DNA of 64,000 nucleotides, from contig JACPJU010000001.1 of assembly GCA_016187385.1 (NCBI GenBank), positions 8,348 through 72,347 on the forward strand. Direction: 5' to 3'. Origin of the DNA: Candidatus Aenigmatarchaeota archaeon. GTDB taxonomy: Archaea > Aenigmatarchaeota > Aenigmatarchaeia > CG10238-14 > SCSR01. The position numbers and the translations under genes are program-made. Shown here one piece after another: positions 1 through 64,000 of this stretch. The notes below the pieces were generated by a model. That model was not told where the DNA came from. It did not search any database and saw nothing but the letters and a program-made list of their open reading frames with translations. Positions within the stretch are counted from its first letter, which is position 1; each line of letters starts with the position of its first letter.

Positions 1-44
1 AGATACCAAAGAAGGAATAAAATGGAAATTTGTTGAATAAACCA

Positions 45-52
45 ATTTAAAC
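45..52 (+). promoter_or_regulatory. Putative archaeal TATA-like box (TTTAAACC) upstream of the primase start
   Basis: A/T hexamer 'tttaaa' about 50 nt upstream of the ATG at 101. Spacing to the start codon is loose, so this is weak. Confidence 0.2.
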
Positions 53-100
53 CCTTCCCCTCAATATATTTTCGAGGAGTGAATCTTCTCAAGGCATACC

Positions 101-1393
101 ATGGCCGTTGATTTCAAGCGCATCTGGAGTTACTATTCCCGCGAATCTGTTCAAAAGGCTCTTGTGGAAGCAGGCAAGGACAGGGAAGTGGTTTCTGTTT
201 TTCAGGACGGAAGCTTCGGTAAGCGGCCAGACATCATACAATACCCGACAGACGTAGTTCAGGCTGTTTCTGACGGTACGGTCGCTTTCCACGGCTCTGT
301 GGAGAGATGGAACAATCCGATGAACTTGAGCGTCGGCATGTACAAGCCTGACATGGACAACCTAAGAAAAGGCTGGGACATTATTTTTGATCCTGATGTC
401 AAGGACTTTGAAATCGCTAAACTGGTCGCGAAACAGATAATACAAATACTAGAAAAGCACAATGTCAAAAATTACTCTGTTAAATTCACGGGTGGCAAAG
501 GGTTTCACATAGGCGTTTGTTTCGAATCCCTGCCGGAAAGGATAAATCTTCAGCCGGTAAATACATTATACCCTTCGCTGTTCCAGAATGTGGTAGAGTA
601 TGTCAAGTGGTATTCTAGAGATGAGTTAAAGGAAAAATTGTTGGCTCTGGATGATCCCGAGAACTTGGCCAAAAGAGTCGGCAAATCGCTTAACGAGATA
701 ATAACAGAGAATGAACTTGACCCGTTCAAGATAATCTCGATGGATGTGTTCGGCTCGCGGCATCTTTTTAGGCTTCCTTATTCTCTACACGAGTCGACTT
801 TGCTTGTCAGCATGCCTGTAAAAGTTGAGAAGATAGAAAAATTCAAAAAGGAAGATGCGTCGACTGAAAAGGTCAAGATTGATGAAAAGTTTCTTGTGCC
901 TTTGGTAAAGAATGACGGCGAAAGTTTGATAGTCGAGGCGTCGGACTGGGCAAGCAAGTATAAGATTGAAGTCAAGACTGAATTCCAGCAAAGGAAATTT
1001 GTAAAAATCAGTGAAGTTCCTGAAACGTTTTTCCCGCCATGCATCAGGCAGTTATTGCAAGTTGGACTGGCTGACGGCAAGAAAAGAGCTTTGTTCATTC
1101 TTATCACATTCATGAGAAACATGGGATGGTCTGACGAAAAGATACAGGACAAGGTAGTCGAATGGAACGAAAAGAATATACCACCGTTGAGGTCTAACTA
1201 TCTACGTTCGCAATTGAGATGGCATTTCAGGCAGGACAGAAATCTGCTGCCGCCGAACTGCGTTAATGATGTGTTCTACAAGCAACTCGGACTCTATGAC
1301 ATGTGCTGCAAGGAGATAGATCATGCGAACATCAAGAACCCTGTTAATGTGCCATTAAGGAGATTGAAAGAAAGGAAACAAGTGGTTAAATAA
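101..1393 (+). CDS. priSL: DNA primase, fused small (PriS) and large-subunit C-terminal (PriL-CTD-like) domains
   Basis: N-terminal half has the archaeo-eukaryotic primase catalytic motif (KFTGGKGFHIGVCF, i.e. SGxxGxH-like, plus acidic DxD-like residues). C-terminal part has FPPCIRQLL, which resembles the conserved PPC(M/I) motif of the PriL/PRIM2 C-terminal domain, plus extra Cys residues (NCVND...DMCCKE). 430 aa, which matches the compact fused primases reported in nano-sized archaea. Confidence 0.7.
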   Translation: MAVDFKRIWSYYSRESVQKALVEAGKDREVVSVFQDGSFGKRPDIIQYPTDVVQAVSDGTVAFHGSVERWNNPMNLSVGMYKPDMDNLRKGWDIIFDPDVKDFEIAKLVAKQIIQILEKHNVKNYSVKFTGGKGFHIGVCFESLPERINLQPVNTLYPSLFQNVVEYVKWYSRDELKEKLLALDDPENLAKRVGKSLNEIITENELDPFKIISMDVFGSRHLFRLPYSLHESTLLVSMPVKVEKIEKFKKEDASTEKVKIDEKFLVPLVKNDGESLIVEASDWASKYKIEVKTEFQQRKFVKISEVPETFFPPCIRQLLQVGLADGKKRALFILITFMRNMGWSDEKIQDKVVEWNEKNIPPLRSNYLRSQLRWHFRQDRNLLPPNCVNDVFYKQLGLYDMCCKEIDHANIKNPVNVPLRRLKERKQVVK

Positions 1394-1425
1394 CGTTTGG
1401 GTTTTGGGCTTAGGATTTTTGTTCG

Positions 1426-1441
1426 TGTCCCATATGGGATA
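1426..1441. promoter_or_regulatory. Near-perfect 16-bp palindrome TGTCCCATATGGGATA (one mismatch to TGTCCCATATGGGACA at 4585-4600)
   Basis: Read directly. Core TCCCATATGGGA (1428-1439) is a perfect palindrome. Confidence 0.5.
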
Positions 1442-1443
1442 TT

Positions 1444-1457
1444 GTAGTACGTACTAC
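1444..1457. promoter_or_regulatory. Perfect 14-bp palindrome GTAGTACGTACTAC
   Basis: Read directly. Related AGTACGTACT core recurs at about 3307-3318. Confidence 0.45.
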
Positions 1458-1507
1458 ATGTGTGGATTGCGGTATAAGACGCCTCATATCTCTGCGATCT
1501 TGTCTTA

Positions 1508-1523
1508 TGTCACACGTGTGACA
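1508..1523. promoter_or_regulatory. Perfect 16-bp palindrome TGTCACACGTGTGACA (identical copy at 4632-4647)
   Basis: Read directly. CACGTG core flanked by TGTC/GACA arms. Sits in the intergenic space between the primase and the next ORF. Confidence 0.5.
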
Positions 1524-1618
1524 TTATCAAATCGACAAGAATATCCTATATGCATCAATTACTTTAATGCAAACCCGACCTGTAAATCTTTATAAATTTA
1601 TTTTATTGATTGTAATCC

Positions 1619-2155
1619 ATGGAAGGGGAGATACTTGACTTTATTGCACAAAATAGATTGATAGTTGCTAGTCTGGGCTTGCTAGCTTTGGGGGGTGCAT
1701 TATATTTACGAAAAATGAATCGTTCTCAAAGAATCACCGTATCCAATAATCTGTCACAAGCTTCGACTGTAGAAAAAGTTGATGAAGTAAGAGTTGATGA
1801 TGAGGAAGAATTGCAAGTAAGAGACATTTCCCAGTTATTAGCACAAAAACTGGATGACAATAGTTATGAGCTGGTTGCTAAAGTCGACAAGGTTTACAAC
1901 AGTCCAAGAGGTTATATAGGCCTATTGTCAGATCATGAGGCAAAAATACCTTTCATTTATGAAAAACATGAAGGTGATGACGATAGTTATTATGCTATCG
2001 CCGGACTTTTATTGCACGAATCATTGGATAGCCGGTCTGATTTAGAATTAAACGGCACTGTCAAATCTCCTTATACTGATGATACATCGCGAACTTTCCG
2101 TATAGAATATATGAAAGGGAAAATCGCTGGCATGGATTACGAAGTCTCACTCTAA
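1619..2155 (+). CDS. Hypothetical protein with N-terminal transmembrane helix
   Basis: 178-aa ORF. Hydrophobic segment LIVASLGLLALGGALYL near the N-terminus. Acidic C-terminal region. No recognisable family. Confidence 0.4.
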   Translation: MEGEILDFIAQNRLIVASLGLLALGGALYLRKMNRSQRITVSNNLSQASTVEKVDEVRVDDEEELQVRDISQLLAQKLDDNSYELVAKVDKVYNSPRGYIGLLSDHEAKIPFIYEKHEGDDDSYYAIAGLLLHESLDSRSDLELNGTVKSPYTDDTSRTFRIEYMKGKIAGMDYEVSL

Positions 2156-2219
2156 TTGATGCTTACCGAGGCTGATAAAATCTATTTAACTTTTCTAATT
2201 TTCTATATAAAATGAAAAC

Positions 2220-2741
2220 ATGCCAGAAGAAACAATCACTTTCGAGCTTATCCGAAAGGTGCATCTGGAAGAACAGAAATCGCCTACATTGACCAGAATA
2301 CCGACGAATTTCTTCCATGCGACCTCGAATTACATCAACCAGAAGAAACAGTTGGACATCGACGACAGGAAGGCATCCCTTGAATTAAGAAGCGTCGAAA
2401 GACTGATAGAAGACATATTCAACAGGAGGGAAAGGAAGATTCTGAACGCCGCCATAATTTCTGCTAGAACAGGATTGCCTCCGGAAAATCTTTCGGAAGA
2501 GGAAAGACCGTTCTACAATTCAATTGTAGCCATGGTAAAGAACAGGAGACATGAACTTCTGTCTGTTATGATGCCTGACAAGAGAAAAGAATCCATGGCA
2601 ATCTTCAAGGAGGACACTCCGGAATTTGTCGGAAGCGACGAGCAGACTTATGGACCTTTCAAGATAGGGGATACGTCCAAGCTTCCTGAGGACGACATGA
2701 GAATCCTTCTCGAAAGGGGCGTGGTAGAAGAGCTTAAATAA
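2220..2741 (+). CDS. Putative GINS subunit (Gins51/Gins15-like). Assignment rests on gene context more than on sequence.
   Basis: 173-aa helical, charged protein located between the primase and rpl44e. In many archaea gins15 lies next to priS. No strongly diagnostic motif seen. Confidence 0.3.
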   Translation: MPEETITFELIRKVHLEEQKSPTLTRIPTNFFHATSNYINQKKQLDIDDRKASLELRSVERLIEDIFNRRERKILNAAIISARTGLPPENLSEEERPFYNSIVAMVKNRRHELLSVMMPDKRKESMAIFKEDTPEFVGSDEQTYGPFKIGDTSKLPEDDMRILLERGVVEELK

Positions 2742-2772
2742 CTTTTAAAATAAATCTTTACAATTGATTTAA

Positions 2773-3054
2773 ATGAAATTCCCCCAGACTCTTAGGACAT
2801 ACTGCATATACTGCAAAAAACATACAATGCATACAGTAGAAATATCCAAGAAAAGGACCAGAGGGTCAATGACACAAGGTCAAAGGAGATATCAACGTAA
2901 ATTAAAGGGGTATGGAAGCTTTCCACGCCCGAAACCAGATCATGAAAAGGTCACGAAAAAAGTTGACTTGAGATACAAATGCAGCGAATGCGGCAAGAAG
3001 CATATGAGAGGTCAAGGATGGAGAGCGAAGAAATTCGAGTTGGTGAAAGGGTGA
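2773..3054 (+). CDS. rpl44e: Ribosomal protein eL42 (L44e)
   Basis: 93 aa. Motifs TYCxxCKKHTxH ... [10 protein letters not shown] ... GWRAKKFEL are typical of L44e zinc-ribbon proteins. TTTTAAAATA box about 30 nt upstream. Confidence 0.9.
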
Positions 3055-3065
3055 AAGAATTGATC

Positions 3066-3236
3066 ATGCCAAGAAGCAAGTTTGTCAAGGTTACATGCAG
3101 GAAATGCAGAAACGAGCAGGTAATATTCAACAAGGTTTCTACTGTTGTGAAATGCTTGAAATGTCAGAATGAGCTGGCGACTCCTACTGGCGGGGACGCT
3201 GAAATTAAGGGAAAAGTTACGAAATCTTTGATGTAA
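3066..3236 (+). CDS. rps27e: Ribosomal protein eS27 (S27e)
   Basis: Internal Met of ORF 2979..3236. Sequence FVKVTCRKCRNEQVIFNKVSTVVKCLKCQNELATPTGG is the C4 zinc-finger S27e signature. The usual rpl44e-rps27e gene pair. Confidence 0.85.
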   Translation: MPRSKFVKVTCRKCRNEQVIFNKVSTVVKCLKCQNELATPTGGDAEIKGKVTKSLM

Positions 3237-3250
3237 AATTTATATACTAG

Positions 3251-3275
3251 CTGCAAAAAAAAGTTTTTGCTGTTT
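3251..3275 (+). terminator. Hairpin GCAAAAA-AAAG-TTTTTGC followed by a T-rich run, downstream of rps27e
   Basis: 7-bp stem with 4-nt loop read directly, followed by TGTTTAT. Archaeal terminators are oligo-T based. Confidence 0.3.
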
Positions 3276-3401
3276 ATCCAAAATATATTATCATCTATGC
3301 GACAAATGTAGTACGTACTCAAAGTCGCGAATTAAGTATGAACAAATAGGAAGGTAAGCGTACGAAGAAGGACTTAAATACCTTACTATCAAGTAATAAA
3401 T

Positions 3402-3833
3402 ATGAAATTTCCAAAAACTTCTGGTTTCAAAAGAAGACAAGAATTAGTCAGACAAATTATCGAAGCTTATAAACAAAAAGCAATAAAATTGGCTTATCAG
3501 CTTGGTGATTTAAGAGACATCAGGAGTGATTATAGAGAATCAGTAGCAAATTATAGACCAACTGAAATTTTAAGTAATCCGCCATTGCAAGACGTGTTTG
3601 GGCATTATGATCAAAAAACTCAACAGCGTATAGGCACCGGACTTATACAAGCTATCTTATTCGCCCCAGACGAGGCTATGGCAGAAGCTGAATGGTACGA
3701 AAAACTTGTTGATTCTCCTCGATTATATTTTGTAACTGGATCTGATTTACAAGAAGTTCTTGAAAGATTACCCCTTACAAAAAAACCAAAATCTTTTACA
3801 TATTTGAGAAACCAGCGTCCGCCGACCGTATAA
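3402..3833 (+). CDS. Hypothetical protein
   Basis: 143-aa ORF with no recognised motif. Confidence 0.4.
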   Translation: MKFPKTSGFKRRQELVRQIIEAYKQKAIKLAYQLGDLRDIRSDYRESVANYRPTEILSNPPLQDVFGHYDQKTQQRIGTGLIQAILFAPDEAMAEAEWYEKLVDSPRLYFVTGSDLQEVLERLPLTKKPKSFTYLRNQRPPTV

Positions 3834-3910
3834 ATTAACATCTAAATCGAAACAAATTCTACCATGTCTAAAACCTTATCTTTTTAAAACGCGAAATATT
3901 AGTAGATATA

Positions 3911-4465
3911 ATGTTCTGGAGCAAGAAGAAGTGCAGGAACTGCGATAATGAAGTCAAATCCGACTGGATGTACTGCTCTAACTGCGGGATAGACTTGACA
4001 GAAAAGAAGCATATCCATAGCGAGATTGACAAGGATTTCCGAAGGATCGACAAATTGTTCGACGGCAGGGAGCCAAAGTTCATTTTAAAGCCATCGCTAA
4101 AGTCCAAAGGCATCAGCATAACAATAACTTCTGATAATATGACTCCGCCAAAGATTGAGGTTATGTCATCTGGCGAGTTTAAAAGAAAGTCACAGATTGA
4201 GGAGCCAAAGCCTGTAAGAATACCAAAGGTTACAGAAGAGCCTCACACGAAGATTGAGAGAAAGCATGACAAGCAGATCATTACTGTTGATATGCCTGAT
4301 GTGAAGAGCCTTGATGATATAGAACTCAAACAGCTTCACCAGAGCATTGAGATAAAGGCATTCGCAGGGGACAAGGCATACTTTAAGCTGATTCCTATAC
4401 CAATGAACGCAACCGTCAACAATGAATTCAAGGACGGCGTGCTAAAGATTGAAGTTGTGAAATGA
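3911..4465 (+). CDS. Zinc-ribbon protein with C-terminal Hsp20/alpha-crystallin-like region
   Basis: N-terminus CRNCDNEV...YCSNCG (two CxxC pairs, zinc ribbon). C-terminus ends ...EFKDGVLKIEVVK, which resembles the terminal beta-strand motif of small heat-shock proteins. Confidence 0.35.
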   Translation: MFWSKKKCRNCDNEVKSDWMYCSNCGIDLTEKKHIHSEIDKDFRRIDKLFDGREPKFILKPSLKSKGISITITSDNMTPPKIEVMSSGEFKRKSQIEEPKPVRIPKVTEEPHTKIERKHDKQIITVDMPDVKSLDDIELKQLHQSIEIKAFAGDKAYFKLIPIPMNATVNNEFKDGVLKIEVVK

Positions 4466-4509
4466 TTATCTCATCTGACTGATATGTCTTTTTGGTTATC
4501 GAAAAGGTT

Positions 4510-4525
4510 TGTCGCATATGCGACA
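4510..4525. promoter_or_regulatory. Perfect 16-bp palindrome TGTCGCATATGCGACA
   Basis: Read directly. Confidence 0.5.
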
Positions 4526-4538
4526 TGTACAACCTCCC

Positions 4539-4556
4539 ATGTAAAACGTTTTACAT
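4539..4556. promoter_or_regulatory. Perfect 18-bp palindrome ATGTAAAACGTTTTACAT
   Basis: Read directly. Confidence 0.45.
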
Positions 4557-4584
4557 ATTTGGAAAATTGTCTGACGCCATGCAT

Positions 4585-4600
4585 TGTCCCATATGGGACA
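4585..4600. promoter_or_regulatory. Perfect 16-bp palindrome TGTCCCATATGGGACA
   Basis: Read directly. Confidence 0.5.
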
Positions 4601-4631
4601 TTATTCTTCGCGATACAATCACAACATTAAT

Positions 4632-4647
4632 TGTCACACGTGTGACA
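4632..4647. promoter_or_regulatory. Perfect 16-bp palindrome TGTCACACGTGTGACA (second copy)
   Basis: Read directly. Identical to 1508-1523. Confidence 0.5.
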
Positions 4648-4661
4648 CACAAAGAACGCCA

Positions 4662-5357
4662 TCAAAAAATCAACTTTATAAAAACCGCGAAAATTAAAAT
4701 TGTCCCCAAATCTGCTATTGATGTCATAACCGGCAAAACAAGGTTGTTGGGATCCTCCTTCCGTGAATAGACATAGTATACAGCAAAAGCCGCGATTACA
4801 ATGATCAGGCTGACCATCGACAACGTTGTGAACAATGAAATCTGCAGCACTTTTAAAACGGAAGCCAAAGTCAATGAGAATCCATTCAGATAAGCTATCA
4901 AGGAAGAAATCGCGCTTATGTAAAATGCGGAAAAAATAGCCACAAGTGCTATTGTTCTTATCAGTTTTCTGATGTCTTCATCCATCCACCAATCGCGCTT
5001 CGTGCCTTTCGTGAAAACCAGTGTAGACAGTCTAGAAACCATAATCATGCTGTAATCCCCAATCATGTCATTCAATGCGGGCAACAGAATAATCAACGGT
5101 AGAAAAGCTATGAACGATGATTGAATTTTCTGCAGGCTTATCCCGCTTATGGTGCTGAAAAGAAACGCCAGTATCAATGCCAAGAGACTCTCTCTAAGTA
5201 TGACAGACACTATGTTTGACTTGGGTCCGTATTCTTTCATGTAGAAAATGGTTCTGTGCGAAATTTTGTGTTTGCGGTGAATCTTATGAATGAGAGGGTT
5301 ATGCTCATGTCTTTTCAATCTTGCCAATTGTTTTCTGAGTTTTGATGATAATTTCAT
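4662..5357 (-). CDS. MgtE-like divalent-cation transporter membrane-domain protein
   Basis: Multi-TM protein with DPNNLVLPVMTSIADLG, matching the D-P-(D/N)-N-x(3)-P-x(2)-T-x(3)-D-x-x-G signature of the MgtE/SLC41 integral-membrane domain. Start overlaps the stop of the upstream paralog (ATGA). Confidence 0.55.
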   Translation of the reverse strand: MKLSSKLRKQLARLKRHEHNPLIHKIHRKHKISHRTIFYMKEYGPKSNIVSVILRESLLALILAFLFSTISGISLQKIQSSFIAFLPLIILLPALNDMIGDYSMIMVSRLSTLVFTKGTKRDWWMDEDIRKLIRTIALVAIFSAFYISAISSLIAYLNGFSLTLASVLKVLQISLFTTLSMVSLIIVIAAFAVYYVYSRKEDPNNLVLPVMTSIADLGTILIFAVFIKLIF

Positions 5358-5896
5358 ATAACCGCCACAGCCGCCAAAAGTGAAAGAATCGTCACAATAT
5401 CACCGGATGTTGTAACATAAGGACCCATTATGTTGTTGGGATCAAAACCTCGCTTGAACAACCAAAATGTCAGAAAAACTGTCATAGGAATTTCTATGAT
5501 GTTTGACAGGACAGCAGCGAATATGGAAATCAATATTATCTTTGGGTAGTCAACGCCAGAAAAAACATAGTTCGCCAAATAGGCAACCGACCCTAGAAGA
5601 AGACTGGTTATTAACGTCAGCAGAATAGCTACTTTGATGTTTTCTACTGTAATCCTGTTTATTGGTTTTCTGGATTTTATCACGCCCAAATGCAACCCTG
5701 CGCTTAACCTCGCCGCCAGACTCCCGCTCACATTGCCCCTCATATCCAAAAGACCCGGAAGCAATATGAAAAATCCTGGTATCAGATAAATCTTGTCAAG
5801 AGCTACCGCAAGAAAATATCCGGCTATCAAGCCGCCTGTGATCGAAATTAATTGGGTGGAGAAAATTTCTTTGAAGTCCTTTGCGAAAATCTGCAT
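5354..5896 (-). CDS. MgtE-like divalent-cation transporter membrane-domain protein (tandem paralog)
   Basis: Contains GFDPNNIMGPYVTTSGDIVT, the same MgtE TM-domain signature. Four or five hydrophobic segments. Confidence 0.55.
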   Translation of the reverse strand: MQIFAKDFKEIFSTQLISITGGLIAGYFLAVALDKIYLIPGFFILLPGLLDMRGNVSGSLAARLSAGLHLGVIKSRKPINRITVENIKVAILLTLITSLLLGSVAYLANYVFSGVDYPKIILISIFAAVLSNIIEIPMTVFLTFWLFKRGFDPNNIMGPYVTTSGDIVTILSLLAAVAVI

Positions 5897-5911
5897 AATA
5901 TTTATTGCGTT

Positions 5912-6937
5912 TTATCTGTTAAAATCAATTCCGTCTACAGACACCATTGTACCTTCCATACCAAACTTAACGCCTAGAATCTTTTCTGTCACAGCAATAT
6001 TTGTTCTGCAGTGTTCTGTAATTTCTTCGACTTTAATTTCTGATTTTCCTTTTGCCAATGCGATAAATGGAATTATTTGATCAGCCATCCATTTGTCCAA
6101 AGCCGCATTGGATTCCATGGATTTAATCAATTCGAATGAAGCTTCTTCACCAACTTTCTGGGCGGGCTTGCCTATTTCTCCAATATTATCAGAACCTATG
6201 ACAGAATTTCCACAATCAGCCCACAGTGTTATTGAAGTTCCAGGCGAGGCTGTATCGACAACTCTCTTTTCTATCTGTGCATCTGGAAAGCTGTTTTCAA
6301 CTAATGCCTTCTTTGCGCCATTCGCCTGTCGTTTGGCTATGTCTTCCGGCAGCGACCCGACAACCGAGATTCCTTTTATGTGATTGATTTTTCCTCTTTC
6401 TGTCAGCTTGACCGGATTCAATTTTTTCACAGGTTTGAAAATTATTTTTACTTCTCCTTGACCTTTCGAATAAAATCCTTCCCTTATAACTTCCATGCGA
6501 GGCAATGGTAAACCCAATCTGTTCAATATCGGGAATGTTACATGTTCGAGATAATGAATGTTCGGAGCACCCAATCCAGCAGTGCCACCTGTGATGTCTA
6601 AAGTTATTTCATTGTCTGCAAAAATCAGCAATGGTGATAGCGTCTGAAGCAACAGCCCGATAGAACCGGCTGTTCCTATATCTATCTTTCTGCTTCTGAT
6701 GTTGTGTGATTTTGGTATGAATTCTATTTCTGTAGAATGCAACTCCAGTCCTCTGACTTGAGCATTTGTAAACTCTCCCGCTATCTTCACTCCTGTAAGA
6801 TGCTGCGCCTGCAATCCTGGTTTGGGTCTGTTCTTTCTTATGTTGATTATTTTTATTGGTTTGAGTGTTAATGCAGACAATGCGATAGAAGTTCTCAATA
6901 CTTGACCGTAACCTATGGAGCCGTCGATTGTTATCAT
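5912..6937 (-). CDS. rtcA: RNA 3'-terminal phosphate cyclase
   Basis: 341 aa. N-terminus MITIDGSIGYGQVLRTSIALSALTLKPIKIINIRKNRPKPGL closely matches the RtcA consensus (IDGS.GEGGGQ.LR...AL... I.NIRA.R..PGL). Conserved HLTG. Confidence 0.85.
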   Translation of the reverse strand: MITIDGSIGYGQVLRTSIALSALTLKPIKIINIRKNRPKPGLQAQHLTGVKIAGEFTNAQVRGLELHSTEIEFIPKSHNIRSRKIDIGTAGSIGLLLQTLSPLLIFADNEITLDITGGTAGLGAPNIHYLEHVTFPILNRLGLPLPRMEVIREGFYSKGQGEVKIIFKPVKKLNPVKLTERGKINHIKGISVVGSLPEDIAKRQANGAKKALVENSFPDAQIEKRVVDTASPGTSITLWADCGNSVIGSDNIGEIGKPAQKVGEEASFELIKSMESNAALDKWMADQIIPFIALAKGKSEIKVEEITEHCRTNIAVTEKILGVKFGMEGTMVSVDGIDFNR

Positions 6938-7007
6938 AATAGCCTTTTATTAATTCTACAGAAGATTTCTTTAACCTTTAAATATAAGATCGGTATCTTA
7001 TAAAATT

Positions 7008-7445
7008 ATGGAGCCTGTTCTTGTCTTTCTCATAGTTTATGTTGGAATGATTGCCAATGCCTTTTGGGAGTCTTATGTCGAAGGTAGGGATGCCTGGGAC
7101 AAAGGAAAATTAGGGTGGAAGATAAGAATCGGCAGGTATGTTTTTACAGCTTATCACTTTTATCTTTTCTGGGTTATGTGGCCGATTCTTCTTAGCCTTC
7201 CCCTTGTGCTCTACGGATGGGATACGAGATTATTTGGTGTTCTGATTAGCGCGTATTTCTCTGGACTAGTATTGGAAGATTTCATGTGGTTTGTAGTAAA
7301 TCCTGCTGTCAAGCTGTCAGAGCTCAATTCAAAATTTGCCGATTACTATCCGTGGTTGAAAATATGGAAATTCGAGGTTCCTTTGCTTTACATCAGTGGA
7401 ATATCAATAGCCATACTGTCTTGGTATCTCATATGGAGAGTATAA
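7008..7445 (+). CDS. Hypothetical integral membrane protein
   Basis: 145 aa, four hydrophobic segments, Trp/Tyr-rich. Confidence 0.4.
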   Translation: MEPVLVFLIVYVGMIANAFWESYVEGRDAWDKGKLGWKIRIGRYVFTAYHFYLFWVMWPILLSLPLVLYGWDTRLFGVLISAYFSGLVLEDFMWFVVNPAVKLSELNSKFADYYPWLKIWKFEVPLLYISGISIAILSWYLIWRV

Positions 7446-7502
7446 TAGAAGAATTTTAGAGGGCGCCAAAATAAAGAAAGTGTTCCACCGAGCGACGCGA
7501 AT

Positions 7503-7742
7503 TTAAGCAGTTTGAGCTTCAAACCGCTCTCTGAGAGAAGCATCGATTTTTTCTCTTCTAGTCTCATCTAAAAGTTCTATTGTAAGAGTTATACTCGAAT
7601 ATCCACGTAAGCGTTGCCAAAAATTCTTATTTTCAAAATTATAAGCTTCAATTGTACCGGCGTCTTGAAGACCCAACAGATAGTTGCCTACAAATATACC
7701 GTTTCTCCACATCGAAGTAGGTATCTTATATTTAAGTTCCAT
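7503..7742 (-). CDS. Hypothetical protein
   Basis: 79-aa ORF, no motif. Confidence 0.3.
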   Translation of the reverse strand: MELKYKIPTSMWRNGIFVGNYLLGLQDAGTIEAYNFENKNFWQRLRGYSSITLTIELLDETRREKIDASLRERFEAQTA

Positions 7743-7840
7743 AATTTACTTTTCACCTTTAATCTATTTATAAATCGCATAATAGAGCGAAGTGGAACAC
7801 AAAATAATATCTGTGCCCTTCGAAAATTGAAACTAAAACT

Positions 7841-8479
7841 TCAGCCTATAACCCGTGATAACAAGGCAATGTTCAAGATTCCCAGGAAGCTGAACAGGAA
7901 TGAGAAGAACAGAACTTTCTTCGCATCATAGCGAGCAATAGCCCACAACACGGACACGAAAACTTCTGTGGGCAACGGCAGTGAAACAAGTATGCCGGAA
8001 ATGGCGGGTATCGCCGCTTGCAGGAACTTTGATCTGTATACTCTCTGGTTGAGCCTGTGCTCAAATCTTTCAACATCGAATCCCATCTCGCGGGAAAAGA
8101 TGAACTTTACCTCTTCCAAGACATCCTCTTTGATGAATCTATATATGAGAAAATTGCTTATCATGGCGCCTAATCCCGCTATCAATGCTATTAGAACCGG
8201 ATTGAAGCTCTTGGAAATAACGAATATTGCGACTGCTGATGCAGCTGTCAACGCGCCGTAAGAGAATAAAAATCCAAGTAGGAGAGCACTCAAATATCCA
8301 AATTGAGCTAGGAATTCTGTTACCGCATATATCAGACCTGAATGCGCGAGGAAATATGCAAATACCAGTCCCAAAACAAGAATAATGATATTTTGATGCA
8401 TGAAATGGAACTTTATCAGGCTGCCCATGAAAGTATTGACTTTTCTAACCCGCTGGCTATCCTTGTAGGAATATTTCAT
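7841..8479 (-). CDS. Integral membrane protein (DedA/TVP38-like topology; family uncertain)
   Basis: 212 aa, multiple TM helices, Gly/Ala-rich re-entrant-like segments. Confidence 0.35.
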   Translation of the reverse strand: MKYSYKDSQRVRKVNTFMGSLIKFHFMHQNIIILVLGLVFAYFLAHSGLIYAVTEFLAQFGYLSALLLGFLFSYGALTAASAVAIFVISKSFNPVLIALIAGLGAMISNFLIYRFIKEDVLEEVKFIFSREMGFDVERFEHRLNQRVYRSKFLQAAIPAISGILVSLPLPTEVFVSVLWAIARYDAKKVLFFSFLFSFLGILNIALLSRVIG

Positions 8480-8529
8480 ACCTTATCTATTGGATTAGTA
8501 AAGAGATTAATTTTTAAATAAGATTGCCA

Positions 8530-8808
8530 CTAGCTTTTTTTCTTCCAGACAGCATTGGTTCCTTTGATTTCAAGTCCCATCTGTTCGATTTCCTTTTCTG
8601 TGTAGACTCTTTTGGTGACTTTGAAGTCTTCCGGCGGCTTCAGCACAGCTTCTGTGGGACAGACAGGTACACAGCTCCAGTCGTCCTCGCATTTTTCAAC
8701 AATCAATTCTGCGATATTGTCCTCGTCCATCTCCAAAGCCTTGAAGGGGCATACAGCCACACAGGCACCGCAACCAATGCATTTTTCCTGGACTATTATC
8801 GGCGGCAT
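8530..8808 (-). CDS. 2x[4Fe-4S] ferredoxin
   Basis: CIGCGACVAVCP and C..D.SCVPVCP: two CxxCxxCxxxCP-type clusters. Confidence 0.8.
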   Translation of the reverse strand: MPPIIVQEKCIGCGACVAVCPFKALEMDEDNIAELIVEKCEDDWSCVPVCPTEAVLKPPEDFKVTKRVYTEKEIEQMGLEIKGTNAVWKKKS

Positions 8809-9060
8809 GTTTTATTAATAACTGTGTTATGTTTAAATAATTTCAATTGATATGAAAGATAGTATGAAGAAAAGATTTGTAATATGCGAAATCAATGAAG
8901 AATATCTGGAGAAGGTCAAGAAGCAGATGAAAAATCAAAAGATGCCTCTGCCTAAGGACGATATGAATATAACAATAGCACACAAACCCCTTGTTAGTAT
9001 ACAATCTGATGACTTGTGTGATTGTAAATTATGTAGAAAAATAAGAGAAAACTTGTAGTT

Positions 9061-9339
9061 TCACCAAAACTTTATTGGTTCCCTATATCCATAATTCCTT
9101 AATATTTCTGCGACATCATCTTGTTTGTCATAAGGAACTGAAAGTACTGACACGTCTGTTAATCTTGTTCTATCGTTCGTCAAATGTCCGACATAAAAAC
9201 AGGCTATTGTGCCTCCTCTAACTAAACCTTCTTTACTTCTTAGTCCCTTTTTTTCAAGTACAAATACCCTCCCATAAGGTGTTTCTATCGGATTCACATC
9301 TCCTGAGACTCCCGGTATAGTGAAAATGCCTCTTGCCAT
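9061..9339 (-). CDS. Hypothetical protein
   Basis: 92-aa ORF. Adjusted start would give good coding length. No motif. Confidence 0.35.
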   Translation of the reverse strand: MARGIFTIPGVSGDVNPIETPYGRVFVLEKKGLRSKEGLVRGGTIACFYVGHLTNDRTRLTDVSVLSVPYDKQDDVAEILRNYGYREPIKFW

Positions 9340-9347
9340 ATAATCAC

Positions 9348-9632
9348 TTAACTTGTTTCAATCTCTCTTAAAATTTCCTTGGAATACTCGTTCAATTTCT
9401 TTGACAGGTTAATCTTGGCTCTTATCAGTTTCTGCTTTGTTTCTGGATCATTGCCTTTAGTCTGTTCTATAGTGTGCAAAAATACAAAAGCTGACTTTAA
9501 TTCAAGCCAAAAGAAAGCCCTTTCCAACGCTTTTCTAGCCTGAGAAATGTCGTTAGTGAACAAAGCCCTGTCCTTCCACATCTGGTAGTTTTTGCCGCAT
9601 GTGTCTATCTGAGTTACTATTGTCATAACCAC
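9348..9632 (-). CDS. Hypothetical protein
   Basis: 94-aa ORF, helical. Confidence 0.35.
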   Translation of the reverse strand: MVMTIVTQIDTCGKNYQMWKDRALFTNDISQARKALERAFFWLELKSAFVFLHTIEQTKGNDPETKQKLIRAKINLSKKLNEYSKEILREIETS

Positions 9633-9728
9633 TATATGGTAGTAACTTATATTTAAGCTTTGTGGTGTTTAACTATTTATAAGTGATGAAACAATAAAGA
9701 TTTAAATAATTAACTGTCCATCTATAAA

Positions 9729-10004
9729 GTGAATAAAATGCCTGAGTTTATAACAAAAGAAGAAGTTGATTCGTGGTATAAATCTGCTATGGATGGAATA
9801 GGAAGGGTTGCAGCACTTCATTATAAACAATCGCCTGACAAACCTACTGGAAGTTCTGATTATATTGTAGCTGCACATTCACTTGGGAAAACTTATACAC
9901 GTGCTTATGAACTATTAGGAATTGCAGAACAACCAACGCTAATAACTTGGGAAGAAGCATTCAGCAAACATCGATCCAATGTAGATTTAAGTAGTTTGAG
10001 ATAA
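9729..10004 (+). CDS. Hypothetical protein
   Basis: 91-aa ORF. Confidence 0.35.
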   Translation: MNKMPEFITKEEVDSWYKSAMDGIGRVAALHYKQSPDKPTGSSDYIVAAHSLGKTYTRAYELLGIAEQPTLITWEEAFSKHRSNVDLSSLR

Positions 10005-10015
10005 ATGATGATAGT

Positions 10016-10354
10016 ATGTATATCCACAGCTATAGAAATGGTCAACAAACCCTAGTCGGTCGGGATAATTTACTACTTGGACAGCGATTTACTTCACAAG
10101 ATAAGTGGGAAATTTTTGCTAATCCTCGATATAAAATGAGTTATGGAAGAATGAGAATGTCTGGAAACATATACGAACCAGTCCCAGAAACAGTAACCGG
10201 GGATCCTTCTGTAGGACTAAGTCCTATAATGGATATCGATAAATTTGATCCAGGGACCCCATGGTGGGAAATATACAGAAACGACCTTGTAATTAAAAGA
10301 ATCGAAGAAGCACCCCCAGAAGTAATTGAACAACAGAAGAAAACAATCCAATAG
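10016..10354 (+). CDS. Hypothetical protein
   Basis: 112-aa ORF, Trp/Tyr/Pro-rich. Confidence 0.35.
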   Translation: MYIHSYRNGQQTLVGRDNLLLGQRFTSQDKWEIFANPRYKMSYGRMRMSGNIYEPVPETVTGDPSVGLSPIMDIDKFDPGTPWWEIYRNDLVIKRIEEAPPEVIEQQKKTIQ

Positions 10355-10430
10355 TTTCTTTTAAAGTGCAGCTTGTGTACTATCTCATTCGTCGACGACT
10401 GTATATTTAAAGCATTTAGGAAATGGTAAT

Positions 10431-10646
10431 ATGGAAAAGTTAATTTATTCAGCCTATGAACTTGCAGATATAAAGAAGAGGCTTTTGGGAAAAGAACCTA
10501 TACCACTATGGGATGTTGTCTTCGGATTCGGTGTGGAACAGAGAGAAAATCGGACAATCAGGGAAATTCTGGACAAGTGTGGACAAAACATTGCCATAGG
10601 TCCGTTAAATGGCAAATCCGGCATTGTAATTTATTCCCTGTTATAG
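10431..10646 (+). CDS. Hypothetical small protein
   Basis: 71-aa ORF. Confidence 0.3.
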   Translation: MEKLIYSAYELADIKKRLLGKEPIPLWDVVFGFGVEQRENRTIREILDKCGQNIAIGPLNGKSGIVIYSLL

Positions 10647-11903
10647 ATTGAATATCCTGTTGTTAGCCAATGGTGCTGTAGCGTCGAATCCTTGTTCATT
10701 CAACTCTCGAGCGAAATCTTCCGTGTGCTCGCCGTGGACACAGAATATCTTCTCAGGATTCACATGTTTTATGAACTCGAACAGATCGTCCCTGCTGGCA
10801 TGACTGGAGAAATTGAGTTTTTTGACATCCATGTGAACCTCAAGGTCTATGTCTTTGTTGATGTACCTGCCAGTTTCGAGTAATGTTTTCCCGGGCGTGC
10901 CTTCAACCTGAAATCCGCTCATAGTCAGGCTGCAGTTTTTCTTGTCGAACAATTTCTGGATATACCACACAATAGGTCCGCCTTGGAGCATGCCTCCTGT
11001 TGACAGAATAACGCCAGGCTGCTTGATTATTTTCTTTCTCATTTTATGGTCTGCGACATACTGGGCTTTTTCAAGCGCCTTGTCCAGGCTTTTAGGATCT
11101 TTCAGCAGGTTCTTGTGCTGGTTTATAATCGTGATTGCCTTTTTTGCCATGCCGTCCACATACAGAGGATAGTCTATCCCGTTACTATCCAATACAAGTA
11201 ATAGTTCATCAATTCTTCCGACGGCAAAACCTGAAATAAGCGCAACACCGTCCCTGGACAGGGTATCGCGAACTGTTCTGACCAATTCCTTTTCCTGCAA
11301 TTTTCTGTCAGGATGCTCACGGTCTGAATACGTGCTTTCCGTCACCATCACATCAACTTCAGGCAGTTTCAAATCAGCACCTTTAACCAATTTTGTGTCA
11401 GTGGTTTTGTAGTCTCCTGTGTAAAGAATCTTTTTACCGCCTGCGTCAAGATAAGTCAGAGCACTGCCCGGTATATGGCCTGCATCGAATAACGTGGCTT
11501 TGGTGTTGTGGACTTTGAATGGTGATCTGAAATTAACTGGAACGAAACTGTCCAATGTTGCTTCCACGTCATTTCTTGAAAATGGCAGTTCCACGCCCTC
11601 CTCGCGGCTGATCTTTATCGAATCCAGCCACAGCAATCTTGACAATGGTTTTGTCACACCTTGTGAGAATATAGGACAATTATTTTTTTTGGTGCTGAAA
11701 ATTGGAATAGCGCCGACATGATCCAAATGGGCATGCGAGATTATTATGGCGTCCACCTTTCCCTGCACTGGTATGGGAAACAATGGCGGGATTTCCTGGA
11801 CTTTTGTCCCATAATCCATCAAAATCTTTTCGCCACCTGTGTCAACCAAGACAGAAGAACAACCTATCGACGCCATTGCGCCATGGAAAGAAACTTGAAC
11901 CAT
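10641..11903 (-). CDS. Metallo-beta-lactamase / beta-CASP ribonuclease (aCPSF2/RNase J-like)
   Basis: ISHAHLDHVGAIP (HxHxDH motif). Downstream motifs D..H.PGSA, HASRDDL (beta-CASP motif B-like) and CVHGEH (motif C). 420 aa, no KH domains. Confidence 0.8.
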   Translation of the reverse strand: MVQVSFHGAMASIGCSSVLVDTGGEKILMDYGTKVQEIPPLFPIPVQGKVDAIIISHAHLDHVGAIPIFSTKKNNCPIFSQGVTKPLSRLLWLDSIKISREEGVELPFSRNDVEATLDSFVPVNFRSPFKVHNTKATLFDAGHIPGSALTYLDAGGKKILYTGDYKTTDTKLVKGADLKLPEVDVMVTESTYSDREHPDRKLQEKELVRTVRDTLSRDGVALISGFAVGRIDELLLVLDSNGIDYPLYVDGMAKKAITIINQHKNLLKDPKSLDKALEKAQYVADHKMRKKIIKQPGVILSTGGMLQGGPIVWYIQKLFDKKNCSLTMSGFQVEGTPGKTLLETGRYINKDIDLEVHMDVKKLNFSSHASRDDLFEFIKHVNPEKIFCVHGEHTEDFARELNEQGFDATAPLANNRIFNL

Positions 11904-11988
11904 TTATGAATATTTGTATCGAAGGTTAATAAACATGACTAAAATATTTATATATCGGAAATATACATTGAATATATAAGGTGTATAT

Positions 11989-12225
11989 ATGCCCAAAGCC
12001 ATGATAAACATATCAGATAGAGCAAATAGGGTGCTGAATATTATAAAAGCGAGGTATGGTTTGAAAGACAAGTCTCAAGCTATAAACAGAATGACTGAAG
12101 AATTTGGGCAGATACTTCTGGAACCACAGTTAAGACCCGATTATGTTAAAAGGTTAAGGAAAATCGAAAGTGAAGGTACAATTTCTGAAGAGGAGTTTGA
12201 GAAGAAATTTAAAGTGAAGCTATAA
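11989..12225 (+). CDS. Putative antitoxin partner of the RelE-like toxin
   Basis: 78-aa charged protein. Its stop overlaps the start of the toxin gene (ATGA at 12222-12225), the usual type II TA arrangement. Confidence 0.5.
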   Translation: MPKAMINISDRANRVLNIIKARYGLKDKSQAINRMTEEFGQILLEPQLRPDYVKRLRKIESEGTISEEEFEKKFKVKL

Positions 12226-12491
12226 TGTTTTCTGCTGAATTCTCCAAAGAGCTGACAAGAAAACTAGAGAAACTTCAGAAAAGAAACAAAGTCTTGTTCG
12301 ATGTTATAATAGATAAGATAAGGGGGATTAAAGAAAATCCAGAACACTACAAACCATTACGACACGACATGAAAGGTCTCAGACGGGTTCATATCATGAA
12401 ATCTTTTGTGCTTATATTCAGAATAGATTATGCTAGTAATAAAATAATTTTTGAAGATTTTGATCATCATGATGAGATATATAGAAGATAA
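12225..12491 (+). CDS. RelE/ParE-family toxin
   Basis: 88 aa. ...HYKPLRHDMKGLRRVHIMKSFVLIFRIDYASNKIIFEDFDHHDEIY matches the RelE/YoeB consensus (KPL...L.G..R.HI...FVL.YRI....I.FL.F.HHD.IY). Confidence 0.7.
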   Translation: MFSAEFSKELTRKLEKLQKRNKVLFDVIIDKIRGIKENPEHYKPLRHDMKGLRRVHIMKSFVLIFRIDYASNKIIFEDFDHHDEIYRR

Positions 12492-12598
12492 GCTGATGCG
12501 ATAGATAGCTTTTCCTGTCCGCATGATTTATAAACATATTATGTCATAATAAACTGAAGTGAGATGATGAGAAGCCAATACACGGTGAAAAGTGGCCA

Positions 12599-12889
12599 AT
12601 GGGTGATGGATCGCCAATTCGTAGCGATCTTTCTAGCCTGAAGAAAGTCATACTCAAATCCCTTACTAGAAATCAGATTTTGCTTCTGAATGAAATAGAG
12701 AGTAATTCTACAAAAACTATTACAGCTCTAGTCAGCACAATATCAAAGAAATCCAAGATACCTATATCCACTCTGAAATTAAATGCACGTCTCTTGAAGG
12801 ACTTGGAACTCATTAACTACTCAGTTTCTGAACCTGTTGAATTAAGCGATTCTGGTAGGCTTGTTTTAACTTTGTTGGAGAGTGGATGA
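12599..12889 (+). CDS. Winged helix-turn-helix DNA-binding protein
   Basis: 96 aa. Predicted recognition-helix segment SKKSKIPISTLKLNARLLKDLELI fits an ArsR/MarR-like wHTH. Overlaps the start of the next gene. Confidence 0.45.
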   Translation: MGDGSPIRSDLSSLKKVILKSLTRNQILLLNEIESNSTKTITALVSTISKKSKIPISTLKLNARLLKDLELINYSVSEPVELSDSGRLVLTLLESG

Positions 12890-13958
12890 CATGAGTATAC
12901 AAAATTTATCCGAATTATCTGTAGAAGAAACTGCGGATAGTCTCAGACGATTGAAAACGCTTAATGCGGAAAGATACGATTTAAAACTAGAACCGTTATC
13001 TCATCCACTTTTAGACGGGACATTTTTGAAAGAAAGAGACGCAGTTATTCCATACGGACTTGACGGATTCAATAAACAAAATGCCGTTGTATTCACAGGG
13101 CAATGTCTGCTTAAACATGATGAAGATCCGGAATGTCCTGTTACGTTAGAAGACATGTTGGAGATATTAAAACTTAGGGACTTTCTCCAAAAGACACAGC
13201 TTCCTGCGGTATGCATGATTCCAGATAGTATATACCTTGATAAGAAATTCTTAGATCCGTGGTTTGGTGGTCATACTGATTTGAAAGAAATCCGCGAAAG
13301 AGTGGAAAAATTCGCTGATCTCTACACAAATGTCAGAAGAAAATTAACACCATCTGTTAAGCATATAAGGACAAGTGAAATTGAAGAAAAATTAAATGGC
13401 GCTAGAAATAGACTAAGTTTACCTCTATTGATACCAAAAATAAGGCAGGTTTATGGCGGTAGGTTTCTAAAAAACAAAGAGCACACACATCCTCTAAGCC
13501 AAACCATACTTGAATATGGTATGGTATCATTAATTTTACGGGATAGAGCTGGTTACACTAACAGAGAACATATTATAGTCTTCTCAGAACCAGATGAAAT
13601 ATGCAGTGTCAAGGCTACTGAATTAATTCTTGCAGAAAGAGGAGATAGGCTAAGGGCAAATAATGTTAAATCAGTAGGCCTAATAGGTCAGATACCTTTA
13701 CCTCCTTTGTATTACCCACCAGATCTGGAAAAGAACCGTATGTATGGAGCACCTAGGAAATCTAGAATTCATGTGAATGAACCAGATGAAAATATTAGAG
13801 GGAAACTTTTAGAAAATCCCTCTTTCGCATTACTTGCAGTCTACATGTCGCCCGCTACTGATCAGGATGAACTTGATTACTTGAGAGTTTATGGGACGAA
13901 GGGAGATGTTGCAGACATTTTAATAGGCCAAATTAGGGACTTTAGGAGATATTTGTAG
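12882..13958 (+). CDS. Hypothetical protein (358 aa), operonic with wHTH, Nif3 and SET genes
   Basis: Long ORF with consistent codon usage and no family recognised. Start overlaps the wHTH gene and its end abuts the Nif3 gene. Confidence 0.5.
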   Translation: MDDMSIQNLSELSVEETADSLRRLKTLNAERYDLKLEPLSHPLLDGTFLKERDAVIPYGLDGFNKQNAVVFTGQCLLKHDEDPECPVTLEDMLEILKLRDFLQKTQLPAVCMIPDSIYLDKKFLDPWFGGHTDLKEIRERVEKFADLYTNVRRKLTPSVKHIRTSEIEEKLNGARNRLSLPLLIPKIRQVYGGRFLKNKEHTHPLSQTILEYGMVSLILRDRAGYTNREHIIVFSEPDEICSVKATELILAERGDRLRANNVKSVGLIGQIPLPPLYYPPDLEKNRMYGAPRKSRIHVNEPDENIRGKLLENPSFALLAVYMSPATDQDELDYLRVYGTKGDVADILIGQIRDFRRYL

Positions 13959-13966
13959 GTGACTCT

Positions 13967-14719
13967 ATGCAGCGAGATAAAATCATTGAAAACTTGGAAC
14001 AGCTAGCACCACCGATACTTACCGATATGGACAATATAGGATTGATTGTCGATGGTAAAAATGAGATTGAAGTTATTGGTGTTACATTAGATTTCTCTAT
14101 GAACGCGATAAAGAAGGCGATAGAAAAAAAATGCGATTTGTTAATAGTGCATCACGGGCCAGAATTTAAAGAAGATAAAGAAAATGAATACATTAAGAAA
14201 AAACTTCAACTCGCCAAAGAAAATGATCTTTCAGTATTTAGAATGCATTTGAATCTGGATTTTGTTAAAAATGGACTTATGGATAGCTTTTGCAAGCTTA
14301 TTGGTCTGAAAGGGAGACCGGAAATTGTAGTTTACAAGAATACTAAGATAAAAGGCGGTGTATACTTGGCTAAAGATAACCTTACGCTAGATGATTTGAT
14401 TGAAGGGATTAAACATCTAAACCCAAAGTCGATAAGAATAGCGGGTGTCAAAAAAGGTGTTTATAGAAAAATTGCAGTAACTACTGGTGCTGGGTTTATA
14501 CCAGAATTTCTTGACCAGTTAAAACCCGATGTTTTCATTTCTGGAGAATTAACACAAGAAGCAATAAGAACAGCTGAAGATTTAGGAATTACTTTAATCG
14601 AAGTCACACATTACTTGGAGAGCAAAGCATTGGAAATATTTTCTAATAAGCTGAAGGGGATTTTGCCATTAAAGATTGAGTTCATAGATTTAGGTGATAG
14701 TTTGGAAGTGGTGAAATGA
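13967..14719 (+). CDS. Nif3 (YqfO/YbgI) family dinuclear-metal-centre protein
   Basis: 250 aa. CDLLIVHHGP matches the Nif3 DLLI(T/V)HHP motif. C-terminal GEL(T/S)..E / H..E metal-ligand region (ISGELTQE...VTHYLES). Confidence 0.7.
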   Translation: MQRDKIIENLEQLAPPILTDMDNIGLIVDGKNEIEVIGVTLDFSMNAIKKAIEKKCDLLIVHHGPEFKEDKENEYIKKKLQLAKENDLSVFRMHLNLDFVKNGLMDSFCKLIGLKGRPEIVVYKNTKIKGGVYLAKDNLTLDDLIEGIKHLNPKSIRIAGVKKGVYRKIAVTTGAGFIPEFLDQLKPDVFISGELTQEAIRTAEDLGITLIEVTHYLESKALEIFSNKLKGILPLKIEFIDLGDSLEVVK

Positions 14720-15144
14720 AAATTAAGATAGTTAATGGCGTTGATAATTTAGGTAAACGGCTTATTGCTATTGAAAAAGTAGCAAAAAATGAAGTTATAT
14801 GTAAACTAAAAGGAAAACTTCTAGATAAACCAACTTGGCAAACTTTACAAGTAGGTCCAAATAAACATTTAAAAAATCGCATTATTGATTATCTTAATCA
14901 CTCATGTAATCCAAACTCTTTCGTCGACACAGAAAAATTAGTCTTGGTAGCTAATAGAACTATTAAACAGCTTGATGACATAACTATAAATTATCTTTTG
15001 ACTGAATGCGAATTAGCCAGTCCATTCAAATGTATGTGCGGTAGTAGAAAATGTTTCAAGGAAATAAAAGGTTACAAATTTTTGAATTCCAATAAGAGAC
15101 TGAACATACCTTATTTATTAAAATTAAAAAGTAAACTACAATAG
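14716..15144 (+). CDS. SET-domain protein lysine methyltransferase
   Basis: 142 aa. NHSCNPN is the SET AdoMet-binding signature (NHSCxPN). ITINY corresponds to the ELTFDY motif. Post-SET Cys cluster CMCGSRKC. Start overlaps the Nif3 stop. Confidence 0.8.
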   Translation: MKIKIVNGVDNLGKRLIAIEKVAKNEVICKLKGKLLDKPTWQTLQVGPNKHLKNRIIDYLNHSCNPNSFVDTEKLVLVANRTIKQLDDITINYLLTECELASPFKCMCGSRKCFKEIKGYKFLNSNKRLNIPYLLKLKSKLQ

Positions 15145-15152
15145 AGGTTAAG

Positions 15153-16244
15153 ATGGACCTAGAAACACGATTAGAGCTTGTAAAGGGTGTCGGAGAGGAA
15201 ATAATAACCGAAGATGAACTAATAGAACTTTTAGGAACTAAATTACATCCGATTGCTTATGATGGTTTCGAGCCTAGTGGGCTAGCACATCTTCCGTTTG
15301 GTGTTTTCCGTCCTTTGTTACTGAAAGACTTGTCCAAAGCAGGCGTTCGTTTCAAGCTATGGCTAGCGGATTCTTTCGCATGGATAAACAACAAGATGGG
15401 CGGGGACACAAACAAAATAAGAAAAGTGGGCGAATACTTTATCGAGGTTTGGAAGGCTGCAGGCGTTAAAGAAGGGAGAGACGTCCAGTTTCTTTGGGCT
15501 TCCGATGCATTCTCCGACAAGGAATACTGGAAGAAAGTTATCCTGATTGCAAAGAACACTACAGTGAGCAGAGCCAACAGGGCATTGACAATAATGGGAA
15601 GGAAAGAAGGCGAAATGCAGGAAGTAGCGCAGTATTTCTACCCCATGATGCAGGCTGCCGATATCTTTTATCTGGATGCAGACATATGCCAGCTGGGACT
15701 GGACCAGAGGAGAGCCAACATGCTTGCACGCGACATTGCCGAAAAAAAGAAATGGAAAAAACCAGTTGTCGTCTCTCATCATATGCTCATGGGACTGGAA
15801 GGTATAAAACAACCGGAAGGATATGAAGAAAACAAACAGATGGACATAGAGATTTCCTCAAAGATGAGCAAGTCCAAGCCGCATACCGCAATATTCGTAC
15901 ACGATTCGAAGGAGGAAATAAAGAGGAAGATAAATTCCGCATTCTGTCCCGAAAAAACTGTAGAAGGAAATCCTATATTAGATTATTCAAAACATCTGGT
16001 GTTCAGAAGATTCAAGTCGATGAAGATAGAGCGTGATAAGAAATTCGGCGGTGACTTAGAATTTGATGATTATCAGGAATTGGAGAAAATGTTCAAAGAT
16101 GGAAAACTGCATCCGATGGATTTGAAGAATTCTGTCGCGGATTATCTGGACCAGATGATAGCACCAATTAGAGAACATTTTGAGAAGAACAGGAAAGCTA
16201 AAGAGCTTTATGATTTTGTAAGAAAGCAGGAAATTACACGATAA
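15153..16244 (+). CDS. tyrS: Tyrosyl-tRNA synthetase (archaeal type)
   Basis: 363 aa. AYDGFEPSGLAHL (HIGH-region equivalent), KMSKS motif (SSKMSKSKP). C-terminus KFGGDLEFDDYQELEKMFKDGKLHPMDLKNSVADYL is near-identical in pattern to the archaeal TyrRS C-terminus. Confidence 0.9.
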   Translation: MDLETRLELVKGVGEEIITEDELIELLGTKLHPIAYDGFEPSGLAHLPFGVFRPLLLKDLSKAGVRFKLWLADSFAWINNKMGGDTNKIRKVGEYFIEVWKAAGVKEGRDVQFLWASDAFSDKEYWKKVILIAKNTTVSRANRALTIMGRKEGEMQEVAQYFYPMMQAADIFYLDADICQLGLDQRRANMLARDIAEKKKWKKPVVVSHHMLMGLEGIKQPEGYEENKQMDIEISSKMSKSKPHTAIFVHDSKEEIKRKINSAFCPEKTVEGNPILDYSKHLVFRRFKSMKIERDKKFGGDLEFDDYQELEKMFKDGKLHPMDLKNSVADYLDQMIAPIREHFEKNRKAKELYDFVRKQEITR

Positions 16245-16274
16245 GTTTTTATATTTAATATTCGAAATAGTGAT

Positions 16275-16604
16275 ATGGCTGTAGAGTCAGTATACATTTC
16301 GCTAGAAGGCTTGGCAGAGGCTATGAGAGGCAAAATGTCTATTCATGATTATTTTGTAGATGTAGTCGATGCCAGAAGAAATGGCTTGGGGTCTATCCAA
16401 GTCTATAAAGGAAATGAACCTCCTGTAATGGAAGTAAGATATAGATTCTCTTTAAGGGAAGAGCCGCTTTCTCATATAAGACATCCACACGTTTCGTCTT
16501 CTTCTGAATTTGATATTTGGTTTCCAGATAAGTTGGAAGAAGATAAGAAGCAATTGTTGAGAAGCGCATACAACGACGCATTAAAATCATATGAAAGCCG
16601 GTAA
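16275..16604 (+). CDS. Hypothetical protein
   Basis: 109-aa ORF. Confidence 0.35.
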   Translation: MAVESVYISLEGLAEAMRGKMSIHDYFVDVVDARRNGLGSIQVYKGNEPPVMEVRYRFSLREEPLSHIRHPHVSSSSEFDIWFPDKLEEDKKQLLRSAYNDALKSYESR

Positions 16605-16895
16605 TTATTTCGTAAATTTGTGAAAATATTTCTTGTCTACGCATCCATCAACAACTTTAATACCGTCTTTTCTAAGCATCTTGGTTTTTGTTTCCAAACC
16701 ACCTTCCCCGCTGTATCCGCACAATTTACCTGATGACGATACGACTTTGTAGCATGGGTAAACAATAGGGTAAGGATTACTTGACATGATTCTACCTATA
16801 GCCCTAGGTGATGTCTTACATAGTCTGGCTAGAGTTCCATAGGTCGCAACCTTGCCTTTTGGTATTTTCTTCAACAGCAGAAGCGCTTTGTGCAT
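16605..16895 (-). CDS. Methylated-DNA-protein-cysteine methyltransferase (Ogt/MGMT) C-terminal DNA-binding domain protein, standalone
   Basis: 96 aa. IPKGKVATYGTLA and PCYKVV match IP.G...TYG.lA and the PCHRV(V/I) active-site motif, with the Cys retained. No N-terminal domain. Confidence 0.7.
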   Translation of the reverse strand: MHKALLLLKKIPKGKVATYGTLARLCKTSPRAIGRIMSSNPYPIVYPCYKVVSSSGKLCGYSGEGGLETKTKMLRKDGIKVVDGCVDKKYFHKFTK

Positions 16896-16930
16896 ATACT
16901 ATTTTAAGTCTAATTTAGTAAATGTAGTTT

Positions 16931-18217
16931 ATGCTGGACATCAAATCAGTCAGGGAGAACCCGCTTTCAATCAAGGAGAATCTTGAAAAAAGAAAAGACC
17001 CGGCAAAAATAAAGCTTCTCGACGAACTGCTGAAGGTTGACATAGAATGGAGAAAGCTTCAGACCGAAACAAACAAACTAAGACAAAAAAGAAATCAATT
17101 GAGCGTAGAAATCGCCAAACAAAAGAAACTTGGAAAACCAGCGAAAAAGGAACTTGCCGAAGCGAAGAAGGTTGATGCTTCAATAGGGAAATCCGAGAAA
17201 AAACTGTCACAACTCGAAGCCAATGAAAAATCTCTATTGATGAACATCCCGAACATGCTTCACTGGAGCGTGCCTATTGGCAAGGATGACTCGGATAATG
17301 TCGAAGTCAGAAAATGGGGTGAACAACCGAAATTTGATTTCGAACCAAAAGACCACTTGACAATTCTTCAGAATCTTGACTTGATAGATGTTGAAAGAGG
17401 GGCCAAGATAGCGGGCGAGAGATTCTATTACATGAAAGGTGACTTGGTTCTCTTGGATATGGCACTGCAAAAATTCGCATTGGACGTCCTGAGGAAGAAA
17501 GGTTTTACAATTATTTCACCCCCGCTGATGATTAGAAGGAAACCGTACGAAGGTGTGACGGATTTAACAGATTTTGAAATGGTTACATACAAGATCGAAA
17601 ATGAGGATGCGTATCTGATAGCCACGAGCGAACATCCGATAGCTGCAATGTTTCTGGACGAAGTATTGGATGTCAAAAAACTTCCACTGATGTTTGCCGG
17701 AGTCTCTCCATGTTTCAGAAAAGAAGTCGGTACACATGGAAAGTATACAAAGGGTTTATTTAGAATGCATCACTTCAACAAAGTCGAACAATTTGTTTTC
17801 TCTCTACCTGAACAATCATGGAAGTTGCACGAAGAAATCCAAAGGAATTGCGAGCTTTTGTATCAATCGTTGGGGTTGCATTATCGTATTGTCAATGTCT
17901 GCACTGGTGATATTGGTAGCATAGCCGCGAAGAAATATGACACAGAAGTTTGGATGTCTGACGGGCAGTTTAGAGAAGTTGGTAGCAATTCTAATTGTAC
18001 AGATTATCAGGCCAGAAGACTGGGAATAAGATTCAGAGAAGGCGAAGGTAAGCCCGTGAAAGGATTTGTACACACTCTGAATAATACTGCATTAGCAACA
18101 AGCAGGGTAATGATTGCCATAATAGAACAATTCCAACAAAAGGATGGCAGCGTTGTTATTCCCAGGGTGTTGAGACCATACATGTTCGGAATCGAAAAGT
18201 TGGAAAAGAAACGATAG
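16931..18217 (+). CDS. serS: Seryl-tRNA synthetase
   Basis: 428 aa. N-terminal coiled-coil arm (LDIKSVRENP...KLRQKRNQLSVEI). Class II motifs, e.g. FRKE (motif 2 region) and GLGxxR-like motif 3. Confidence 0.9.
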   Translation: MLDIKSVRENPLSIKENLEKRKDPAKIKLLDELLKVDIEWRKLQTETNKLRQKRNQLSVEIAKQKKLGKPAKKELAEAKKVDASIGKSEKKLSQLEANEKSLLMNIPNMLHWSVPIGKDDSDNVEVRKWGEQPKFDFEPKDHLTILQNLDLIDVERGAKIAGERFYYMKGDLVLLDMALQKFALDVLRKKGFTIISPPLMIRRKPYEGVTDLTDFEMVTYKIENEDAYLIATSEHPIAAMFLDEVLDVKKLPLMFAGVSPCFRKEVGTHGKYTKGLFRMHHFNKVEQFVFSLPEQSWKLHEEIQRNCELLYQSLGLHYRIVNVCTGDIGSIAAKKYDTEVWMSDGQFREVGSNSNCTDYQARRLGIRFREGEGKPVKGFVHTLNNTALATSRVMIAIIEQFQQKDGSVVIPRVLRPYMFGIEKLEKKR

Positions 18218-18218
18218 T

Positions 18219-19355
18219 ATGAGAAGAACTTTCTACATTCTTCTTGTTGCAGTTTTTGCAAGTCAACTCACTATTGGTGTTGTTAATGTTATCTTGCCGC
18301 TCTATTTCCGAAGCTTGAAAATGGACATGACAAACTTGAATTTAATTTTCACCGTTTTTGAATTCACACTGCTCTTCGCGATGGCATTCATTGGCAAAAT
18401 ATCCGATGTTATTGGAAGGAAATATATTGTTGCATTCTCGCTTTTGCTACACACCATAGTATCTTATCTTAATGTCGTGTCAACGAAAATTCTTGAATTT
18501 GCCGTGTTGCGCGCAATAAGGTCTTTTGCGACAGTTACAGACAATGTAGTTGCACCAGCTTACGTCGCAGACATCTTCAGAAACGGGCGAGGAATGAAAA
18601 TCGGCTTCTTGAATGCGTTCAGGCATTCCGGAGTTGCTATAGGAGGTCTGATAGGTGGTGTCATTTTTGGGTTGCTCGGATTCAAATATGCATTCTATCT
18701 GACATCGGGAATTACATTTATGGTTTTCTTATTTTCTGTCACATTAATGAAGGAGCCCGTCAAAGAAATTCCGAAAGTCAATTTCAACAGGAATTTGTCG
18801 AAGGACCTCATAAGACTTGCATTAGTAAGCGTGATAATATGGGCAGGCGTTAGGGCAATAACACCGACACTATTTCCTGTTTATATTTCAGAGGTATTCC
18901 ATCAATCACCAGCTATAGTCGGTCTTATTATCGGTGTTGGAACTCTGGGATTCTCTTTGTTCAATATTGTTGGCGGTAAGATGATACATTCTTTAGGTAT
19001 CAAAAAAACGACCTTGATCTCCATATCAATATACGCGGTAGCTTCTCTGATGTTATATTTCTCAAATAATTTGATACTATCATCCATCCTATTCTTCATT
19101 GTGATGTCTGCATTCGGATTGAGCAATACTGGATTTTCAACATGGTCTGTTCTTCTTTCGCGCGACCATAAAAGGGCCCAGGACATTGGCATATACAGGA
19201 TGATTGCCGGCATAGGCGCGATTCCGGGACTTTTAATAAGCGGCTTGCTAGCTGACTTTTTTGGGTTTAAGTCTGTCTTTCTATTCGCGGCGATTGTTTT
19301 CATAGCTTCGTTGGTTTCGACCAAGATATTTTTGCAAGATGTTAAAACAGTCTAG
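18219..19355 (+). CDS. MFS-type transporter
   Basis: 378 aa, about 12 hydrophobic segments. GRKYIV (MFS loop 2-3 G-R-[KR] motif). Confidence 0.7.
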   Translation: MRRTFYILLVAVFASQLTIGVVNVILPLYFRSLKMDMTNLNLIFTVFEFTLLFAMAFIGKISDVIGRKYIVAFSLLLHTIVSYLNVVSTKILEFAVLRAIRSFATVTDNVVAPAYVADIFRNGRGMKIGFLNAFRHSGVAIGGLIGGVIFGLLGFKYAFYLTSGITFMVFLFSVTLMKEPVKEIPKVNFNRNLSKDLIRLALVSVIIWAGVRAITPTLFPVYISEVFHQSPAIVGLIIGVGTLGFSLFNIVGGKMIHSLGIKKTTLISISIYAVASLMLYFSNNLILSSILFFIVMSAFGLSNTGFSTWSVLLSRDHKRAQDIGIYRMIAGIGAIPGLLISGLLADFFGFKSVFLFAAIVFIASLVSTKIFLQDVKTV

Positions 19356-20229
19356 TCAGAAGGAAAATCAGATCTCCATAAAATAATGTGGTTAAAATCG
19401 CTAACGGGAATGCCGCTGCAAATGGCACACCAAGTTTTATGTCAACGTATTTTTTGCCGGATTTTTTCAATGATTTGATTTGCTCGGCTGTGACGCCAAC
19501 CAGTTTTTTCTCTCCCAACAACATGTCGCCAACCTTCAAGCCCGAGACAGGAACTTTCTTTCTGAATCCATACGATTCTATAGATTTGGCGAATCTCCAA
19601 ATGATGTACATAGCAAAACAGGCAAGCAAAGGATAAACAGAAATATACAGAGCTCGCTCAAAATCAAACGAACCATATAGAAGTTTTGTAATGTTGACGC
19701 TGCCAACATAAAATAAGACGAACAATCCTACAGAACCCATTACAAGAATGTTCATGCTGGCTTTCAAATCTTTTACAAATCCGAAAATTACTTTTCTGTT
19801 TCTCAGAGCATAGACAAGACCGTATAACAGCATGTAAACAGCACCCACGATGAACAGATTGACCAGATAACTTATGGGAAACGGAAGTATTGTTTTTGAA
19901 AATACGCTCGGCACAAACGGCAAAATGAAACCAACCGACGACAAAATCAACGAATCGGCGCCTCCCCATTGTCCTGTGTAATACATGAAACCGCCGAATG
20001 CGAGAAAACCAAGACCATAAATCAAGCTCCACAATACAGGCCAGTAGCTTCCTTCGGCGATGGACAAGTAGCCGTTGAACAGCAATCCGAAAGCTATCAT
20101 AACATAGAGAAGTTGGTCAGGAACTTCTGTTGTCTTCAAGTCCCATATTGCAGCTATTGTTGTTCCAGTAAAAGCAACTGCTAGAGGAATATATTCGACG
20201 ACCATCAAGATAACTTGAATTTTTTTCAA
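19342..20229 (-). CDS. A24-family prepilin/preflagellin peptidase-like membrane protein
   Basis: Polytopic membrane protein with conserved Asp in TM1 (AAIWDLKTTEVPD) and a GGADxxIL motif (GQWGGADSLILS), as in PibD/FlaK. Confidence 0.55.
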   Translation of the reverse strand: MKKIQVILMVVEYIPLAVAFTGTTIAAIWDLKTTEVPDQLLYVMIAFGLLFNGYLSIAEGSYWPVLWSLIYGLGFLAFGGFMYYTGQWGGADSLILSSVGFILPFVPSVFSKTILPFPISYLVNLFIVGAVYMLLYGLVYALRNRKVIFGFVKDLKASMNILVMGSVGLFVLFYVGSVNITKLLYGSFDFERALYISVYPLLACFAMYIIWRFAKSIESYGFRKKVPVSGLKVGDMLLGEKKLVGVTAEQIKSLKKSGKKYVDIKLGVPFAAAFPLAILTTLFYGDLIFLLTRLF

Positions 20230-20298
20230 TATATTGATGATGGTTAGTTCTACAAATCTTTTTTAGTTTAACTGACTCTATAAGATTAACAGTTAAGG

Positions 20299-20874
20299 AT
20301 GTTGCATATGAGTACTCTGACAATGTTAAAGGAACATCTAGAATCCCTTTCCGGGATCGAAACTGTTAATTTTCGTCAAGAAAACCATTATCCAAAGACT
20401 GATGGTATATGGACAGAATTTGTCAGGATCGATGTTGTTCCGTCTGGGCTTTTTAAAAATGGTGTATACAGGGAAAATGAATTAACAGAACTGGCCAAAA
20501 AATTGGTTCCTCCTAATTTACAACCAAACGATGAGATTGGGTGCAGAGCAGAACTTGGGACACTAATATACCCAAAATTATTTTTCGATGAAGAAATTCC
20601 GGGAGAAGAACTCGATGGAAAATATGACAGTTCAGGACAATATCTTAGAAGAATTGTTGTAACAGGTTATCCACATATGAAAATCGCCGAAGAAGCTTCA
20701 CGAAGTATATGGTATAAATATGCATCTAGGATTCCTGAAGATGTTCTGGCAACTTATGATCATAAACGAAGAATTTACATACCAAGCTTAAACTTGCAAA
20801 CACAACCAGAAACAAAGTATGTTGCACGATTTGAAATTTTAAAGAGGATTAGAGGACTCTTGCCAGCACATTAA
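20299..20874 (+). CDS. Hypothetical protein
   Basis: 191-aa ORF. Confidence 0.4.
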   Translation: MLHMSTLTMLKEHLESLSGIETVNFRQENHYPKTDGIWTEFVRIDVVPSGLFKNGVYRENELTELAKKLVPPNLQPNDEIGCRAELGTLIYPKLFFDEEIPGEELDGKYDSSGQYLRRIVVTGYPHMKIAEEASRSIWYKYASRIPEDVLATYDHKRRIYIPSLNLQTQPETKYVARFEILKRIRGLLPAH

Positions 20875-21177
20875 CCGTATCTCTTGAATCCAAGACTGGA
20901 AGCTATCTCGCGTATGCATCTGCGGCAATAGTACAAATCATACTTCCTGATAACGCCGCGATGAGTTTTACATCTTCGGCATTCACGAGTAGCTTTCCCG
21001 AACTTCTTGGTCGTTTAACCACCTGTATTGCCAAGAACAGTGAGAACTTCCATGTTGCCTGTGAATTCCAATTCCATTATCTTTTCGAAAACACGGGTAT
21101 AAGTTTGCGGGAAATCCTTGTTCCATTCGGCCTGTCTCAAAATAGAGCCGCTGACTTCAATTACCATATCCATCAAT

Positions 21178-21684
21178 TCACTCAACATTAACACCTCTCC
21201 GCTTAAGCCAATTTATCGCGTCTTCTTTATAAATCTTATGCGACTTGCCTATTATACTCTTTTTGATCCTGCGCTTCTTGATGTGGAAGCCGGGTCTTTC
21301 CAAAGTCACTGCAACATCCAGACCAAACATCCCTATCTGCGGAGAATAACGAACATTTGGAAGATCTATGTATTCGCGGACTCCAAGATTGATGTTGCCA
21401 GAGCTGTCGACATTGGAATTCTTAACATTGTTGTCAAAAGCTTTCAATGTTCTTTCGAAAAATTCTTCCGCAGGTTTCTTTCTCAATGTAACCTTGACTC
21501 CGAGAGGCTTCCCCTTGGGGATTCCGAATGTTGATCTCTTTTTTGATTTCGTAATTACAGGTTTCCTGTTTGTAAGCATCTCCAGAAGCTTCTGCGCTTT
21601 CTCTATCTTCTGCTTGTCGTCACCGCATCCTATGTTCAAAGTGATTTTTTCAATTCTGATCTGACGCATTGGATTTTCCTGCAT
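21178..21684 (-). CDS. rpl5: Ribosomal protein uL5
   Basis: Start placed at the internal Met (MQENPMRQIRIEKITLNIG), matching the archaeal L5 N-terminus. The ORF extends upstream in-frame to 21780 and would overlap rps4e. Confidence 0.85.
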   Translation of the reverse strand: MQENPMRQIRIEKITLNIGCGDDKQKIEKAQKLLEMLTNRKPVITKSKKRSTFGIPKGKPLGVKVTLRKKPAEEFFERTLKAFDNNVKNSNVDSSGNINLGVREYIDLPNVRYSPQIGMFGLDVAVTLERPGFHIKKRRIKKSIIGKSHKIYKEDAINWLKRRGVNVE

Positions 21685-21692
21685 ACAATACC

Positions 21693-22388
21693 TCAAGCGA
21701 TTTTCATAACAGGCTTGTCCTTGCCCACAACAATGAAGCTGCCCCTTTCGATTATCTTTTCTTCTTTGCCGATCTCGCACAACACTTTAGGCGTTTGTTT
21801 CATGCCGCCTTTAATCAAGTCTTTCACTTTAGCAAGCTTTCCCACATTCTCGCCCTTGACGACCAATCCCGTATTTCCTTTCGTCAGAGGCAAGTGATCG
21901 ATAATTTTGAGTGACGGTAACTCCAAGAGTAGCGAATCCCCTGTCTTATAATTGCCATCGGCTACTAAAATATTTTTACCGTTGTCGAGATTGAGCTGGA
22001 CTTTGCCTTTTTCCAGGACTGTTTTGTTTTTGATCTTGCAGATTTTCATTGATTCTTTTTCATTTATTTCAATTATTTCCAAACCTTTCGGTGTTGGTAT
22101 GACGCGATAACTTTTTTTCAAGCTCGGGATTGAAACCAAGTCGAACAATCCGACTGGATAACCGTAATCTTTTCTTCTCTTGCCGTCGACAAACAGTTCG
22201 CCTTTTCTTATGATTTTTTTGGCTTCTGATGTCGTGTCAGCTATTTTCAGAATGCTTGTAAGGATTATGGACAAAGGTATTGAAGAGAATTTTGGATGGG
22301 GTCCTGGCCTAGGTGTGACTACCCATTTGCTTTCTTTTCTTTTTACCCCCCAAAATTTGGGCGCTAGCAATCTTTTCAAGTGTGGCAT
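21693..22388 (-). CDS. rps4e: Ribosomal protein eS4
   Basis: MPHLKRLLAPKFWGV...: typical S4e N-terminus with S4 and KOW-like regions. Start trimmed to the conserved Met. Confidence 0.85.
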   Translation of the reverse strand: MPHLKRLLAPKFWGVKRKESKWVVTPRPGPHPKFSSIPLSIILTSILKIADTTSEAKKIIRKGELFVDGKRRKDYGYPVGLFDLVSIPSLKKSYRVIPTPKGLEIIEINEKESMKICKIKNKTVLEKGKVQLNLDNGKNILVADGNYKTGDSLLLELPSLKIIDHLPLTKGNTGLVVKGENVGKLAKVKDLIKGGMKQTPKVLCEIGKEEKIIERGSFIVVGKDKPVMKIA

Positions 22389-22499
22389 GCTTTTCAACAA
22401 TTTATTTCAGATATTTATATTGTTTTTATAACATTGAGTGAAAGGCTAGATTTATAAACATTTAAGGGACCTGGAAAACAATTAATTATTTAGAGACTG

Positions 22500-23435
22500 A
22501 TGGGAATACGGGAGCATTTTCATTTCAAAGACACGGCAAAAATTTATATATTGACATGGCAGTTTATTCTGTTGAGATTCGCCTTGATGCTTGTCTTCAT
22601 TGGCATAGCAGTTTTCTATTTTTCTTCTATCCTAGGCGTGGTCTTGAGCCAGATTGGAGTAGATTCGATATTCAAGGTTATATTGTCAGTAGGCAGCATT
22701 TCCACTGCGACATATCTCTATTATCATATTTACAAGCTGTTTTCAAGATACATATTTTACATTGTTAAAAGTGCTCACATCGCGTTAATAACCGATTATA
22801 TCCAGAATGGCAGAACACCCAAATTAAATCAGCTGTTCCAAGGATTCAGGCTGATGAAGGACAGGTTTTTATCGATATCATTGCTTTTTGTTGTTGACAG
22901 GGTTTTAGAAGCTGTGTTGAAGGAAGTACATCAAAGAATAATGAAATTCGGCGCTGACCTCAAGCTGCCGAAAGCATTGACTTACATCATCAGCGGCACC
23001 ATTCACACTGCAACGAACTATGTCGACGAAGCTATACTTGCATATATGTTCACGCGAAAAAACGAGAGTGCGTGGAAGTCTGCTAAGGATGGTTTGATTC
23101 TTTATGTCAAGAATTGGATGTGGATTTTAGCGACTGCTGCTATACTGTCAGCTATTGTATATGGAACGATGGCATTCTTTGGAGTTTATGTATACTTTGA
23201 AGGCATACCATTCAACTCGGCAGGCGTAATCTTGCAATCCATCTATGGCGTAATGACAGTCGGTATAGTTATTCTTGCATATTCTGGAATAGTCCAGCCT
23301 TTTATGGAAATATCTATCATAGTCACTTATCTGAAAGAAATCAAAGGCCAAACACCAGACAGCAAAACATTCCAATGGGTAAAAAACAATTCAAAGAATT
23401 TCTCACGATTGTTAATGCCAAAATTGCCTGTGTAA
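22500..23435 (+). CDS. Hypothetical polytopic membrane protein
   Basis: 311 aa, at least 6 hydrophobic helices. Opposite strand to the flanking ribosomal genes. Confidence 0.4.
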   Translation: MGIREHFHFKDTAKIYILTWQFILLRFALMLVFIGIAVFYFSSILGVVLSQIGVDSIFKVILSVGSISTATYLYYHIYKLFSRYIFYIVKSAHIALITDYIQNGRTPKLNQLFQGFRLMKDRFLSISLLFVVDRVLEAVLKEVHQRIMKFGADLKLPKALTYIISGTIHTATNYVDEAILAYMFTRKNESAWKSAKDGLILYVKNWMWILATAAILSAIVYGTMAFFGVYVYFEGIPFNSAGVILQSIYGVMTVGIVILAYSGIVQPFMEISIIVTYLKEIKGQTPDSKTFQWVKNNSKNFSRLLMPKLPV

Positions 23436-23461
23436 GAAAACATTAAATTATCAAAGGTTAC

Positions 23462-23800
23462 TCACACAGATATTAATTCGAGTTCTGGATCTTGGGCAAC
23501 ACGACCATATATTTTATATTGCCCGTGTCTTAGTTTTATAAATAAATCAACAAATCCTATTTCCGCATCTTCTCTAGAATTCCAATAAATTTGATTTATG
23601 CCATGAGGGAGGGGTTGCCACAAGTCATGTTCAGGGAGAGTGTAGAATGGTACATATGGTTTTATTGGGTCAGAGCCAGGCGGACTTGGATCCCATTCCC
23701 CTAAATGAAGCAATAAATATGTTATAGCTGTATTACCTTGAAGCGTGCCATAAAACTTAGTTGGATCTAAATCGACTCTTTCTGTTCTCAGCGTTCTCAT
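23462..23800 (-). CDS. Hypothetical protein
   Basis: 112 aa, Pro/Trp-rich. Confidence 0.35.
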   Translation of the reverse strand: MRTLRTERVDLDPTKFYGTLQGNTAITYLLLHLGEWDPSPPGSDPIKPYVPFYTLPEHDLWQPLPHGINQIYWNSREDAEIGFVDLFIKLRHGQYKIYGRVAQDPELELISV

Positions 23801-23854
23801 AGTTTATTATTTGAGTGATAATTTTATAAGCTTTTTTGCATCATTCAAAGTTGT

Positions 23855-26800
23855 TTATCCTGTTAGTGGCTTGAACACTTTAACAAAACCAGCTGTTATT
23901 GGATTAGTTGCATTTGTGGCATTCTGGACTACTTCAGATGGTATCGTTATCGCTTGCTCTTGCTGCAGATACTTGGAAAGTATAGAATTTATGAAATCTA
24001 TTATGAAAAGTAGCATTTGCTTGAGTCCGCCCACTTCTTCTTTTGTTTCCTTCACTTCCTTCTTAAGCTCGTCCAACTTTTGAATCATAAGCTCTAGGGC
24101 AGCGGGCGAAATGCCTGAACCTTGGCACGGAACTTTTGTTGCACACTTGTCGACACACGCCTTCAAATCAATCTCTGTCGCAGTGCCTTTGCTGATAGCT
24201 TCCTCGGCTTTCTCAAGAGTTGATGTACATGTGTTGATGCAATCATCATCTGTTACAAAATTAAAGCATTCCCCGACTGGCGTAGCCGCAACAGGCGTAC
24301 ATACTTTTTGAATGCAGTTCTCGCCGCATGAAACTTCCTTGCACGCTGACTCGAAAGGCGTGGACGGTACATAACCTTGGTATTCATATCCTTCCTTGTA
24401 TTGCAGGACAACACCTTGGACTACTTCGGCCTTTTCATAAGAAGTGCTGCTGGCTTCCAAATGAATTATGTATTTTCCTTCCGTACATTCGTATTTGCTT
24501 ATGAATTGATTGCCTGTGTATCTTTTCAAGCGATAGTCGTAGTATAAGGTGAATTGCTTGACGCACCCTTTGAGTTCTTCTGTCGGGCTTAGGGTGCCGT
24601 CGATTGCAGCGAATTCCACAGATTTACCATTTTCATCCTTCACTTCAGCGTACATAACAAGATTGGCAGCGTCTACTTGGCTGTCCATACGGAATCCTGT
24701 TTCAATAAAGAGCTTGGCCAGTGCTAAATCAAATTCTTTCAATATCTCCGCATCGGCATAACCTGGAGCATTCACTGTCAATTTCAAAGCATACTCGCCT
24801 GTTGAACATTCTGATGGTATGTACGGGCTGTCCAAGAAATATCTTTGAATGAATTCACCTTTGTATAAGACAGGTTTCACCGGCGACAGATAGATTCTGC
24901 ATACAGAAGGCTTGTAGAATCCTTCCTTGGTAGCTGGTTCTGCAAATAACGGAAACACTTCTCCGGAAACCCAGGCGTCTTTCGCAACAGTTCCATTTGG
25001 ATACGTGACTAGAATCTTCATGTACATCCTATCGTTTGGCTTGTAGCTGGTTTTGTCCAGCGAAACTTCGACATTCAGTTTCTGCTTGGTGATTTCTATA
25101 GCTTTTGTAAGCACGATCTCTTCGGGATGTTTAGAGATTTTAATTTCCATGGTGTAATTGCCGACAGCGAACCAATCCTCGACTGTCCAAGATTCTATTT
25201 CATAAAAGCCGTCTTTGAATGTTGTTGACAGGTATCGAGTGGCAAATCCCTGCGGGTCTTTTACTTGTATGCCGACTGAAGCATCTTTAACTGTTTCACC
25301 GTCTTTATCGTAAACTTTTATTCTTCCTTTCAAGACATCCTTCGGGCTTAGGACATTCTTTTCGAGCACAACATCGGCATTCAAACCCCTCTTGCCTACA
25401 GTAATGGTTGTGCTGGCGTTTGCTTTCTGCTCTTTCCATGTCGTGCTGACTGTGAACTGATATTTCTTTCCCACGCTGTCATAGTCGAGATAATATTTGT
25501 AAATGTACACATCACCGAGTATGGAGGGATATATGACCTGTAAAAGCTTGCCGGTGTCTCCGTCGCGAAGCTCGCCTGTAAGATACAAATCTTTGATGGC
25601 ATTTCCCAAGGCATCTTTCGCTGTTACAGTCAATGCTACAGAATCTCCCGAGAAGTAATCTTTTTTATCTGCAGTTATCGTGAAGGTTTGTATCGTCGGT
25701 TTGATTACTTTCAATGAAGCGTCTGCGCTTGTGGTTTTGAAATCAGAGTGAGAAACTTCTATGGATAAAGTATAATCGCCTGTTGAGATGCTCTCGCTGA
25801 GATAGTATGAAGCCTTGTAGCAATCGCATAGGGAAGAATAGAAGAAATAGAGATTGTATGTTTTTGGTCCAGTAAGGTTGCCTTTTATGTAAGCGTCTGT
25901 GACAAGCTTGCCTGAAGCGTCTGTTACAGTAATTTTAGGATCTAGGAATTCGTTAGGATAATATGTCGTCTTTGGTAAGTTGATTTTTATTTGTATAGAT
26001 TGCTTGCCGCTTGTGACAGCTACGCTCGTGCCTTTACCGACATTGCCAGCGTCGTCCTTGCATTCAAAATAAATATTGTGAGTGCCTTCCGGCAAGCCAC
26101 TAGCAAATGTGTAAGACGCTGCTCCGCTAGAAACTGTTGCTGTGTAGTTGGCGTCATTCTTTACAAGCTTGCATTCTTTGACGCCTATGTTGTCCGAGAC
26201 TGTTGCTGAAAAGGTTGATTGTTTGTTTGGTGTTACTGAAGTTGGGCTGGCGCTTCCGACAGCAGGAGATGTTGTGTCTGATGGTTGCGTTATTTGCGTT
26301 GCCAAAGTTGTAAAAGTGTTATCACCTGACACGCCTTGATTGTTTGAAACGTCCTTCGACTTTACTCGATAATGGTAAGTTGTTGATGAGGATAAGCCGG
26401 TCAAAGTAAATTTATGCGATGTCTTCAGGGTAGAATTGCTACCAACACTTCCGTAGTTCGTGTCTTTTCCATATTCCAATTCTGACGTAGCGCTTTCGTC
26501 TGTTGTCCACGATATGGCTGCAGATTCGTTTGTTATGCTTGATGCGGAGATGGATGAAATAGATGGTGCTGTCGTGTCTGATGACGGCGATGCTGTAGTT
26601 GCGAATGACGAACTTGCTGTTGCTTGAACACCGGAAGCGTCTCTTGACTTGGCCCGGTAATAATATGTTGTCGATGAAGATAAGCCGGTCAAAGTAACTG
26701 TATGGGATGTTGTCATGCTTTCGTTAGTGACATTGGTGCCGTATGTTGTGTCTTTGCCGTATTCGATTTCTGTAGTCGAACTGTTATCGGTTGTCCAAGT

Positions 26801-26914
26801 TATAGTCACTAATTCGTGTGTTGCAGTTACAGAAGACGGTGGTATGATGCTTAAAGCCAAGACCGTGGGGATAACTGAAAGAAATAGGAATATAAATACC
26901 AGTATCTTTTTCAC
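23855..26914 (-). CDS. Large secreted or surface multi-domain protein (signal peptide, 2x FN3-like repeats, multiple Ig-like beta domains, C-terminal Cys-rich module and coiled coil)
   Basis: 1019 aa. N-terminus MKKILVFIFLFLSVIPTVLALS is signal-peptide-like. Two about 95-aa repeats with TITWTTD...EIEYGKDTTYG...TTYYYRAKSRD (FN3 / purple-acid-phosphatase-N-like). A long Thr/Ser/Val-rich beta region. C-terminus has more than 15 Cys in about 90 aa, followed by a heptad-like KLDELKKEVKETKEEV and a hydrophobic stretch MLLFIIDFINSIL. Confidence 0.7.
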   Translation of the reverse strand: MKKILVFIFLFLSVIPTVLALSIIPPSSVTATHELVTITWTTDNSSTTEIEYGKDTTYGTNVTNESMTTSHTVTLTGLSSSTTYYYRAKSRDASGVQATASSSFATTASPSSDTTAPSISSISASSITNESAAISWTTDESATSELEYGKDTNYGSVGSNSTLKTSHKFTLTGLSSSTTYHYRVKSKDVSNNQGVSGDNTFTTLATQITQPSDTTSPAVGSASPTSVTPNKQSTFSATVSDNIGVKECKLVKNDANYTATVSSGAASYTFASGLPEGTHNIYFECKDDAGNVGKGTSVAVTSGKQSIQIKINLPKTTYYPNEFLDPKITVTDASGKLVTDAYIKGNLTGPKTYNLYFFYSSLCDCYKASYYLSESISTGDYTLSIEVSHSDFKTTSADASLKVIKPTIQTFTITADKKDYFSGDSVALTVTAKDALGNAIKDLYLTGELRDGDTGKLLQVIYPSILGDVYIYKYYLDYDSVGKKYQFTVSTTWKEQKANASTTITVGKRGLNADVVLEKNVLSPKDVLKGRIKVYDKDGETVKDASVGIQVKDPQGFATRYLSTTFKDGFYEIESWTVEDWFAVGNYTMEIKISKHPEEIVLTKAIEITKQKLNVEVSLDKTSYKPNDRMYMKILVTYPNGTVAKDAWVSGEVFPLFAEPATKEGFYKPSVCRIYLSPVKPVLYKGEFIQRYFLDSPYIPSECSTGEYALKLTVNAPGYADAEILKEFDLALAKLFIETGFRMDSQVDAANLVMYAEVKDENGKSVEFAAIDGTLSPTEELKGCVKQFTLYYDYRLKRYTGNQFISKYECTEGKYIIHLEASSTSYEKAEVVQGVVLQYKEGYEYQGYVPSTPFESACKEVSCGENCIQKVCTPVAATPVGECFNFVTDDDCINTCTSTLEKAEEAISKGTATEIDLKACVDKCATKVPCQGSGISPAALELMIQKLDELKKEVKETKEEVGGLKQMLLFIIDFINSILSKYLQQEQAITIPSEVVQNATNATNPITAGFVKVFKPLTG

Positions 26915-26964
26915 TATCCCACTAGAAACTAATTTGGATTTTCTTATAAATAAGGTTAGAAAGA

Positions 26965-27372
26965 TTATTTGGACTGAACTGTGGATGGTTGCTCTGTGAC
27001 TATTTTGACTCCTTTCCTTTCTATTATCTTTTGTCTTTTCTTGTCATCAAGATTCAAGCTTATTATCTTGAGCTTGCTCGGACTCAACGAAATCTGGGCT
27101 TCAGTACCAACGGTTCTCTTTCTTGTCACGCCTTCGAGATAAACGCGATATTTCTTGAAATTGACTCGTGCTATCTTTCCTGTCTTACCTTTCAGTTTTC
27201 CGCTCATCACCTGGACCTCATCGCCTTTCCTTACTGGCATTGCCCTTCGCTTGTATTTTTCGCGCAATTCTTTTGACAAATGGGATGATAATATCTTTCT
27301 TTTGAGATGCAACGGTGCTGTGTGCAAGAACTTTCTCTGCTTCCCTGGTTTTTTTGATTTTGGTCGTTTCAT
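26965..27372 (-). CDS. rpl24: Ribosomal protein uL24
   Basis: KOW motif region PVRKGDEVQVMSGKLKGKTGKI. Position is downstream of rpl14, as expected. Confidence 0.85.
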   Translation of the reverse strand: MKRPKSKKPGKQRKFLHTAPLHLKRKILSSHLSKELREKYKRRAMPVRKGDEVQVMSGKLKGKTGKIARVNFKKYRVYLEGVTRKRTVGTEAQISLSPSKLKIISLNLDDKKRQKIIERKGVKIVTEQPSTVQSK

Positions 27373-27771
27373 TTACACCACTATAGTCGCAATTTTTCCG
27401 ATGGTAGAAAATCTCTCCACGACTTCCTTTGCTATAGGACCCTTGACTTCGGTTCCTTTAGGAGCTCCTTTTTCGTCTGTCAGCACGGCTGCATTGTCCT
27501 CGAAGCTGATTCTCATGCCGTCTGGTCGCCTGAATTCCTGTCTCTGCCTTACGATGACACCATTGAACATTTGCTTCCTGACTTTGGGGTCGCCTTCCTT
27601 CACAGAGACTTTTATCAAGCTGCCAATGCCTGCTTTGGGCATTCTCTTTCTCCTGCCTTTGTAACCTGAAACAGAAATTATCTGCAAGAGCTTGGCGCCG
27701 CTGTTGTCAGCACATGTTAGGTAACTACCAACATTCAGTCCTTTTGTGACAGAAGCCTTGATGCCTTTCAT
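27373..27771 (-). CDS. rpl14: Ribosomal protein uL14
   Basis: 132 aa. CADNSGAK and the remaining pattern match the uL14 consensus. Confidence 0.9.
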   Translation of the reverse strand: MKGIKASVTKGLNVGSYLTCADNSGAKLLQIISVSGYKGRRKRMPKAGIGSLIKVSVKEGDPKVRKQMFNGVIVRQRQEFRRPDGMRISFEDNAAVLTDEKGAPKGTEVKGPIAKEVVERFSTIGKIATIVV

Positions 27772-28121
27772 CCGCCCACCTTTTCAATGACAATGAAGTG
27801 CTTTGTTTTGCTTATCGGGCGGCATTCAGCCAGTGTCACGATATCTCCTTCTTTTGCGTCGATGCAAGTTGGATTATATGCTGTGATTTTCGAATGTCGC
27901 CTCTCGTATCTTTCGTATTTCGGCACAAAATTAAGATACGATCGTGAGATAATGGCTGTTTTCGTGGCTTTGGCGGAAACCACCTTGCCTTTGATGATGT
28001 TGCCTCTGACAGGAAGTATTCCGTGCCAGCAACATTTTGGATCTGAACATTCTTTTGATGGCGGTTTTGCGTCCACGCCAATGTTTCTCGCTTTCATTCT
28101 ATCAGCTTTATTAATTAACAC
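27768..28121 (-). CDS. rps17: Ribosomal protein uS17
   Basis: GKVVSAKATKTAIISRSYLNFVPKYERYERRHSKITAYNP...GDIVTLAECRPISKTKHF is S17-like. Confidence 0.85.
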   Translation of the reverse strand: MLINKADRMKARNIGVDAKPPSKECSDPKCCWHGILPVRGNIIKGKVVSAKATKTAIISRSYLNFVPKYERYERRHSKITAYNPTCIDAKEGDIVTLAECRPISKTKHFIVIEKVGG

Positions 28122-28147
28122 AAGATATGTTTTTATTCTTTTTTAAA

Positions 28148-28432
28148 CTACCATTTCGGGAGTTTTTTCTTTATCCTGTCTTCCGGCCTGGAGACGAGCA
28201 GTTTGCCGTCGATCTGTATCTTGGTTTTGTTGGGCAAGATGAACAGAAATACAGAGTTTTCTTTTATCGCAGTTCTTTCTTTTCCGTCTTTTGTTTCTAT
28301 TTTCAGGGTGTTGTAGGTTTCGTCTATGACAGTTCCCACTAATCCCTTTTGCGTGGAATCTGTGGATTTGTTTATTTTCACCTTCAATCCAATCAGTTCA
28401 TGCCTTACGAGATTGTGTGGTGTTATTGGCAT
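28148..28432 (-). CDS. rnp1: RNase P protein component 1 (Rpp29/Pop4)
   Basis: HELIGLKVKI...GLVGTVIDETYNTLKIETKDGKERTAIKENSVFLFILPNKTKIQIDG...RPEDR fits the Rpp29 Sm-like fold consensus. Canonical position upstream of rps17. Confidence 0.75.
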   Translation of the reverse strand: MPITPHNLVRHELIGLKVKINKSTDSTQKGLVGTVIDETYNTLKIETKDGKERTAIKENSVFLFILPNKTKIQIDGKLLVSRPEDRIKKKLPKW

Positions 28433-28476
28433 ATTGTTATTATCGAGAAAGTAGGATAAAAATGATAACGTAAAGT

Positions 28477-29022
28477 TTATTTGAGAGAGTTTGGGGCTTT
28501 TGTTTGATTTTGTATTGATTCAAGATCTAATAAATCAGGGAGTTTGCTATTAATCCTGCATCTGATTACTCCATCTTCTGTGGGGATTAGAATCCCGCTA
28601 TCTATTGCTTTTTTCCAGGTCTTTTCGCTGACTTTGCTCATAAACATGGATTGGAAAGCCTCTTCATACCCATTATTCAATCCCCAGTATAAAGTTCTTA
28701 GACACAATTCATATCCAGGCGTTCTTGGTTGACCTGATTGGCTGGTTAATCTGTAAAATCTTAAATTCGCAGAAAGGTTATTTGCCCAAAAATCTTGAAA
28801 TGTCATTATGTTGCCATCAAACTTTTGAGCCTCGATTTGTGCAATAAGCGAATTATCCTCAAAAATAAAATATCTAGGCGCGTCTAAAGCATGTTCTCTA
28901 AATGTCGCTAAGACGTCATATGGGGATATCTTTCCCTTATGTTCATATCTAGGCTGATCCAAGACGCTTTGACATTGTCTAATTGTTAATTCTGCTCCTT
29001 CATATATCCGAAAATGTCCCAT
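28477..29022 (-). CDS. Hypothetical protein
   Basis: 181-aa ORF between rnp1 and the divergently transcribed rpl30 block. Confidence 0.4.
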   Translation of the reverse strand: MGHFRIYEGAELTIRQCQSVLDQPRYEHKGKISPYDVLATFREHALDAPRYFIFEDNSLIAQIEAQKFDGNIMTFQDFWANNLSANLRFYRLTSQSGQPRTPGYELCLRTLYWGLNNGYEEAFQSMFMSKVSEKTWKKAIDSGILIPTEDGVIRCRINSKLPDLLDLESIQNQTKAPNSLK

Positions 29023-29184
29023 TTTACCACTAAATTTTTATTTTATAATTTCCGTTTTCGCGCCACTCTTGCTCGAACTCCGAAACGATTTCGCCAGTTC
29101 GATATCTCAATGTCACCGGCATATCATTTACTTAAATCAAAAACTTTAAAAAAGATTAATTAACATAATCCTACAAGTGAAACT

Positions 29185-29643
29185 ATGCTAAGTGTGGTAA
29201 GAATCAGGGGAACGGCCGATTTGTCTAATGAAGTCCGCGATACGCTGAAATCACTTGGATTGAACGCCCCCAACCACTGTGCTCTAGTCCCGGAAATGCC
29301 CGCATACAAAGGAATGCTCGATAAGGTGAAGGATGTTGTCACTTATGGCGAAATTGAAAAGAAGATGCTGGTGGAAATGCTGAAGAAAAGATTGAGGATG
29401 ACTGACGACAAAAAAGTGAATGAGAGCACGCTGAAAACAGTTACAAAGTTCAATTCTTATGACGAGTTTGCGGACATGTTGATTCAAGGGAAAGCGATGC
29501 TGAGCGACTTTAAGAAACTGCAGCCGATATTCAGACTAACGCCTCCATCAAAAGGCTTCAGGTCTATAAGAGAACATTATCCTAAAGGGGACTTGGGCTA
29601 CAGGGGAACCGCAATCAACAGCTTACTGAAAAGGATGATTTGA
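29185..29643 (+). CDS. rpl30: Ribosomal protein uL30
   Basis: MLSVVRIRGTADLSNEVRDTLKSLGLNAPNHCALV is the uL30 N-terminal signature. Confidence 0.85.
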   Translation: MLSVVRIRGTADLSNEVRDTLKSLGLNAPNHCALVPEMPAYKGMLDKVKDVVTYGEIEKKMLVEMLKKRLRMTDDKKVNESTLKTVTKFNSYDEFADMLIQGKAMLSDFKKLQPIFRLTPPSKGFRSIREHYPKGDLGYRGTAINSLLKRMI

Positions 29644-30081
29644 ATGGTTGTGAATAAAAGAAAGAAGCACACAAGATTCAGAGGGAACAGGCATTACCAC
29701 GGCTCCCACAAGAAGCACAAGGGTGCTGGAGGAAGAGGAGGCAGGGGAGATGCTGGCCTGCACAAGCACAACTGGACATGGACAGTGAAATACGACCCTC
29801 ATCATTATGGAAAAAGGGGATTCAAGCGCCACCCCTCTGTTGTCAGACATTTGAAAACCATAAACTTAAAAGACATCGACTCGATGGTGGACAAGCTGGT
29901 GGAGAAGAAACTTGCGGGAGAGGAAAACGGAAAAATAAAAATCAATCTCGAAAAGATAGGATACGACAAGCTTCTGGGCGCTGGAAGAATAACAAAGCCT
30001 ATTATTGTCGAATGCAAATATTTCTCTAAGAATGTCGAAAAGAAATTGGAACAAGCCGGCGGTAAGCTGGTCAAATTGTAG
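29644..30081 (+). CDS. rpl15: Ribosomal protein uL15
   Basis: RKKHTRFRGNRHYHGSHKKHKGAGGRGGRGDAG is the Gly/Arg-rich uL15 N-terminus. Confidence 0.85.
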   Translation: MVVNKRKKHTRFRGNRHYHGSHKKHKGAGGRGGRGDAGLHKHNWTWTVKYDPHHYGKRGFKRHPSVVRHLKTINLKDIDSMVDKLVEKKLAGEENGKIKINLEKIGYDKLLGAGRITKPIIVECKYFSKNVEKKLEQAGGKLVKL

Positions 30082-30091
30082 GTTTTGAATC

Positions 30092-31516
30092 ATGGATGAA
30101 GAACAACCAGAAAAGAAAGATTTGGCGACAAGGCTTGTAAGATTCTTCCCTGCTATCGCCAAGCCTGAATACAAGCAGGACCTGAACGCCAGGCTCAAAT
30201 GGACCGGAATAGCCCTATTATTGTTTTTGCTGCTTTCTCACATCATCATGTACGGCATAGACAGGTCGGCTTCTTTCGAGCAGTTCAAGTTCTTTGAAAT
30301 CGTGCTCGGCTCGAAGTTCGGAAGCTTGATGACGCTTGGCATAGGTCCAATAGTCACGGCAGGTATCATCATGCAGTTGTTGACAGGATCGAAAATTATT
30401 AATTGGGACACGACAAAGCCAGAAGGCAGGAAAAAGTTTCAGACATGGAACAAGCTTCTTGCGGTCATACTCGCATTCGCAGAAGCGGCGGCATTCGCAA
30501 TGTCTGGTGCACTGCCTATCACTGGTGGGCTACCGATAATGCTATTCGTGATTGTCCAGTTGGCAGCAGGCGGTATAATTGTGATACTTCTTGACGAACT
30601 GGTGAGCAAGTGGGGATTCGGTTCCGGTATAAGCCTTTTCATAGCAGCGGGTGTTGCAACGCAGGTCGTGATAGGATTGATAAGTCCCCTTTCAATTGGA
30701 GGTGTGACAGCTGGCGCTATACCAGGGTTCATATTGAGCTTGATAGGAGGTGATATTGAATTGGCAGCAAGATACATGCTTCCTGTTCTGACCACTACCG
30801 CGATATTTTTGATTGTGGTTTATGCCCAGCACATAAAAATCCAGATACCACTGACATTCTCAACGATGAGGGGATTCGGAAGGACATGGGACCTTAAACT
30901 GCTTTACACGAGCAATATTCCAGTCATCCTGACAGCAGCTTTGATAGCGAACATACAACTGCTTGCAAGATTCGGCACGGCTCCGACGCCAGACGGACTT
31001 ATTTGCGGACCGCTTGCATGCTTCGACCAAGCGGGGAATGTGGTGAGTGGTATTGTATATTTCTTATCGGTGCCAGGCGGCGGCATCTTCAACAACAGCC
31101 TTTTGTTCCAGATAGTTTCCGGCACTGTGATTCCGGGTGAAATCCTGCGGGCGTTGACGTACACGCTATTCCTTGCGATAGGGTCTATGACATTTTCCAT
31201 TTTCTGGGTCAATACTGCTGGAATGAATGCGGAAAGCGTTTCAAGGCAACTGGACAGCGCAGGCATGCAGATTCCCGGCTACAGAAAGGACACAAGAGTC
31301 ATGCAGGCTGTTCTGAACAGGTATATACCCCAGCTGGCTGTTCTCGGCGGTTTAGCCATAGGCTTGCTGGCTGCAGTGGCAGACCTGACAGGTGCGATAG
31401 GAACAGGAACCGGAATACTTTTAACTGTTATGATCGTTTATAATTATTACGAACAACTTCAGCGCGAGAAGCTTGACGAAGCACATCCGTTGATAAGGAA
31501 GATTGTAGGCGAGTGA
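30092..31516 (+). CDS. secY: Preprotein translocase subunit SecY
   Basis: 474 aa, 10 TM helices. Canonical position after rpl15. Confidence 0.9.
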   Translation: MDEEQPEKKDLATRLVRFFPAIAKPEYKQDLNARLKWTGIALLLFLLLSHIIMYGIDRSASFEQFKFFEIVLGSKFGSLMTLGIGPIVTAGIIMQLLTGSKIINWDTTKPEGRKKFQTWNKLLAVILAFAEAAAFAMSGALPITGGLPIMLFVIVQLAAGGIIVILLDELVSKWGFGSGISLFIAAGVATQVVIGLISPLSIGGVTAGAIPGFILSLIGGDIELAARYMLPVLTTTAIFLIVVYAQHIKIQIPLTFSTMRGFGRTWDLKLLYTSNIPVILTAALIANIQLLARFGTAPTPDGLICGPLACFDQAGNVVSGIVYFLSVPGGGIFNNSLLFQIVSGTVIPGEILRALTYTLFLAIGSMTFSIFWVNTAGMNAESVSRQLDSAGMQIPGYRKDTRVMQAVLNRYIPQLAVLGGLAIGLLAAVADLTGAIGTGTGILLTVMIVYNYYEQLQREKLDEAHPLIRKIVGE

Positions 31517-31517
31517 A

Positions 31518-32009
31518 ATGGTATTTGAATTCACGGGCAAACTTATAGACCCCATATTTGCACCTTTGCTAGTTTTCGATCCTTATCTATCCATATTCCT
31601 CTTTTCGGTCTTTATTTCGGCAGTCATTTTCGGAATAAACAAGCTGATGATAAACAAAAAGGTTGCGAAAGAGATAAAGGAGAAGCTTACGAACATACGC
31701 GAGAATCTGACCAAGGCACAGAAGGAGGGGAAGAAGGACGAGATAAACAAATTCCTGAACGAGTACATGAAGACCAACAACGAGTACATGCAGCAGATGT
31801 TCAAGGTAATGATAGTGTCCTTAGTTGTTGTTATTGTTTTCTTTCCGTGGGGTTCATACAGGTTTGGTGATGCTGTTGTGGTGACGCATCCTGTTGTGCA
31901 AGCTTTGAACTCGTTGCCTCTGATCAGCCTTCTGCCGAACTGGGTTGTGTGGTATGCGCTTGTTTCGGTTGCAGTAAGCTGGACATTGAGGAAATTCTTG
32001 GGTGAGTGA
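31518..32009 (+). CDS. DUF106 / archaeal YidC-Oxa1-like (EMC3/Get1-type) membrane protein
   Basis: 163 aa. TM1, then a charged coiled coil (KKVAKEIKEKLTNIRENLTKAQKEGKKDEINKF), then two more TM segments. Sits in the conserved secY-(adk)-DUF106-rpl34e neighbourhood. Confidence 0.55.
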   Translation: MVFEFTGKLIDPIFAPLLVFDPYLSIFLFSVFISAVIFGINKLMINKKVAKEIKEKLTNIRENLTKAQKEGKKDEINKFLNEYMKTNNEYMQQMFKVMIVSLVVVIVFFPWGSYRFGDAVVVTHPVVQALNSLPLISLLPNWVVWYALVSVAVSWTLRKFLGE

Positions 32010-32258
32010 ATGAAAAAAGTCAAGAGAAGGGTTACTTCAGGAAAAGTCAGGATTCATGTAAAGCGCGAGAAGACTGCTTTGCACAGATGCGCGAATTGCA
32101 AAGGCATTCTCCATGGCATGAAAAGATTGATGCAGAGCCGTGTGAGAAAGCTGGCTAAAAGTGACAGGAGACCTGACAGGCCATATGGCGGTTATCTCTG
32201 TTCCAACTGCACAAGGGAATTATTCAGGGAAAGGGCTAGAGTTTCAAATGATATTTAA
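32010..32258 (+). CDS. rpl34e: Ribosomal protein eL34
   Basis: RCANCKGILHGM...YGGYLCSNC is the eL34 zinc-binding pattern. Confidence 0.85.
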   Translation: MKKVKRRVTSGKVRIHVKREKTALHRCANCKGILHGMKRLMQSRVRKLAKSDRRPDRPYGGYLCSNCTRELFRERARVSNDI

Positions 32259-32284
32259 ATGTCAGTTTATTTTAGAAGTTGATT

Positions 32285-33559
32285 TTATTCTCTAATAACT
32301 ACTGCTTCTTTACCGTTACTGATTATTCGCACTCTATCTCTTACAGATTCGGTCGTTTGATACATTTTTTGATACCATAAGTTACTTTTTAATATTGACA
32401 CATCCGCTTTCTTTATTAATCTCATTAAACCGTGTACTAGGAAATTGTCGGCTCGCCCAATAACCAATGCTCTCATATTCGGAACGCTTAAATCTACGTC
32501 GTACTCCTCTTGGTGTGCGGAAGATGTCATGAAACAATATCTTTCTCTACCCAGCATTTCAGATGAGGATGAGTAATGAATTTTCATTACATTAGCTGAA
32601 CCATATAATATAATATCTGCATTCCCGCCGAGAATTGAAGACATTCCTAAATTAGTCAGGTTCATTTTTAAATCATCATCAACTCCTTCAAAAGTTATTT
32701 CAGGTTCTTCGAACCCTCCTAATTTCGATGCAACCTGTAACACCTCCCATTTGCCCAGTCCTCTTATCACCGGTAGCACAATTCCTTGGGGAGGAGTTAT
32801 ACCAAAAACTATGTCAGCATGTAAAACATTTGCACCAACCGATGGCAATTGAAAATCTGCCGTTTCAATTCTTTTGAATGGCCTGACTTGGTATAATTCA
32901 AACGGGTCATAACCAAATTCGACAAATAGACTTTGTCCGTCTGCAATTTCTTTTAAACTTTCTAATTGTCTATATCTATCTACTAAAAACTTCGCATCTT
33001 CATCTGAGATTCCACGGCTAATTATTTCGTGGTTTTCACTTTCGCCTTGGACTTTTTCATCAAATAAATATCTTTTATGTTGACGGGAATATTCACCCCT
33101 GCCTTCGAAATAAGATATGAAAATCAAATCAGGATTATTGGGATGCCTCATCATAGCCCCGCAATAACCTGAAGGCGACTGTTCTTGTATAACAACATTA
33201 ATTTGTTCATCGATATGGAACCCGTTCTGTCTGGCGTATTCAACTGCTCTTTCACTAGTTGCACTTTTTTCAACTTGCCTAATTGCATCCTCTAAAGAAC
33301 ATTTATCATAAACATCAGGAACGGAATCGAAAATACCCTCGAAATCACTGTATTCATATGGTGAAGAGGAACGAACAATAACAGGCTTTTTCATGCGATG
33401 AAAACGGTGTAAAACACCGCTCAAGCCAGCTCCATATTCTTTTATCACATAATTTGGGATAGGGATGTCTGGAAGTTTATCTCTCACATAATTAAGTATT
33501 GCACCCTTTCCTCCGTATTGGGTTATTTCAGATGCAGTCAACATAGAAAAACCTATCAA
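32285..33559 (-). CDS. PEP-utilising-enzyme-like (PPDK_N-type ATP-grasp) domain protein
   Basis: 424 aa. N-terminal YGGKGAILNYV resembles the GGK(G/S)ANLxEM nucleotide-binding motif of PEP synthase / pyruvate phosphate dikinase N-terminal domains. The rest is not recognised. Confidence 0.35.
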   Translation of the reverse strand: MIGFSMLTASEITQYGGKGAILNYVRDKLPDIPIPNYVIKEYGAGLSGVLHRFHRMKKPVIVRSSSPYEYSDFEGIFDSVPDVYDKCSLEDAIRQVEKSATSERAVEYARQNGFHIDEQINVVIQEQSPSGYCGAMMRHPNNPDLIFISYFEGRGEYSRQHKRYLFDEKVQGESENHEIISRGISDEDAKFLVDRYRQLESLKEIADGQSLFVEFGYDPFELYQVRPFKRIETADFQLPSVGANVLHADIVFGITPPQGIVLPVIRGLGKWEVLQVASKLGGFEEPEITFEGVDDDLKMNLTNLGMSSILGGNADIILYGSANVMKIHYSSSSEMLGRERYCFMTSSAHQEEYDVDLSVPNMRALVIGRADNFLVHGLMRLIKKADVSILKSNLWYQKMYQTTESVRDRVRIISNGKEAVVIRE

Positions 33560-33578
33560 ATATTACAAATTTAAGCAT

Positions 33579-33917
33579 TCAAAAACTCTTAAAATCGTCT
33601 AAAAATTCACTCCTATTATAATATTCTTCTCTTGCGTGCGCAAGCTCCAGTTCTGCGTATCCATCTCGAATAGCCAGCCAAGCGGAATAGAATCGTTCAA
33701 CCGCAATTCCTGCTAAACACGCTGTAAAGATCATCTTAGGATTGTCACTAAATGGTGTTAATATAGCAGATACTGCAGTTATGCCGCCTATCCTGTATAA
33801 ACTTCCCATCACGATATCATAAGGCGAACGAACTCTTCCTCGAATCTCAGTTATGTGATTTTTCAATTCATTTATGGATAACTCTGAGAAATCATATCCT
33901 TTTCTATAAAACATCAA
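33579..33917 (-). CDS. Hypothetical protein
   Basis: 112-aa ORF with one hydrophobic segment. Confidence 0.3.
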   Translation of the reverse strand: MMFYRKGYDFSELSINELKNHITEIRGRVRSPYDIVMGSLYRIGGITAVSAILTPFSDNPKMIFTACLAGIAVERFYSAWLAIRDGYAELELAHAREEYYNRSEFLDDFKSF

Positions 33918-33983
33918 TGAGACACCAGGATTCTTTATGATTTATAAATCTAATAAAGATATAAAATATTGAATATTATGGCA

Positions 33984-34325
33984 ATGGAAGTAGGAATGGT
34001 GTGCATGAAGGTTTCCGGCAGGGAAGGCGGAAATATTTGCACGATTGTAAAGAAAGTTGATAAGAGTTTTGTCGAGATTACTGGTCCTAGGCTAGTTACT
34101 GGTGTGAAGCGCAGGAGATGCAATATAGCACATTTGGAGCCTGTCGGTATGTTCATGGAGATTGGTGAAGGTGCCAATGATGAGGATATAATAGAGGCTT
34201 ATAAGAAGGCTGGTGTGATTACAAAGTTCAACTTGAAACTACCTTCCGCTGCCGAATTAAAATCTGTTAAAGAGAAGGTTGAAATCAAGAAGGAAAAGAC
34301 TGAAGCTAAAACCAAAGAGAAGTAA
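33984..34325 (+). CDS. rpl14e: Ribosomal protein eL14
   Basis: MEVGMVCMKVSGREGGNICTIVKKVDKSFVEITGP...GVKRRRCNIAHLEP matches the eL14 consensus (GrVC.k.aGreaGk.c.IV...d..fvlvtGp...gVkRRr.N..HLE). Start chosen at an internal Met of ORF 33969. Confidence 0.8.
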   Translation: MEVGMVCMKVSGREGGNICTIVKKVDKSFVEITGPRLVTGVKRRRCNIAHLEPVGMFMEIGEGANDEDIIEAYKKAGVITKFNLKLPSAAELKSVKEKVEIKKEKTEAKTKEK

Positions 34326-34352
34326 TATAAACTCTCAAACAATTTAAATTTC

Positions 34353-35309
34353 ATGTGGTTGACCAAATCAGACGAAGAGACAAATCCTGAATACGGAAAA
34401 TATCCTAAAGACAGGAATATAAACGAACTGATAGATTCTTCTGTACTAATTGTTGACAAGCATGCAGGTCCCACATCGCATCAAGTGACTGCATGGATAA
34501 GAGACATTTTTAATGCCAAGAATTGCGGGCATTCTGGAACTTTAGATCCTGGTGTGACAGGTGTTCTTCCCGTAGCTTTGGGAAATGCAACAAAGGTCAT
34601 GCCTGTATTGACGGGATTAGATAAAGAATACGTTGGGACAATGCATCTGCACAAGGAAGTTCCTGAAGACATGCTGAGAAATGTGATAGTTGAGAGATTC
34701 ATAGGGAAAATAAGGCAGCGTCCGCCAGTGAAATCTGCTGTAGCCAGAATTGAAAGGGAGCGCGAGATTCATTTTTTCGATATATTAGAAATTGACGGAA
34801 AGGACGTTTTGTTCAAAGTCGGCTGCGAAGCAGGGACATACATAAGAAAACTGTGCCATGACATCGGCAGGGCATTGAATGTTGGCGCGCATATGTCAGA
34901 ATTGAGAAGAACTAAAGTCGGGAATTTTACGGAAAATGATGCTCATTCGTTGGTTGAAGTTAGAGATGCGTATGAAATCTGGAAAGAGAATAATGATGAG
35001 GCTAATCTAAGAAATATATTGATCCCTGTGGAATATGCTACACTGCATACGAAGAGAATTTTTGTGAAAGACTCTGCCGTAGCTTCGCTTTGCAACGGAT
35101 CTCCGCTATATCCGAGGGGGATAACTAGAATACAGGAAGGTATTATAAGGGGTGAGACAATCGCTGTCATGACATTGAAAGAAGAATTGATTGCATTGGG
35201 TATAGCTAAGATGACGAGCGACGAAATGTTCAAGAGAAAGACTGGAGTTGCGTGCAGGATTGACAGGGTGCTAATGCCAATGGAATTATATCCGAAGTGG
35301 GATAGATAA
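34353..35309 (+). CDS. cbf5: tRNA/rRNA pseudouridine synthase Cbf5 (TruB family, with PUA domain)
   Basis: HSGTLDPGVTGVLPVALGNATK contains the TruB catalytic Asp motif (GTLDP). C-terminal PUA-like region. Adjacent to rpl14e, as in most archaea. Confidence 0.85.
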   Translation: MWLTKSDEETNPEYGKYPKDRNINELIDSSVLIVDKHAGPTSHQVTAWIRDIFNAKNCGHSGTLDPGVTGVLPVALGNATKVMPVLTGLDKEYVGTMHLHKEVPEDMLRNVIVERFIGKIRQRPPVKSAVARIEREREIHFFDILEIDGKDVLFKVGCEAGTYIRKLCHDIGRALNVGAHMSELRRTKVGNFTENDAHSLVEVRDAYEIWKENNDEANLRNILIPVEYATLHTKRIFVKDSAVASLCNGSPLYPRGITRIQEGIIRGETIAVMTLKEELIALGIAKMTSDEMFKRKTGVACRIDRVLMPMELYPKWDR

Positions 35310-35310
35310 A

Positions 35311-36159
35311 TTATTTTCCTGTACCTAATCGCATTTTTCTCATAGTGTATCCAATCGGATCAGCCGCCGTAAAAAAATTAAGAAAGTTTTGAGCTAGAAA
35401 TAGTGGTTTACGTAAAGCCATAGAGACTTTTTCACGATAGAAATCAATTGCTGAAGCGTTATTAGTGTAATTCGTACCATCGTATGTGGGAACGTCTTTT
35501 AGAAAAAACGCGAACATTTTATCGAATTTGGATTTATTTGCTTCGTATGTTGATCTTATTTTACTTGGGTCTTCAAACCTGACATCTGCTTCATAACTTA
35601 CACCAACATATTTTAAAGCGAAATCTTCAAAAGTGAAATTTCTAGGAAGGAGAGAAATCACTCTAAAAAGATTTTCTTCTCGTAGATCACTAATTACATC
35701 GATTGAATCGTCTTGAGAAAGACCACTTCCTGGGATTTGAAATACCGCCAAAGGCTTTGTCAATCTGAAACCAATGTATTTACTGAAAGAATATGTTTCA
35801 CTCGTGAATTGGGCTTTAGATATAACACCGATCTTTATTTTTCCGCCGTCCAAATGGTAAAAGTTAGGACTCAGTCTATTCAAAAAAGTTTGTACTTCAA
35901 CAGATCTTGCAGGTTTGACATAGGGTGTTTGAACAACCCATTCATTTTCATTGTAGAATTGCCTAGGGTCATCAACAACAACTATAAAGTCTTTCATACT
36001 ATCGGGTTTTTGTGTGCCATAAACCCAAGAACCATATCCTATAATTAACGAAACATGGTCTCCTAATCTATTATGGAGGTCTTTTGCGGTTTTAGCCAGT
36101 TCAGAAGAACCTTCTAATGTCATGAATTCATTGTCAAAAAGTAATTCCTCATAATTCAA
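35311..36159 (-). CDS. Hypothetical protein (possible nucleotidyltransferase fold)
   Basis: 282 aa. GYGSWVYGTQKPDSMKDFIVVVDD resembles a GS...D.D NTase signature. Family unclear. Confidence 0.3.
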   Translation of the reverse strand: MNYEELLFDNEFMTLEGSSELAKTAKDLHNRLGDHVSLIIGYGSWVYGTQKPDSMKDFIVVVDDPRQFYNENEWVVQTPYVKPARSVEVQTFLNRLSPNFYHLDGGKIKIGVISKAQFTSETYSFSKYIGFRLTKPLAVFQIPGSGLSQDDSIDVISDLREENLFRVISLLPRNFTFEDFALKYVGVSYEADVRFEDPSKIRSTYEANKSKFDKMFAFFLKDVPTYDGTNYTNNASAIDFYREKVSMALRKPLFLAQNFLNFFTAADPIGYTMRKMRLGTGK

Positions 36160-36230
36160 TATTCCACCAAAACTTCTCTTGAACTTTAGACATTAAAAGG
36201 TTTATAAACCAAAAAATGTAGTGAGGTTTT

Positions 36231-36518
36231 ATGAAAATTTCTGATATAAGACTGGGAGTAAGCGGGATTATTATAGAAGCCAAAATAGTTGAGGTGGGTG
36301 AGCCCAGAACGGTCAATACAAAATACGGACCGAGAAATGTGGCTGATGCTATTTTGGAGGACGGCACTGGACAAATAAAACTTTCATTGTGGGAGGACCA
36401 AATCGATTCTGTTTCTGTCGGAGACAAGGTTGCTGTCAGAGGGGCTTATGTCACGCAGTTCAGAGACACGCTCCAGTTGAACATACCGAAAACTGGGAAA
36501 TTGGAAGTTGTCAAGTGA
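36231..36518 (+). CDS. Single OB-fold ssDNA-binding protein (short SSB/RPA-like)
   Basis: 95 aa. ...AILEDGTGQIKLSLWEDQIDSVSVGDKVAVRGAYVTQFRDTLQLNI fits the archaeal RPA OB-fold pattern (DeTG.i..tlW......l..Gd.v.i..a.v). Confidence 0.65.
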   Translation: MKISDIRLGVSGIIIEAKIVEVGEPRTVNTKYGPRNVADAILEDGTGQIKLSLWEDQIDSVSVGDKVAVRGAYVTQFRDTLQLNIPKTGKLEVVK

Positions 36519-36595
36519 TTTCTTTAAATAATAAAAACATCTTTTAACGATAATATACACATAGGCTCAAGAGCTGACAACAAGATGATGTGAAT

Positions 36596-36717
36596 GCTGG
36601 AGTTGGACAACCTGGTCGTCCACTGGTCTTGAGTCTGACAGCTGGTTATTGTGACAAGTTATCAGAATGATAACCAGCACCCGCAAGGGTATGTGGGTTC
36701 AAATCCCACCTCCAGCG
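36596..36717 (+). tRNA. tRNA-Ser (anticodon UGA) with a 38-nt intron at the canonical 37/38 position
   Basis: Folded by hand. Acceptor GCTGGAG/CTCCAGC (7 bp). U8. D-stem GGAC/GTCC with GG in the loop. Anticodon stem CTGGT/ACCAG. Loop CU-UGA-G. Intron about 36634-36671 carries GCTGGTT, complementary to the 3' anticodon-stem/exon, which fits a bulge-helix-bulge splice structure. Long variable arm CACCCGCAAGGGTAT (type II). T-arm GTGGG-TTCAAAT-CCCAC. Discriminator G. CCA not encoded. Confidence 0.7.
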
Positions 36718-36933
36718 TTTTTACCTTTAAATACTTGAAGGTAGATGAAAGGTTAATATAAAATCGAAATCAAATCTAACTAAACGAATGCTGAGGAGGA
36801 AAAACTAAAATGGCATTTAAAAGCTATAACGATGAAGACGATGATGATTGGGGAGAAGACGGCGAATCGTCTGAAGACGAAGAAGAATTCTGAAAAAATA
36901 ATTCTGCAATGATTTTTCTTTTCTTTTTTATTT

Positions 36934-37692
36934 TTGTCAATCAGCCCAGCACATATAAACATAAGCTTTCAAATACTAAATAAAAATATGGAAGAAGGAC
37001 AGAAAGAACTTGTTCTCAAGTCGGCGAGAATTTCTTATTTAGGCAATTATATAATCGCGCTTTTGACTATAGTTTTTCTCGTCCTGCTTTATTTCCAATT
37101 CGGTATGACATTTTCACTGACCCCAAAGACTCAATCGGAATTGATATCCACGCTTATTCTTTTGGGAATTGCAGGCATAGCCTCTTTCATGATAGAACAG
37201 CCTGAATGGGACAGGTTGAGGCATTATTTCATAATAACGATGAACGAAGTCATCAAACACGAAGGGATTATAAACAAGCACAAGGTTATACTTCCTTATG
37301 CGACTGTGGCTGACATCAGCGTCAAGAAAAACTTTCTTGGAAGAATTCTTGATTATGGCGACTTGACCGTGAGCTCGTTCAAGACTGGCAGTGACATGAT
37401 GATGAAGGGTGTGAGGAGTCCTGAAAAATATTATACCATGATTCAGAACAGGGTCAATCTCATAAGGGAAGGCCAACTCCAGATGTTTGGCAAGAAAGGT
37501 CAGAGAGACGAAGAAGAGCCTGCAGAAAGCAGAGAAGAATTGGAAGACAGAAAGAAAGAATTGGAAGACATGATAGAGGAAACTAAACAGTCTTTCTACA
37601 ACAGGGAAATTGACGAGAAGCAGTTTGAAAGCACGATACAGAAGTTCCAGCAAGAGATTATCGAGATTGACGTGAAGCTTAAGAAAAAGTAG
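36934..37692 (+). CDS. Membrane protein with bacterial-type PH (bPH_2/DUF304-like) domain and acidic coiled-coil tail
   Basis: Two TM helices, then a DUF304-like segment (PYATVADISVKKNFLGRILDYGDLTV), then a Glu/Lys-rich C-terminus. The probable true start is the internal Met at 36988. Confidence 0.45.
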   Translation: MSISPAHINISFQILNKNMEEGQKELVLKSARISYLGNYIIALLTIVFLVLLYFQFGMTFSLTPKTQSELISTLILLGIAGIASFMIEQPEWDRLRHYFIITMNEVIKHEGIINKHKVILPYATVADISVKKNFLGRILDYGDLTVSSFKTGSDMMMKGVRSPEKYYTMIQNRVNLIREGQLQMFGKKGQRDEEEPAESREELEDRKKELEDMIEETKQSFYNREIDEKQFESTIQKFQQEIIEIDVKLKKK

Positions 37693-37715
37693 AAAATAAA
37701 CCATAATTATGGAAA

Positions 37716-38615
37716 ATGCTTTGGGTGGTAACTGTTCCTATTAATGCGAGCGCGGAATACTTCGAAGCTGAGAAAAGATATTTGGAAGCCAAAAATAGAG
37801 AAGAGAAGATTGCAGCGTTAGAAGAAATGATTAGAAAATCGCCGAAACACAAAGGAGCACACAACCTGCTTGCTGATTTGAAAAAGAGATTGTCAAAATT
37901 AAAAACCGAGAATAAATCAAAGGCTTCTAGCAAACCTAGATTTTCCATTAGGAAAGAAGGCGCTGCTCAGATATGCATAATAGGTTTGACCAATTCCGGT
38001 AAGAGCACATTGTTGAATGCGTTGACAAATGCTCATGTAGAAGTTGGAGATTATGAATATACTACAAAAGAACCGAGAGTTGGCATGATGCTCTACGATG
38101 ACATGCAGTTTCAGTTGATAGAAATACCTTCTTCATTTGATTCGGAATCTGTAGGTCTCATACATTCATGCGATTTAATCCTGGTTTTATTGGATTCGAC
38201 ACGAAATATTGATAAACAAAAGAAAGAATTGATGAAATTTTTGGAATACAATAGGCTCGATTCAAAGAGATTGATTTTTGTCAAAAACAAAAGCAAAGTA
38301 TGTGGACTGGATCAGAGTATAGTTTGCATAGATGCCCAATCAAAAATAGGCATGAAAGAATTGAAAGAGAAGATTTGGAATACTCTCAACCTGATAAAGA
38401 TATATGCAAAATCCCCAAATAAGCCGAAGGCAATTCCAGCACTAGCATTGAAAAGAAATTCTACTGTATCGGACTTGGCAAAGGAAATTCATAAAGATTT
38501 CTTGGAGACATTCAAATTTGCGCGGATATTTAATTCAACGAAATTCTCTGGTAAGAAGGTTGGTTTAGATTATAAATTGCATGATAATGATATAGTAGAG
38601 ATACATACGGAATGA
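37716..38615 (+). CDS. DRG/Obg-family GTP-binding protein with C-terminal TGS domain (G motifs partly degenerate)
   Basis: N-terminal helical region like archaeal DRG (IAALEEMIRKSPKHKGAHNLLADLKKRLSKL). P-loop GLTNSGKST. C-terminal TGS-like region KKVGLDYKLHDNDIVEI. The G3 and G4 motifs are weak. Confidence 0.55.
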   Translation: MLWVVTVPINASAEYFEAEKRYLEAKNREEKIAALEEMIRKSPKHKGAHNLLADLKKRLSKLKTENKSKASSKPRFSIRKEGAAQICIIGLTNSGKSTLLNALTNAHVEVGDYEYTTKEPRVGMMLYDDMQFQLIEIPSSFDSESVGLIHSCDLILVLLDSTRNIDKQKKELMKFLEYNRLDSKRLIFVKNKSKVCGLDQSIVCIDAQSKIGMKELKEKIWNTLNLIKIYAKSPNKPKAIPALALKRNSTVSDLAKEIHKDFLETFKFARIFNSTKFSGKKVGLDYKLHDNDIVEIHTE

Positions 38616-38619
38616 TTCT

Positions 38620-39900
38620 ATGGTGAAGGTTTATGGAGAATTTTATGGATGTTCAGCAAACAAAGCCGATTATGAGATAATGATTGGACTATTGAAGGAT
38701 GCTGGGATGGAAATTGTCGACTCTCCTAAGAATTCTGATATCAACTTGATAACGACTTGCGCTGTTAAAACGCCAACAGTTAATAGAATGATTTTCAGGT
38801 CAAATGAATTGACGAAGTTTAACAAACCGTTAATTGTTGCAGGATGCCTGTCGAAAATTGAAAAGGAAAGGCAATTAATAGAAAAGATAAATCCCAAAGC
38901 CAGTTTTGTTGGTCCCGATTCTATAACAAAAATCGTGGATGTCGCACATGCGACATTAAATGGAGAGAAAGTTCTCTCTTTAGAGAGGGTGTACGAAGAA
39001 AAAGTTGGTTTACCACACCTAAAAACAAATCCAATAGTTGATATTGTTGAGATAAATAGCGGCTGTCTTTCTTCTTGCACCTTTTGCGCAACAAAATTGG
39101 CTCGCGGTAATCTATACAGCTACAGACCTCATTCCATAAGGGAACAAATAAAACAATCGATAAAAGAAGGTGTAAAAGAAATCTGGTTGACATCACAAGA
39201 TTCATCGGCTTATGGAAGAGACATAGGAACTAACCTACCGGAATTGCTCGATTCGATAATTAGAATAGACGGAAATTTCTTTGTCCGAGTGGGAATGATG
39301 AATCCATTGCATTTCAAGAAAGTCGAGATAAAAGATTTAATCAATGCTTACAAGAATGAAAAGGTTTTCAAATTCCTGCACTTGTGCGTGCAGTCGGGAA
39401 GCAATAAAGTTTTGAAGATAATGAAGCGCGGTTATACAGTTGAAGAGTTTGTTTATTACGTTGAACGGTTCAGGGAAGAAATACCGGAATTGACATTAAT
39501 GACTGACATCATAACAGGCCATCCTGGTGAGGATGAAGAAGACCATGAACAAACTGTCGAATTGATAAAAGAAATCAAGCCAGATCTGACTGTTTTATCA
39601 AAATTCGGTGCTAGACCGGGGACACAGGCTGCAAAGATGGGACAGACACCCCAGAAAGTGGTTAACGAAAGGAGCAAAGAATTGTCAAAGATTATTAGAC
39701 ACGTGTCTTATGAAAGAAACAAAAGATGGTTAAGGTGGGAAGGTAAAGTTTTGATTGATGAGAAAGTCGAGGGTGCTGTTGTCGGGAGAAATTATGCATA
39801 CAAGCCTATAGTCATAAAAGAAAATCTTGGATTGGGTTCTACAGTCAATGTGAAAATATCTAAAGTTACTCGATATGCGTTGACAGGAAAATTGGTTTAA
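38620..39900 (+). CDS. Radical-SAM methylthiotransferase (MiaB/RimO/MtaB family, archaeal tRNA t6A37 methylthiotransferase-like) with C-terminal TRAM domain
   Basis: N-terminal MTTase domain with three Cys (YGCSAN, TTCAV, GCLS). Radical-SAM CLSSCTFCATK (CxxxCxxC). C-terminal TRAM-like beta region. Confidence 0.85.
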   Translation: MVKVYGEFYGCSANKADYEIMIGLLKDAGMEIVDSPKNSDINLITTCAVKTPTVNRMIFRSNELTKFNKPLIVAGCLSKIEKERQLIEKINPKASFVGPDSITKIVDVAHATLNGEKVLSLERVYEEKVGLPHLKTNPIVDIVEINSGCLSSCTFCATKLARGNLYSYRPHSIREQIKQSIKEGVKEIWLTSQDSSAYGRDIGTNLPELLDSIIRIDGNFFVRVGMMNPLHFKKVEIKDLINAYKNEKVFKFLHLCVQSGSNKVLKIMKRGYTVEEFVYYVERFREEIPELTLMTDIITGHPGEDEEDHEQTVELIKEIKPDLTVLSKFGARPGTQAAKMGQTPQKVVNERSKELSKIIRHVSYERNKRWLRWEGKVLIDEKVEGAVVGRNYAYKPIVIKENLGLGSTVNVKISKVTRYALTGKLV

Positions 39901-40928
39901 TCTATGATGACTGTTTCCAGTTTTGCAAGATTGCAGAAATCCGTTGAATAGGTATATGCGCCGGCATTCAAAAAAGTAATTGTATCGCCTATTTTTGGAT
40001 TGTTCAAGTAAACTCTATATCTGAATATATCCATGGAATCTGGCGTGTAGCCTTTAATCAAATATGGTGTGCCTTGCTCAAGTTCTCCTTCAATTAAAAG
40101 CTTAATGTTGGCAACAATTGTGTCCATTGAAGAATTGTATACAGAACAATTGACTACGATTGTATTGTCATGAATACCGATTATTTTCGCTTCAAGTTTT
40201 ATACAAGGTCCAGCGACGAATCTTCCAGGTTCTATAATCATTTTCACATTATAGCCATTCAACCATTCTTTCAATTCCTTAATCTTGCTGAAGACATGAG
40301 GAAGGACGTCGACATTATAATTTTTGTACTGTATAGGAATTCCGCCCCCGATATTCAAGATGTCTATTTGTTTCAGGGTGTCCTTATGTAGAACTTCGCT
40401 CAATTCTTCCTTCAGAGACCATTCGCTTATGTTCTGTGTTTTTCTATTGAAATGAACTCCCAAGTTGTCTATTTTTCTGTTCTGTCTTAATTGCGGTATC
40501 AGATTGTTTATCTGCTGTGAAAACATGCCGAAAACATAATATTTTTCAGTCCTGATTGTATGCTCTTTCATTCTCATTCTTAGAAGAATGTTTATTTTGT
40601 CGTCTCTGCTTTTCATGAATTCAATCAATGAGTTCAAATCCACTTCGTTATAAACTATAAACGACCTGACTCCTTTTTCAAATAATTGATTAAGCTCTTC
40701 GTTGCTCCAGCTTTGACCTACAAACCACACCTTGTTTTTGTCTTTCACATTATCGAGATATTCCATGAAATGTACGGTAAACCAAGAATCTGTATTCTCT
40801 TCCAGTAATTTTCCCACGACAGGGTTTGTTTTCAAACTGTATGAGATATTACCGGAAATATTCTTGACCGCATTGTACTGTTCCAAAAGTTTCGACTTGC
40901 TCAAAACGAATCTTGCTTTATTTGTCAT
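39897..40928 (-). CDS. PLP-dependent fold-III decarboxylase (Orn/Arg/DAP decarboxylase family)
   Basis: 343 aa. YSLKTNP (PLP-Lys, compare YAVKCN). NIGGGIP (GGG motif). EPGRFVAG (EPGR motif). NCSVYNSSMD (active-site Cys region). NAGAYTYS (GAYT motif). Substrate not determinable from sequence. Confidence 0.7.
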   Translation of the reverse strand: MTNKARFVLSKSKLLEQYNAVKNISGNISYSLKTNPVVGKLLEENTDSWFTVHFMEYLDNVKDKNKVWFVGQSWSNEELNQLFEKGVRSFIVYNEVDLNSLIEFMKSRDDKINILLRMRMKEHTIRTEKYYVFGMFSQQINNLIPQLRQNRKIDNLGVHFNRKTQNISEWSLKEELSEVLHKDTLKQIDILNIGGGIPIQYKNYNVDVLPHVFSKIKELKEWLNGYNVKMIIEPGRFVAGPCIKLEAKIIGIHDNTIVVNCSVYNSSMDTIVANIKLLIEGELEQGTPYLIKGYTPDSMDIFRYRVYLNNPKIGDTITFLNAGAYTYSTDFCNLAKLETVIID

Positions 40929-41889
40929 TGATGATTCCTTTCCGGGAAAGTTCTTCCAACGCCCTTACCATCGCTAAAGGAAATGTTATTGTAACATCGC
41001 CTATGACAGTAGCGACATCGGAATTGTCTTTTATCTTGCCCCAGCTTTTCGCTTCCCTTGTTGTCGCACCGCTCATGCTTCCAGAGAATTCACGTGATGT
41101 TGTCATATAGACTGCGTAGTCCAGTCCGCCATTAATGAGGCAGGAAAGTATGGCATGATGCTTTGATACTCCGCCACCAAGTGCTATTATCCCCTTTCTG
41201 TCGTCTATGCTTGTCGAGGAAAGTATGTTTGAGAAATCTTTTACGACATCGACTATGAAATCGGGGTTCTTTTGCTGGAACATGAACAGATGAAAACCGA
41301 GAGCACCGTCCGTGATAGCTGGGCAGAATATCGGGACATTGTTTCTTGCGGCCTGATAAAGAATAGAATCATTGTCTTCCAACATCAAACCAATTTCTTT
41401 CAACATATCGGAAACAGCCCATCTCTTTTGTTTTTCGTATAATTTCTGTAGCATTCCTCTGATTACGTTCTCGAATTTTTCATAGCTTTTGTTTGTTATG
41501 AGCAGGTTGCCTATTCTGTTCGTACCCTTTTCGTGCAATTCGATATCATCAGCATTAAACTCGCCTATGATAAACTGTTCGCCGTAAGCTCTCATAATGT
41601 CTTCTTCTATACTGCCTACTGTTGTCACGATTACGTCCGCCATTTTAAGTTTTATCAACTGTGAAAAGAAACCCCTCAAGCCTGAGGTGACCATGTTGGA
41701 AGTGAATGTAAAGAATATTTTGGCTCCAGATTCTTTCATTTTTATGATTGTCTGGGATGCCTTTTCCAGTTCTATGCTCTGGAATCCAACGCTACTCATG
41801 CCTTTGACTAGGTCATCGACAGACATTCCTTTTGTCCATTTTAAATCTTTAACATAAACCATAGAAATCAACGGGGGATTCAGTAGCAA
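40918..41889 (-). CDS. dys: Deoxyhypusine synthase
   Basis: 323 aa. Typical DHS pattern ...FTSNMVTSGLRG...GGGVSKHH... The probable true start is an internal Met near 41862. Confidence 0.85.
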   Translation of the reverse strand: MLLNPPLISMVYVKDLKWTKGMSVDDLVKGMSSVGFQSIELEKASQTIIKMKESGAKIFFTFTSNMVTSGLRGFFSQLIKLKMADVIVTTVGSIEEDIMRAYGEQFIIGEFNADDIELHEKGTNRIGNLLITNKSYEKFENVIRGMLQKLYEKQKRWAVSDMLKEIGLMLEDNDSILYQAARNNVPIFCPAITDGALGFHLFMFQQKNPDFIVDVVKDFSNILSSTSIDDRKGIIALGGGVSKHHAILSCLINGGLDYAVYMTTSREFSGSMSGATTREAKSWGKIKDNSDVATVIGDVTITFPLAMVRALEELSRKGIINDK

Positions 41890-41970
41890 AAAGCCGATCT
41901 TAAATGTAAATGAGCTTCTCAGATATGGATGAGATTATATCCCCTTATAATTCAATTAATGACAAATCAT

Positions 41971-42798
41971 TTAAATCTTATGCAAAATCTCGAATACTGA
42001 CCTTGCGATTAAAAATTCGGATATCTCATTGTCTTGAGAATTAAGGCAACATACGTCAATCCCGACTATCTTTCCGTTTACTGATTGCATCATTTTTTGA
42101 AAGTTGTTGAAAAATATGCCGTCTGGTTCAGGCATGTCGACGGCAGGACATATACTAGGATCGAAAACATCGACATCAAAAGAAATGTAAACTCTTGAAT
42201 TTTTGGTGAATTCTTTTATCTGTTCTAGAACTTCCTGATTTTCGATTATCTTCCTGCTGGTGAAATATTTTATTCCGGATTTCTTCAAATCATTGAGCTC
42301 AAATTCGTCGCAAGACCTGACTCCAAGCAACATTATGTTTTCTGGTTTGATGAACTCAGAAACCCTTCTTAGCCATGTTGCGTCATTTATATTAGGGTTG
42401 TAAAAACCTTCATTCATCTCCCTTATTTTTTCATCGTCATAAGAATTCTTGAAATCTCCGTGTGCGTCAAAAACAACCAATTTCACGTTTTCAAAAGCTT
42501 TCAAGGAATAGAGTGAAAGTAAATGATTACCGCCCAATATTAAAGGGGGTTTGTTCATTTGTAGTATTTTCTTTGTTTCCTCTGTAATTCTGTCCAAGGA
42601 TGTTAATTCCATATCGCCTGAATCGTGAAGTTTCACATTTTCAAGCAGGTTCACTCCAGAATCCAAGTCCATGGGCTCTACAAATTGGCTGACATAACGC
42701 AGTGATTGTAGAGATTTGTTGGGATTTTTTCCCAGAGGCACGCCGAACGCTACTACATTGGATTCGTCCAGATTGAAGTCGAAACTTGCGAATTTCAT
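41971..42798 (-). CDS. speB: Agmatinase / ureohydrolase (arginase family)
   Basis: LILGGNHLLS (GGDHS-like). VVFDAHGDF (DAH.D). ISFDVDVFDPS (SxDxDxxDP): the binuclear-Mn ureohydrolase motifs. Confidence 0.8.
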   Translation of the reverse strand: MKFASFDFNLDESNVVAFGVPLGKNPNKSLQSLRYVSQFVEPMDLDSGVNLLENVKLHDSGDMELTSLDRITEETKKILQMNKPPLILGGNHLLSLYSLKAFENVKLVVFDAHGDFKNSYDDEKIREMNEGFYNPNINDATWLRRVSEFIKPENIMLLGVRSCDEFELNDLKKSGIKYFTSRKIIENQEVLEQIKEFTKNSRVYISFDVDVFDPSICPAVDMPEPDGIFFNNFQKMMQSVNGKIVGIDVCCLNSQDNEISEFLIARSVFEILHKI

Positions 42799-42844
42799 AA
42801 TTCTAATGAGAAGGAAAGGATTAAGAGTTTGACTATTCAGACCC

Positions 42845-43285
42845 TCAGTAAGAACAGGCTTCTAGATCGTCGCTCAATCTAGGAATAAACGCCATGAATT
42901 TTCTTATATCCCTAGTCGTTCTCCTGTACTCCTCCTCCCTACCAAGGGCTATATCTGTATCGCCACATGCGATAAGTGTTTTTTCTGGTTGGTAAACGCC
43001 ATCATGAAAGATCCAGCAGTATTTGTCGGGATTTCCCGGCCATTCCGAAATACCGCCATACCCGAAAACCTCCGCAATTTTTGTCCCATTGTCGCCCCAT
43101 AAAGCGACTATCAGATAATCAGCATTTCCTACCAAGTACCTGTTTTCATACAAAGTATCTCGCGCGTGTCTTTCTGCAGCATGTGTAGTCAAGTAAGTGT
43201 CTTCAAAGCCGGCTTTGTGCATATATAATTTTGTAGGCTTGATTGCACCATTTAATATAAATCTAGCAACAAATCCCATATCCAA
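42845..43285 (-). CDS. Hypothetical protein
   Basis: 146-aa ORF. I considered and rejected an AdoMetDC/pyruvoyl-decarboxylase assignment (see noticed_but_rejected). Confidence 0.35.
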   Translation of the reverse strand: MDMGFVARFILNGAIKPTKLYMHKAGFEDTYLTTHAAERHARDTLYENRYLVGNADYLIVALWGDNGTKIAEVFGYGGISEWPGNPDKYCWIFHDGVYQPEKTLIACGDTDIALGREEEYRRTTRDIRKFMAFIPRLSDDLEACSY

Positions 43286-43388
43286 TCAGTCAAATAGTAA
43301 TCTTGTGAATATTTAAATCTTCAAGAGTCTATGAACCTCTGTACTAACCACTGAAGTAATTTATAAATGTTAATGGTATAAGTATAAT

Positions 43389-43595
43389 ATGGGAGCTTAT
43401 GAAATTGCATATTTAGACCCAGATTCTAGAAAATTGCTTTCAATGGGAGAACGCAATCGAAGATTTAGAGAAATTGCAAGAGAATATCTGGAAGGAAGAA
43501 TCAGTTACGAAACCATGAGCGATAAACGCGACTGCCTTTACAAGCCACAAATGGTACCAATTACTAAAGACAATAATCGGACTGTTGTTGTATAA
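43389..43595 (+). CDS. Hypothetical small protein
   Basis: 68-aa ORF. Confidence 0.25.
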   Translation: MGAYEIAYLDPDSRKLLSMGERNRRFREIAREYLEGRISYETMSDKRDCLYKPQMVPITKDNNRTVVV

Positions 43596-43606
43596 TCTTT
43601 CAGAAT

Positions 43607-43668
43607 TGCTTCTTCACCATGCTTCTGACAACCTTCATGACATCCTGTGCGTCTATCCTTCCGCATGT
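43607..43668 (-). pseudogene. Duplicated 3'-terminal fragment of gatE (encodes ...GRIDAQDVMKVVRSMVKKQF*)
   Basis: About 58 nt at 43610-43668 match 44459-44516 (the real gatE 3' end) with 4 mismatches. Reverse-complement translation reproduces the GatE C-terminal peptide with two substitutions. Confidence 0.55.
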
Positions 43669-43683
43669 AAGAATTATTCACGA

Positions 43684-43974
43684 TTATCCTGTTGCAACTA
43701 ATTGAAATTTCTCTTTTAGTTTTTCGTTACTTGCTAGCTTTCTTTCGAACATCTCCTCTATATCCTTGCCGGTAGGAGCATATAGTATATTGCCATCACT
43801 ATCTATGACCATTTCGCCTATAGGGAAGACAGCAACTTTCGACATATGAAATACAGGAACTATCCATATACCAACTTTACTATCAAAAATAGGCTCGCCT
43901 GGACCTATCAAGTTTCCTATATTTTCGATTAAATACCTATCTGCCTGTTCATAAGCTTCTTCTTTTGTTATCAT
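43684..43974 (-). CDS. Hypothetical protein (cargo of the gatE-3'-end insertion)
   Basis: 96-aa ORF whose start overlaps the stop of the upstream peptidase gene (4-nt overlap). Confidence 0.4.
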   Translation of the reverse strand: MITKEEAYEQADRYLIENIGNLIGPGEPIFDSKVGIWIVPVFHMSKVAVFPIGEMVIDSDGNILYAPTGKDIEEMFERKLASNEKLKEKFQLVATG

Positions 43975-44450
43975 TTAATTTCACTCCCCAAAATGAAAAT
44001 TAATCTAAATTTGCTATTCCATGCTCTGGTAAATGTTTCCAAGTCAACCTCTTTATTTTCTCCTCCAAACTCTTGATCAGGATCGTTTATAACTATGTTT
44101 TTATTTGTAATATCCTTTACTATGATGTAATGACCATGTTCGGATTCTGGCAAATTATACAAAACACTTGGTTTAACTAAGACTATAGGATAAAATCCTT
44201 TATTGATATATCTTTGCAATTCTTCAATTGTGGAGCCGAAATGGAAACTATATTCAACATTGTAATTTTCACAAATAGTTTTCATCATGTTAGGTGATAC
44301 ACCTTTTCGAGGACTAAAATTTATTATTTCAGCCAACCGATATTCATTTATTTTTATATCCATATATTCTAGAATCATTCTTAGACACGCTAAAGAGCAT
44401 GTAAAGGGAGTTTGCTGTTTATAATAAGGAAACTTTTCCACAAAAATCAA
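43971..44450 (-). CDS. Papain-like Cys peptidase, C39-like domain protein
   Basis: 159 aa. QQTPFTCSLACLRMIL (Q...C nucleophile region typical of C39 / C39-like_2) and ...HGHYIIV (catalytic His). Confidence 0.5.
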   Translation of the reverse strand: MIFVEKFPYYKQQTPFTCSLACLRMILEYMDIKINEYRLAEIINFSPRKGVSPNMMKTICENYNVEYSFHFGSTIEELQRYINKGFYPIVLVKPSVLYNLPESEHGHYIIVKDITNKNIVINDPDQEFGGENKEVDLETFTRAWNSKFRLIFILGSEIK

Positions 44451-44454
44451 TAAT

Positions 44455-45912
44455 TTACTTCTTCACCATACCTTTGACAACCTTCATGACATCCTGGGCG
44501 TCTATCCTTCCGCGAACCTTGCTCATGACAATGCCGTAAACCTTCTCGAAAGGCATGTTAGCGGATTTGTCCAGAACCTCTTTTGTGATGTCCTTAACCT
44601 CACCGGCAGTCGCAGGTTTCAGATTTAATTCCTTCAACGCCTCTTCAACGCCATCCTGCGGATAAGTCGCAAGATACTTCACTATCTGTGGTATAGCTTC
44701 CTTAACAAATTTCTTCTTGTCCAGAGCATCGAAAAGTTCCATAAATCTGTTCTCGGGTATCCTTTCAATCTCGACCTTCTCTCTTCTCTGCAGGTCTTTC
44801 AATATTGAAACAAAAGTATTAGCGACAATCGTGGGATCGACCTTCGTCTTGTCGACAATTTCCTCGAACAGATCCAGATATTCTGAATTCAGAATTTCCG
44901 TAGCCAAGCCTTCAGGCAGTTTCATCTTTACCTTGAACCTTTCCACTTTCCTTGTCCACGGCTCTGGCAGGTCTCTTCTTATCTTGTCCGTATATTCATT
45001 GGAGATTGATATCGGGAGCAAATCAGTTTCAGGATACATCCTTTCGGCGCCAGGCAATGGTCTCAGGAATTTTGTTGTCCCGTCCGGATTGAATGCGCGC
45101 GTTTCTTCCTTCACCTTTTCAGACAACTGCCTTCTGACTTCCAGTTCGATAACCTTCGACAATATTCCAAGTTCTTGTATGCCTTTGATTTCAATCCTCG
45201 GACCGTTCTTGATGCTTACGTTCATGTCCTGCCTTATGGAGCCTATGCCGTGCTTTGTCTTTCCTGTCGACCTTGTCATCACGCCGATGAGATAAGCTAT
45301 CTCCTGTATCTGTGCTGGCGTGTAACCTTCCAGTACACCAGTTCCAATTTCAACGAGAGGTATTCCCAATCGATTGAGACGATAAGTGACATTTCCGTTT
45401 TCATCGCCGACAATTGCAGCAGCATCCTCTTCCACGCTGACCTGCGCTATCGGAATCTTCTTTCCTTTGTAGACAACATGACCGTTCAATCCGATGATTG
45501 CAGTCCTCTGGAATCCTGACGTGTTGCTGCCATCGATAACAACTTTTCTCATTATCTGGATTTCATTCGGAATTTCGCAATTCAACAGCAAAGAGATTTG
45601 CAACGCAAGATCAAATGCTTCTGGATTTATTTTGTGTGGTGGCTCTTCGTCTAATTCGACAAGGCATGACTCATTATTGAAAACTTGGTAAATGAACGCC
45701 CTATCCCTCAGGTATTCGAATTCTGCTGCCGCGTCAATCCCGCCCATTTCGCTTGCGACTGGATGAAGCTTGCGGCTCACAGTGTTTGTGGGTGTTTTCT
45801 CTTTCATTGATGTCGAACAATTACAGAACAATTTGTGTTGTGTATCTAGCTGCACATGAAGTTCCAATCCGATCTTCAGTCTCAAGTTTTTGTAATTAAG
45901 AGCCTTTTCCAT
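44455..45912 (-). CDS. gatE: Glutamyl-tRNA(Gln) amidotransferase subunit E
   Basis: LRLKIGLELHVQLDTQHKLFCNC (GatB/E N-terminal signature) and C-terminal GatB/YqeY-like helical domain. Paired with the asparaginase-like GatD, hence GatE rather than GatB. Start set to the internal Met MEKALNYKNL so that it abuts gatD. The annotated ORF extends to 46008. Confidence 0.8.
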   Translation of the reverse strand: MEKALNYKNLRLKIGLELHVQLDTQHKLFCNCSTSMKEKTPTNTVSRKLHPVASEMGGIDAAAEFEYLRDRAFIYQVFNNESCLVELDEEPPHKINPEAFDLALQISLLLNCEIPNEIQIMRKVVIDGSNTSGFQRTAIIGLNGHVVYKGKKIPIAQVSVEEDAAAIVGDENGNVTYRLNRLGIPLVEIGTGVLEGYTPAQIQEIAYLIGVMTRSTGKTKHGIGSIRQDMNVSIKNGPRIEIKGIQELGILSKVIELEVRRQLSEKVKEETRAFNPDGTTKFLRPLPGAERMYPETDLLPISISNEYTDKIRRDLPEPWTRKVERFKVKMKLPEGLATEILNSEYLDLFEEIVDKTKVDPTIVANTFVSILKDLQRREKVEIERIPENRFMELFDALDKKKFVKEAIPQIVKYLATYPQDGVEEALKELNLKPATAGEVKDITKEVLDKSANMPFEKVYGIVMSKVRGRIDAQDVMKVVKGMVKK

Positions 45913-47273
45913 TATCCCACCGAAGTTCTTTCGCTTATTTCGCCTGCATAGCTCGTTGTCATCATTTCTTTGATCTTGTTCATGTCTTTCGTGTGGCCAA
46001 GAACCCACATCAATTTCACAAGCGCAGTCTCAGGTGTCCAGTCTGCATAATTGCCAATAACTCCTGTAGCATTCAGCATCCTTCCAGCTTCGTAGATGTT
46101 CAAATCGAGCCTTCCATGGATTGTTTGAGGAGCTATGACAACAGGAATCCCGGAATCTATCAGATTTTTGATGTTCGGTATGATGCTTTGTGCGAATTTG
46201 TCGCCTGTCGGATTTGCGGGCACGTTTCCTATTCCGGTAACAGCAAGAACAACACCGTCAAAACTGCTCAAGGAATTAATGAACTCCGGCTTGATGCCAG
46301 GATATATATAAACCAATGTCACATTCGAATTCATTTGGTCGTCCAACTTTACTTTTTTCTTGTCCTCTCTTTTCTTGTAGTCGGTCCTCATATATTCAAT
46401 CTTTTTATCAGGATATGTTATCTTTGCCAGAGGCCGGACATTTATGCTCCTGAAGGCGTCCCTTCGTGAGGTGTGCAGTTTCCTTACCTTTGTTCCATGG
46501 TGGACATAACAAAAATCATCTGTCGTGTTGCCGTGCATGACCACAACCACTTCAGCTATGTCTGACTCTGCCGCAACCGTGGCTCCGCAGACAAGATTCA
46601 CAAGATTATCACTGCTTCCCCTGTCGCTGCTTCTCTGGGCACCGACCAGAACAACTGGGACTGACAGGTCTCGGAGCATGAAGCTCAGTGCAGCTGCCGT
46701 GAAGTGCATCGTATCTGTACCATGCATGATAACAACGCCCTTGGATCCAGACTCGATTTCTTTCACGACTTCTTTCGCTATTATCTTCCAGTGCTCAGGA
46801 GTCATGTCTTCTGATAAAAGGTCAAACAGCTTCCTGCTTTTGATGTTCGCGACATCTTTCAACTCAGGAAAGGACAAAAGAAGGTCTGCGGGAGAAAATG
46901 CGGGAAAAACAGCTCCTGTTTTGTATTCCACCCTGGATGCAATAGTACCGCCAGCACCTAAAATGGAGATAGTCGGCTTTGAAGGGTCTTTCCTGACAGT
47001 TATTGTCGACGGCTTGAACTTGATCGGCTTGCCTCTCTCCAAGAGCTTGATTTTTACATCCTTGTCGTATTTTACCCCTATGTTGTAGCCGTTTGGGAGC
47101 TTTATCGTCAAGGAGGAAGGATCGCCCAGCCCTATCCTAGGCATAAGTATACCCGCATACTGGATTTTACCATTAATTACAGAAATTTTATCTCCAATCT
47201 TTATCTTTTTGCTTTTCAGCAACGATTCGATTTCTTGAGAATACAAGGTTTTCCCAATATAATTATGTTTCAA
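45912..47273 (-). CDS. gatD: Glutamyl-tRNA(Gln) amidotransferase subunit D (asparaginase-like)
   Basis: ILGAGGTIAS (GGTIA asparaginase motif 1) and HGTDTM (motif 2). N-terminal GatD-specific domain. Confidence 0.85.
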   Translation of the reverse strand: MKHNYIGKTLYSQEIESLLKSKKIKIGDKISVINGKIQYAGILMPRIGLGDPSSLTIKLPNGYNIGVKYDKDVKIKLLERGKPIKFKPSTITVRKDPSKPTISILGAGGTIASRVEYKTGAVFPAFSPADLLLSFPELKDVANIKSRKLFDLLSEDMTPEHWKIIAKEVVKEIESGSKGVVIMHGTDTMHFTAAALSFMLRDLSVPVVLVGAQRSSDRGSSDNLVNLVCGATVAAESDIAEVVVVMHGNTTDDFCYVHHGTKVRKLHTSRRDAFRSINVRPLAKITYPDKKIEYMRTDYKKREDKKKVKLDDQMNSNVTLVYIYPGIKPEFINSLSSFDGVVLAVTGIGNVPANPTGDKFAQSIIPNIKNLIDSGIPVVIAPQTIHGRLDLNIYEAGRMLNATGVIGNYADWTPETALVKLMWVLGHTKDMNKIKEMMTTSYAGEISERTSVG

Positions 47274-47333
47274 AGATATAAAATAGTAGGATTTTAAGAC
47301 ATATTTTGAAGTAAATAGACTCTAAATTGCTTT

Positions 47334-47573
47334 TCACCTTCTGATTTTTTCTATAATTGCGTTTATCTCATCTCCAGTAGGTTCTGGTCCGTACCTGCGT
47401 GATGAAATAACAAACACATTGTGTCTATCGCGTCTGCGACCTCTCAAATTGCTTATGAGTGATTCCGCAGGACCTGTAAAATAGATATTTTTTCCACTGT
47501 CTTCTATACGACCCGAGTATCCTTTTTCATTTCTGCTTATATAAGCAACAAGAATATGCTCGTTTCTTTGCAT
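47334..47573 (-). CDS. Hypothetical protein
   Basis: 79-aa ORF. Confidence 0.35.
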   Translation of the reverse strand: MQRNEHILVAYISRNEKGYSGRIEDSGKNIYFTGPAESLISNLRGRRRDRHNVFVISSRRYGPEPTGDEINAIIEKIRR

Positions 47574-47580
47574 ATTATCA

Positions 47581-47694
47581 TTATCGTGCTTTCGAGCGTC
47601 TCCACCATTTGTGAAGGTTTTGCTTTTCCAGAATCATTCTGAATTTTTTCATGCCCTGCCTTACTCCGCGGAATCTTTTCTTGATGGTTACCAT
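47581..47694 (-). CDS. Possible 37-aa highly basic small protein (MVTIKKRFRGVRQGMKKFRMILEKQNLHKWWRRSKAR), small-ribosomal-protein-like composition
   Basis: Translated by hand from the reverse strand. Lys/Arg make up about 38 percent. Immediately upstream of the 79-aa gene on the same strand. Weak resemblance to the C-terminus of eL39 (..RRxWRRxKL). Confidence 0.2.
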   Translation of the reverse strand: MVTIKKRFRGVRQGMKKFRMILEKQNLHKWWRRSKAR

Positions 47695-47754
47695 GATAAT
47701 AATTTGATTTTATATAATTTCTTGTTATTGGTGCTCATATGAACATAATGCGGT

Positions 47755-48339
47755 TTAATCGATTTTCAACTCACTTAAAAATATTTTCAGGGATTCCAGC
47801 TCAATACCTTTCAGTATGTCAAGCAGTGAATCGATAATCGGTTTGAAGTTTTTATTTCCAAGAGAATATTCTTCCAAGCTGTAAACCAATGCTTCGAGTT
47901 TGTCGGCGGCATTGACGATTTTTCCCTCGATGGTGCTGTCTTTTGCGTCTTTCCAGATATTTAGATATGAATCGGAAAATTCCGGCATATCCTTCAAAAG
48001 CTCTTTGCAGAATTCCAAGCTCATCGCCTTCATTTTTTCCGAAAATCCCGGCTCGCTGTATTTGAAACTATAGATCACATCCCCTGTTAGAGCTTCCTCT
48101 ATGTCATGCATAATTGCCCGGCGCAGAACCTTTTCTACATCAACTTTGTTTCCCGATTTAATTTCCATATCCGCAAGAATCATTGCGTAGAAAGCCGCAT
48201 GAAAGCTGTGCTCGGCGACATTTTCGTCCTTCAATCGCCTCAATGTGCTGAAGCGGACTACCTTGTCGAGATTTCTCAAGTTGGACAGAAATTTTTTGAT
48301 GTTTGGTGATTCAGTTGTCATAAAATCAATTGCCTTCAA
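47755..48339 (-). CDS. HD-domain phosphohydrolase (YfbR-like 5'-nucleotidase family)
   Basis: ENVAEHSFHAA (H...H of HD motif I), IMHDIEE (HD dyad), later D residue. 194 aa. Confidence 0.7.
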   Translation of the reverse strand: MKAIDFMTTESPNIKKFLSNLRNLDKVVRFSTLRRLKDENVAEHSFHAAFYAMILADMEIKSGNKVDVEKVLRRAIMHDIEEALTGDVIYSFKYSEPGFSEKMKAMSLEFCKELLKDMPEFSDSYLNIWKDAKDSTIEGKIVNAADKLEALVYSLEEYSLGNKNFKPIIDSLLDILKGIELESLKIFLSELKID

Positions 48340-48345
48340 ACAAAT

Positions 48346-48615
48346 TTAAAAGGAGTTTTCACTTTCTACAAAAATCATTCTCAGCCTACTCATCAGTACC
48401 CATGTTTTAGTGACATTTTCAAAATCATCATACTCGATACAACTTCCGTCAGGTAAGTGATATGTAATTTGTTGTCTGGTTGACTCTCCCTGAAAACCCA
48501 AGAATTCTTCTTCATCTTCGAGTGGATTGACATTCAAATAAACAGCATTTGTCGGAATGTTAAGTGTGATTCGTGGGCCCCTTCGTTCAATCTTAGGTAG
48601 GTTTACCTTTTGCCC
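48346..48615 (-). CDS. Hypothetical protein (start trimmed to avoid overlap with pyrG)
   Basis: ORF 48346..48750. Its upstream part overlaps the pyrG 3' end in another frame, so an internal Met (MGQKVNL...) is the more plausible start. Confidence 0.3.
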   Translation of the reverse strand, partial: GQKVNLPKIERRGPRITLNIPTNAVYLNVNPLEDEEEFLGFQGESTRQQITYHLPDGSCIEYDDFENVTKTWVLMSRLRMIFVESENSF

Positions 48616-48649
48616 CATGTACACCTCCGGTATTGAAAAATCGAATGTG

Positions 48650-50365
48650 TCATGATACATAATTATTGACCATGACGTGAACAAATCCCATAAACAATGG
48701 GTTGGGTTCCAATGGGCGAGATGTAAATTCAGCGTGGGCTTGTGTGGCAATAAAAAATTTATGATTTGGTAATTCTATAAACTCAACCAAATTTCTTTCT
48801 TCATAAACACCCGATAATGACATGCCATTTTCTTCAAGCGTCTTATGAAATTCAGGGTTCAATTCCCATCTGTGACGATGTCTTTCAATAACAACATCCT
48901 TGTTGTATAAATTTCTGACTAGAGAACCTTCTTTTAATTTTGCAGGATAGCCGCCAAGCCTCATTGTTCCCCCCATCTCGGAATTTTTTAGCTTATCCTT
49001 CTGTTCTGGTATAATGTCGATGACAGGGCAATCTGTACTGGGATTGACTTCTGTTGTGTGCGCTGTTTTCAGTCCGCAAACATTTCTCGCAAATTCCACT
49101 ACAGCCAACTGCATGCCGTAACACAAACCAAGATAAGGAACGTTTCTCTCTCTTGCATATTTTATAGCGGCTATCTTGCCTTCAATGCCTCTCTTGCCAA
49201 ATCCGCCAGGAACTATCACGCCATCAACGTTCAACAGCGATTCCTCCACAGTTATTTTTCCATCTTCTATGTCAGTAGCTTCTATCCATTTTATTCTGAC
49301 ATTGACACCGAAATACGGTGCCGAATGTTCGAGCGCTTTTACAATGCTCAGATACGAGTCATGGACGTTTGTATATTTGCCTACTATGCCGACGACAATA
49401 TCCCTGTTTCTACCTTTTATTTTGTCGACAAAACCTTTCCAGTTTTCAAAATTCAGAACAGTATTGCCATTTCCTTTTGGAGAAATATTCAAAATTGATA
49501 ATATCTCATTGTCCAATCCCAAATCACGAAGAATGAGCGGTATACCATAAACATTGGAAAAATTGTACAGATTGTATACACGATCCAAATCTACATTACC
49601 AAAGATGCTGATCTTTTCCTTAATCGAATATGGTATTGGTGTCTGGGACCTGCATATCATGACATCAGGTTGTATGCCTAGTGCCATTAACTGCCTGAGT
49701 CCTATCTGTGCCGCCTTGCTTTTGTATTCGTGGAGTGAATCCGGTTCGATTATATAAGTGACATTTATGAACATTACATTTTCTTTCCCTTCTTCATATC
49801 GCAATTCACGCATGGCTTCTACGAAATATGAATTTTCAAGATCTCCTACAGTCCCGCCCACTTCTACCAGAATTATATCAGCGTTTGTTTTTACAGCCAG
49901 TTCTCTTAAGAAATTTTTAATCTCGCCTGTTACGTGCGGGATGAACTGGACATCGCGACCAAGGTATTTTCCTGTCCTTTCTTTGTCGAAAATCATCTTG
50001 AATATCTTCCCAGCAGTAAGATAGTTGTCTTTTGTCAGGTTCGCATGCAATGCCCTTTCGTAAGAACCTAAATCTAGATCGCATTCTGTCCCGTCTTCTA
50101 AAACAAAGACTTCACCGTGGCGGTAGGGATTCAATGTGCCAGCATCGTAATTCAGATAACCGTCAAATTTCACAGGAGATACTTTAAGCCCGTGACAGCT
50201 CAATAATGTCGCTAATGCACCTGAGAATGTTCCCTTGCCGACGCCAGACATGACGCTGCCTGTCACGACAATGAATTTAGCCTTTCCAGGTCGGTACCCG
50301 TCAGGAACAGATGAATAAGTCTCGTGTTCGATTGTACTTTCAGCTAATGTGTTTTCGAGCGACAC
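48650..50365 (-). CDS. pyrG: CTP synthase
   Basis: 571 aa. KFIVVTGSVMSGVGKG (P-loop region of the synthetase domain). C-terminal class-I glutamine amidotransferase domain (GLCYGMQ, HRHRWE). Confidence 0.9.
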   Translation of the reverse strand: MSLENTLAESTIEHETYSSVPDGYRPGKAKFIVVTGSVMSGVGKGTFSGALATLLSCHGLKVSPVKFDGYLNYDAGTLNPYRHGEVFVLEDGTECDLDLGSYERALHANLTKDNYLTAGKIFKMIFDKERTGKYLGRDVQFIPHVTGEIKNFLRELAVKTNADIILVEVGGTVGDLENSYFVEAMRELRYEEGKENVMFINVTYIIEPDSLHEYKSKAAQIGLRQLMALGIQPDVMICRSQTPIPYSIKEKISIFGNVDLDRVYNLYNFSNVYGIPLILRDLGLDNEILSILNISPKGNGNTVLNFENWKGFVDKIKGRNRDIVVGIVGKYTNVHDSYLSIVKALEHSAPYFGVNVRIKWIEATDIEDGKITVEESLLNVDGVIVPGGFGKRGIEGKIAAIKYARERNVPYLGLCYGMQLAVVEFARNVCGLKTAHTTEVNPSTDCPVIDIIPEQKDKLKNSEMGGTMRLGGYPAKLKEGSLVRNLYNKDVVIERHRHRWELNPEFHKTLEENGMSLSGVYEERNLVEFIELPNHKFFIATQAHAEFTSRPLEPNPLFMGFVHVMVNNYVS

Positions 50366-50432
50366 AACAAAGTAGACTTCTGAAATTTATAAGCTTTTAT
50401 CCTGTCTACTACAATTTAGATTTTGTTGGAAG

Positions 50433-51125
50433 ATGCTAGAAGATATTGTTCTTTGGCGACCTTTGTATTATGTAAGCATTGCCATGTACATTTCAGCTTT
50501 AATTTTGCTTCCTTTCAGCTTCACGTGGTCTATAATAACGATTTTCGCTCTTATTTCACTTTGGAGCAGAATACCAGGATCTATTTTATACATTTTTCGT
50601 CAATTGGCATTGAACGATTTTTTCACTTTTATTGTTGCTGTTAATATAGGAGGGTTTGTTGGTGGTTTATTTGGAGTGTTTTCTTTTTTATTTTCACGGA
50701 TATTCTTACATGACGAAGAATTTTTAACTGATATATACGAATCAATAGCGATTTTTTCGGGTGCCCTACTTGTACCATTGATAGTTGATTACGTGGGTAG
50801 TGTTAATATTACATCATTTCTCATTTACGAAGGAATTCTTTATTTTATTTACTATTCGATTGTTTTGCTATTTCATAGGGACTGGATAAGTGAAGAGTTG
50901 GTTGAACTTCCTTTCGGTATTTTCTTCGACTTCTTTATGAATGGGTTTTTTATTGTAGCATTCGGGAGCATACTATCTGATTTGATGTCGAAAGGAATAA
51001 CTTCCGGTTGGCCATTATTTATTTTTACTAGTATTATCTTGTTTTTTATTGTTTTAGCTAAAATTGAAAAGTTATTAGCAAAAATTCCTTTCTTCAAAAG
51101 TTTTAAAAGAAAATCGGAAGAATAG
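50433..51125 (+). CDS. Hypothetical polytopic membrane protein
   Basis: 230 aa, 6-7 TM helices. Confidence 0.4.
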   Translation: MLEDIVLWRPLYYVSIAMYISALILLPFSFTWSIITIFALISLWSRIPGSILYIFRQLALNDFFTFIVAVNIGGFVGGLFGVFSFLFSRIFLHDEEFLTDIYESIAIFSGALLVPLIVDYVGSVNITSFLIYEGILYFIYYSIVLLFHRDWISEELVELPFGIFFDFFMNGFFIVAFGSILSDLMSKGITSGWPLFIFTSIILFFIVLAKIEKLLAKIPFFKSFKRKSEE

Positions 51126-51140
51126 AAATAGTTTTGTGTT

Positions 51141-52283
51141 TTATCGTCCGAAAACTATCGAAACAACATCCTTATTTTTCAGCTTATGGTCTGATGATAA
51201 TCTCAACTTTGTCCTCGCATCTATTCCTGTTATGAATTTTTCTCCGAGTTCTGTGTGAACCTTGAACGCGAACTCTTTCGTAGTGGTTCCTTCTGGAACA
51301 AGAAATACATCTGGGAGAATATTCTTGTCCTTATCAACCAGTTTGTTGGCGTCAGTTACAGGATAAACTGCAATGTAATTCAAAATTTCAAACACAGATG
51401 TATTCAAGCATTTCTGAACACCTGTAGAACCATATCTGTCAATAACTTCCCTTTTAATAAACTCAAATGCCTTCTGCTGTGGGGTATCCAAATTTCCAAT
51501 CACTTCAAAACCATTACCTGTATGGTAATCCACCAGTTTCCTTTCTTCCGCTTTCTTCAACGCAATCTCAGATTCAGCACTTACTGGAATCACTGTATAA
51601 TCATTCTTCAATCTCTCGAAGTTTTTTCGTGCTGGAGGCAAGTCGATCTTGTTGGCTGCGATTATTATTGGTTTGGACAATTCCCTTAAGATTTTAGAAA
51701 AACTTTTCACGTCATCAATAGAGGATTTTTCAAGAGCATCTGACAGGTTTTGTTTTGTAACCTCCAATCCGCTCAATTTCTCATGCAGAAGATTAATAAG
51801 GTCAGCTTTGGAAGAAGGTAGCTTGAGTTTTTCTATGTTTCTTTTTATAACATCTTCGAACCAAGAGTTGATTTCATCTTCTAGAAATTCTATTTCTTTT
51901 TGCGGGTCAAATCCTTCTGTAGGCTTTCCTTCTTCGTCTGTCAGTCCAGAAGCATCGACAATCTGAACTAAAATCGAGGCTTGTCTTATTTCATCAAGAA
52001 ATTTATTTCCGATACCTCGACCTTCGTGCGACCCGGGGATTAATCCGCCTACATCGACCAGTTTAACAGGGACGAATCTTTTGCCGTCTTTACAGTGTCC
52101 GTGCTTAGGCTTACATTGAATATTAAACTCTCTACAAACACAATCGATTGTCACATGAGCCATGCCGGCATTTGGCTCTATTGTCGTGAATGGTATCGGA
52201 GATGTTTTGACGTCTATCATCGTAGCTGCTTTGAAGAAGGAACTTTTTCCCGATGAAGGCTTGCCCACCAATCCTATTATCAT
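51141..52283 (-). CDS. ychF: YchF/OLA1-type Obg-family GTPase/ATPase with C-terminal TGS domain
   Basis: MIIGLVGKPSSGKSSFFKA (P-loop, YchF-like). NKID (AANKIDL) G4 motif. C-terminal TGS region (KDVVSIVFGR). Start set at the internal Met. The ORF extends to 52376. Confidence 0.7.
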   Translation of the reverse strand: MIIGLVGKPSSGKSSFFKAATMIDVKTSPIPFTTIEPNAGMAHVTIDCVCREFNIQCKPKHGHCKDGKRFVPVKLVDVGGLIPGSHEGRGIGNKFLDEIRQASILVQIVDASGLTDEEGKPTEGFDPQKEIEFLEDEINSWFEDVIKRNIEKLKLPSSKADLINLLHEKLSGLEVTKQNLSDALEKSSIDDVKSFSKILRELSKPIIIAANKIDLPPARKNFERLKNDYTVIPVSAESEIALKKAEERKLVDYHTGNGFEVIGNLDTPQQKAFEFIKREVIDRYGSTGVQKCLNTSVFEILNYIAVYPVTDANKLVDKDKNILPDVFLVPEGTTTKEFAFKVHTELGEKFITGIDARTKLRLSSDHKLKNKDVVSIVFGR

Positions 52284-52335
52284 ATGAATAAACTGTTTGA
52301 GAAAAGAATTAAAAGCGTTAGTCACAATTAGATTT

Positions 52336-53064
52336 ATGCCTGCCATAGAAATCAGAAAAATTTCCAAGAAATTCAAAGTTTACGGAAATGAATTTTACGC
52401 TCTAAAAGACGTATCTATTGACATAAAAGAAGGTGAGATATTTTCTCTTATAGGTCCAAATGGCAGCGGCAAGACAACTTTGATTAACATAATTTTAGGA
52501 TTATTGATTCCCGACACAGGGTATGTGAAAATTCTAGGTAAACGTGTTGAAGATGAGAGTTCTCTGGAAAAAATGAACTTTGTGTCACCCGAAGAAAGAT
52601 TTCACTGGGTTCTGTCAGCTAACGATACATTAAATATTATGGGCAAAATTTACGGTTTGGACAGAGCTACAAGAAAGAAAAGAATCACTGGATTAGTTGA
52701 ATTATTCGGTTTGGGTAATGTTCTAAATAGGCGTTTTGATGGTCTATCAACAGGAGAAAAGATGAGACTTGCTTTGGCGAAGGCACTACTAAACGAACCC
52801 CAGATTCTTCTGTTAGATGAACCCACACTTGGATTAGATCCAGACATATCGATTAAAATCAGGGAGGAAATTAAAAGAATAAACAAATCTTATGGAACAA
52901 CTATTTTACTCACATCACATTATATGAAAGAAGTAGAGCAATTAGCAGACAGGGTTGCATTTATCAAAAATGGCAAAATAGTGCAAGTAGGTAAGACAAA
53001 CATGATTAGAAAAAAAGGTCAAAGCTTGGAGGAGTATTTTGTAGAAAAGGTTGAAGAGGGATGA
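52336..53064 (+). CDS. ABC transporter ATP-binding protein
   Basis: Walker A GPNGSGKTT. ABC signature LSTGEKMRL. Walker B ILLLDEP. H-loop. Start at an internal Met of ORF 52297. Confidence 0.8.
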   Translation: MPAIEIRKISKKFKVYGNEFYALKDVSIDIKEGEIFSLIGPNGSGKTTLINIILGLLIPDTGYVKILGKRVEDESSLEKMNFVSPEERFHWVLSANDTLNIMGKIYGLDRATRKKRITGLVELFGLGNVLNRRFDGLSTGEKMRLALAKALLNEPQILLLDEPTLGLDPDISIKIREEIKRINKSYGTTILLTSHYMKEVEQLADRVAFIKNGKIVQVGKTNMIRKKGQSLEEYFVEKVEEG

Positions 53065-53843
53065 AACTAAATAGAATTCTTGCACTGATGTATATGGATT
53101 TTTTAATTTTCTTTAGAGTGAAATGGAAATTAGCAGAAATATTTTTCTTCCCGATAATTACGGTGCTTATCTGGGGTTTGTTCTCTGTATTCATGCAGAG
53201 GTTTGCTGTTGAAGCTGGTCTTATCGTAGTTATAATGAATCTGTTTTGGAGTTTTGCACATGTATCACAGACATCAACTAACATTGCTATGCTTGAGGAT
53301 GTATGGTCAGGAAGTTTTAAACAGCTTTTTGTGTCTGGTATCACTAAGTCAGAATATATAATAGCAAGATTGATATTCTCGTCCTTTGTCGCCATTCTGA
53401 TACTCTCGATAATATCTATAATGGCATACTATATATTCAACATAACATTACTAGCAGAGAATTTCTTTACGTTTTTAGAATTGATTTCGATAACATTGAT
53501 AGCGTCTATGGCTCTGTCGGTTATTATCGCGTCGCTTATTATTAGTTGGGGTAAAGAATATGGTTTTCTTGCATGGACTATATTACAAATTTTTATTTTG
53601 TTGTCGGCGCCTTTCTATACTGTAGATGTGCTCCCACAGACGATACAATATATTTCATATGTTATGCCATATACAAATGTTTTTGAAACAACTAGGAACT
53701 TGATAACAACGGGCTTTGTGGATTCTACCGTGATTTTGAAAGGGTTCATTATAGCTGTTTTATATCTTTTTCTTTCATTTCCGCTGTATAATTTTGCATT
53801 CAACAGAGCAAGAAAAAACGGAGTTCTTGTGAGATTGAATTAG
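53061..53843 (+). CDS. ABC-2 type transporter permease
   Basis: 260 aa, 6 TM helices. Start overlaps the ATPase stop. Confidence 0.7.
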   Translation: MKLNRILALMYMDFLIFFRVKWKLAEIFFFPIITVLIWGLFSVFMQRFAVEAGLIVVIMNLFWSFAHVSQTSTNIAMLEDVWSGSFKQLFVSGITKSEYIIARLIFSSFVAILILSIISIMAYYIFNITLLAENFFTFLELISITLIASMALSVIIASLIISWGKEYGFLAWTILQIFILLSAPFYTVDVLPQTIQYISYVMPYTNVFETTRNLITTGFVDSTVILKGFIIAVLYLFLSFPLYNFAFNRARKNGVLVRLN

Positions 53844-54205
53844 CTCTTTGCTATTATGTAAATCTCTTTTACCATCTTCTCTATATTTTGTATCCTTTGG
53901 TTCAGGATATCGTGACCTATCTTCAGGTTATCCATCTGTGTAATCAACAAATCTATCTTGGCCTTCAGACTTTCAGCAGAAACTGTTTCATTAGTAAGAT
54001 TCATTTTAGGTTTTTCCATCTCATATGAATAAGATTGTACAGGCGGACTTTCTGTCGGCGCATCGAATCTGGGATTTTCAGTGAATCTTGATTGGGGGCT
54101 GTCCGCATAAGGCGACCTCCTTTCAGAAAACGGCGGTAGATTGTCAGTAACTTCCTGTGCTTCCTTTTTTCCTGGAATTAGATTTTTGATAAATCCGAAT
54201 ACCAC
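53840..54205 (-). CDS. Hypothetical protein, Pro-rich N-terminus and C-terminal coiled coil
   Basis: 121 aa. C-terminus LKAKIDLLITQMDNLKIGHDILNQRIQNIEKMVKEI is heptad-like. Confidence 0.35.
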   Translation of the reverse strand: MVFGFIKNLIPGKKEAQEVTDNLPPFSERRSPYADSPQSRFTENPRFDAPTESPPVQSYSYEMEKPKMNLTNETVSAESLKAKIDLLITQMDNLKIGHDILNQRIQNIEKMVKEIYIIAKS

Positions 54206-54209
54206 AATA

Positions 54210-54725
54210 TCACCTCATTACAGTTTCTGGCGCTATGCCGAGAGTCTTTTGGATAGCTCCAGCCAAATCAGTTGTTTTGATCCTGCATTCCTCTATCAGA
54301 TTCCTCCTCACATCGTTGTACAATGTCCTGAAGTAAAGCCATCTCATAGCTTTGGATATAGAACTCATTTCAAGTATTGTATTTTCAGGCGATTCTGTTC
54401 TCAGGATGGATCTCAGTAAAACAGTCATCTCCCCGTCTTTGTTCGGGTCTGATGGCTGCTTGCCCTGCATTATGACTTCCGCATAAACAACTGACCAGTA
54501 ATCATAACTTTTCTTTACTATAAACCGCGAGAAGAATTCCCTCGGCTCGCTTGTGATGTCCCATCTGAATTCCCTTTCCCAGACATCCTTTCCTCTGACA
54601 TCGAATATGTTTCGCAGAAAGGTTCCAACAGAGCCGTAAACTTTGAAAGGATTCGGACCTTTGAAGTCTATCCTCAATTGTCTGTCAGGCGCAAGGCAAT
54701 CGTCTTCCAAAACCCACATAGGCAT
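54210..54725 (-). CDS. Uncharacterised protein, paralog A (GPNP / REFRWD / EECR motifs)
   Basis: 171 aa. Shares GPNP, REFRWD and EECR motifs with the adjacent 175-aa ORF. Confidence 0.45.
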   Translation of the reverse strand: MPMWVLEDDCLAPDRQLRIDFKGPNPFKVYGSVGTFLRNIFDVRGKDVWEREFRWDITSEPREFFSRFIVKKSYDYWSVVYAEVIMQGKQPSDPNKDGEMTVLLRSILRTESPENTILEMSSISKAMRWLYFRTLYNDVRRNLIEECRIKTTDLAGAIQKTLGIAPETVMR

Positions 54726-54730
54726 TTACA

Positions 54731-55258
54731 TCACATCTTCGGTAGCAGGTTGAAGAACGATTTTATTTCATCGCTGAAATGCAACAAAAGCTCCCTGCAT
54801 TCTTCAACGTACCTTTTTCTTATCGACTGGTATATGACCTTGTGGTAGAATGTCCTGAACATTTCATAAAGCAGGCTTCTCTGCCACACCGTGTCTTGGG
54901 GATATTCTGTTCTTATCTTGCCCTCGAATCTTATCCTTACATTCCCTTCTTTGCCAAATTCCTTGCTTGGGTGTATTGTTCCGTCGATTTCTATCGTTAT
55001 GTCCTGGAATGTGTGCGTGTCCAAGTCTTTTATGGTCTCGAACCTGACATGGAAGCTCTCGCCGCCGGGAATCTTGTCCCACCTGAATTCCCTTTCCTGG
55101 ATTTCCCTTTCCGTGATGCCGAACAGGGAAGAAAACAATTTCCTGATGTATTCGTAGACATACTGCGGATTCGGACCGCTGTATTCAAGCACGGCCGTAG
55201 GTCTTGGAACCAGACAATAATCATGAATCAAAATTCTTGTTCTTGCGAATACTGGCAA
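54731..55258 (-). CDS. Uncharacterised protein, paralog B (GPNP / REFRWD / EECR motifs)
   Basis: 175 aa. Tandem paralog of 54210..54725. Confidence 0.45.
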   Translation of the reverse strand: MPVFARTRILIHDYCLVPRPTAVLEYSGPNPQYVYEYIRKLFSSLFGITEREIQEREFRWDKIPGGESFHVRFETIKDLDTHTFQDITIEIDGTIHPSKEFGKEGNVRIRFEGKIRTEYPQDTVWQRSLLYEMFRTFYHKVIYQSIRKRYVEECRELLLHFSDEIKSFFNLLPKM

Positions 55259-55301
55259 ATAACCACTAAATTAAATATGTCTCTTTAGACTAAATATAGA
55301 T

Positions 55302-55475
55302 ATGGTGTTCACGCGGTTGTTGGGATGGGGATTGATTATTACTGGTTTGTTTTTTGCGGTAGCAATGCCCGCAGTTGGAAAACAGGGTTACATGCCTGAC
55401 ACATTCGCCAACAGCATAGTTCTGATCGGAGCTGTCCTAACTGGAATCGGGATTTACTTGGTAGTTAAAACTTAA
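55302..55475 (+). CDS. Possible 57-aa two-TM membrane peptide (MVFTRLLGWGLIITGLFFAVAMPAVGKQGYMPDTFANSIVLIGAVLTGIGIYLVVKT)
   Basis: Hand-translated, below the ORF-track length cutoff. Two hydrophobic helices. Lies just upstream of the two large unknown genes. Confidence 0.25.
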   Translation: MVFTRLLGWGLIITGLFFAVAMPAVGKQGYMPDTFANSIVLIGAVLTGIGIYLVVKT

Positions 55476-55503
55476 TGAAAGATAAAACACATAATAATAA
55501 TGT

Positions 55504-57273
55504 ATGTCCAAAGTTGTAACTGACCCTATTTTTAATAAAGAGCCTGGTATGGGGTTGAATGCGAATCCATTCGAAGGAGAAATGCATATAGACTTGACGG
55601 CCCCCATGGGTGCGTTGTCGGGATTGTACTACGGACTTATGTTCCAGCTCGGTAAAGTCGGTTTCGCTACTTACAAAATCGAGGAAACGATCGACGTCAC
55701 TCCCGTATTCAAACAATATTACGATCTTACAATTCAACAAAAGCAGGCACTGGAAGCACAAGTGAAAGCCGGTCTTGGACAGATAGCCACGTCCATTCAC
55801 GATTACGAATTGATTTGGCACGACCTGAGAAAATACAAGGAATTCATGGATTATTACACAAAGATTGAACAGGGAAACAAGCTCGCGAAATCAAAAGATA
55901 AAAAAGAGAAGGAAGAAGGAGAGAAACTGAAAAAGGAAGGTCTGCAACTTCTAAGATCCGTTTTTATCGACCAGGTGGACGCGCATACAGGCGAAGGCAT
56001 AGCTTTGCGAACAATAACCCAGAGATGGCCGACCATAATCGTAGATTTCATGAGACTTGATGATAGTGATACTGACCAAAGAAAACTGGCTGAAAGGTAC
56101 CATATAACAGAAGCAGAAGGCGCTGTTCTTTCGACTAAAAACAAACTTTTTATTGAATGGAGGGATAATTTATTCAAACCGACATTGAGCGATAGATACA
56201 AACAAATACTACGACTAGTCGAAGCCCGTAAAACTTCCATAGAACAGTATACGGAAATGCTCAAGCCTGTAATCGGCAGATACAAATTAATTAATGACGC
56301 ATTGGAAAAACCGGAAGGTAGAACATTTGGACTGACAACTTTCTTTCAGCCGGGGGCACAAGCTTACTCGCTGGATTATAGTAGAATATGGTCTTTCATG
56401 CCGTTTGCGCCGGCCGAAAAATACAAGGTAACTAGGGATTACTTGGACGAGATCCCATTAAGTCGGACAGGCTTCACCAAAAGTGAAATCGACGAAATTA
56501 AAAACGGGTTTGAAAGAGCGGGAGACAAGTTGCCTAAATCGGTTTCTGCATTACCAGTCGAGCCGTCTATAGACAAAATTGTTAGGGACAGTGTAAAAAA
56601 AGTTGAAAAGGAATACAATGTAAAACTGACATTTAAAGATGTTTTTGATGCCAGGAACAATCTAGTCAAACTTTTTACATCCAGATCCATGCAGGTAGTG
56701 GGCGGAAAAAATGTCGGGCATGGTGGTACATGGCTTTTCAGCCCATATTTCATTTTTATAGACATGCCGTTTCTTCGATTTGTATACCATTCACCAGGCG
56801 GCGGGGAGTTTGAAGACTTGATGGTTGACAACATGACAGTCAAGAACAGAACTCAGAATGTAATTATTGTTACTTTGCTGGAGGTAATAGCACGGGAAAA
56901 ACAATTGGAAAATTACATCAGCCGGCTTTTGGGCGAGATGGGCGTAGTTAAGACCAAAGAAGGTTCTGTTTTGAAGACTATTGAAGATATGGCGAAAGAT
57001 CAGTATCCGGAATTTTTCGGCGGTGAAAGACCAACGGAAAAACCGAAAGGCAAAGAAATGACAGAACCGCTTAAGAAAGCACAGCATGCACTAGGTGATA
57101 TTTTGAGCAGCTTTGGACTGCGTTTCGACTGGCTTAGGGCAAGGGGACCTTATGAGTTCGCGATGGACGACAGGATAGCAGAAATGTTCCAGGTAGAGAC
57201 AATGGTGCAGGGTTATCTTTATGTCTTGAGATATCTGCAGCGCGGTGTCAATGTGCCCGGAATAAGGTTGTAG
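55504..57273 (+). CDS. Large hypothetical cytoplasmic protein (589 aa, no Cys, no recognisable motif)
   Basis: Long uninterrupted ORF. No signal peptide. Gly-rich segments VVGGKNVGHGGTW and HSPGGGEF that do not fit a Walker A. Stop overlaps the next start (TAGCATG). Confidence 0.5.
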   Translation: MSKVVTDPIFNKEPGMGLNANPFEGEMHIDLTAPMGALSGLYYGLMFQLGKVGFATYKIEETIDVTPVFKQYYDLTIQQKQALEAQVKAGLGQIATSIHDYELIWHDLRKYKEFMDYYTKIEQGNKLAKSKDKKEKEEGEKLKKEGLQLLRSVFIDQVDAHTGEGIALRTITQRWPTIIVDFMRLDDSDTDQRKLAERYHITEAEGAVLSTKNKLFIEWRDNLFKPTLSDRYKQILRLVEARKTSIEQYTEMLKPVIGRYKLINDALEKPEGRTFGLTTFFQPGAQAYSLDYSRIWSFMPFAPAEKYKVTRDYLDEIPLSRTGFTKSEIDEIKNGFERAGDKLPKSVSALPVEPSIDKIVRDSVKKVEKEYNVKLTFKDVFDARNNLVKLFTSRSMQVVGGKNVGHGGTWLFSPYFIFIDMPFLRFVYHSPGGGEFEDLMVDNMTVKNRTQNVIIVTLLEVIAREKQLENYISRLLGEMGVVKTKEGSVLKTIEDMAKDQYPEFFGGERPTEKPKGKEMTEPLKKAQHALGDILSSFGLRFDWLRARGPYEFAMDDRIAEMFQVETMVQGYLYVLRYLQRGVNVPGIRL

Positions 57274-57274
57274 C

Positions 57275-59098
57275 ATGCCTTATGAAATTGCGATGTCAAG
57301 CGGTCTTGGAAGTATAGGCAGAGACCCCAATCTGATGGGTATTGGAAAAAAGATACCTTCAATTCTTACATATGGTTTGAATGTCGTGCAGGTCGACTTG
57401 GAGACTTTTACAACCGCCGAACTGTTCGAGCCGGAAGTAGAAAATCTGGTGAAGAGATTTGTTGACGATCTGAAAATCAAATGGGTGATGCACGGCGAGA
57501 TCGGACAGTCTGTCGCTTTCGAAACTGCCCTTCAGCAAGTGTGGAGACAGGCGCACAGGAAACTGCACCAGTACATGGATTCCCTTTATGACAAGTTCGT
57601 CAAGCCGAAGGACATGAAGAAATATCTGCCTGGCTACATTGACTTTCATATTTCAAACATGATGTCCATTGGATATTTTGCGGAGAGATTTCGAGTGGCG
57701 GGAGTTCCTATGCTTGACTTTAACGGAAATAATTCTTGGACAGAACTCTTGGATAAGAATCAAAAATTGAAAGATTGGTTCAAGAAAGAAATACTGCTTT
57801 TGGTTTATGGTAGAGAAGTTCCTATAGCTGTCACGAGTACTGAAGATGTGAAAGAAAGAATTCGTTTTAACATGATGAGAGAAATTTTTCAGAGATACGC
57901 TGATGAACACAGAGAAGAAATTAATAGGATTGCTCAAGAGTTATCGGCTCGGGGTATTCAACCAACAGAAAACGCTTTAATGCAAGAATTTTTCAACCGC
58001 CATCATGAACTGAGACCAAGCGAAGAACAAGTACTCGACAGCATATACAGAGAATGGGAAGAAGCAACTGCAATAAGGTATGTAAGAGGTGCGATCACAG
58101 ACGAAGAACTTGCATATGTTGTAATCGCAAAATATCTTGAGTTTAGTAAGAACGATCCAAAAGAGCCACTTTGGAAATTGTTTTTCGGTGATAAGGCTAT
58201 GGGAGATTTAGAAGCACAATGGAAAACAAAAAAGCTTGTAAATAAAAACGGTGAGATCTATCTTGATCCAGAAATAGTAGCGATAGTCGCGATTAGATAC
58301 ATATTCGGGCATTTTGGGGCTATCCCATTACCGGAGTACATGTCTGAAATGCAGAAAAAATTTCCCGAAAGATCAAAAGACCCGTTCTATGGAAAAACTG
58401 CAATTGACAAGTTAAAAATAATCGGCGTACAACTAGCGTTTGAAAATCCGGAAATAGGAGAAGGCCAGATAGAAGGTTTGCAGAGAATCATCCGTGCAGA
58501 ACACATGTATTACTTTGCCAAGGCAGCCGAGCAGGTCTTCAAAACAGACCGCATGAAACTTTTGATAGATTTCAATCACTGGCTGCACAATACAGTAGAC
58601 CCAGGTAAAGAATTCGACATCATGAAAAGGATCGGACCAGACTTTGGAAAATATGTAAAGGCGGCTCACGTATACGAACCGTTGCCGATACACCAGCACG
58701 GTCCATTTGACTTGCCATCGGACCAGCAGTTGAAAGTGTACAAATGGTTATACCAATTGAGACAACTCGGATTCAAGGAAGGTTATCTTGTTTTTGAGCG
58801 CGGTGGTGGACAGACACCTCTGGAGGTTTCTAGAAGCACCGTACTAGCATTTCGTGAAATTGCAAAAAATCTGGACAAAGATGTTGACCCGAAAAAGCTG
58901 CCGTTGGAATTCTTTGGTGTGTCGCCAGAAGGCATACTATCACCAGAGAGACAGATAGTTATTATCCGTGATCATGCGAGGGATCCGTTGAAGGGATTGA
59001 TTATCGCGCCTGAAGAAGAACATACCGCATTGGGTAAGGAAGCTCTAGCAAAGCCAGGAATGACGCCCGAGAAATGGAAGAAGGAAGAACTACGATAA
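57275..59098 (+). CDS. Large hypothetical cytoplasmic protein (607 aa, no Cys, mostly helical)
   Basis: Long ORF, translationally coupled to the previous one. No recognisable catalytic motif. Confidence 0.5.
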   Translation: MPYEIAMSSGLGSIGRDPNLMGIGKKIPSILTYGLNVVQVDLETFTTAELFEPEVENLVKRFVDDLKIKWVMHGEIGQSVAFETALQQVWRQAHRKLHQYMDSLYDKFVKPKDMKKYLPGYIDFHISNMMSIGYFAERFRVAGVPMLDFNGNNSWTELLDKNQKLKDWFKKEILLLVYGREVPIAVTSTEDVKERIRFNMMREIFQRYADEHREEINRIAQELSARGIQPTENALMQEFFNRHHELRPSEEQVLDSIYREWEEATAIRYVRGAITDEELAYVVIAKYLEFSKNDPKEPLWKLFFGDKAMGDLEAQWKTKKLVNKNGEIYLDPEIVAIVAIRYIFGHFGAIPLPEYMSEMQKKFPERSKDPFYGKTAIDKLKIIGVQLAFENPEIGEGQIEGLQRIIRAEHMYYFAKAAEQVFKTDRMKLLIDFNHWLHNTVDPGKEFDIMKRIGPDFGKYVKAAHVYEPLPIHQHGPFDLPSDQQLKVYKWLYQLRQLGFKEGYLVFERGGGQTPLEVSRSTVLAFREIAKNLDKDVDPKKLPLEFFGVSPEGILSPERQIVIIRDHARDPLKGLIIAPEEEHTALGKEALAKPGMTPEKWKKEELR

Positions 59099-59136
59099 GG
59101 CTTGCTTTAAAGAGTTTTCTTCCTTATTTTTAACTT

Positions 59137-59736
59137 ATGATAAGGGCTGTCATATTCGACTATGGTGGGGTATTGGGTTCCTCAGGTAATTTTTACGAAG
59201 ATGTAGGAAAATTTCTTTCAAGAAGTCCGTCTGAGATACAAGAGGCGACAAAAAGACTTGTGCCGTTATTCCAACGTGCGGAGATTGGCGAGTTGGAATT
59301 TTGGCGATATTTATCTGGAGCATTGAACGTGCAGTTACCTTCAGGGTACAGAAGTAAGCTTGAAGAGTGGTATGCTAGAGAATCTTTTGTCAATAAGGAA
59401 ATGCTTGAACTAGCGGATAGATTAAGGGTGAATGGTTACAAAAGAGCTGTGTTATCAAACACACTATACCCCCATCTGACAAATTGGAAAAGCAAGATTC
59501 AGAAACATATCCCGATAATCATAGCCTCGTGCGAGGTAAAAATGAGGAAGCCAGAAGGCAGGATTTTTAGATTGGCTATGAAACGGCTTGAACTAAAGAC
59601 GCAAGAAGGAATTTACATAGACGACGATGAAGAATTTCTGCGGGCTGGAGAAAGAATGGGGCTGATTCCAGTACATTATATAAATCAACAACAAGTGGAA
59701 TCTGAACTTGAAAACTTTGGAGTAAATATCAGATAG
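59137..59736 (+). CDS. HAD-superfamily hydrolase (subfamily IA-like)
   Basis: MIRAVIFDYGGVLG (DxDGT-like motif I: FDYGGV). Later S/T motif II (LSNT). K...DD motif (GIYIDDDEE). Confidence 0.75.
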   Translation: MIRAVIFDYGGVLGSSGNFYEDVGKFLSRSPSEIQEATKRLVPLFQRAEIGELEFWRYLSGALNVQLPSGYRSKLEEWYARESFVNKEMLELADRLRVNGYKRAVLSNTLYPHLTNWKSKIQKHIPIIIASCEVKMRKPEGRIFRLAMKRLELKTQEGIYIDDDEEFLRAGERMGLIPVHYINQQQVESELENFGVNIR

Positions 59737-59793
59737 ATTTCATCACTTCTAAGTAACAGTAACCTTTATATATAATCAAATCAAGAGATATTT

Positions 59794-60645
59794 ATGCCTT
59801 TCGAAAATCTGGAAGAAGAGCTTGAAGACGTGGAACTTGTCAAGAAGGAACTGAAACCAGTTCAACACACAGACCAGAAGGAAGTTATAGAGAAGGCCAT
59901 CCAGTTTACCAATTCTGCAAGACAACAGTATGGCGAGTTGATAAAGTCTGTACTTATCTTTGGTTCTGCGGCCAAGGGCACGATGGTCAAAGGTTCTGAT
60001 ATCGACTTGTGGGTTATCGTCGACGACACAGCCACAAAAGCTACAGATGACTTGAACAGGATAATCGACCACCTGTACATGGTCGCAACCGAGATCAAGA
60101 ACATCCACATACAGGTTCACACATTGACGGAATTCTGGCAGTCTATAAGAATGGGTTCGCCTGAGTTTTCCAACTTTCTCAGATACGGCCTGACCATTTA
60201 TGACACAGGATTCATCAAGCCTATACAGAGAATGCTTCAGATGGGATTGATTCCTCCAAGCGATGAAACCATAAGCCTGAAGGCTAGAGCCGCGAGCACG
60301 AGATACAAAAAAATAAAGCTGGACATAAAGGCAATGGTCTTTGAATTGAGGTATACGGCCTTGGATATTGTCCAGGCTGTTATCATGTACTATTACAAGG
60401 AAACACCCGACTACAAGAAGGCTCCTGAATTTCTTGAAAAGCTTGTGAAGGAGAAGAAGCTGGAGAAGGTATACATAGATAAGTTTGTGGGACTGGATAA
60501 ATTATGGAAGGATATTGATCACGGCGAGATAAAGGAAGTCGGAACGGAGCAATTGGAAAAGGCTTTGGGACTGGCTAAAGATGTGATTGAAAGGATGAAG
60601 AAATTGCTTCCGAAGGATTTTGTCGGTGAGGAAGCAGTGATGTGA
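59794..60645 (+). CDS. Nucleotidyltransferase-domain protein with helical C-terminal domain (KNTase/HEPN-like)
   Basis: LIFGSAAKGTMVKGSDIDLWVIVDD is the minimal NTase GS...D.D motif. C-terminal region paralogous to 61117..62361. Confidence 0.55.
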   Translation: MPFENLEEELEDVELVKKELKPVQHTDQKEVIEKAIQFTNSARQQYGELIKSVLIFGSAAKGTMVKGSDIDLWVIVDDTATKATDDLNRIIDHLYMVATEIKNIHIQVHTLTEFWQSIRMGSPEFSNFLRYGLTIYDTGFIKPIQRMLQMGLIPPSDETISLKARAASTRYKKIKLDIKAMVFELRYTALDIVQAVIMYYYKETPDYKKAPEFLEKLVKEKKLEKVYIDKFVGLDKLWKDIDHGEIKEVGTEQLEKALGLAKDVIERMKKLLPKDFVGEEAVM

Positions 60646-60649
60646 TAAT

Positions 60650-61108
60650 ATGAGAGATTACGAGAGTTATTTTGATAAAGAAAAATCTAATAATAGAAGA
60701 GATATTGAAGAACTTTATAGAATTATTCATATTCCTGAAAATAATAAAGAGAGTTTTAAAAAAATAAAAATTCCAGAATCTATTAAAACAAATGAACCGA
60801 AGAATACGAGAGCTGAAGAATATTTCAGAAACGCACAAAAGTCTTTAGATGAAGACGGTTTAGATGTAAATTCTTATCAGAGGTTTGGATGCTGGGTGAG
60901 AGCTTACGGATTTGGCAGGGGTTTGAGACTTTTCGACGATTCAATAAGAAAGTCTCCAATTGTTCAAAACGATATGTTTGAAGATCCGTCAACTTTAAAA
61001 GATTACGCAGTTGTAATTCGCCCAAGTGGGACGACAGTTAAGTCGAGAAATCAATTTACACAGTTTCTAGCATCTGGATATGCCAAGCCTGTAATTTATA
61101 AAAATTAA
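60650..61108 (+). CDS. Hypothetical protein
   Basis: 152-aa ORF between the two NTase paralogs. Confidence 0.35.
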   Translation: MRDYESYFDKEKSNNRRDIEELYRIIHIPENNKESFKKIKIPESIKTNEPKNTRAEEYFRNAQKSLDEDGLDVNSYQRFGCWVRAYGFGRGLRLFDDSIRKSPIVQNDMFEDPSTLKDYAVVIRPSGTTVKSRNQFTQFLASGYAKPVIYKN

Positions 61109-61116
61109 GTGATTAA

Positions 61117-62361
61117 ATGCCGAGAAAAAAGAAGGAAGACAAAGAGATTGAGAAGATTGAAAGTCTTGCACCAGTAACAGAACCGAAACTCGAAACAAAA
61201 GAACAGAGAATCGAAGTCGTGAAGAATTACGCCAAAAAAGTTCTTGACAAATACGGAAAATACGTAAAAGCCATTGTAATGATGGGCTCTGTTGTCAGGG
61301 AAGAGTTCAAGCCGAAAAGCGATGTGGATGTTTTCGTTGTTGTAGATGATGCGACATTCCAATTAACAAATGAAATGCTTGACAAGATCGATGCAGACTT
61401 GCTAAAGTTGACAGAAGAAGTTCCTGAAGCCTGGATAACATTAAAGGATCCCAAAGGAAGGGAAGATAAAATATGCTTGTTATCAGTGCAGCCTATCTAC
61501 ACGCTGACAGAGTTCTGGGATTATGCTCGTGTTGCTCATCCTATAATTTATAATTTCATCAAGGAAGGTGTGCCTGTATACGACACAGGATTCTTCGCGC
61601 CAATCAAGAGATTGCTCGAGATGGGAAGGATACCAGCAACAAGAGAAGCCATAGAAAGTTACATGGAAGGTGCGCCAAAGAAACTGAACAGAGCCAAGAC
61701 AGTCAAGCTGTTAATGCTCGCAGAAGATTGCTATTATGCCATGCTCAATTCAGCGCAGGCTGTTCTCATGTTCATGGGATTGGCGCCGCCTGTACCTAGC
61801 AAGTCTTACGACGAGTTTGTGACATATCTTGTAAAGCCCGGCATTATCGAACAGGAATATGCCGATTGGTTGAAAGAAATTATAGAAATCAGGAAGAAGA
61901 TAGAGCACAAGGAATTGATGGATGTTAGTGGTGCTTTCGTGGACGAATGGATTGAAAAGGCAGAGAAATTTGTCGACAAGATGTTTGGGTTGCTCAATGC
62001 CTTGGAAATAAGGAAAAAAGAAAAGATTCTTGATACTACACACAAGGTCATGTACAAGGCTGTTGTCACGGCATTGAAGAGTCTGAAAAAAATGCCTGAA
62101 GATGCGAAAGACGAGGACGTTGTCAAGAATGTGGGAGACATATCCGAAGCTTTCAGAAAAGAATTTATTGATAAAAGACTGGTTGAACCTTATTATTCTG
62201 ATATTTGGAACAGGATAGAGAAAATGAAGAAATTGTCAGATGACAGAAAAGTAATGGAGATTCCTGACAGGGAAGTTTATGAAATGAGGGAATATGTCAG
62301 GAAGCTTATTAGGGATCTGGCTAGAGTATTGAAAGATAAAGAAATAAGCAAGGAAGAATAA
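61117..62361 (+). CDS. Nucleotidyltransferase-HEPN fusion protein (paralog of 59794..60645, with extra C-terminal helical extension)
   Basis: MMGSVVREEFKPKSDVDVFVVVDD (NTase motif). Downstream EIRKKIEHK gives an R-x4-H HEPN-type motif. Shares TEFW...Y(D/G)TGF..PI.R(L/M)L(E/Q)MG..P with the upstream paralog. Confidence 0.55.
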   Translation: MPRKKKEDKEIEKIESLAPVTEPKLETKEQRIEVVKNYAKKVLDKYGKYVKAIVMMGSVVREEFKPKSDVDVFVVVDDATFQLTNEMLDKIDADLLKLTEEVPEAWITLKDPKGREDKICLLSVQPIYTLTEFWDYARVAHPIIYNFIKEGVPVYDTGFFAPIKRLLEMGRIPATREAIESYMEGAPKKLNRAKTVKLLMLAEDCYYAMLNSAQAVLMFMGLAPPVPSKSYDEFVTYLVKPGIIEQEYADWLKEIIEIRKKIEHKELMDVSGAFVDEWIEKAEKFVDKMFGLLNALEIRKKEKILDTTHKVMYKAVVTALKSLKKMPEDAKDEDVVKNVGDISEAFRKEFIDKRLVEPYYSDIWNRIEKMKKLSDDRKVMEIPDREVYEMREYVRKLIRDLARVLKDKEISKEE

Positions 62362-62372
62362 AGTCATAAAGT

Positions 62373-63164
62373 ATGTCAATCAAATTCGGCTCGATAACAA
62401 ATCCTTGGGTCGATATTATAGAGGAATTGAAACTAATTTCTAAGTTAGAATTCGATTATGCGGAGGTCGGGATAGAACTCCCGGAAGGCTCTCCTGAAAT
62501 CCTGTTGAGAAGGAAGAAAAGGATTCTTAAACTATTGGACTCATTCAAATCGGAACCAATTGCGCATACTGCGTGGTGGGTTGATTTTGGAAGCGGTTAT
62601 GATATAGTAAGGAAAAGCTGGATAGAAGAAGCCAAAAATATGATTGATGTAGCGAAAATATTGAAAGCCAGCAAAATAAATTTCCATTTTTATTCCATAG
62701 GACTGGTGGAAGACTACAAGCCGTACCACAAAGAAATTCTTGAAAATATTGTGAAAAGTCTGAGAGAAGTTGTCAAATATGCCGATTCAAAGAAAATGAT
62801 GGTTATGTTAGAGAATTCCCCTACCAAAAGGTCAAATGTTGGGATAAAAGAATACAAATATGTTTTGGACAATGTTCCTAATTTAAGAGTCCATTTTGAT
62901 ATTGCGCATGCTTTTGTCGAGAATGGCATGAAAGGGATAAAGGACTATATGTTCACGTTCAAAAACAAGATAGAACACATCCATATCCATGATAATCACG
63001 GTGATGCAGACGAGCATCTCTCTCTAGGTCAAGGCAACATAAACTTTGAACAGGTTGCAAAATGGCTGAAGCAAACAGATTACAACAAAACAATAACTTT
63101 TGAAGTCTTCACGAGCAAGGAAGCCGCCAAAGCTTCTATGATGGGATTTAGAAAGTTAATTTAA
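62373..63164 (+). CDS. Sugar-phosphate isomerase/epimerase (xylose-isomerase-like TIM barrel / AP-endonuclease-2 family)
   Basis: 263 aa. ...MVMLEN (E metal ligand). HFDIAH. HIHIHDNHGDADEHLSLGQGNINF matches H.HD....D.HL..G.G.i.f. Confidence 0.75.
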   Translation: MSIKFGSITNPWVDIIEELKLISKLEFDYAEVGIELPEGSPEILLRRKKRILKLLDSFKSEPIAHTAWWVDFGSGYDIVRKSWIEEAKNMIDVAKILKASKINFHFYSIGLVEDYKPYHKEILENIVKSLREVVKYADSKKMMVMLENSPTKRSNVGIKEYKYVLDNVPNLRVHFDIAHAFVENGMKGIKDYMFTFKNKIEHIHIHDNHGDADEHLSLGQGNINFEQVAKWLKQTDYNKTITFEVFTSKEAAKASMMGFRKLI

Positions 63165-63188
63165 AGCTAAATGACTAACAGGTAATAA

Positions 63189-63560
63189 ATGACATCTATA
63201 CTTGCAATTCCGAAGGAACTCGAAGAGTTATTTGATGCTTCGATTTATGATATAGAGGAAAAATTCCATACTGCACAGAATTCTAGACATGAGTCAGTTC
63301 TTAGAAAGAGGCACAATGTCCTAAATAAGTTGTATACTGTGCTTATGAGAAATCAAGATTACTTCAGACACTCAGATTTTATTATCGATTCGGCTGGACG
63401 GTTGGGGATAGACCTGTCCTATTTCAGAAGATATGAGTCCTCTGATCAGAAATTATTACTTCTACAAACTGATGCCACAATAGCCGCAGTAGATTATAAA
63501 ATGTTTGTCGATCCAAGAATCGATAAAAACAGAAAAGAAGAAATATTCGCAGATATTTAA
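63189..63560 (+). CDS. Hypothetical protein
   Basis: 123-aa ORF. Confidence 0.35.
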   Translation: MTSILAIPKELEELFDASIYDIEEKFHTAQNSRHESVLRKRHNVLNKLYTVLMRNQDYFRHSDFIIDSAGRLGIDLSYFRRYESSDQKLLLLQTDATIAAVDYKMFVDPRIDKNRKEEIFADI

Positions 63561-63567
63561 AAAATAG

Positions 63568-63864
63568 TTATCTAAATAAATAAAAAAATCCCTTCTGCAA
63601 CAGGAATCCGATAAAAATTATATCAAGAACTATACTGGAAAACCAACCCATTACTGGAAAGAATAGGTAAATTCCAGCTACTGCATCCAGCGCACTTAGA
63701 GGATTCTGTTTCATGAAAGCGAAGGCAACGCCTTTAATCACAAAAAACCCAACCGCAACCAAAGCATACGATTTGGGGAAAGCACCTTCTGTCAGCAGAT
63801 AGACTATAATAACCAATATAGCCGAAAGGTGCAAGATGGCAGTTATCTTGTGTTCTATTCCCAT
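63568..63864 (-). CDS. Hypothetical small membrane protein
   Basis: 98 aa, three hydrophobic segments. Confidence 0.3.
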   Translation of the reverse strand: MGIEHKITAILHLSAILVIIVYLLTEGAFPKSYALVAVGFFVIKGVAFAFMKQNPLSALDAVAGIYLFFPVMGWFSSIVLDIIFIGFLLQKGFFYLFR

Positions 63865-64000
63865 ACAGATCTTATCTAGAAATCCATTCTTTTTCTTTTA
63901 TACCTTCTTTTTTATTTGTCCATCGAGCTAGAGCAAACAGCAAATCTGACAACCTGTTAATATAAGGAATTACATTCTCGTTTAAATTGTTTTCCTTTGA

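Follow-up and report, generated by a model that had tools for sequence, protein, structure and literature searches.

The palindromes described here are a genuine, non-random repeat family with shared TGT/ACA arms and variable palindromic cores, and the family is apparently new to description. Some Aenigmarchaeota carry these 16-bp dyads as a lineage-specific set of repeats, which occupy the rare non-coding gaps of an otherwise compact genome; the gaps that hold them were opened by recent gene insertions. From the genome itself we examined a stretch of 64 kb (the window) of a Candidatus Aenigmarchaeota MAG, a tiny DPANN archaeon, together with about 150 kb of DNA from relatives.

Perfect 16-bp dyads on a common frame

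First, all sequences and coordinates in a preliminary description of this DNA were found again (Table 1), and its claim that the palindromes are far denser than chance was borne out: the window contains seven perfect 16-bp palindromes, whereas 200 dinucleotide shuffles averaged 1.54 and never exceeded 6. Six of the seven lie in two intergenic gaps totalling 421 bp, all six with TGT...AYRT...ACA, rather than at uniform density including coding regions, which would have indicated a compositional artefact. The two-site pattern was matched four times (0.00 expected). On the other hand, neither TGT-N10-ACA strings overall (21 vs 16 expected) nor 7/8 palindromes (30 vs 33 expected) were enriched in the window; the signal resides in perfect dyads within the frame and not in composition. 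Half-sites alone showed no enrichment elsewhere.

Second, the sites share the frame T1 G2 T3 / A7 Y8 - R9 T10 / A14 C15 A16 (TGT-NNN-ACGT/ATAT-NNN-ACA), in which positions 4-6 vary yet remain complementary to their partners. T1 G2, A7, T10 and C15 A16 were present in 33-34 of 34 sites. The TGTC-N8-GACA frame first proposed captured the common TGT/ACA arms and is replaced by TGT-N10-ACA with invariant A7/T10. Of the 34 centres, 23 were ACGT, 8 were ATAT and only 3 were asymmetric. Perfect symmetry over all 16 bp was found in 25 of the 34; pairs within the 16-mer held in 30-33 of 33 sites and flanking pairs were at chance, which places the end of the symmetry exactly at 16 bp. G.T-type pairs were rare (4 of about 200 stem pairs), and the information content was about 9.9 bits per half-site and 26 bits per dyad. 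Clusters consisted of two to five different unit sequences with a minimum centre-to-centre spacing of 17 bp, abutting units being 1-2 nt apart.

Other metagenome loci were found by a DNA-pattern scan whose pattern already fixed part of the frame. Independent of that scan is a 194-kb set of Aenigmarchaeota DNA, either fetched via proteins or belonging to the window, in which TG-N4-A-N2-T-N4-CA occurred 96 times. Symmetry among these matches was bimodal: 0-3 of the five free pairs were complementary in 79 and 4-5 in 17, and 14 of the latter were perfect (about 0.1 expected). Hybrid half-site combinations were absent among them.

With regard to individual sites, site E had been given as GTAGTACGTACTAC at 1444-1457; that sequence is present, the true unit being the 16-mer. 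The first copy of site A extends to 18 bp if its A/T flanks are included, and the second lies 14 nt past the stop codon of the MgtE-like gene. Decayed copies start at 1426, 3289, 3307 and 38940; the one at 3289 has TATGCGACAAA in common with 4508-4518. The sites at 3289-3304 and 38940-38955 were absent from the earlier list, and the ORF around the latter is presumably a radical-SAM, MiaB-like gene (named by eye).

Table 1. Palindromic sites, gaps and orphan ORFs of the window
Feature	Position	Strand	Sequence	Remarks
Site B'	1426-1441		TGTCCCATATGGGATA	7/8 pairs; G2/T15 mismatch, would be G.U on + strand
Site E	1443-1458		TGTAGTACGTACTACA	Perfect 16-bp dyad; 1 nt from B'
Site A (two copies)	1508-1523, 4632-4647		TGTCACACGTGTGACA	Perfect dyad
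Decayed C-type site	3289-3304		TATCATCTATGCGACA	12/16 positions match C; right half intact
Site E' (decayed E-type)	3307-3319; 3307-3321		TGTAGTACGTACT; TGTAGTACGTACTCA	First 13 nt identical to E
Site C	4510-4525		TGTCGCATATGCGACA	Perfect dyad
Site D	4539-4556 (16-bp core 4540-4555)		ATGTAAAACGTTTTACAT (core TGTAAAACGTTTTACA)	Perfect dyad
Site B	4585-4600		TGTCCCATATGGGACA	Perfect dyad
C-like site	38940-38955		TGTCGCACATGCGACA	7/8 pairs, centre mismatch; inside coding ORF 38620-39900
IG1	1394..1618			225 bp, primase stop to ORF178; holds B', E, A
ORF178	1619..2155	+		Orphan; N-terminal hydrophobic segment, probably membrane-spanning
IG2	3237..3401			165 bp, after S27e; holds two decayed sites
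ORF143	3402..3833	+		Near-orphan, inserted between S27e and Zn-ribbon gene
IG3	4466..4661			196 bp between convergent Zn-ribbon (+) and MgtE-like (-); holds C, D, B, A

Lineage-specific gaps and turnover of sites

All three gaps are lineage-specific, as are the orphan ORFs adjoining two of them, and in four relatives the junctions are compact and lack any complete palindrome; across relatives, the junctions at which sites occur in one lineage are empty or carry other inserts. IG1, which measures 37-43 bp in relatives, was inserted together with ORF178 between primase and GINS. ORF178 has its own TATA box (TTTATAAA, 1589-1596), and a search among 5.8 billion proteins returned only ORF178 itself. 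IG2 is missing in two relatives (L021 and L007), and a third (L018) retains only the relic TATGCGACA. The ORF143 insertion has the decayed E-type site at 3307 at its left edge; ORF143 matched itself and two weak hits among 1.84 billion representatives, and its structure model (pLDDT 46) was unusable. The location near primase and ribosomal genes, as originally noted, is correct, the association being secondary to the lineage-specific insertions at those junctions in which the sites sit. The suspicion that ORFs 1404..1595 and 4492..4770 are spurious appears justified, since both have TTG starts, run through palindromes and are missing from independent gene calls.

The family also occurs at other junctions of other Aenigmarchaeota, such as L32e/MFS and SUI1/Rpp29. 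The last site of the L32e/MFS spacer is TGTCGTACGTACGACA in three of five lineages; in one it is TGTCGCACGTACGACA, a one-sided change, and in one it is identical to site C of the window, which amounts to two symmetric double changes. The site next to it reads TGTAACACGTGTTACA in three lineages and, by a symmetric double change, matches the core of site D in one, and the spacers between sites (2-19 nt) could not be aligned. Aligned sites in related genomes remain dyads via symmetric double substitutions while the spacers diverge. Gain, replacement and decay of sites are all rapid, and cluster membership turns over fast.

Stem-loop repeats, duplex sites and other readings

Both alternatives named at the outset, hairpin-forming repeats and a dimeric DNA-binding protein, are still standing. 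We tentatively favor the former, at somewhat less than even confidence, and regard the sites as REP/BIME-like, stem-loop-capable dyad repeats in which the invariant base (TGT/ACA) and apex (AYRT) are read and symmetry is created or maintained by templated pairing. The functional unit would be an intrastrand stem-loop, formed while the DNA is single-stranded in replication or transcription, or else at the level of the transcript, and a putative factor would recognize stem base and apex, the three middle pairs needing only to pair. Fold-back or strand-switch templating of a half-site of about 10 bits could create units in one step or perfect existing ones; a templated origin is suggested by the speed of turnover, which would otherwise be out of reach for a site of 26 bits. 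The least supported step is the role: the sites would probably act at transcription-unit boundaries, within the 3' regions of transcripts or as insulators beside inserted genes. Several features count against the stem-loop reading: a hairpin loop has no need for a self-complementary centre, which the two-fold symmetry of a duplex site does need, and the fixed length and near-absence of G.T-type pairs weigh in the same direction. Hairpins are nonetheless feasible, with predicted energies from -2.9 to -9.5 kcal/mol as RNA, site D being the weak extreme, and from -3.0 to -5.6 as DNA, although the tolerance of weak AT-rich stems speaks against stability having been selected.

The main rival, which we consider possible although rather doubtful, is that the clusters are arrays of duplex sites bound by a single protein of two-fold symmetry, for which a MarR/PadR-type wHTH dimer resembling Halobacterium RosR is the most plausible candidate. 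Its recognition helices would contact TGT/ACA at a separation of one and a quarter turns, with shape readout of the centre; the arrays would serve as regulatory, roadblock or architectural sites where units meet, and interior symmetry would be a by-product of quasi-palindrome correction. The frame is exactly the TGT-N10-ACA motif of RosR SELEX and crystal-structure work, and the fixed 16-bp length, sharp boundary, central symmetry, weak stems, lack of strand asymmetry and centre-to-centre distances of at least 17 bp all fit. In addition, L018 has a C-type half-site relic just upstream of the conserved Zn-ribbon gene promoter, the equivalent relative place to that in the window, and sites in another genome (L141) flank and overlap the TATA box and presumed transcription start. 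However, a single dimer with free interior predicts independent half-sites and hence perfection in about 4% of sites, in contrast to the 25 of 34 sites and 14 of 96 frame matches observed; thus, this reading needs a second, separate process for symmetry. Sites are missing from the same junctions in relatives and so do not form a conserved regulon. The suggestion of classical operators also fares poorly, because several clusters, including those of IG3 and L32e/MFS, are flanked by convergent genes and lack a promoter, and the spacing to TATA boxes is inconsistent (1 to 65 nt). The 64-kb window yielded no PadR/MarR gene, neither a wHTH nor a PadR protein of the kind proposed as a local binder turned up near the sites, and the search for a palindrome-binding candidate returned none.

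It is improbable that the palindromes are non-functional by-products of the breakage, repair or recombination accompanying gene insertion, for example of fold-back (snap-back) synthesis or of hairpin formation and off-centre opening with sequence preference, which later decay. Dyads perfect through the centre and of fixed size, location at synteny breakpoints and insertion edges (such as the E-type copy beside ORF143), confinement of clusters to lineage-specific DNA, rapid turnover with decayed copies and abutting units would all be expected of such scars. Nevertheless, the invariant frame demands strong sequence specificity, and we know of no archaeal enzyme with that specificity. All five lineages have retained the last L32e/MFS site although the sequence around it has diverged, a pattern suggestive of constraint. 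Near the sites, the window showed neither a transposase nor a recombinase, and the opposite edge of the insertions was without a palindrome in every case.

A purely RNA-level role, as intrinsic terminators or 3'-end protective hairpins with no specific reader, seems more improbable still. Every cluster starts 9-60 nt past a stop codon, two window sites scored as terminator-like, and U-rich sequence follows the first hairpin on the MFS sense strand in four lineages. However, neither a U-tract nor strand asymmetry was found around the sites (T at 52/130 downstream vs 50/130 upstream positions, no overall bias), and intrinsic terminators were rejected on this basis. The genes' own oligo-T tracts already precede the palindromes, other convergent pairs of the window either overlap or are separated by less than 30 bp without a hairpin, and stems as weak as that of site D, a conserved frame, fixed length and lack of G.U pairs would be unexpected for plain terminators. 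The palindromes belong to no Rfam family.

A role in replication or partition, as ORB-like boxes, a partition site or a dif/att recombination site, is very unlikely: primase and GINS lie nearby and several dyads are packed closely together, some of them at a junction of convergent genes, but no orc1/cdc6 or ParB was detected among the approximately 79 of 89 window ORFs covered by the Pfam scan, GC skew followed gene strand only, the family also occurs at unrelated junctions of other genomes, and the hybrid half-sites expected of recombination sites are absent. The sites also differ from one another, whereas ORB boxes, iterons and parS repeat one sequence; iterons were rejected on this ground. 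Finally, next to no weight can be given to a MITE, a transposon end or remnant, or a chance effect of composition, since TG...CA termini (typical of DDE transposon ends) and AT-rich DNA stand against a lack of homology between gaps beyond the 16-mers, of terminal inverted repeats, target-site duplications and internal sequence, and chance is already excluded by the shuffles, whose palindromes (1.5 on average) were randomly spread, and by the two-site expectation.

Comparison with known systems

As is proposed for the palindromes, integron attC sites are recognized by structure over sequence; they also have as neighbours orphan gene cassettes that entered a conserved backbone. They are imperfect bipartite hairpins of 55-140 nt with R/L boxes and extrahelical bases and require an IntI integrase and attI, none of which is present here. 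Quasi-palindrome correction by intrastrand or strand-switch templating is known from E. coli, phage and yeast, mostly for longer arms. It explains the one-step perfecting of imperfect inverted repeats and symmetric double changes without selection; however, it is a mutational process rather than an element, and leaves the invariant frame and the location of sites unexplained.

LacI/GalR- and CRP-type operators (TGTGA-N6-TCACA; PurR site ACGCAAACGTTTGCGT) are, as here, dyads of 14-16 bp that end in TG...CA and have CG or ACGT as the central step, and between paralogous regulators the frame is preserved and the interior differs symmetrically. On this model, at least 12 paralogous regulators would be required in a genome with a main contig of 786 kb. 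Both families are essentially bacterial, and a single gap does not hold a cluster of operators for different regulators.

RosR, a MarR/PadR-type wHTH protein of Halobacterium salinarum, binds TGT-N10-ACA and tolerates very different interiors, and PadR binds TGT-N8-ACA (PMC7145548). The RosR operator has the same outer frame and length as our sites and a variable interior, and RosR provides an archaeal precedent for one dimer on many such sequences (PMC7145548). In contrast, RosR sites are single and reported in putative promoter regions, whereas the sites here are clustered, differ in sequence, often lie between convergent genes and have strictly self-complementary interiors with invariant A7/T10; the window contained no recognizable RosR/PadR homologue.

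Bacterial REP/BIME (REPIN) elements differ in host, the present one being a DPANN archaeon, and in comprising many copies of one consensus rather than many variants on one frame. Our sites are perfect, of fixed 16-bp length and moderate GC, sometimes with very weak stems, and have a symmetric centre; the lack of a 5' GTAG/CGTC tag, of a GC-rich imperfect stem of 20-40 nt and of a Y1 (RAYT) transposase gene, none being seen among the Pfam-scanned window ORFs (about 79), counts against the REP-like reading. On the other hand, REP/BIME elements are also short extragenic palindromes, clustered just downstream of genes and often between convergent genes, with several sequence families possible per genome, compensatory stem evolution, and gain and loss that differ between close relatives.

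Perfect dyads in the window and their gene setting

A maximal-palindrome scan revealed seven perfect palindromes of at least 16 bp in the 64 kb of the window, compared with a mean of 1.54 perfect 16-bp palindromes in dinucleotide shuffles, and six of the seven lay within 1443-1524 and 4510-4647. Re-scanning reproduced all sequences and coordinates of the preliminary description, with one correction of length: the palindrome that it gave as a 14-mer, GTAGTACGTACTAC (site E), is a real dyad but is really the 16-mer TGTAGTACGTACTACA, which places all five sequence types (A to E) in a single frame, TGT-N10-ACA, in which position 7 is always A and position 8 always a pyrimidine (half-sites TGTMNNAY and RTNNKACA). 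The motif had been proposed as TGTC-N8-GACA; its shared arms and variable palindromic core hold, whereas the exact frame is TGT-N10-ACA with the invariant A7. Taken as a whole, TGT-N10-ACA strings and 7/8 palindromes occurred in the window at chance frequency, and isolated half-sites were not enriched there. The anomaly is specifically that of perfect dyads in the TGT-N10-ACA frame.

The window (64 kb of the 786-kb contig) contained ten sites in total, nine of them within 3.3 kb. All clusters, those at the other loci described below included, were located in intergenic gaps, starting 9-60 nt past a stop codon and comprising two to five units per gap; the spacing between sites was 17-89 bp without phasing. 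A flank composition table showed A-rich positions at -1 and -2 and nothing else conserved. The window genome, a Candidatus Aenigmarchaeota (DPANN) MAG, is compact, with gaps mostly below 60 bp and frequent overlap between convergent genes (window GC 39.5%), and its primase is identical to the NCBI protein with locus tag HYW24_00055. Two TTG-start ORFs that cross the palindrome gaps (1404-1595 and 4492-4770) were absent when genes were called on Logan contigs of identical sequence. They are probably spurious, as had been suspected, and ORFs called across such gaps should be treated as spurious in annotation. The ORF holding the C-like site, named by eye, was radical-SAM and MiaB-like; a rough estimate of the chance probability of this site was ~0.02.

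Coordinates of sites, gaps and genes in the window
Feature	Position	Strand	Remark
Fused PriS-PriL primase	101-1393	+	
IG1 (primase / ORF178 gap)	1394-1618		
Site B'	1426		one-mismatch member
Site E	1443-1458		
Site A	1508-1523		
Orphan ORF178	1619-2155	+	
GINS51	2220-2741	+	
L44e	2773-3054	+	
S27e	about 3018-3236	+	
IG2 (S27e / ORF143 gap)	3237-3401		
Decayed C-type site	3289-3304		2 nt from E-type neighbour
Decayed E-type site	3307-3321		2 nt from C-type neighbour
Orphan ORF143	3402-3833	+	
Zn-ribbon protein	3911-4465	+	
IG3 (Zn-ribbon / MgtE-like gap)	4466-4661		
Site C	4510-4525		
Site D	4540-4555		
Site B	4585-4600		
Site A	4632-4647		
MgtE-like genes (n = 2)	4662-5896	-	
RtcA	5912-6937	-	
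C-like site TGTCGCACATGCGACA	38940-38955		15/16 identical to C; inside coding region

Several other features of the window were observed. The conserved ribosomal operon has a further break in this genome (21178-27771), where a 953-aa ORF (23855-26716) and additional genes stand between L14/L24 and L5. A probable toxin-antitoxin pair (11989-12491) consists of a small DUF2683-like protein and, after it, a toxin of the ParE/RelE type; ParE toxins also adjoin the primase in the relative L019 and the ribosomal operon in the relative L143. A PDB search with the 96-aa helix-rich ORF at 12599-12889 gave no match. In Rfam 15, the sole gathering-level match was a tRNA gene at 36596-36717 on the plus strand, interrupted by a long intron (38.8 bits over 122 nt), whereas ARAGORN found no tRNA anywhere in the window; positions 1350-4750 gave nothing better than E = 1.7, and no known RNA family was assigned to the palindromes at either gathering or permissive thresholds. 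Over the whole window GGCC and GATC were strongly depleted (observed/expected 0.37 and 0.50, respectively), which suggests restriction-modification pressure. A restriction artefact or ACGT avoidance was rejected for the dyads, the observed/expected ratio of ACGT (0.74) being only mildly low.

Symmetry of the sites and the family in other genomes

We conducted a symmetry census in 194 kb of Aenigmarchaeota DNA, which consisted of the window and of loci from protein look-ups and took nothing from the metagenome DNA-pattern scan. Among the 96 matches to TG-N4-A-N2-T-N4-CA, the number with 0, 1, 2, 3, 4 and 5 complementary pairs out of the five free pairs was 14, 38, 24, 3, 3 and 14, respectively. 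The distribution has two distinct peaks, one of background matches and one of perfect dyads (14 observed in 194 kb vs ~0.1 expected), and the same picture was obtained with all loci. In an alignment of 33 sites, T1/A16 was present in 33/33, G2/C15 in 31/33 and T3/A14 in 30/33; pairing within the 16-mer was held in 30-33 of the 33 sites, whereas beyond it, over four positions to either side, pairing was at chance. The center was ACGT in 23 sites and ATAT in 8; three sites had an asymmetric center. The information content was ~9.9 bits for the half-site and ~26 bits for the full dyad, and 25 of 34 sites were perfect compared with ~4% from independent half-sites at the observed position frequencies. 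Strict two-fold symmetry is maintained as the dyad family evolves.

Metagenomes were scanned for pairs of frame matches 10-40 nt apart with a pattern that fixed part of the frame and left positions 5, 6, 11 and 12 free; this yielded at least 120 loci. Among the matches listed, most were tandem arrays of one sequence with a fixed period on ORF-poor contigs, which are a different phenomenon from the dyad family. These arrays (L129, L095, L128, L091, L126, L103 and others) have one TGT-N10-ACA palindrome each, periods of 22-51 bp and GC of 0.40-0.60 (e.g., TGTCACACGTGTGACA repeated eight times at 24-26 bp), and look like satellites or iterons of unrelated organisms. In viral contigs, the two-site pattern matched only phage-like arrays in which a single sequence recurs exactly or nearly so. 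At least six low-GC metagenome loci contained clusters of three to five differing perfect dyads in the same frame, some of them identical to window sites B, C and D, some without T3/A14 (e.g., TGATACACGTGTATCA and TGAGATACGTATCTCA), and one, TTTCACACGTGTGAAA, with T replacing G2. Such clusters were found 3' of L6-L32e, where an inserted, oppositely oriented MFS gene of half size precedes L19e (L087 and L110), in the aSUI1/RNase P Rpp29 gap (L141), in the endonuclease V/S13 gap (L048) and in the gap of two tandem retropepsin-like paralogues (L032). L087 and L141 belong to Aenigmarchaeota by protein identity to other loci of the comparison (PCNA ~89%, Rpp29/S17 ~75%). The L032 paralogues (799-1631) are of the gag-asp protease type, and three different family palindromes occupy their gap. 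The window's own Rpp29 has a palindrome-free gap of 44 bp directly upstream, and the neighboring ORF there is nameless. We found no description of this dyad family in the literature.

Orphan genes and conserved operons at the dyad junctions

DPANN archaea have very small and compact genomes, and close relatives differ in gene order and have orphan genes within otherwise conserved operons. We compared four Aenigmarchaeota (L018, L021, L007 and L019) whose primases are 69-78% identical to that of the window and which share the gene order primase-GINS-L44e-S27e-Zn-ribbon. The primase-GINS gap is only 37-43 bp in L018 and L021, and the promoter of the Zn-ribbon gene lies at most about 60 bp past the S27e stop in L018, L021 and L007. 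No homologue of ORF178 was found among 5.8 billion proteins, and ORF143 had just two weak relatives among 1.84 billion representatives. It follows that IG1 with ORF178 and IG2 with ORF143 are insertions and that the region 3' of the Zn-ribbon gene is variable. The primase-GINS junction is a hotspot at which unrelated orphan genes accumulate, L007 and L019 having different ones there. It spans 1394-2219 in the window (ORF178), 6177-6873 in L007 (ORF159) and 11199-11591 in L019 (a 111-aa minus-strand ORF), and is empty in L018 and L021. ORF178, ORF143 and ORF159 have no mutual homology. ORF143 was rejected as a candidate DNA-binding protein, with no match in Pfam, PHROG or PDB and an unusable AlphaFold model (pLDDT 46).

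The loci of the four relatives (~80 kb) contained no complete palindrome of the family, but only a half-site relic, TATGCGACA, in L018 (12374-12384), directly upstream of the conserved Zn-ribbon promoter (AAACCTTATCTTTTTAAA). Directly upstream of the same promoter, L007 has a relic CGACA (about 7907-7912), and TATCATCTATGCGACA occupies the corresponding position in the window (3289-3304). The occurrence of relics at this place in all three genomes suggests an old C-type site at the Zn-ribbon promoter junction. The primase-ORF gap of L007 (6177-6300) also contains a MITE-like unit with 15-16 bp terminal inverted repeats (AAGCTTTGTTTAAATA / TATTTAAACAAAGCT), bounded by the direct repeat TGAAATTAA; its interior has three copies of TGTTTAAG, and a fourth copy, TGTTTAAA, lies within the left inverted repeat. 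This unit represents a second repeat system at the junction, distinct from the dyads.

The L32e-L19e junctions of further relatives were obtained via L32e homologues. This junction was empty in L148, L150 and L155 (gaps of 4-52 bp, no palindromes), had a different insert in L152, and contained the MFS insert in five lineages, in which palindromes adjoin the MFS 3' end. The MFS insert (L087 8525-9620 and its equivalents in L143, L147, L153 and L156, with extra genes in L153) splits the operon S8-L6-L32e / L19e-L18-S5 in one Aenigmarchaeota clade, and the operon is intact in the close relatives L148, L150 and L155. In L155, an insert that separates L6 from L32e (1347-2597) encodes a 416-aa, possibly transposase-like protein with many faint HTH-family matches.

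Palindromes adjoining the MFS 3' end in five lineages
Lineage	Nearest MFS stop	Neighbor
L143 (L110 identical)	TGTCGTACGTACGACA	TGTAACACGTGTTACA
L087	TGTCGTACGTACGACA	TGTAAAACGTTTTACA (C6A with G11T)
L156	TGTCGTACGTACGACA	TGTCCCACGTGGGACA, 2 nt off
L147	TGTCGCACGTACGACA (one-sided change)	TGTAACACGTGTTACA
L153	TGTCGCATATGCGACA (T6C with A11G; C8T with G9A)	TGTAACACGTGTTACA

A four-way alignment, in which site orthology within the fast-evolving spacer was judged by position and flanks, revealed both-sided changes at three pairs, and 98% of its cells pair vs 18-52% in slid controls. The inter-site spacers (2, 12, 12, 15 and 19 nt) differ in sequence as well as in length, and an extra TGTCCCATATGGGACA in L143 corresponds to a non-palindromic stretch of about equal length in L147. 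Across the five lineages, therefore, the dyad class is conserved, its single members turn over, and substitutions within them are symmetric. A family specific to new non-coding DNA at junctions could provide a sequence marker for gene acquisition and insulation, and the frame TGT-N3-AYRT-N3-ACA offers a handle for tracing its reader or its source, be it a protein or a process.

Candidate readings of the dyads

We tentatively favor the reading that the dyads are stem-loop-capable repeats, REP/BIME-like in behavior. A reader would recognize TGT/ACA at the base of the stem and AYRT at its apex, and the three middle pairs would need only to pair. Such a single model would cover the covariation, the differing sequences in one cluster, the post-stop location including convergent gaps, and the turnover and decay. 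It accounts less well for dyads that are fixed in length, symmetric through the center and almost free of G.T pairs, and whose stems are weak (RNA stem energies of -2.9 to -9.5 kcal/mol). The dyad family shares with REP/BIME its extragenic, clustered placement downstream of genes. REP/BIME units are imperfect GC-rich palindromes of ~20-40 nt, whereas units of the window family are perfect and exactly 16 bp, and the flank table shows no GTAG or CGTC end tag. REP/BIME elements reach 100 or more copies per genome; the 64 kb of the window contain ten sites. No RAYT (Y1 HUH transposase) was found among the ~79 of roughly 89 window ORFs scanned with Pfam. A G.U strand bias as a sign of RNA-level selection was discarded, as informative cases numbered only two.

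Fixed length, sharp edges, central symmetry and weak stems accord with duplex sites for a two-fold symmetric protein, a possibility that we consider somewhat less probable than stem-loops. RosR of Halobacterium, a MarR/PadR wHTH protein, binds TGT-N10-ACA with widely varying interiors (PMC7145548); the dyad frame is exactly the same, and window types A-E are all TGT-N10-ACA. However, protein binding of this kind predicts independent half-sites, so that the perfect interiors would require a second process. In addition, the clusters in the convergent IG3 and L32e/MFS gaps are promoterless, TATA boxes lie anywhere between 1 and 65 nt away with no consistent promoter-region location, and the sites are not conserved across relatives. 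Among the ~79 of roughly 89 window ORFs scanned with Pfam, we found no PadR/MarR match and identified no binding protein; a MarR_2-like gene was seen only in L148, a relative without sites. TATA-like boxes lie 21-26 nt from site A in IG1, IG3 and L087, and a minus-strand promoter with site A at the transcript start is no more than a speculation, the boxes being weak or within coding ends.

Both the stem-loop and the duplex reading would require either selection for pairing or a templating process, intrastrand or by strand switch, since a 26-bit site should not be gained or replaced by point mutation alone between genomes with L32e 85-92% identical. A half-site of ~10 bits completed by templated copying could turn over at that pace. 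It is improbable that the dyads are non-functional repair or recombination scars, and the terminator-only, origin, MITE and chance readings share what probability remains. Intrinsic terminators were rejected, with T at 52/130 downstream vs 50/130 upstream positions and a terminator-like flag at only two of nine window sites; oligo-T tracts already occur ahead of the palindromes, and other convergent genes have no hairpins. The earlier suggestion of a replication origin was not upheld: GC skew follows gene strand with no inflection, no orc1/cdc6 occurs among the ~79 of roughly 89 window ORFs scanned with Pfam, and the sites differ, unlike identical ORB boxes. Nor did a miniature inverted-repeat element survive, as the gaps have no mutual homology beyond the 16-mers and no flanking direct repeats. 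Iterons or tandem operator arrays (differing sequences, irregular spacing), copies of a few masters or a shared palindrome vocabulary (14 identical pairs vs 8.9 expected, p = 0.14) and a larger ncRNA across IG3 (z = -1.4 on the plus and -2.7 on the minus strand, driven by the palindromes themselves) were also rejected.

There is, finally, a small chance that a sequence-specific DNA transaction of the fold-back or hairpin-forming kind, accompanying DPANN gene acquisition, generates each dyad in a single step and that a dedicated factor then reads the dyads. They would be an archaeal counterpart, different in mechanism, of the REP/RAYT or integron attC systems. If this were true, dyads would mark the places where orphan genes enter conserved operons, and perhaps make such insertions possible.

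Follow-up and report, generated by a model that had tools for sequence, protein, structure and literature searches.

On its plus strand, the window (the whole 64,000-nucleotide stretch of a Candidatus Aenigmatarchaeota contig analysed here) carries a string of closely packed genes that opens with a small winged-helix (wHTH) protein and an orphan protein, hereafter X. The features considered in this work are the following.

12509..12598, plus strand: conserved promoter and leader, non-coding, 5' of the wHTH gene
12599..12889, plus strand: small winged-helix protein of the TK0271/Tar type, 96 aa, first gene of the string
12882..13958, plus strand: X, orphan protein with a predicted tryptophanyl-/tyrosyl-tRNA synthetase (TrpRS/TyrRS) fold, 358 aa from the GTG at 12882
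13967..14719, plus strand: Nif3/DUF34 dinuclear-metal protein, 250 aa, between X and SET
14716..15144, plus strand: minimal SET-domain methyltransferase, 142 aa
15153..16244, plus strand: canonical archaeal tyrosyl-tRNA synthetase (NF006330, PF00579)
16275..16604, plus strand: 109-aa ORF without family match, last co-directional gene
10641..11903, minus strand: divergent beta-CASP ribonuclease (Pfam Beta-Casp/RMMBL), outside the unit
43971..44450, minus strand: C39-like/DUF3335 peptidase, a distant homologue about 30 kb from X

The four plus-strand ORFs of the original prediction, from wHTH to SET, are present at their coordinates, and the junctions (an 8-nt overlap between wHTH and X, an 8-nt gap between X and Nif3, a 4-nt ATGA overlap between Nif3 and SET) bear out a tight, operon-like packing. 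The wHTH/X overlap holds when X is read from the GTG at 12882. X more probably starts at the ATG at 12891, where the database copy P0001 also begins and which is preceded at 10 nt by a GGAGA; the protein is then 355 aa long and a 1-nt gap separates it from wHTH. The four genes are real, but the string runs past SET. TyrRS, an NCBIfam NF006330 equivalog (393 bits against a cutoff of 220) that also matches PF00579, follows 8 nt downstream, and the 109-aa ORF begins 30 nt after TyrRS. Searches of Pfam and NCBIfam with this ORF gave no match; it is also found in L014, a contig of the same species. No run of six or more T was found on the plus strand between 12400 and 16700. The five-gene order is repeated in two other lineages, L005 and L022, in which X is 64-68% identical, so the arrangement is not due to chance. 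The only tRNA gene found in the window lies 23 kb from X.

The winged-helix protein and its promoter

The identification of the first gene as a wHTH protein was confirmed by a match to NCBIfam NF053753 (TK0271_fam) over 82 of the 96 residues, with an E-value of 4e-20. The score of 71.7 bits is below the curated cutoff of 130 bits; judged from its sequence, the protein is a TK0271/Tar homologue and not a member of the family at the curated level. Tar (TK0271) is the aromatic amino-acid regulator of Thermococcales, which switches on aromatic amino-acid operons in the absence of Trp, Tyr or Phe and recognizes a TGGACA-N8-TGTCCA palindrome upstream of BRE/TATA; its authors appear to leave open the releasing compound and the way in which the missing amino acid is sensed (PMC6737238). 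Both are wHTH-only proteins of about 90 aa, encoded within their own operon and linked to Trp/Tyr-related genes. The present protein differs in belonging to a DPANN archaeon, in a locus that contains aminoacyl-tRNA synthetase (aaRS) genes instead of biosynthesis genes, and in being preceded by a half-site-like TGTCCG only, instead of the full palindrome.

The leader is 81-88% identical between lineages, compared with 66-72% for the coding DNA of wHTH and X. Its alignment across four lineages (A4) displays long invariant runs, among them the block CTTTTyCTrTCCGC and a stretch made up of TCATAATAA / TGAAGTGAG / TGATG. A TATA-like TTTATAAA is located at 12527-12534, and an SD-like GGTGA also lies within the leader. 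Directly 5' of the TATA, the invariant block contains TGTCCG/TATCCG, which resembles the Tar half-site TGTCCA. It is a single half-site: no second one was recognizable in the leader, and Tar-like motifs were not found beyond chance at other promoters in the window. Analysis of RNA structure and covariation revealed nothing convincing in the leader, and no Rfam family matched it.

Predicted fold and conserved residues of X

The sequence of X matched nothing in Pfam, NCBIfam or the PDB. With PF00579 and the NCBIfam TrpRS and TyrRS models, nothing was obtained at E ≤ 0.1; hhalign returned a probability of 0.25% against TyrRS and, against a TrpRS profile, an E-value of 0.011 with a probability of about 4% (3.8%), which is not significant alone. 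Profile and structure searches had been proposed with the original prediction for this 358-aa protein and, while the former remained without a match, the latter pointed to a TrpRS/TyrRS fold. In a Foldseek search with the AF2 model (pLDDT 81.9, pTM 0.86), the best 50 PDB matches were all TrpRS or TyrRS, with E-values down to 7e-8 and full-length alignments of 330-400 columns at TM scores of 0.5-0.6. The best structural matches, extending over the whole length, were TrpRS of the archaeal/eukaryotic type (Aeropyrum pernix 3A04, human 1R6T) and archaeal TyrRS. In this comparison, X consists of a Rossmann catalytic domain followed by a C-terminal helical domain of the anticodon-binding type and, like archaeal TrpRS, has an extension of about 70 residues before the first strand.

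Motifs were mapped by aligning the profile of X with that of 116 TrpRS of the Aenigmarchaeota type, an alignment that is collinear over the full length. TG(RA) of TrpRS corresponds to T72-G73-Q74-C75 in X, HLGH to T88-L89-E90-D91 with no histidine, IPDEEKF to IPDSIY, AIDQD to EPDEI with the aspartate of GxDQ kept (D238), and KMSSS to RMYGA, which in the family reads R286-M287-Y288-G/S-A with no lysine. Shared with TrpRS in collinear order are thus TG, the P-D after strand 2, the aspartate of GxDQ, the methionine of KMSxS and an I-x-L-x-E...I-x-x-K segment after the KMSxS position. X departs from TrpRS and TyrRS in its absence from their sequence families, in TLED for HIGH and RMY(G/S)A for KMSKS, and in a 7-residue insertion with conserved cysteines before the HIGH helix. 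It also differs in not being the sole enzyme: canonical TrpRS and TyrRS are present alongside X, which is therefore not the charging enzyme of the cell. One predicted structure and the collinearity of the motifs indicate that X descends from TrpRS/TyrRS, the class Ic aaRSs, and has lost the ATP-handling signatures HIGH and KMSKS.

Among 13 members of the family sharing 33-68% identity, 39 columns are invariant and 34 nearly so, and 15 positions persist in members so remote that they are detected only at an E-value of 1e-6. In these alignments, the invariant and near-invariant columns together with the positions kept in remote members show that particular polar residues of X are under purifying selection. 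Conserved across 25 members, remote ones included, are G73, C75, T88, D91, P114, D115, Y118 and S165 (T88 and D91 in 23-25 of the 25), as well as Y191, Y212, E239, M287, E300 and K308. The polar residues D115, Y118, S165, Y191, Y212 and E239 are located at or near aaRS catalytic-domain motif positions, E239 being a conserved acid at the Q position of GxDQ. At the KMSKS site, only the methionine is found family-wide, the arginine not being universal. G73 is the conserved glycine after the first Rossmann strand, and C75, two residues further on, is invariant in all 24 members covering that column; the main clade has four conserved cysteines (C75, C85, C111, C241). All full-length copies of X are intact ORFs.

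Distribution of X and its gene neighbours

The X family is very rare: a set of 1.84 billion representatives contains 18 clusters of it, and it occurs in 4 of 185,579 GTDB species. Its taxonomically labelled members are mostly Aenigmarchaeota. Gene neighbourhoods were compared in 11 lineages. A homologous small wHTH gene lies directly upstream of X, overlapping or abutting it, in nine of them, while in L006 and L017 X occurs without wHTH. A C39-like peptidase follows X in 6/11 lineages and keeps an intact Cys/His in these X-linked C39-like/DUF3335 proteins, and no partner gene is universal. Canonical TyrRS and/or TrpRS genes are found within a few genes of X in seven lineages, including a remote X in L023 with the order wHTH-X-TyrRS-TrpRS; in L018 a canonical TrpRS is encoded on the same contig. 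No aaRS gene was found near X in L011, L006 and L017.

The order wHTH-X-Nif3-SET occurs in 3 of the 11 lineages, the closest ones, namely the window, L005 and L022 (X identity of 64% or more). The original prediction had named an order kept nowhere else as a ground for refutation, and this is not what the comparison showed. The eight more distant lineages keep X without Nif3 and SET and have other genes in their place. Six of these eight have the C39-like peptidase after X; in the others, GNATs flank X (L017) or TyrRS-TrpRS lies directly downstream. What lies between X and TyrRS differs by lineage, and the wHTH-X-C39 block recurs in unrelated neighbourhoods (L011, L018). The conserved unit is thus the pair formed by a TK0271/Tar-like wHTH and X, not a SET module. 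A beta-CASP gene is located divergently upstream of wHTH-X in L001, L003, L005, L007 and L023; this ribonuclease serves as a landmark of the synteny and is not part of the unit, and the wider synteny (beta-CASP, TyrRS, Ogt-like, SerRS, topoisomerase) is common to several Aenigmarchaeota contigs. In 13 loci and in the window, the 1.2 kb around X contain no tRNA gene; in L011 a tRNA-Arg lies 1.9 kb downstream of X on the opposite strand. The window's own C39-like protein (Pfam Peptidase_C39 2e-15, DUF3335 5e-13) matches the X-linked ones with phmmer E-values of 1e-7 to 3e-10, and its gene is directly downstream of gatD-gatE.

The two genes that follow X in the window were correctly identified at the outset. 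Nif3 matches PF01784 (E 8e-44, 150.6 bits) and TIGR00486 (134.1 bits against a cutoff of 130.55); in L021, Nif3 is found directly upstream of TrpRS. SET matches PF00856 (38.7 bits against 22.4) and contains NHSCNPN at residue 61, I-N-Y at 91-93 and the post-SET cluster C106-x-C108-x4-C113. SET stands out in composition, its GC content being 28-31% while its neighbours have 37-42%, and proteins of this type form only 3 clusters in 5.8 billion proteins. An identical SET gene is present on a 786-kb contig; the AF2 model of SET has a pLDDT of 34. Nif3 and SET are probably recent lineage-specific insertions between X and TyrRS.

The best PDB sequence match of SET is BurB (9L4T, E 3.9e-8, residues 5-124), while histone-type SET domains match its C-terminal half only (residues 57-115, E about 1e-4). 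BurB is a SET-domain S-methyltransferase of free methionine and not a histone methyltransferase (PMC12542666). It has in common with the window protein the NHSC motif, the tyrosine of the (F/M/I)-(D/N)-Y motif and the post-SET cysteine cluster. Since BurB binds methionine via main-chain atoms, no sequence signature separates a small-molecule from a lysine substrate for SET.

Possible roles of X

Our leading reading, which we put forward tentatively, is that X is an aaRS-derived paralogue acting on aminoacyl-tRNA through Cys75, with wHTH as its regulator. X would no longer activate amino acids but would bind an aromatic aminoacyl-tRNA (Trp- or Tyr-tRNA), whose aminoacyl group would move onto Cys75 as a thioester, as onto the serine found at the equivalent position of cyclodipeptide synthases (CDPSs). 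The group would then be hydrolysed or handed to an acceptor, a step in which the C39-like papain-fold or GNAT-fold proteins encoded beside X in other lineages probably take part; aaRS paralogues feeding GNAT-fold peptide ligases are an established theme (PMC2922099). The wHTH protein would act as a transcription factor at the conserved promoter/leader ahead of the string carrying TyrRS. Nif3 and SET would be accessory at most, for example in metal delivery to the four-cysteine site of X or in product methylation.

The proposed chemistry has a precedent in CDPSs. In AlbC, G35 superimposes on G34 of TyrRS, and S37, two residues on, is the nucleophile accepting the aminoacyl group; with cysteine in its place (S37C) the covalent intermediate is still made, now as a thioester, and CDPSs are devoid of HIGH and KMSKS (PMC3105412). 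Like AlbC and Rv2275, X would thus derive from a class Ic aaRS catalytic domain with both signatures lost, and G35-x-S37 of AlbC corresponds to G73-x-C75 of X in an alignment made via TrpRS/TyrRS, not by superposition. X differs in being about 100 residues longer (355-358 aa, against single-domain CDPSs of about 230-300 aa), in keeping the C-terminal domain, in having Cys instead of Ser and in its partners, which are wHTH, C39-like and aaRS genes; it did not match the CDPS Pfam model. Its conserved Y212 lies on the helix matching the AlbC pocket helix, and no acidic residue is found at +4, unlike in AlbC (Y178, E182). The missing Pfam match, the retained C-terminal domain and the missing acid at +4 weigh against Cys75 chemistry, as do the non-significant sequence similarity to TrpRS and the lack of a universal partner gene (wHTH in 9/11 lineages, C39-like in 6/11). 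C75 could also be a metal ligand and not a nucleophile, since it is one of the four conserved cysteines of the main clade. Moreover, a DPANN genome of only some 0.8 Mb would not be expected to encode peptide or secondary chemistry, and the adjacency of TyrRS and TrpRS may only reflect an origin by tandem duplication.

The main alternative, possible though doubtful, is a sensor and regulator pair, in which X would be a pseudo-synthetase that binds Trp/Tyr or uncharged tRNA-Trp/Tyr, performs no chemistry and signals to the Tar-like wHTH, itself without a sensor, as the regulator of an operon with TyrRS (in some lineages TrpRS or the peptidase). A pseudo-enzyme that binds a ligand would be expected to lose HIGH and KMSKS and to keep its pocket residues, as X does. 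The same logic is seen in HisZ and the HisRS-like domain of GCN2, which are aaRS-derived, have lost catalysis and use amino-acid or tRNA binding for regulation, although these are class II (HisRS) derivatives that act on HisG or a kinase instead of a wHTH protein, and no conserved cysteine is involved there. Tar, to which wHTH is homologous, responds to a lack of Trp, Tyr or Phe by a sensing step that its authors appear to leave open (PMC6737238), and the overlapping or abutting wHTH and X genes in 9/11 lineages, the canonical class Ic aaRSs within a few genes in 7/11, with wHTH-X-TyrRS-TrpRS in L023, the stronger constraint on the promoter/leader than on coding DNA and the Tar-like element just upstream of the TATA all fit such a pair. 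Against it stand the universal cysteine at the CDPS nucleophile position, which the pair does not explain, the occurrence of X without wHTH in L006 and L017 and without a nearby aaRS gene in these two and L011, and a Tar-like half-site that is single and not beyond chance at the window's other promoters.

It is improbable that no functional link exists and that X is a drifting relic of a TyrRS/TrpRS tandem duplication, kept among inherited housekeeping neighbours, with unrelated genes (C39-like, racemase, Nif3, SET, toxin-antitoxin pairs) inserted between them. The wider synteny repeated in several Aenigmarchaeota contigs, the variable slot between X and TyrRS and the rarity of the family would agree with a relic, but not the purifying selection on invariant polar columns, the wHTH-X-C39 block in unrelated neighbourhoods (L011, L018) or the intact ORF of every full-length copy.

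A genuine, highly unusual second synthetase with non-standard motifs, whose substrate might be a modified or D-aromatic amino acid, is very improbable. Its complete class Ic architecture, C-terminal domain included, and the retained Asp of GxDQ and Met of KMSKS would suit this role, and in bacterial TrpRS the HIGH site can read TIGN. In X, however, both histidines of HIGH are replaced, one by Asp, and the glycine by Glu, the KMSKS position lacks Lys and its Arg is not universal, and PF00579 and the NCBIfam TrpRS/TyrRS models miss the protein. Additional TrpRS genes of a non-canonical kind are known from DPANN archaea: the TrpRS-A/TrpRS-A-like/ORF1 systems occur in DPANN archaea and CPR bacteria (Mukai et al. 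2017, PMC5370408). As with X, these are extra class I-like DPANN proteins beside a canonical TrpRS, from groundwater metagenomes; TrpRS-A is recognizable as a TrpRS by its sequence and X is not, while ORF1 has HIGH-like and KMSKS-like motifs and is predicted without a Rossmann fold, the reverse of X (PMC5370408). ORF1 is invariably found together with TrpRS-A and a tRNA-Trp(A73) gene (PMC5370408), neither of which X adjoins, and no dedicated tRNA gene was found beside X in the 13 loci, unlike in TrpRS-A systems.

The SET-centred module for protein or chromatin methylation of the original prediction, with X as substrate or adaptor, is scarcely credible: the order wHTH-X-Nif3-SET with its Nif3/SET ATGA overlap in three lineages, and different class I methyltransferases after TyrRS-TrpRS in L023 and convergently near X in L011, speak for it, but SET and Nif3 are missing from the eight other lineages keeping X, SET is a low-GC compositional outlier whose nearest solved relative methylates free methionine (PMC12542666), and such a module leaves out the essential TyrRS. 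X in turn has a predicted TrpRS/TyrRS fold with an enzyme-like region of conserved residues at catalytic-domain motif positions and is conserved more widely than Nif3-SET, which is limited to the three closest lineages, so it is most probably neither substrate nor adaptor of SET.

Beside the Cys75 chemistry that we favour, the pairing of a pseudo-synthetase with a wHTH protein has a broader bearing. If true, it would be an archaeal, protein-based counterpart of the T-box or GCN2-type control of aaRS genes, and X might explain how Tar-type regulators sense amino-acid starvation.

Organization of the gene string

Four plus-strand genes follow one another in the window exactly where the original prediction had placed them, and profile searches upheld three of its four gene labels (wHTH, Nif3 and SET). 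The remaining gene, described as encoding an unknown 358-aa protein, is referred to here as X.

12599-12889, + strand, wHTH regulator, 96 aa; NCBIfam TK0271-family activator model, E 4e-20
12882-13958, + strand, X, 358 aa counted from GTG
13967-14719, + strand, Nif3/DUF34 protein, 250 aa; PF01784 E 8e-44, TIGR00486 over cutoff
14716-15144, + strand, SET protein, 142 aa; PF00856 38.7 bits versus a cutoff of 22.4

The wHTH protein scored 71.7 bits on the TK0271-family model in the NCBIfam search, which is under the 130-bit cutoff, and the SET protein displays the NHSCNPN motif at residue 61 and a post-SET cluster of the form C-x-C-x4-C. As had been claimed, the junctions overlap or abut, with an 8-nt overlap between wHTH and X, an 8-nt gap between X and Nif3, and an ATGA overlap between Nif3 and SET. 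Translation of X probably begins at ATG 12891 rather than GTG 12882, given the GGAGA located 10 nt upstream and the 355-aa length of the database copy P0001. The string had been taken to end at SET, which did not hold: the gene of a canonical tyrosyl-tRNA synthetase (NF006330, 393 bits) begins 8 nt on and is followed 30 nt further by a 109-aa ORF. Each gene of the string has its own SD-like GGTGA/GAGGT, and no T-run of six or more occurs on the plus strand from 12400 to 16700. A scan with sigma-70 promoter and intrinsic-terminator models, which are unsuited to archaea, gave counts equal to the shuffle expectation.

Between the beta-CASP gene and the wHTH promoter sits an inserted toxin-antitoxin pair (11989-12491, +): a DUF2683-like antitoxin and a RelE/YafQ-type toxin, joined by an ATGA-type junction. 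Among the relatives' loci, designated L001 to L023, this slot is occupied by a PIN-domain pair (L022) or by a nucleotidyltransferase (NTP_transf_2) pair (L007); with different pairs in one place, it resembles a hot spot for such modules. The beta-CASP ribonuclease orthologue of L005 (3728-6523, -, 931 aa) contains an intein with a LAGLIDADG endonuclease domain. At 16605-16895 (-), a 96-aa protein consists of the C-terminal DNA-binding/active-site domain of O6-methylguanine methyltransferase only (PF01035, YPCYKV motif), and it is conserved in syntenic position in L001, L003 and L014.

Neighbourhood and promoter across lineages

Neighbourhoods were compared across eleven informative, non-redundant X lineages. 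A small wHTH gene lies immediately 5' of X in nine of them, mostly overlapping or abutting it, and is absent upstream of X in L006 and L017. These wHTH proteins form two sub-types, about 20% identical when aligned; the window type, also present in L005, L022, L018 and L023, matches TK0271_fam at E 1e-12 to 1e-20. In seven of the eleven lineages, X has a canonical class Ic aminoacyl-tRNA synthetase (aaRS) gene only a few genes away, and in six a C39-like/DUF3335 papain-fold protein with intact Cys and His is encoded after X, either directly or past an 86-aa ORF. In the remote lineage L017, GNAT-fold proteins are encoded on both sides of X. Conservation of the four-gene order in relatives had been proposed as a check: L005 and L022 share the order with the window species, their X proteins being at least 64% identical, and it is absent from the other lineages, Nif3-SET following X in those three only. 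The slot between X and TyrRS contains a C39-like gene, an Asp/Glu racemase, small ORFs or Nif3-SET. The comparison thus reveals a conserved core of wHTH and X and a variable X-TyrRS slot. The X family is coupled to a wHTH resembling Tar (TK0271), the Thermococcales regulator, and usually lies near canonical aromatic aaRS genes of Aenigmarchaeota.

The ORF located between X and the C39-like gene, conserved at 85-86 aa in L003 (7040-7300) and L007 (8044-8301), belongs to no known family and could encode a small substrate or partner protein. The window itself has a distant C39-like gene, 30 kb from X and directly downstream of gatD-gatE.

45912-47273, - strand, gatD
44455-46008, - strand, gatE
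43971-44450, - strand, C39-like peptidase, after gatE in the string 43684-47273
43684-43974, - strand, 96-aa ORF overlapping the C39-like gene

This is a second case in the lineage of a C39-like gene sharing a string with an aminoacyl-tRNA-handling enzyme.

Among the window, L005, L022 and L018, identity is 81-88% in the 90 nt located 5' of the wHTH start but only 66-72% in the wHTH and X coding DNA. An invariant CTTTTyCTrTCCGC block lies directly upstream of a TTTATAAA TATA box, and the leader also contains a conserved TCATAATAA...TGAAGTGAG...TGATG stretch and a ribosome-binding site. The block includes TGTCCG/TATCCG, similar to one half-site of the Tar operator, which is described as TGGACA-N8-TGTCCA and bound by Tar upstream of BRE/TATA (PMC6737238). 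No second Tar-like half-site was seen in the leader, and searching the rest of the window for the block, as a test for a regulon, returned nothing beyond chance. We read this region as most probably a conserved promoter/operator plus leader, which fits the wHTH as a local transcription factor. A structured leader RNA or riboswitch was rejected, with an RNAalifold energy of -6 kcal/mol, no covariation and no Rfam family apart from chance C/D-box matches (E above 1). A conserved CTGA-N6-7-TGATGA element at 12552-12569, aligned in L005, L022 and L018, resembles a box D'/C' K-loop, the L7Ae-binding motif; its D'-like box varies (CTGA, TTGA, GTGA), the C/D-box matches are at chance level, and we claim no function for it.

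Fold, motifs and conserved residues of X

Profile searches assigned X to no Pfam or NCBIfam family. Against the PDB, phmmer found no match and a profile search chance avidin matches only, and hhalign aligned X with the window TyrRS over the KMSKS segment only, without significance. The family is rare, with 13 clusters in 5.8 billion proteins, 18 representatives in 1.84 billion by profile search, 4 of 185,579 GTDB species representatives, and 2 JGI metagenome contigs. No relatives were found in IMG/VR viral contigs, so a viral origin is not supported. In the PADLOC check for defence systems, X, Nif3, SET and the C39-like protein had no match, and the wHTH matched generic winged-helix models only weakly (E about 1e-3 or worse).

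An AlphaFold2 model of X, built from a 13-sequence alignment, was confident (pLDDT 81.9, pTM 0.86). The best 50 Foldseek matches in the PDB were all tryptophanyl- or tyrosyl-tRNA synthetases, including A. pernix TrpRS (3A04, E 7e-8), human TrpRS and M. jannaschii TyrRS; the alignments extend over 330-400 columns (TM 0.5-0.6) and so take in the Rossmann as well as the C-terminal helical domain. The model shows a class Ic synthetase fold for X. Among the profile and structure searches that had been proposed for the 358-aa protein, sequence gave nothing and structure gave, in its best 50 matches, TrpRS/TyrRS only; its identity as a TrpRS/TyrRS descendant is revealed by structure prediction only.

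Profile-profile alignment of 25 X sequences with 116 TrpRS of related archaea, not significant alone (E 0.011), was full-length and collinear. In this alignment, Y-T-G-R-A of TrpRS corresponds to F71-T72-G73-Q74-C75 of X, P-V-H-L-G-H to P86-V87-T88-L89-E90-D91, I-P-D-E-E-K-F to I-P114-D115-S-I-Y118, A-I-D-Q-D to E236-P-D238-E239-I, and K-M-S-S-S to R286-M287-Y-G-A. Both class I ATP-handling signatures are therefore gone from X. An N-terminal extension of some 70 residues, together with the P-D motif and a loop of the KMSxS type, makes the X sequence look more like TrpRS than TyrRS. Each of G73, C75, T88, D91, P114, D115, Y118, P157, S165, Y191, Y212, E239, M287, E300 and K308 is kept by at least 23 of the 25 members, some of them so remote that they match only at E 1e-6 to 1e-13. 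Several of these positions align in or beside the motifs lining the synthetase active site, a pattern characteristic of a site under constraint for binding or catalysis rather than of a copy in decay. Among main-clade members, C85, C111 and C241 are also invariant; their placement after strand 1, inside strand 2 and after strand 4, respectively, makes a metal site possible. The X family is a previously undescribed group of TrpRS/TyrRS-derived sequence orphans without signature motifs, and no description of it was found in the searchable literature.

Two proteins encoded upstream of TrpRS were rejected as X-like members. In L021 (3163-6213), another Aenigmarchaeota genome, a 376-aa protein of no known family and a Nif3 gene precede TrpRS, Nif3 directly; the 376-aa protein scored below zero against X. 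In L020 (4058-8119), also from Aenigmarchaeota, TrpRS comes after a wHTH-like ORF of 95 aa, several small ORFs, a protein of 266 aa and an Asp/Glu racemase. The 266-aa protein carries a post-KMSKS-like motif, YSANSRSDRIFLDESEQDVATKL, and its match to X is confined to the 30-residue post-KMSKS segment. Homology to X was without statistical support in both cases.

X is neither the TrpRS nor the TyrRS of the cell. In the window, a canonical TyrRS belongs to its own gene string. In L018, a 3.6-kb contig whose X is 44% identical, an archaeal TrpRS with textbook motifs (FYLYTGRAPSGPVHLGH, AIDQD, KMSSS) lies divergent beside wHTH-X-C39, and in L023 the gene order runs from a remote X (P0026) straight into TyrRS and then TrpRS, both exceeding NCBIfam equivalog cutoffs. 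With a related TrpRS as query, the 786,261-bp contig bearing the identical SET gene was absent among the 120 matches listed; since the window-genome TrpRS was not seen among these, coexistence is shown via L018 and L023. In the window and in 13 loci, the 1.2 kb on either side of X contain no tRNA gene, which sets X apart from the TrpRS-A/ORF1 systems of DPANN and CPR (PMC5370408), and a dedicated adjacent tRNA was rejected. Elsewhere in the window, at 36596-36717 (+), a 122-nt Rfam tRNA (38.8 bits), not reported by ARAGORN, presumably contains an intron.

Nif3, SET and candidate functions of X

The original prediction saw in wHTH-X-Nif3-SET a dedicated protein-methylation or chromatin module, with X perhaps as substrate or adaptor. 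Its observation was confirmed and its interpretation only partly supported: Nif3 and SET are genuine family members, and their tie to X is limited to the three closest lineages, beyond which Nif3-SET is not linked to X. The SET family comprises only three clusters, and an identical protein is annotated at NCBI on a 786-kb contig of a Candidatus Aenigmarchaeota MAG, which marks the window as DNA of a DPANN archaeon. AlphaFold2 gave no usable SET model (3-sequence alignment, pLDDT 34). The closest solved relative, BurB, S-methylates free methionine (PMC12542666). One should not presume that the SET protein acts on chromatin. Within the string, no gene ever has a lower GC content than SET (28-31% versus 37-42%); in the window, the SET gene has 28% GC against 42% for the adjoining TyrRS and about 39% overall, with the same contrast in L005 and L022, which points either to a foreign origin or to a strongly biased composition, the protein being rich in Lys, Asn and Ile. 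For DUF34 proteins, which cluster with metal and Fe-S proteins, a role as metal chaperones or insertases has been proposed (PMC8469502), and Nif3 could possibly supply metal to the four cysteines of X or to the Zn site of SET. Class I methyltransferases are encoded near X in L023 and L011, so a methylation step in the pathway is kept as a weak possibility.

Like X, cyclodipeptide synthases (CDPSs) have neither HIGH nor KMSKS (PMC3105412). In the CDPS AlbC, G35 superimposes on G34 of TyrRS, and S37, located in a strand-helix loop, is the nucleophile to which aminoacyl-tRNA gives up its aminoacyl group; in the S37C variant the covalent intermediate is still made, through a thioester (PMC3105412). 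By alignment, C75 of X, two residues after G73, occupies the S37 position. X combines the modelled class Ic fold and the loss of activation motifs with a constrained pocket harboring an invariant Cys, and it coexists with genuine enzymes. By analogy with CDPSs, we propose, as the likeliest reading though a tentative one, that X may bind Trp- or Tyr-tRNA, form an aminoacyl thioester on Cys75, and pass on or release the aminoacyl group, in which C39-like or GNAT partners would help in other lineages. Synthetase paralogues acting together with GNAT-fold ligases are a known theme (PMC2922099), and DUF3335 proteins are frequently fused to GNAT domains (PMC10318531).

In the main rival, somewhat less likely in our estimation, X would sense Trp/Tyr or uncharged tRNA on behalf of the wHTH without catalysing anything. 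Tar is a wHTH-only activator responding to aromatic amino-acid depletion, whose sensing its authors leave open; the tight coupling of the wHTH and X genes and the presence of TyrRS and TrpRS in the same strings would also fit a sensor, but the invariant Cys would be left unexplained. Lesser explanations are an unusual genuine synthetase, which has the fold in its favor and the missing ATP signatures against it; inherited synteny without function, set against the constrained site; and the SET-centred module, set against the absence of Nif3-SET from the other lineages.

Synthetase-derived proteins acting outside translation include the cyclodipeptide synthases, MshC, GluQRS, HisZ, PoxA and the GCN2 sensor domain, and each opened new biochemistry or regulation. 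X joins a whole synthetase architecture, the loss of both ATP signatures and an invariant Cys at the CDPS-nucleophile position, three features whose combination was not found described in the searchable literature. For annotation, its SET and Nif3 neighbours should not be taken as a chromatin module. In DPANN archaea that have very small genomes, X is tied to a Tar-type regulator and genuine TyrRS/TrpRS genes: as an enzyme, it would represent new aminoacyl-tRNA-dependent chemistry; as a sensor, it would provide a first handle on archaeal aaRS gene regulation.

Follow-up and report, generated by a model that had tools for sequence, protein, structure and literature searches.

The window, a 64,000-nucleotide stretch of a Candidatus Aenigmatarchaeota genome, carries the order rnp1-rps17-rpl14-rpl24, then three non-ribosomal genes, then rps4e-rpl5. 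All lie on the minus strand except the membrane protein gene TM311, which is on the opposite strand. This order, which had been proposed in the original prediction, was borne out by Pfam searches and open reading frames (ORFs). The features, in the direction of the minus strand, are as follows.

28148 to 28432, minus: RNase P protein p29 (rnp1; Pfam PF01868, E = 4.6e-26), first recognisable gene of p29-S17-L14-L24
27768 to 28121, minus: rps17 (uS17; PF00366, E = 2e-25)
27373 to 27771, minus: rpl14 (uL14; PF00238, E = 4.9e-37)
26965 to 27372, minus: rpl24 (uL24; PF16906, E = 4.5e-28), final ribosomal gene ahead of the insert
26915 to 26964, minus: 50-nt spacer between rpl24 and BIG, with a promoter-like block CTTATTTATAAG...AAATTAGTTTCTAGTGGGATA, then GTG
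23855 to 26914, minus: BIG, 1019 aa, with a signal peptide and Pfam domains FN3/Pur_ac_phosph_N, Big_13 and MG2
23462 to 23800, minus: orf112 (112 aa), a strain-specific orphan lodged between BIG and TM311 where their 3' ends face each other
22500 to 23435, plus: TM311, 311 aa, a polytopic, all-helical membrane protein that is conserved as the convergent partner of BIG
22389 to 22499, no strand: region between the divergent genes TM311 (plus) and S4e (minus), with TATA-like elements for both
21693 to 22388, minus: rps4e (eS4; PF00900, PF08071, PF01479), head of a putative S4e-L5-miniORF-S14 unit
21178 to 21690 (ORF 21178-21780), minus: rpl5 (uL5; PF00281, PF00673), 168 aa as called

The ATG at 28097 is the likely start of rps17, giving 109 aa as called in Logan contigs; the same calls give a 231-aa rps4e product. 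Six Logan contigs, derived from five other SRA runs and assembled independently of the window, were 100% identical to it. Contig L001 covers 21929-31441 and crosses both junctions of the insert; the L24/BIG junction is also crossed by L002 and L003, and the TM311/S4e junction by L100 and L101. Contig L004 stops at 26923, which is a contig end and not a conflicting join. Assembly error had been named as what would refute this gene order, and a chimera of a surface-protein contig with ribosomal contigs found no supporting evidence among the Logan contigs. Since three independent contigs cross each junction at full identity, misassembly is ruled out for practical purposes and the order is real.

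Downstream of rpl5, two further small genes were recognized.

21015 to 21194, minus: conserved mini-ORF between rpl5 and rps14, 52-59 aa (conserved length roughly 52 aa; ORF in the window 57-59 aa), ending in ...LGNTGG
20871 to 21014, minus: rps14 (uS14 type Z), 47 aa; PDB uS14 chains matched by phmmer at E = 3.9e-16

The rps14 gene had been overlooked because its length is below 60 aa and its start-codon position, which immediately follows the TAA of the mini-ORF, reads ACG. This ACG was seen in two independent assemblies, and relatives have TTG, GTG or ATG at the same position. The earlier claim that none of S14, S8, L6, L32e, L19e, L18 and S5 follows rpl5 must therefore be amended for S14; the other six were not found among about 70 larger ORFs of the window, a scan that small genes would escape. 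The L5-side block ends after S14, not after L5, and the block end after L5/S14 recurs in five of five relatives. The mini-ORF product is 64-77% identical in four relatives (L010-L013) and 51% in a fifth (L016). The mini-ORF casts an antisense shadow on the plus strand, the 76-aa ORF at 20961-21191. The mini-ORF is absent from canonical archaeal clusters; its product matched no PDB sequence and showed no profile similarity to ubiquitin or ThiS.

On the other side of p29, the following features were found.

28477 to 29022, minus: orf181, 181 aa, an orphan between p29 and the divergent L30 block
29185 to 32258, plus: L30-L15-SecY-DUF106/EMC3-L34e block (Pfam), divergent from the p29 block
32285 to 33917, minus: PPDK_N-like gene (424 aa; PF01326, E = 1.6e-10) and a 112-aa ORF, inserted between L34e and L14e
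33969 to 35309, plus: rpl14e (NCBIfam PRK04333, 87.3 bits; cut-off 87) and cbf5 (Pfam TruB_N, PUA, DKCLD)

Pfam and ORFs agree with the predicted inversion of L30-L15-SecY onto the plus strand, after the 181-aa gene. The orf181 product (GC3 0.31) has no family match in Pfam, NCBIfam, PHROG or PADLOC, and no homologues in the fetched loci save in the same strain. The genes secY-DUF106-rpl34e are contiguous, and neither adk nor cmk, both said to be missing from this neighbourhood, was found among the approximately 70 larger window ORFs, with the same reservation for small genes. Also as described, rpl14e-cbf5 lies behind the PPDK_N-like gene; the 112-aa minus-strand ORF found there too is distinct from orf112, and GC3 of the two genes is 0.28 and 0.30. 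L34e directly adjoins L14e in seven other loci (L021, L022, L024, L026, L027, L029 and L030). In nearly all of about 35 readable metagenome loci of closer relatives, the L30-L15-SecY-DUF106-L34e block has the same order, with DUF106 coming straight after SecY and adk lacking; S5 is likewise missing upstream of L30 in the two relatives closest in SecY (77-79% identical). Relatives share most of the breaks (the L5-side block end, the missing adk behind SecY and the parting of L30 from S5), which are not events of this locus.

The canonical order of the archaeal superoperon (S10-spc-alpha type) is ...p29-S17-L14-L24-S4e-L5-S14-S8-L6-L32e-L19e-L18-S5-L30-L15-SecY-adk..., and this collinearity was seen in ten distant archaeal loci. 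In the window, p29-S17-L14-L24, S4e-L5-S14 and L30-L15-SecY keep their internal order, with genes tightly packed or overlapping as in the superoperon. However, the series is broken at SUI1/p29, L24/S4e, S14/S8 and S5/L30, with non-ribosomal genes at every break and one block inverted. Koonin and Wolf (2008; PMC2588523) already noted that the superoperon is met "in different combinations and arrangements".

The L24/S4e break differs from most of the others in its distribution. Synteny was compared in five Aenigmarchaeota loci (L010-L013 and L016), all of which read p29-S17-L14-L24-S4e-L5 without the large gene; their S4e is 57-67% identical to that of the window, and p29 is 75-80% identical in relatives. 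L24 also adjoins S4e in all ten distant archaeal loci, at gaps of 9-63 nt. Of the proposal of rearrangement and insertion, the lineage-specific insertion thus stands, whereas most of the other breaks belong to the relatives as well. That the insertion is the derived state is inferred by parsimony, and its timing is coarse, S4e identity to the nearest relatives that have this region being only 57-67%. The converse, that BIG and TM311 first stood between rpl24 and rps4e and moved out in all other lineages, would draw on the ~185-aa opposite-strand ORF that occupies the gap in two relatives (L011 and L013), as if the junction had been open early. However, neither gap gene is related to BIG, TM311 or orf112, L24 and S4e are 90 nt apart or overlapping in L012 and L016, and many independent excisions would have to replace one insertion, which makes an ancestral placement extremely improbable.

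The derived insertion appears to have entered a pre-existing boundary between transcription units, where it would carry no polar cost. This is suggested by the opposite-strand gene in two relatives and by the clade-wide TATA-like element of S4e: in both the window and L010-L013, a AATATAAAT-type element stands about 30 nt before the start codon (ATG) of S4e, even at a gap as short as 90 nt.

BIG and HYW24_00255, encoded on a 786-kb contig of a Candidatus Aenigmarchaeota metagenome-assembled genome, are identical, and the orthologues of BIG form the set P0002-P0011. Identity calculated by region shows a variable N-terminal FN3/Ig part (residues 26-312) and a conserved MG-like core (313-850), which are followed by a 10-Cys module at 858-930 and C-terminal helices. 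The N-terminal signal peptide is the sole hydrophobic segment, and no C-terminal transmembrane anchor was found by hydropathy. The AlphaFold2 model (pLDDT 69) has about nine beta-sandwich domains in tandem, to which Foldseek matched strings of MG/Ig domains. N-X-S/T sequons occur at 1.18 per 100 aa, compared with 0.50 in the other proteins examined, 24 gene products from ~17-36 kb of the window, and BIG is likely to be glycosylated. The AlphaFold2 model of TM311 (pLDDT 77) has no significant fold match in the PDB. A word-indexed search with TM311 returned 18 proteins, those with names being from Aenigmarchaeota, and a profile search returned 550 clusters that included Woesearchaeota and haloarchaea. 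From domain architecture and conserved pairing, BIG would be placed at the cell surface with TM311 as its membrane partner.

Membership of BIG in the alpha-2-macroglobulin/TEP/CD109 family was considered and rejected. These proteins are strings of MG domains; BIG has a Pfam MG2 match (E = 4e-10), and its top Foldseek matches were CD109, bacterial alpha-2-macroglobulins, C5 and TEP1 (E ~1e-17 to 1e-20). However, it contains no thioester motif CxEQ, the helical thioester domain is absent from the model, and TM-scores were only 0.1-0.2, with titin and mastigoneme scoring equally well; the likeness is that of generic tandem beta-sandwich repeats. SlaA/SlaB of the Sulfolobales is a two-component archaeal surface layer. 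BIG shares with it the character of a large secreted, probably glycosylated beta-sandwich protein that is genetically paired with a membrane protein, with a variable outer (N-terminal) part and a conserved inner part. In contrast, TM311 is polytopic, all-helical and encoded convergently, whereas the SlaB-type partner is a single-pass coiled-coil anchor from one operon with SlaA. Neither sequence nor fold likens BIG or TM311 to SlaA or SlaB. SlaA/SlaB are mentioned by Podar et al. (2013; PMC3655853).

Orthologues of BIG were found in seven other genomes (L005, L006, L008, L014, L015, L016 and L018), all in different neighbourhoods. Six of them carry a convergent TM311 orthologue that meets or overlaps BIG at its 3' end, the TM311 orthologues adjoining BIG being 66-73% identical. 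Three genes are indeed inserted, as first described, but TM311 is not an unrelated passenger. The orf112 gene is absent from these pairs (L005, L008, L014, L015, L016 and L018); its product had no homologue but itself among 5.8 billion proteins and no match in Pfam, NCBIfam, PHROG or PADLOC.

A horizontally acquired island or mobile element would account for the orphan orf112 with its low GC3 (0.25), and for the sharp edges of an insert whose flanking ribosomal genes keep their orientation. However, GC3 of BIG (0.43) and TM311 (0.44) is the same as in core genes, and both have orthologues on at least seven other Aenigmarchaeota-type contigs at identities comparable to those of ribosomal proteins; between L016 and the window, the BIG core is 65% and TM311 72% identical, as against 57-77% for ribosomal and RNase P proteins. 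Neither flanking repeats nor a tRNA target was found at the insert, the module genes had no PHROG or PADLOC match, and the Pfam-scanned window ORFs included no integrase or transposase domains. A foreign origin is therefore considered very unlikely. The insert is best read as a native two-gene envelope module that was relocated, together with an orphan ORF peculiar to the strain, as indicated by the orthologues elsewhere, the convergent pairing and the upstream blocks that travel with the genes.

These upstream blocks have the appearance of promoters belonging to BIG and TM311 themselves. A block of about 50 nt, with a TATA-like element at about -36, precedes BIG in five genomes, namely the window and L015, L016, L014 and L005, whose contexts are unrelated (four of six other contexts). 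Similarly, a AAAACAAATAATTAT.TAGAGA block lies upstream of TM311 orthologues as in the window. TATA-like motifs were found 25-50 nt before unit-initial genes, and none before L5, L24, L14, L15, SecY, DUF106 and L34e.

Since the spacer between rpl24 and BIG contains no T-run longer than 3 and no clear oligo-T terminator, co-transcription is possible, and read-through from rpl24 into BIG may occur. The original prediction was that this placement may give the surface protein high constitutive expression; on this reading the site would have been selected because a strong ribosomal promoter provides high, growth-coupled expression. BIG does lie 50 nt downstream of rpl24 on the same strand, and elsewhere the module is found beside housekeeping genes: next to Sec61beta in L015 and L016, in the latter near the L23 end of the ribosomal cluster, and in L006 the BIG orthologue is beside eIF5A and histone genes. 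However, such neighbours are expected by chance in genomes of ~0.8 Mb that are mostly housekeeping. The promoter-like block of BIG also occurs in non-translational settings, beside thioredoxin and ArsP in L005 and among unannotated genes near a glycosyltransferase in L014, and five relatives do without the arrangement. Codon usage gave no high-expression signal for BIG, in a test that fails to separate the ribosomal genes here either. Selected placement is thus unlikely, and the arrangement can be explained without it.

Relocation of the native module, with its own promoter-like regions, into the L24/S4e boundary of a split superoperon is the reading favoured here with good confidence. The superoperon has been cut into apparently separately promoted units, [p29-S17-L14-L24], possibly headed by orf181, [S4e-L5-miniORF-S14], [L30-L15-SecY-DUF106-L34e], [L14e] and [cbf5]. 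The clade-conserved BIG/TM311 module would have moved between the first two, each gene carrying its promoter-like region along. At a later stage orf112 would have arisen in, or been inserted into, the space separating the 3' ends of BIG and TM311.

Ribosomal operons are known to have disintegrated in the Nanoarchaeota Nanoarchaeum equitans and Nst1 (Podar et al., 2013; PMC3655853). The window resembles these in belonging to a small-genome DPANN lineage with broken ribosomal operons and neighbourhoods shuffled between relatives, the BIG/TM311 context being different in each genome examined. In contrast, its fragmentation is partial and stepwise: blocks of three to five genes remain, several breaks are clade-wide, and its relatives retain L3...L24-S4e-L5-S14 and S8...SecY blocks. 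The insertion is real, yet a rather unremarkable instance of the gene-order scrambling familiar from reduced symbiont-type archaeal genomes. The window also encodes a fused PriS-PriL primase at 101-1393, a form that fits DPANN.

The canonical archaeal ribosomal protein supercluster keeps rpl24 (L24) and rps4e (S4e) adjacent, and co-transcribed, runs contiguously on one strand from L5 to SecY and includes adk (after SecY) and cmk (between L34e and L14e); the window has none of these features. L24 and S4e are split by a 4.6-kb insert of three genes, compared with gaps of 9–63 nt in canonical archaeal loci. The insert consists of a large secreted protein (BIG), a 112-aa ORF (orf112) and a membrane protein on the opposite strand (TM311). 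The block that starts with L30 lies on the strand opposite to L5-S14. The ORF listing and Pfam assignments agree with the gene map of the original prediction, both in the insert between L24 and S4e and in the inverted L30 block. The features of the locus are as follows.

Features of the ribosomal protein locus (window positions)
20299-20874, orf191, a lineage-specific ORF at a synteny break
20871-21014, minus strand, rps14, 47 aa, uS14 of type Z (phmmer E = 3.9e-16 against uS14 chains of solved ribosomes)
21015-21194, minus strand, mini-ORF between L5 and S14 (64–77% identical in relatives L010-L013, 51% in L016)
21693-22388, minus strand, S4e, with L5 next on the same strand (ORF listing and Pfam)
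22500-23435, plus strand, TM311, membrane protein of 311 aa (ORF listing)
23462-23800, minus strand, orf112, ORF of 112 aa (ORF listing)
23855-26914, minus strand, BIG, ORF of 1019 aa (ORF listing)
26965-27372, minus strand, L24 (ORF listing and Pfam)
28148-28432, minus strand, RNase P subunit p29, with S17 and L14 next on the same strand (ORF listing and Pfam)
28477-29022, minus strand, orf181, an orphan ORF of 181 aa upstream of p29
beyond orf181, plus strand, the divergent L30-L15-SecY-DUF106/EMC3-L34e block (Pfam)
32285-33917, minus strand, a PPDK_N-like gene and orf112b (112 aa), between L34e and L14e
beyond the PPDK_N-like gene and orf112b, L14e (NCBIfam PRK04333) and cbf5

The absence of adk and cmk from the vicinity of secY, also predicted originally, was confirmed: DUF106 begins 1 nt after SecY, and L34e is separated from L14e by the PPDK_N-like gene and orf112b. 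Among the approximately 70 larger ORFs of the 64-kb window, Pfam detected no further ribosomal protein gene, no adk and no cmk, and the genes from S8 to S5 were missing from the ORFs scanned. A scan of this kind overlooks small genes, rps14 being an example.

Assembly error, which had been named as the point to check at the junctions, is ruled out as the source of this arrangement. BIG is identical to HYW24_00255 from a Candidatus Aenigmarchaeota archaeon metagenome-assembled genome, where it is located on a 786-kb contig. In addition, five other SRA runs yielded six Logan contigs that match the window at 100% identity. One of these (L001, 21929-31441) crosses both insert junctions; the L24|BIG junction is also crossed by L002 and L003, and the TM311|S4e junction by L100 and L101.

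When S4e was searched against one genome per GTDB species, four Aenigmatarchaeota loci were obtained (L010-L013, S4e 60–67% identical), and a fifth, L016, was found via its BIG orthologue (S4e 57% identical). All five loci have the order p29-S17-L14-L24-S4e-L5-miniORF-S14, followed by an A24 peptidase, and in none of them does a large gene separate L24 from S4e, which bears out the inference that BIG was inserted. The spacing between L24 and S4e varies from an overlap in L016 through 90 nt in L012 and 300 nt in L010 to about 600 nt in L011 and L013. In the latter two, a fast-evolving ORF of about 185 aa occupies the gap on the opposite strand (L011 9398-9955 and L013 9396-9956, both minus); the two copies share 25% identity, and Pfam matches nothing in the L011 copy. 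The L24|S4e junction has therefore been occupied more than once. Upstream of p29, L011 retains L3-L4-L23-L2-S19-L22-S3-SUI1, and all of these genes are absent from the window. Over positions 1-9200, L016 carries other additions: a Ser_hydrolase gene accompanied by a short adh_short fragment between S3 and L29, and ORFs of 156 aa between SUI1 and p29 and of 127 aa between p29 and S17. In the same genome, Sec61beta adjoins L23, with the BIG/TM311 pair about 1 kb beyond. L016 thus shows further insertions in the ribosomal cluster, independent of those in the window.

The SecY side was compared through a metagenome scan, which returned 80 loci. Ten distant archaea (SecY 41–45% identical) display the textbook order, with L24-S4e gaps of 9–63 nt: p29...L5, about 3.5 kb, L30-L15-SecY, about 0.7 kb, then DUF106...L14e-cbf5. 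Among approximately 35 closer relatives (SecY 51–79% identical), p29...L5 is never found within 9–10 kb upstream of L30, and DUF106 directly follows SecY, with no adk, in nearly all readable loci. The run S8-L6-L32e-L19e-L18-S5-L30 is kept in L025 and L029. In the two closest relatives, L30 is preceded by Ni-SOD and its peptidase (L020, SecY 79%) or by a bestrophin-like gene (L066, SecY 77%). From these gene orders, the relatives share three features with the window: a block that ends after S14, loss of adk and a break between S5 and L30. Specific to the window lineage are the insertion of BIG, the break between SUI1 and p29 with orf181, and the insertion of the PPDK_N-like gene.

The ribosomal superoperon has been described as occurring 'in different combinations and arrangements' (Koonin and Wolf, 2008; PMC2588523), and its disintegration has been reported in Nanoarchaeota (Podar et al., 2013; PMC3655853). 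The window locus is a partial, stepwise break-up of the operon in another DPANN phylum and adds one more example to a type of genome fluidity that is already known. The original prediction was largely correct in its observations; the evidence does not require that the rearrangement be exceptional, and nothing here overturns current understanding. The value of the locus lies in a dated, stepwise picture of the most conserved prokaryotic gene cluster coming apart in a reduced DPANN lineage. Breaks would accumulate at points that acquire promoters of their own, and native genes and AT-rich orphan ORFs may then settle in the resulting gaps.

One part of the original prediction was wrong, namely that no S14 gene follows rpl5. 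A uS14 gene is present at 20871-21014 on the minus strand behind the mini-ORF, so the L5-side block ends after S14. The gene is intact, with both CxxC pairs and 74–82% identity to its relatives. Its start-codon position is ACG in the window, as confirmed by two independent assemblies, compared with ATG, GTG or TTG in relatives; gene callers skip it for this reason. It is thus an essential ribosomal gene that has been overlooked, and its recognition should be of use to annotators of Aenigmarchaeota genomes.

The mini-ORF encodes 52–59 aa and is conserved in all five relatives (L010 11253-11414; L011 11228-11398; L012 6530-6691; L013 11251-11421; L016 976-1155, minus strand). Canonical archaeal clusters are without it, the gap between L5 and S14 being merely 25–70 nt. 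A plus-strand ORF of 76 aa at 20961-21191 was rejected as a conserved gene, as it is the antisense shadow of the mini-ORF and rps14. In relatives, S14 starts directly after the mini-ORF stop codon, within one codon of it or overlapping it; in the window, a single in-frame TAA stands between the two genes. Translation of the window rps14 may depend on reinitiation at a non-canonical codon or on read-through; alternatively, the genome may contain a second copy at another locus. Provided that the genome has no second rps14, reinitiation at the ACG immediately after the stop has roughly an even chance of being correct. The mini-ORF product ends in ...LGNxGG, with Gly-Gly in five of six genomes and Gly-Ala in L016. 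On a further reading, the mini-ORF, which is specific to the clade, and rps14 would form a single translational unit, in which a read-through fusion is cleaved after Gly-Gly to release uS14. If true, this would be an archaeal parallel to the eukaryotic fusions of ubiquitin with ribosomal proteins. Ubiquitin-like and ThiS-MoaD modifiers combine a beta-grasp fold with a C-terminal Gly-Gly; for the mini-ORF, hhalign gave no similarity to ubiquitin or ThiS (probability below 1%), no PDB sequence resembles it, and its length is short for a beta-grasp fold. The fusion is considered very improbable, and reinitiation at ACG is much more likely.

Full-length BIG orthologues (P0002-P0011, 44–68% identical) are confined to Aenigmarchaeota-type contigs; other hits cover the N-terminal FN3 domains only. 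Seven further BIG contexts were examined, and the neighbourhood is different in every one: thioredoxin/ArsP (L005), eIF5A and histone (L006), HhH-GPD/DUF3592 with glycolysis genes nearby (L008), unannotated genes with a glycosyltransferase nearby (L014), Sec61beta and homoserine dehydrogenase (L015), Sec61beta and cupredoxin beside L23 (L016), and SMC/ScpA (L018). The L006 locus (1-7186) is also syntenic with 55504-63164 (plus strand) of the window, a block with proteins of 589 and 607 aa without Pfam match, two NTP_transf_2 genes and an AP endonuclease; in this distant Aenigmarchaeota genome, the block is followed, about 3 kb downstream, by the BIG orthologue.

A TM311 orthologue accompanies BIG in six of the seven contexts, convergently oriented and with the two 3' ends overlapping or abutting each other. 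In the window, these ends are 419 nt apart, and the spacer carries orf112, for which a search of 5.8 billion proteins gave no homologue. Among TM311 relatives for which any context is available, the closest (L017, 74% identical) is on a 7.3-kb contig with an M10 peptidase and Cas1 alongside, on which BIG is not visible. Between L016 and the window, the BIG core is 65% and TM311 72% identical, and ribosomal and RNase P proteins are 57–77% identical. The constraint on the pair is therefore comparable to that on ribosomal proteins.

The GC content at third codon positions (GC3) is 0.43 in BIG and 0.44 in TM311, resembling core genes. All lineage-specific ORFs located at break sites are AT-rich (orf112 0.25, orf181 0.31, orf191 0.25, PPDK_N-like 0.28, orf112b 0.30), compared with 0.43–0.54 in the conserved genes around them. 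None of these five has a homologue in the fetched relatives, and orf112 and orf181 gave nothing significant against the relatives' gap ORFs (about 185 aa in L011 and L013, 127 and 156 aa in L016, 119 aa in L017). Integration of the insert as a mobile element or genomic island was considered and rejected. Pfam scans of the window ORFs found no integrase or transposase domain, PHROG and PADLOC scans gave no match for the orphan ORFs or the module genes, no tRNA is located next to the insert as a target, and a search for insertion scars found no flanking repeats and only short repeats at chance level; GC3 is native except in the AT-rich orf112.

The 50-nt spacer between the rpl24 stop and the GTG start of BIG is homologous to the regions upstream of BIG in L015, L016, L014 and L005. 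This block reads CTTATTTATWAGRA...AAATTA.TTTAGTGGGATAGTG, with a TATA-like element at about -36, and TM311 orthologues are preceded by a second conserved block. Similarly, an AATATAAAT-type element precedes the ATG of S4e by about 30 nt, both in the window and in L010-L013. Between 21 and 36 kb, TATA-like motifs occur 25–50 nt upstream of S4e, TM311, orf112, BIG, orf181, L30, L14e and cbf5, and are absent before L5, L24, L14, L15, SecY, DUF106 and L34e. These predicted elements indicate that L24|S4e was probably a unit boundary already before the insertion, and that the BIG/TM311 module arrived with putative control regions of its own. Read-through from rpl24 into BIG may occur, because the spacer contains no T-run longer than 3. 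A scan for sigma-70 promoters and intrinsic terminators was disregarded as not meaningful for an archaeon. Codon adaptation of all window genes was scored against the window's ribosomal genes; these did not themselves stand out from the other genes, so the test is uninformative on BIG expression. The insertion itself stands, and the proposal that its placement gives BIG high expression is not required by the evidence.

BIG begins with a hydrophobic N-terminus (residues 1-29), identified by hydropathy as a signal peptide. Residues 26-312 comprise two FN3/Pur_ac_phosph_N domains and a Big_13 domain, which are variable or absent among orthologues. The core (313-1019) is 42–75% identical, the last ~85 residues of the two most distant orthologues excepted, and contains an invariant 10-Cys module (858-930) and C-terminal helices, which are amphipathic and predicted with low confidence. 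In the AlphaFold2 model (pLDDT 69), about nine beta-sandwich domains are arranged in a string. BIG contains 12 N-X-S/T sequons, or 1.18 per 100 aa compared with 0.50 in the other proteins compared. With archaeal S-layer and surface glycoproteins it shares the signal peptide, beta-sandwich domains and N-glycosylation sequons; it differs in the C-terminal membrane anchor (a TM helix or a PGF-CTERM/archaeosortase signal), as hydropathy calls no hydrophobic segment beyond the signal peptide and the sequence has no PGF motif. With the alpha-2-macroglobulin/thioester-containing protein family it shares tandem MG domains, as judged from a Pfam MG2 match (E = 4.1e-10), the AlphaFold2 model and Foldseek similarity to strings of MG/Ig domains (CD109, bacterial alpha-2-macroglobulins, C5, TEP1 and titin; TM-scores ≤0.2). 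The thioester domain of that family with its CxEQ motif is lacking: BIG has no C.EQ motif, no Pfam thioester-domain match and no large helical domain in the model.

TM311 is all-helical and polytopic (model pLDDT 77). No Pfam or NCBIfam model matches it, no PDB fold match is significant, and neither BIG nor TM311 has a match in a sequence search of the PDB. Weak Foldseek hits to choline-transporter-like proteins and CysZ (E ≥0.07, TM ≤0.47) were not used. A profile search (hits P0140-P0287) gave 550 clusters at 50% identity, 79 of them at E ≤1e-30, including 'hypothetical proteins' of Woesearchaeota and haloarchaea. As judged from these sequence matches, TM311 belongs to a sizeable family of uncharacterised archaeal membrane proteins. 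The best reading of BIG, drawn from its architecture and the conserved pairing, is a surface or envelope protein with TM311 as its membrane partner. Because its conservation equals that of ribosomal proteins while its neighbourhood differs in every genome, the pair is a candidate for the main surface or host-contact structure of these uncultured, symbiont-type archaea. This uncharacterised envelope pair should be of use to those annotating or studying Aenigmarchaeota.

Several other features of the window were noted. A single 430-aa ORF at 101-1393 (plus strand) matches both the PriS and PriL families and looks like a fused primase; fused PriS-PriL primases are typical of DPANN archaea. At 4662-5896 (minus strand), two adjacent overlapping genes (231 and 180 aa) each contain an MgtE transporter domain and may represent MgtE in split or duplicated form. 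At 36596-36717 (plus strand), Rfam (38.8 bits) but not ARAGORN detected a 122-nt tRNA gene with an implied intron of about 50 nt. An Orn/Arg decarboxylase-like gene, deoxyhypusine synthase and an arginase-family gene are clustered at 39897-42798 (minus strand) and probably form a polyamine and hypusine pathway unit.
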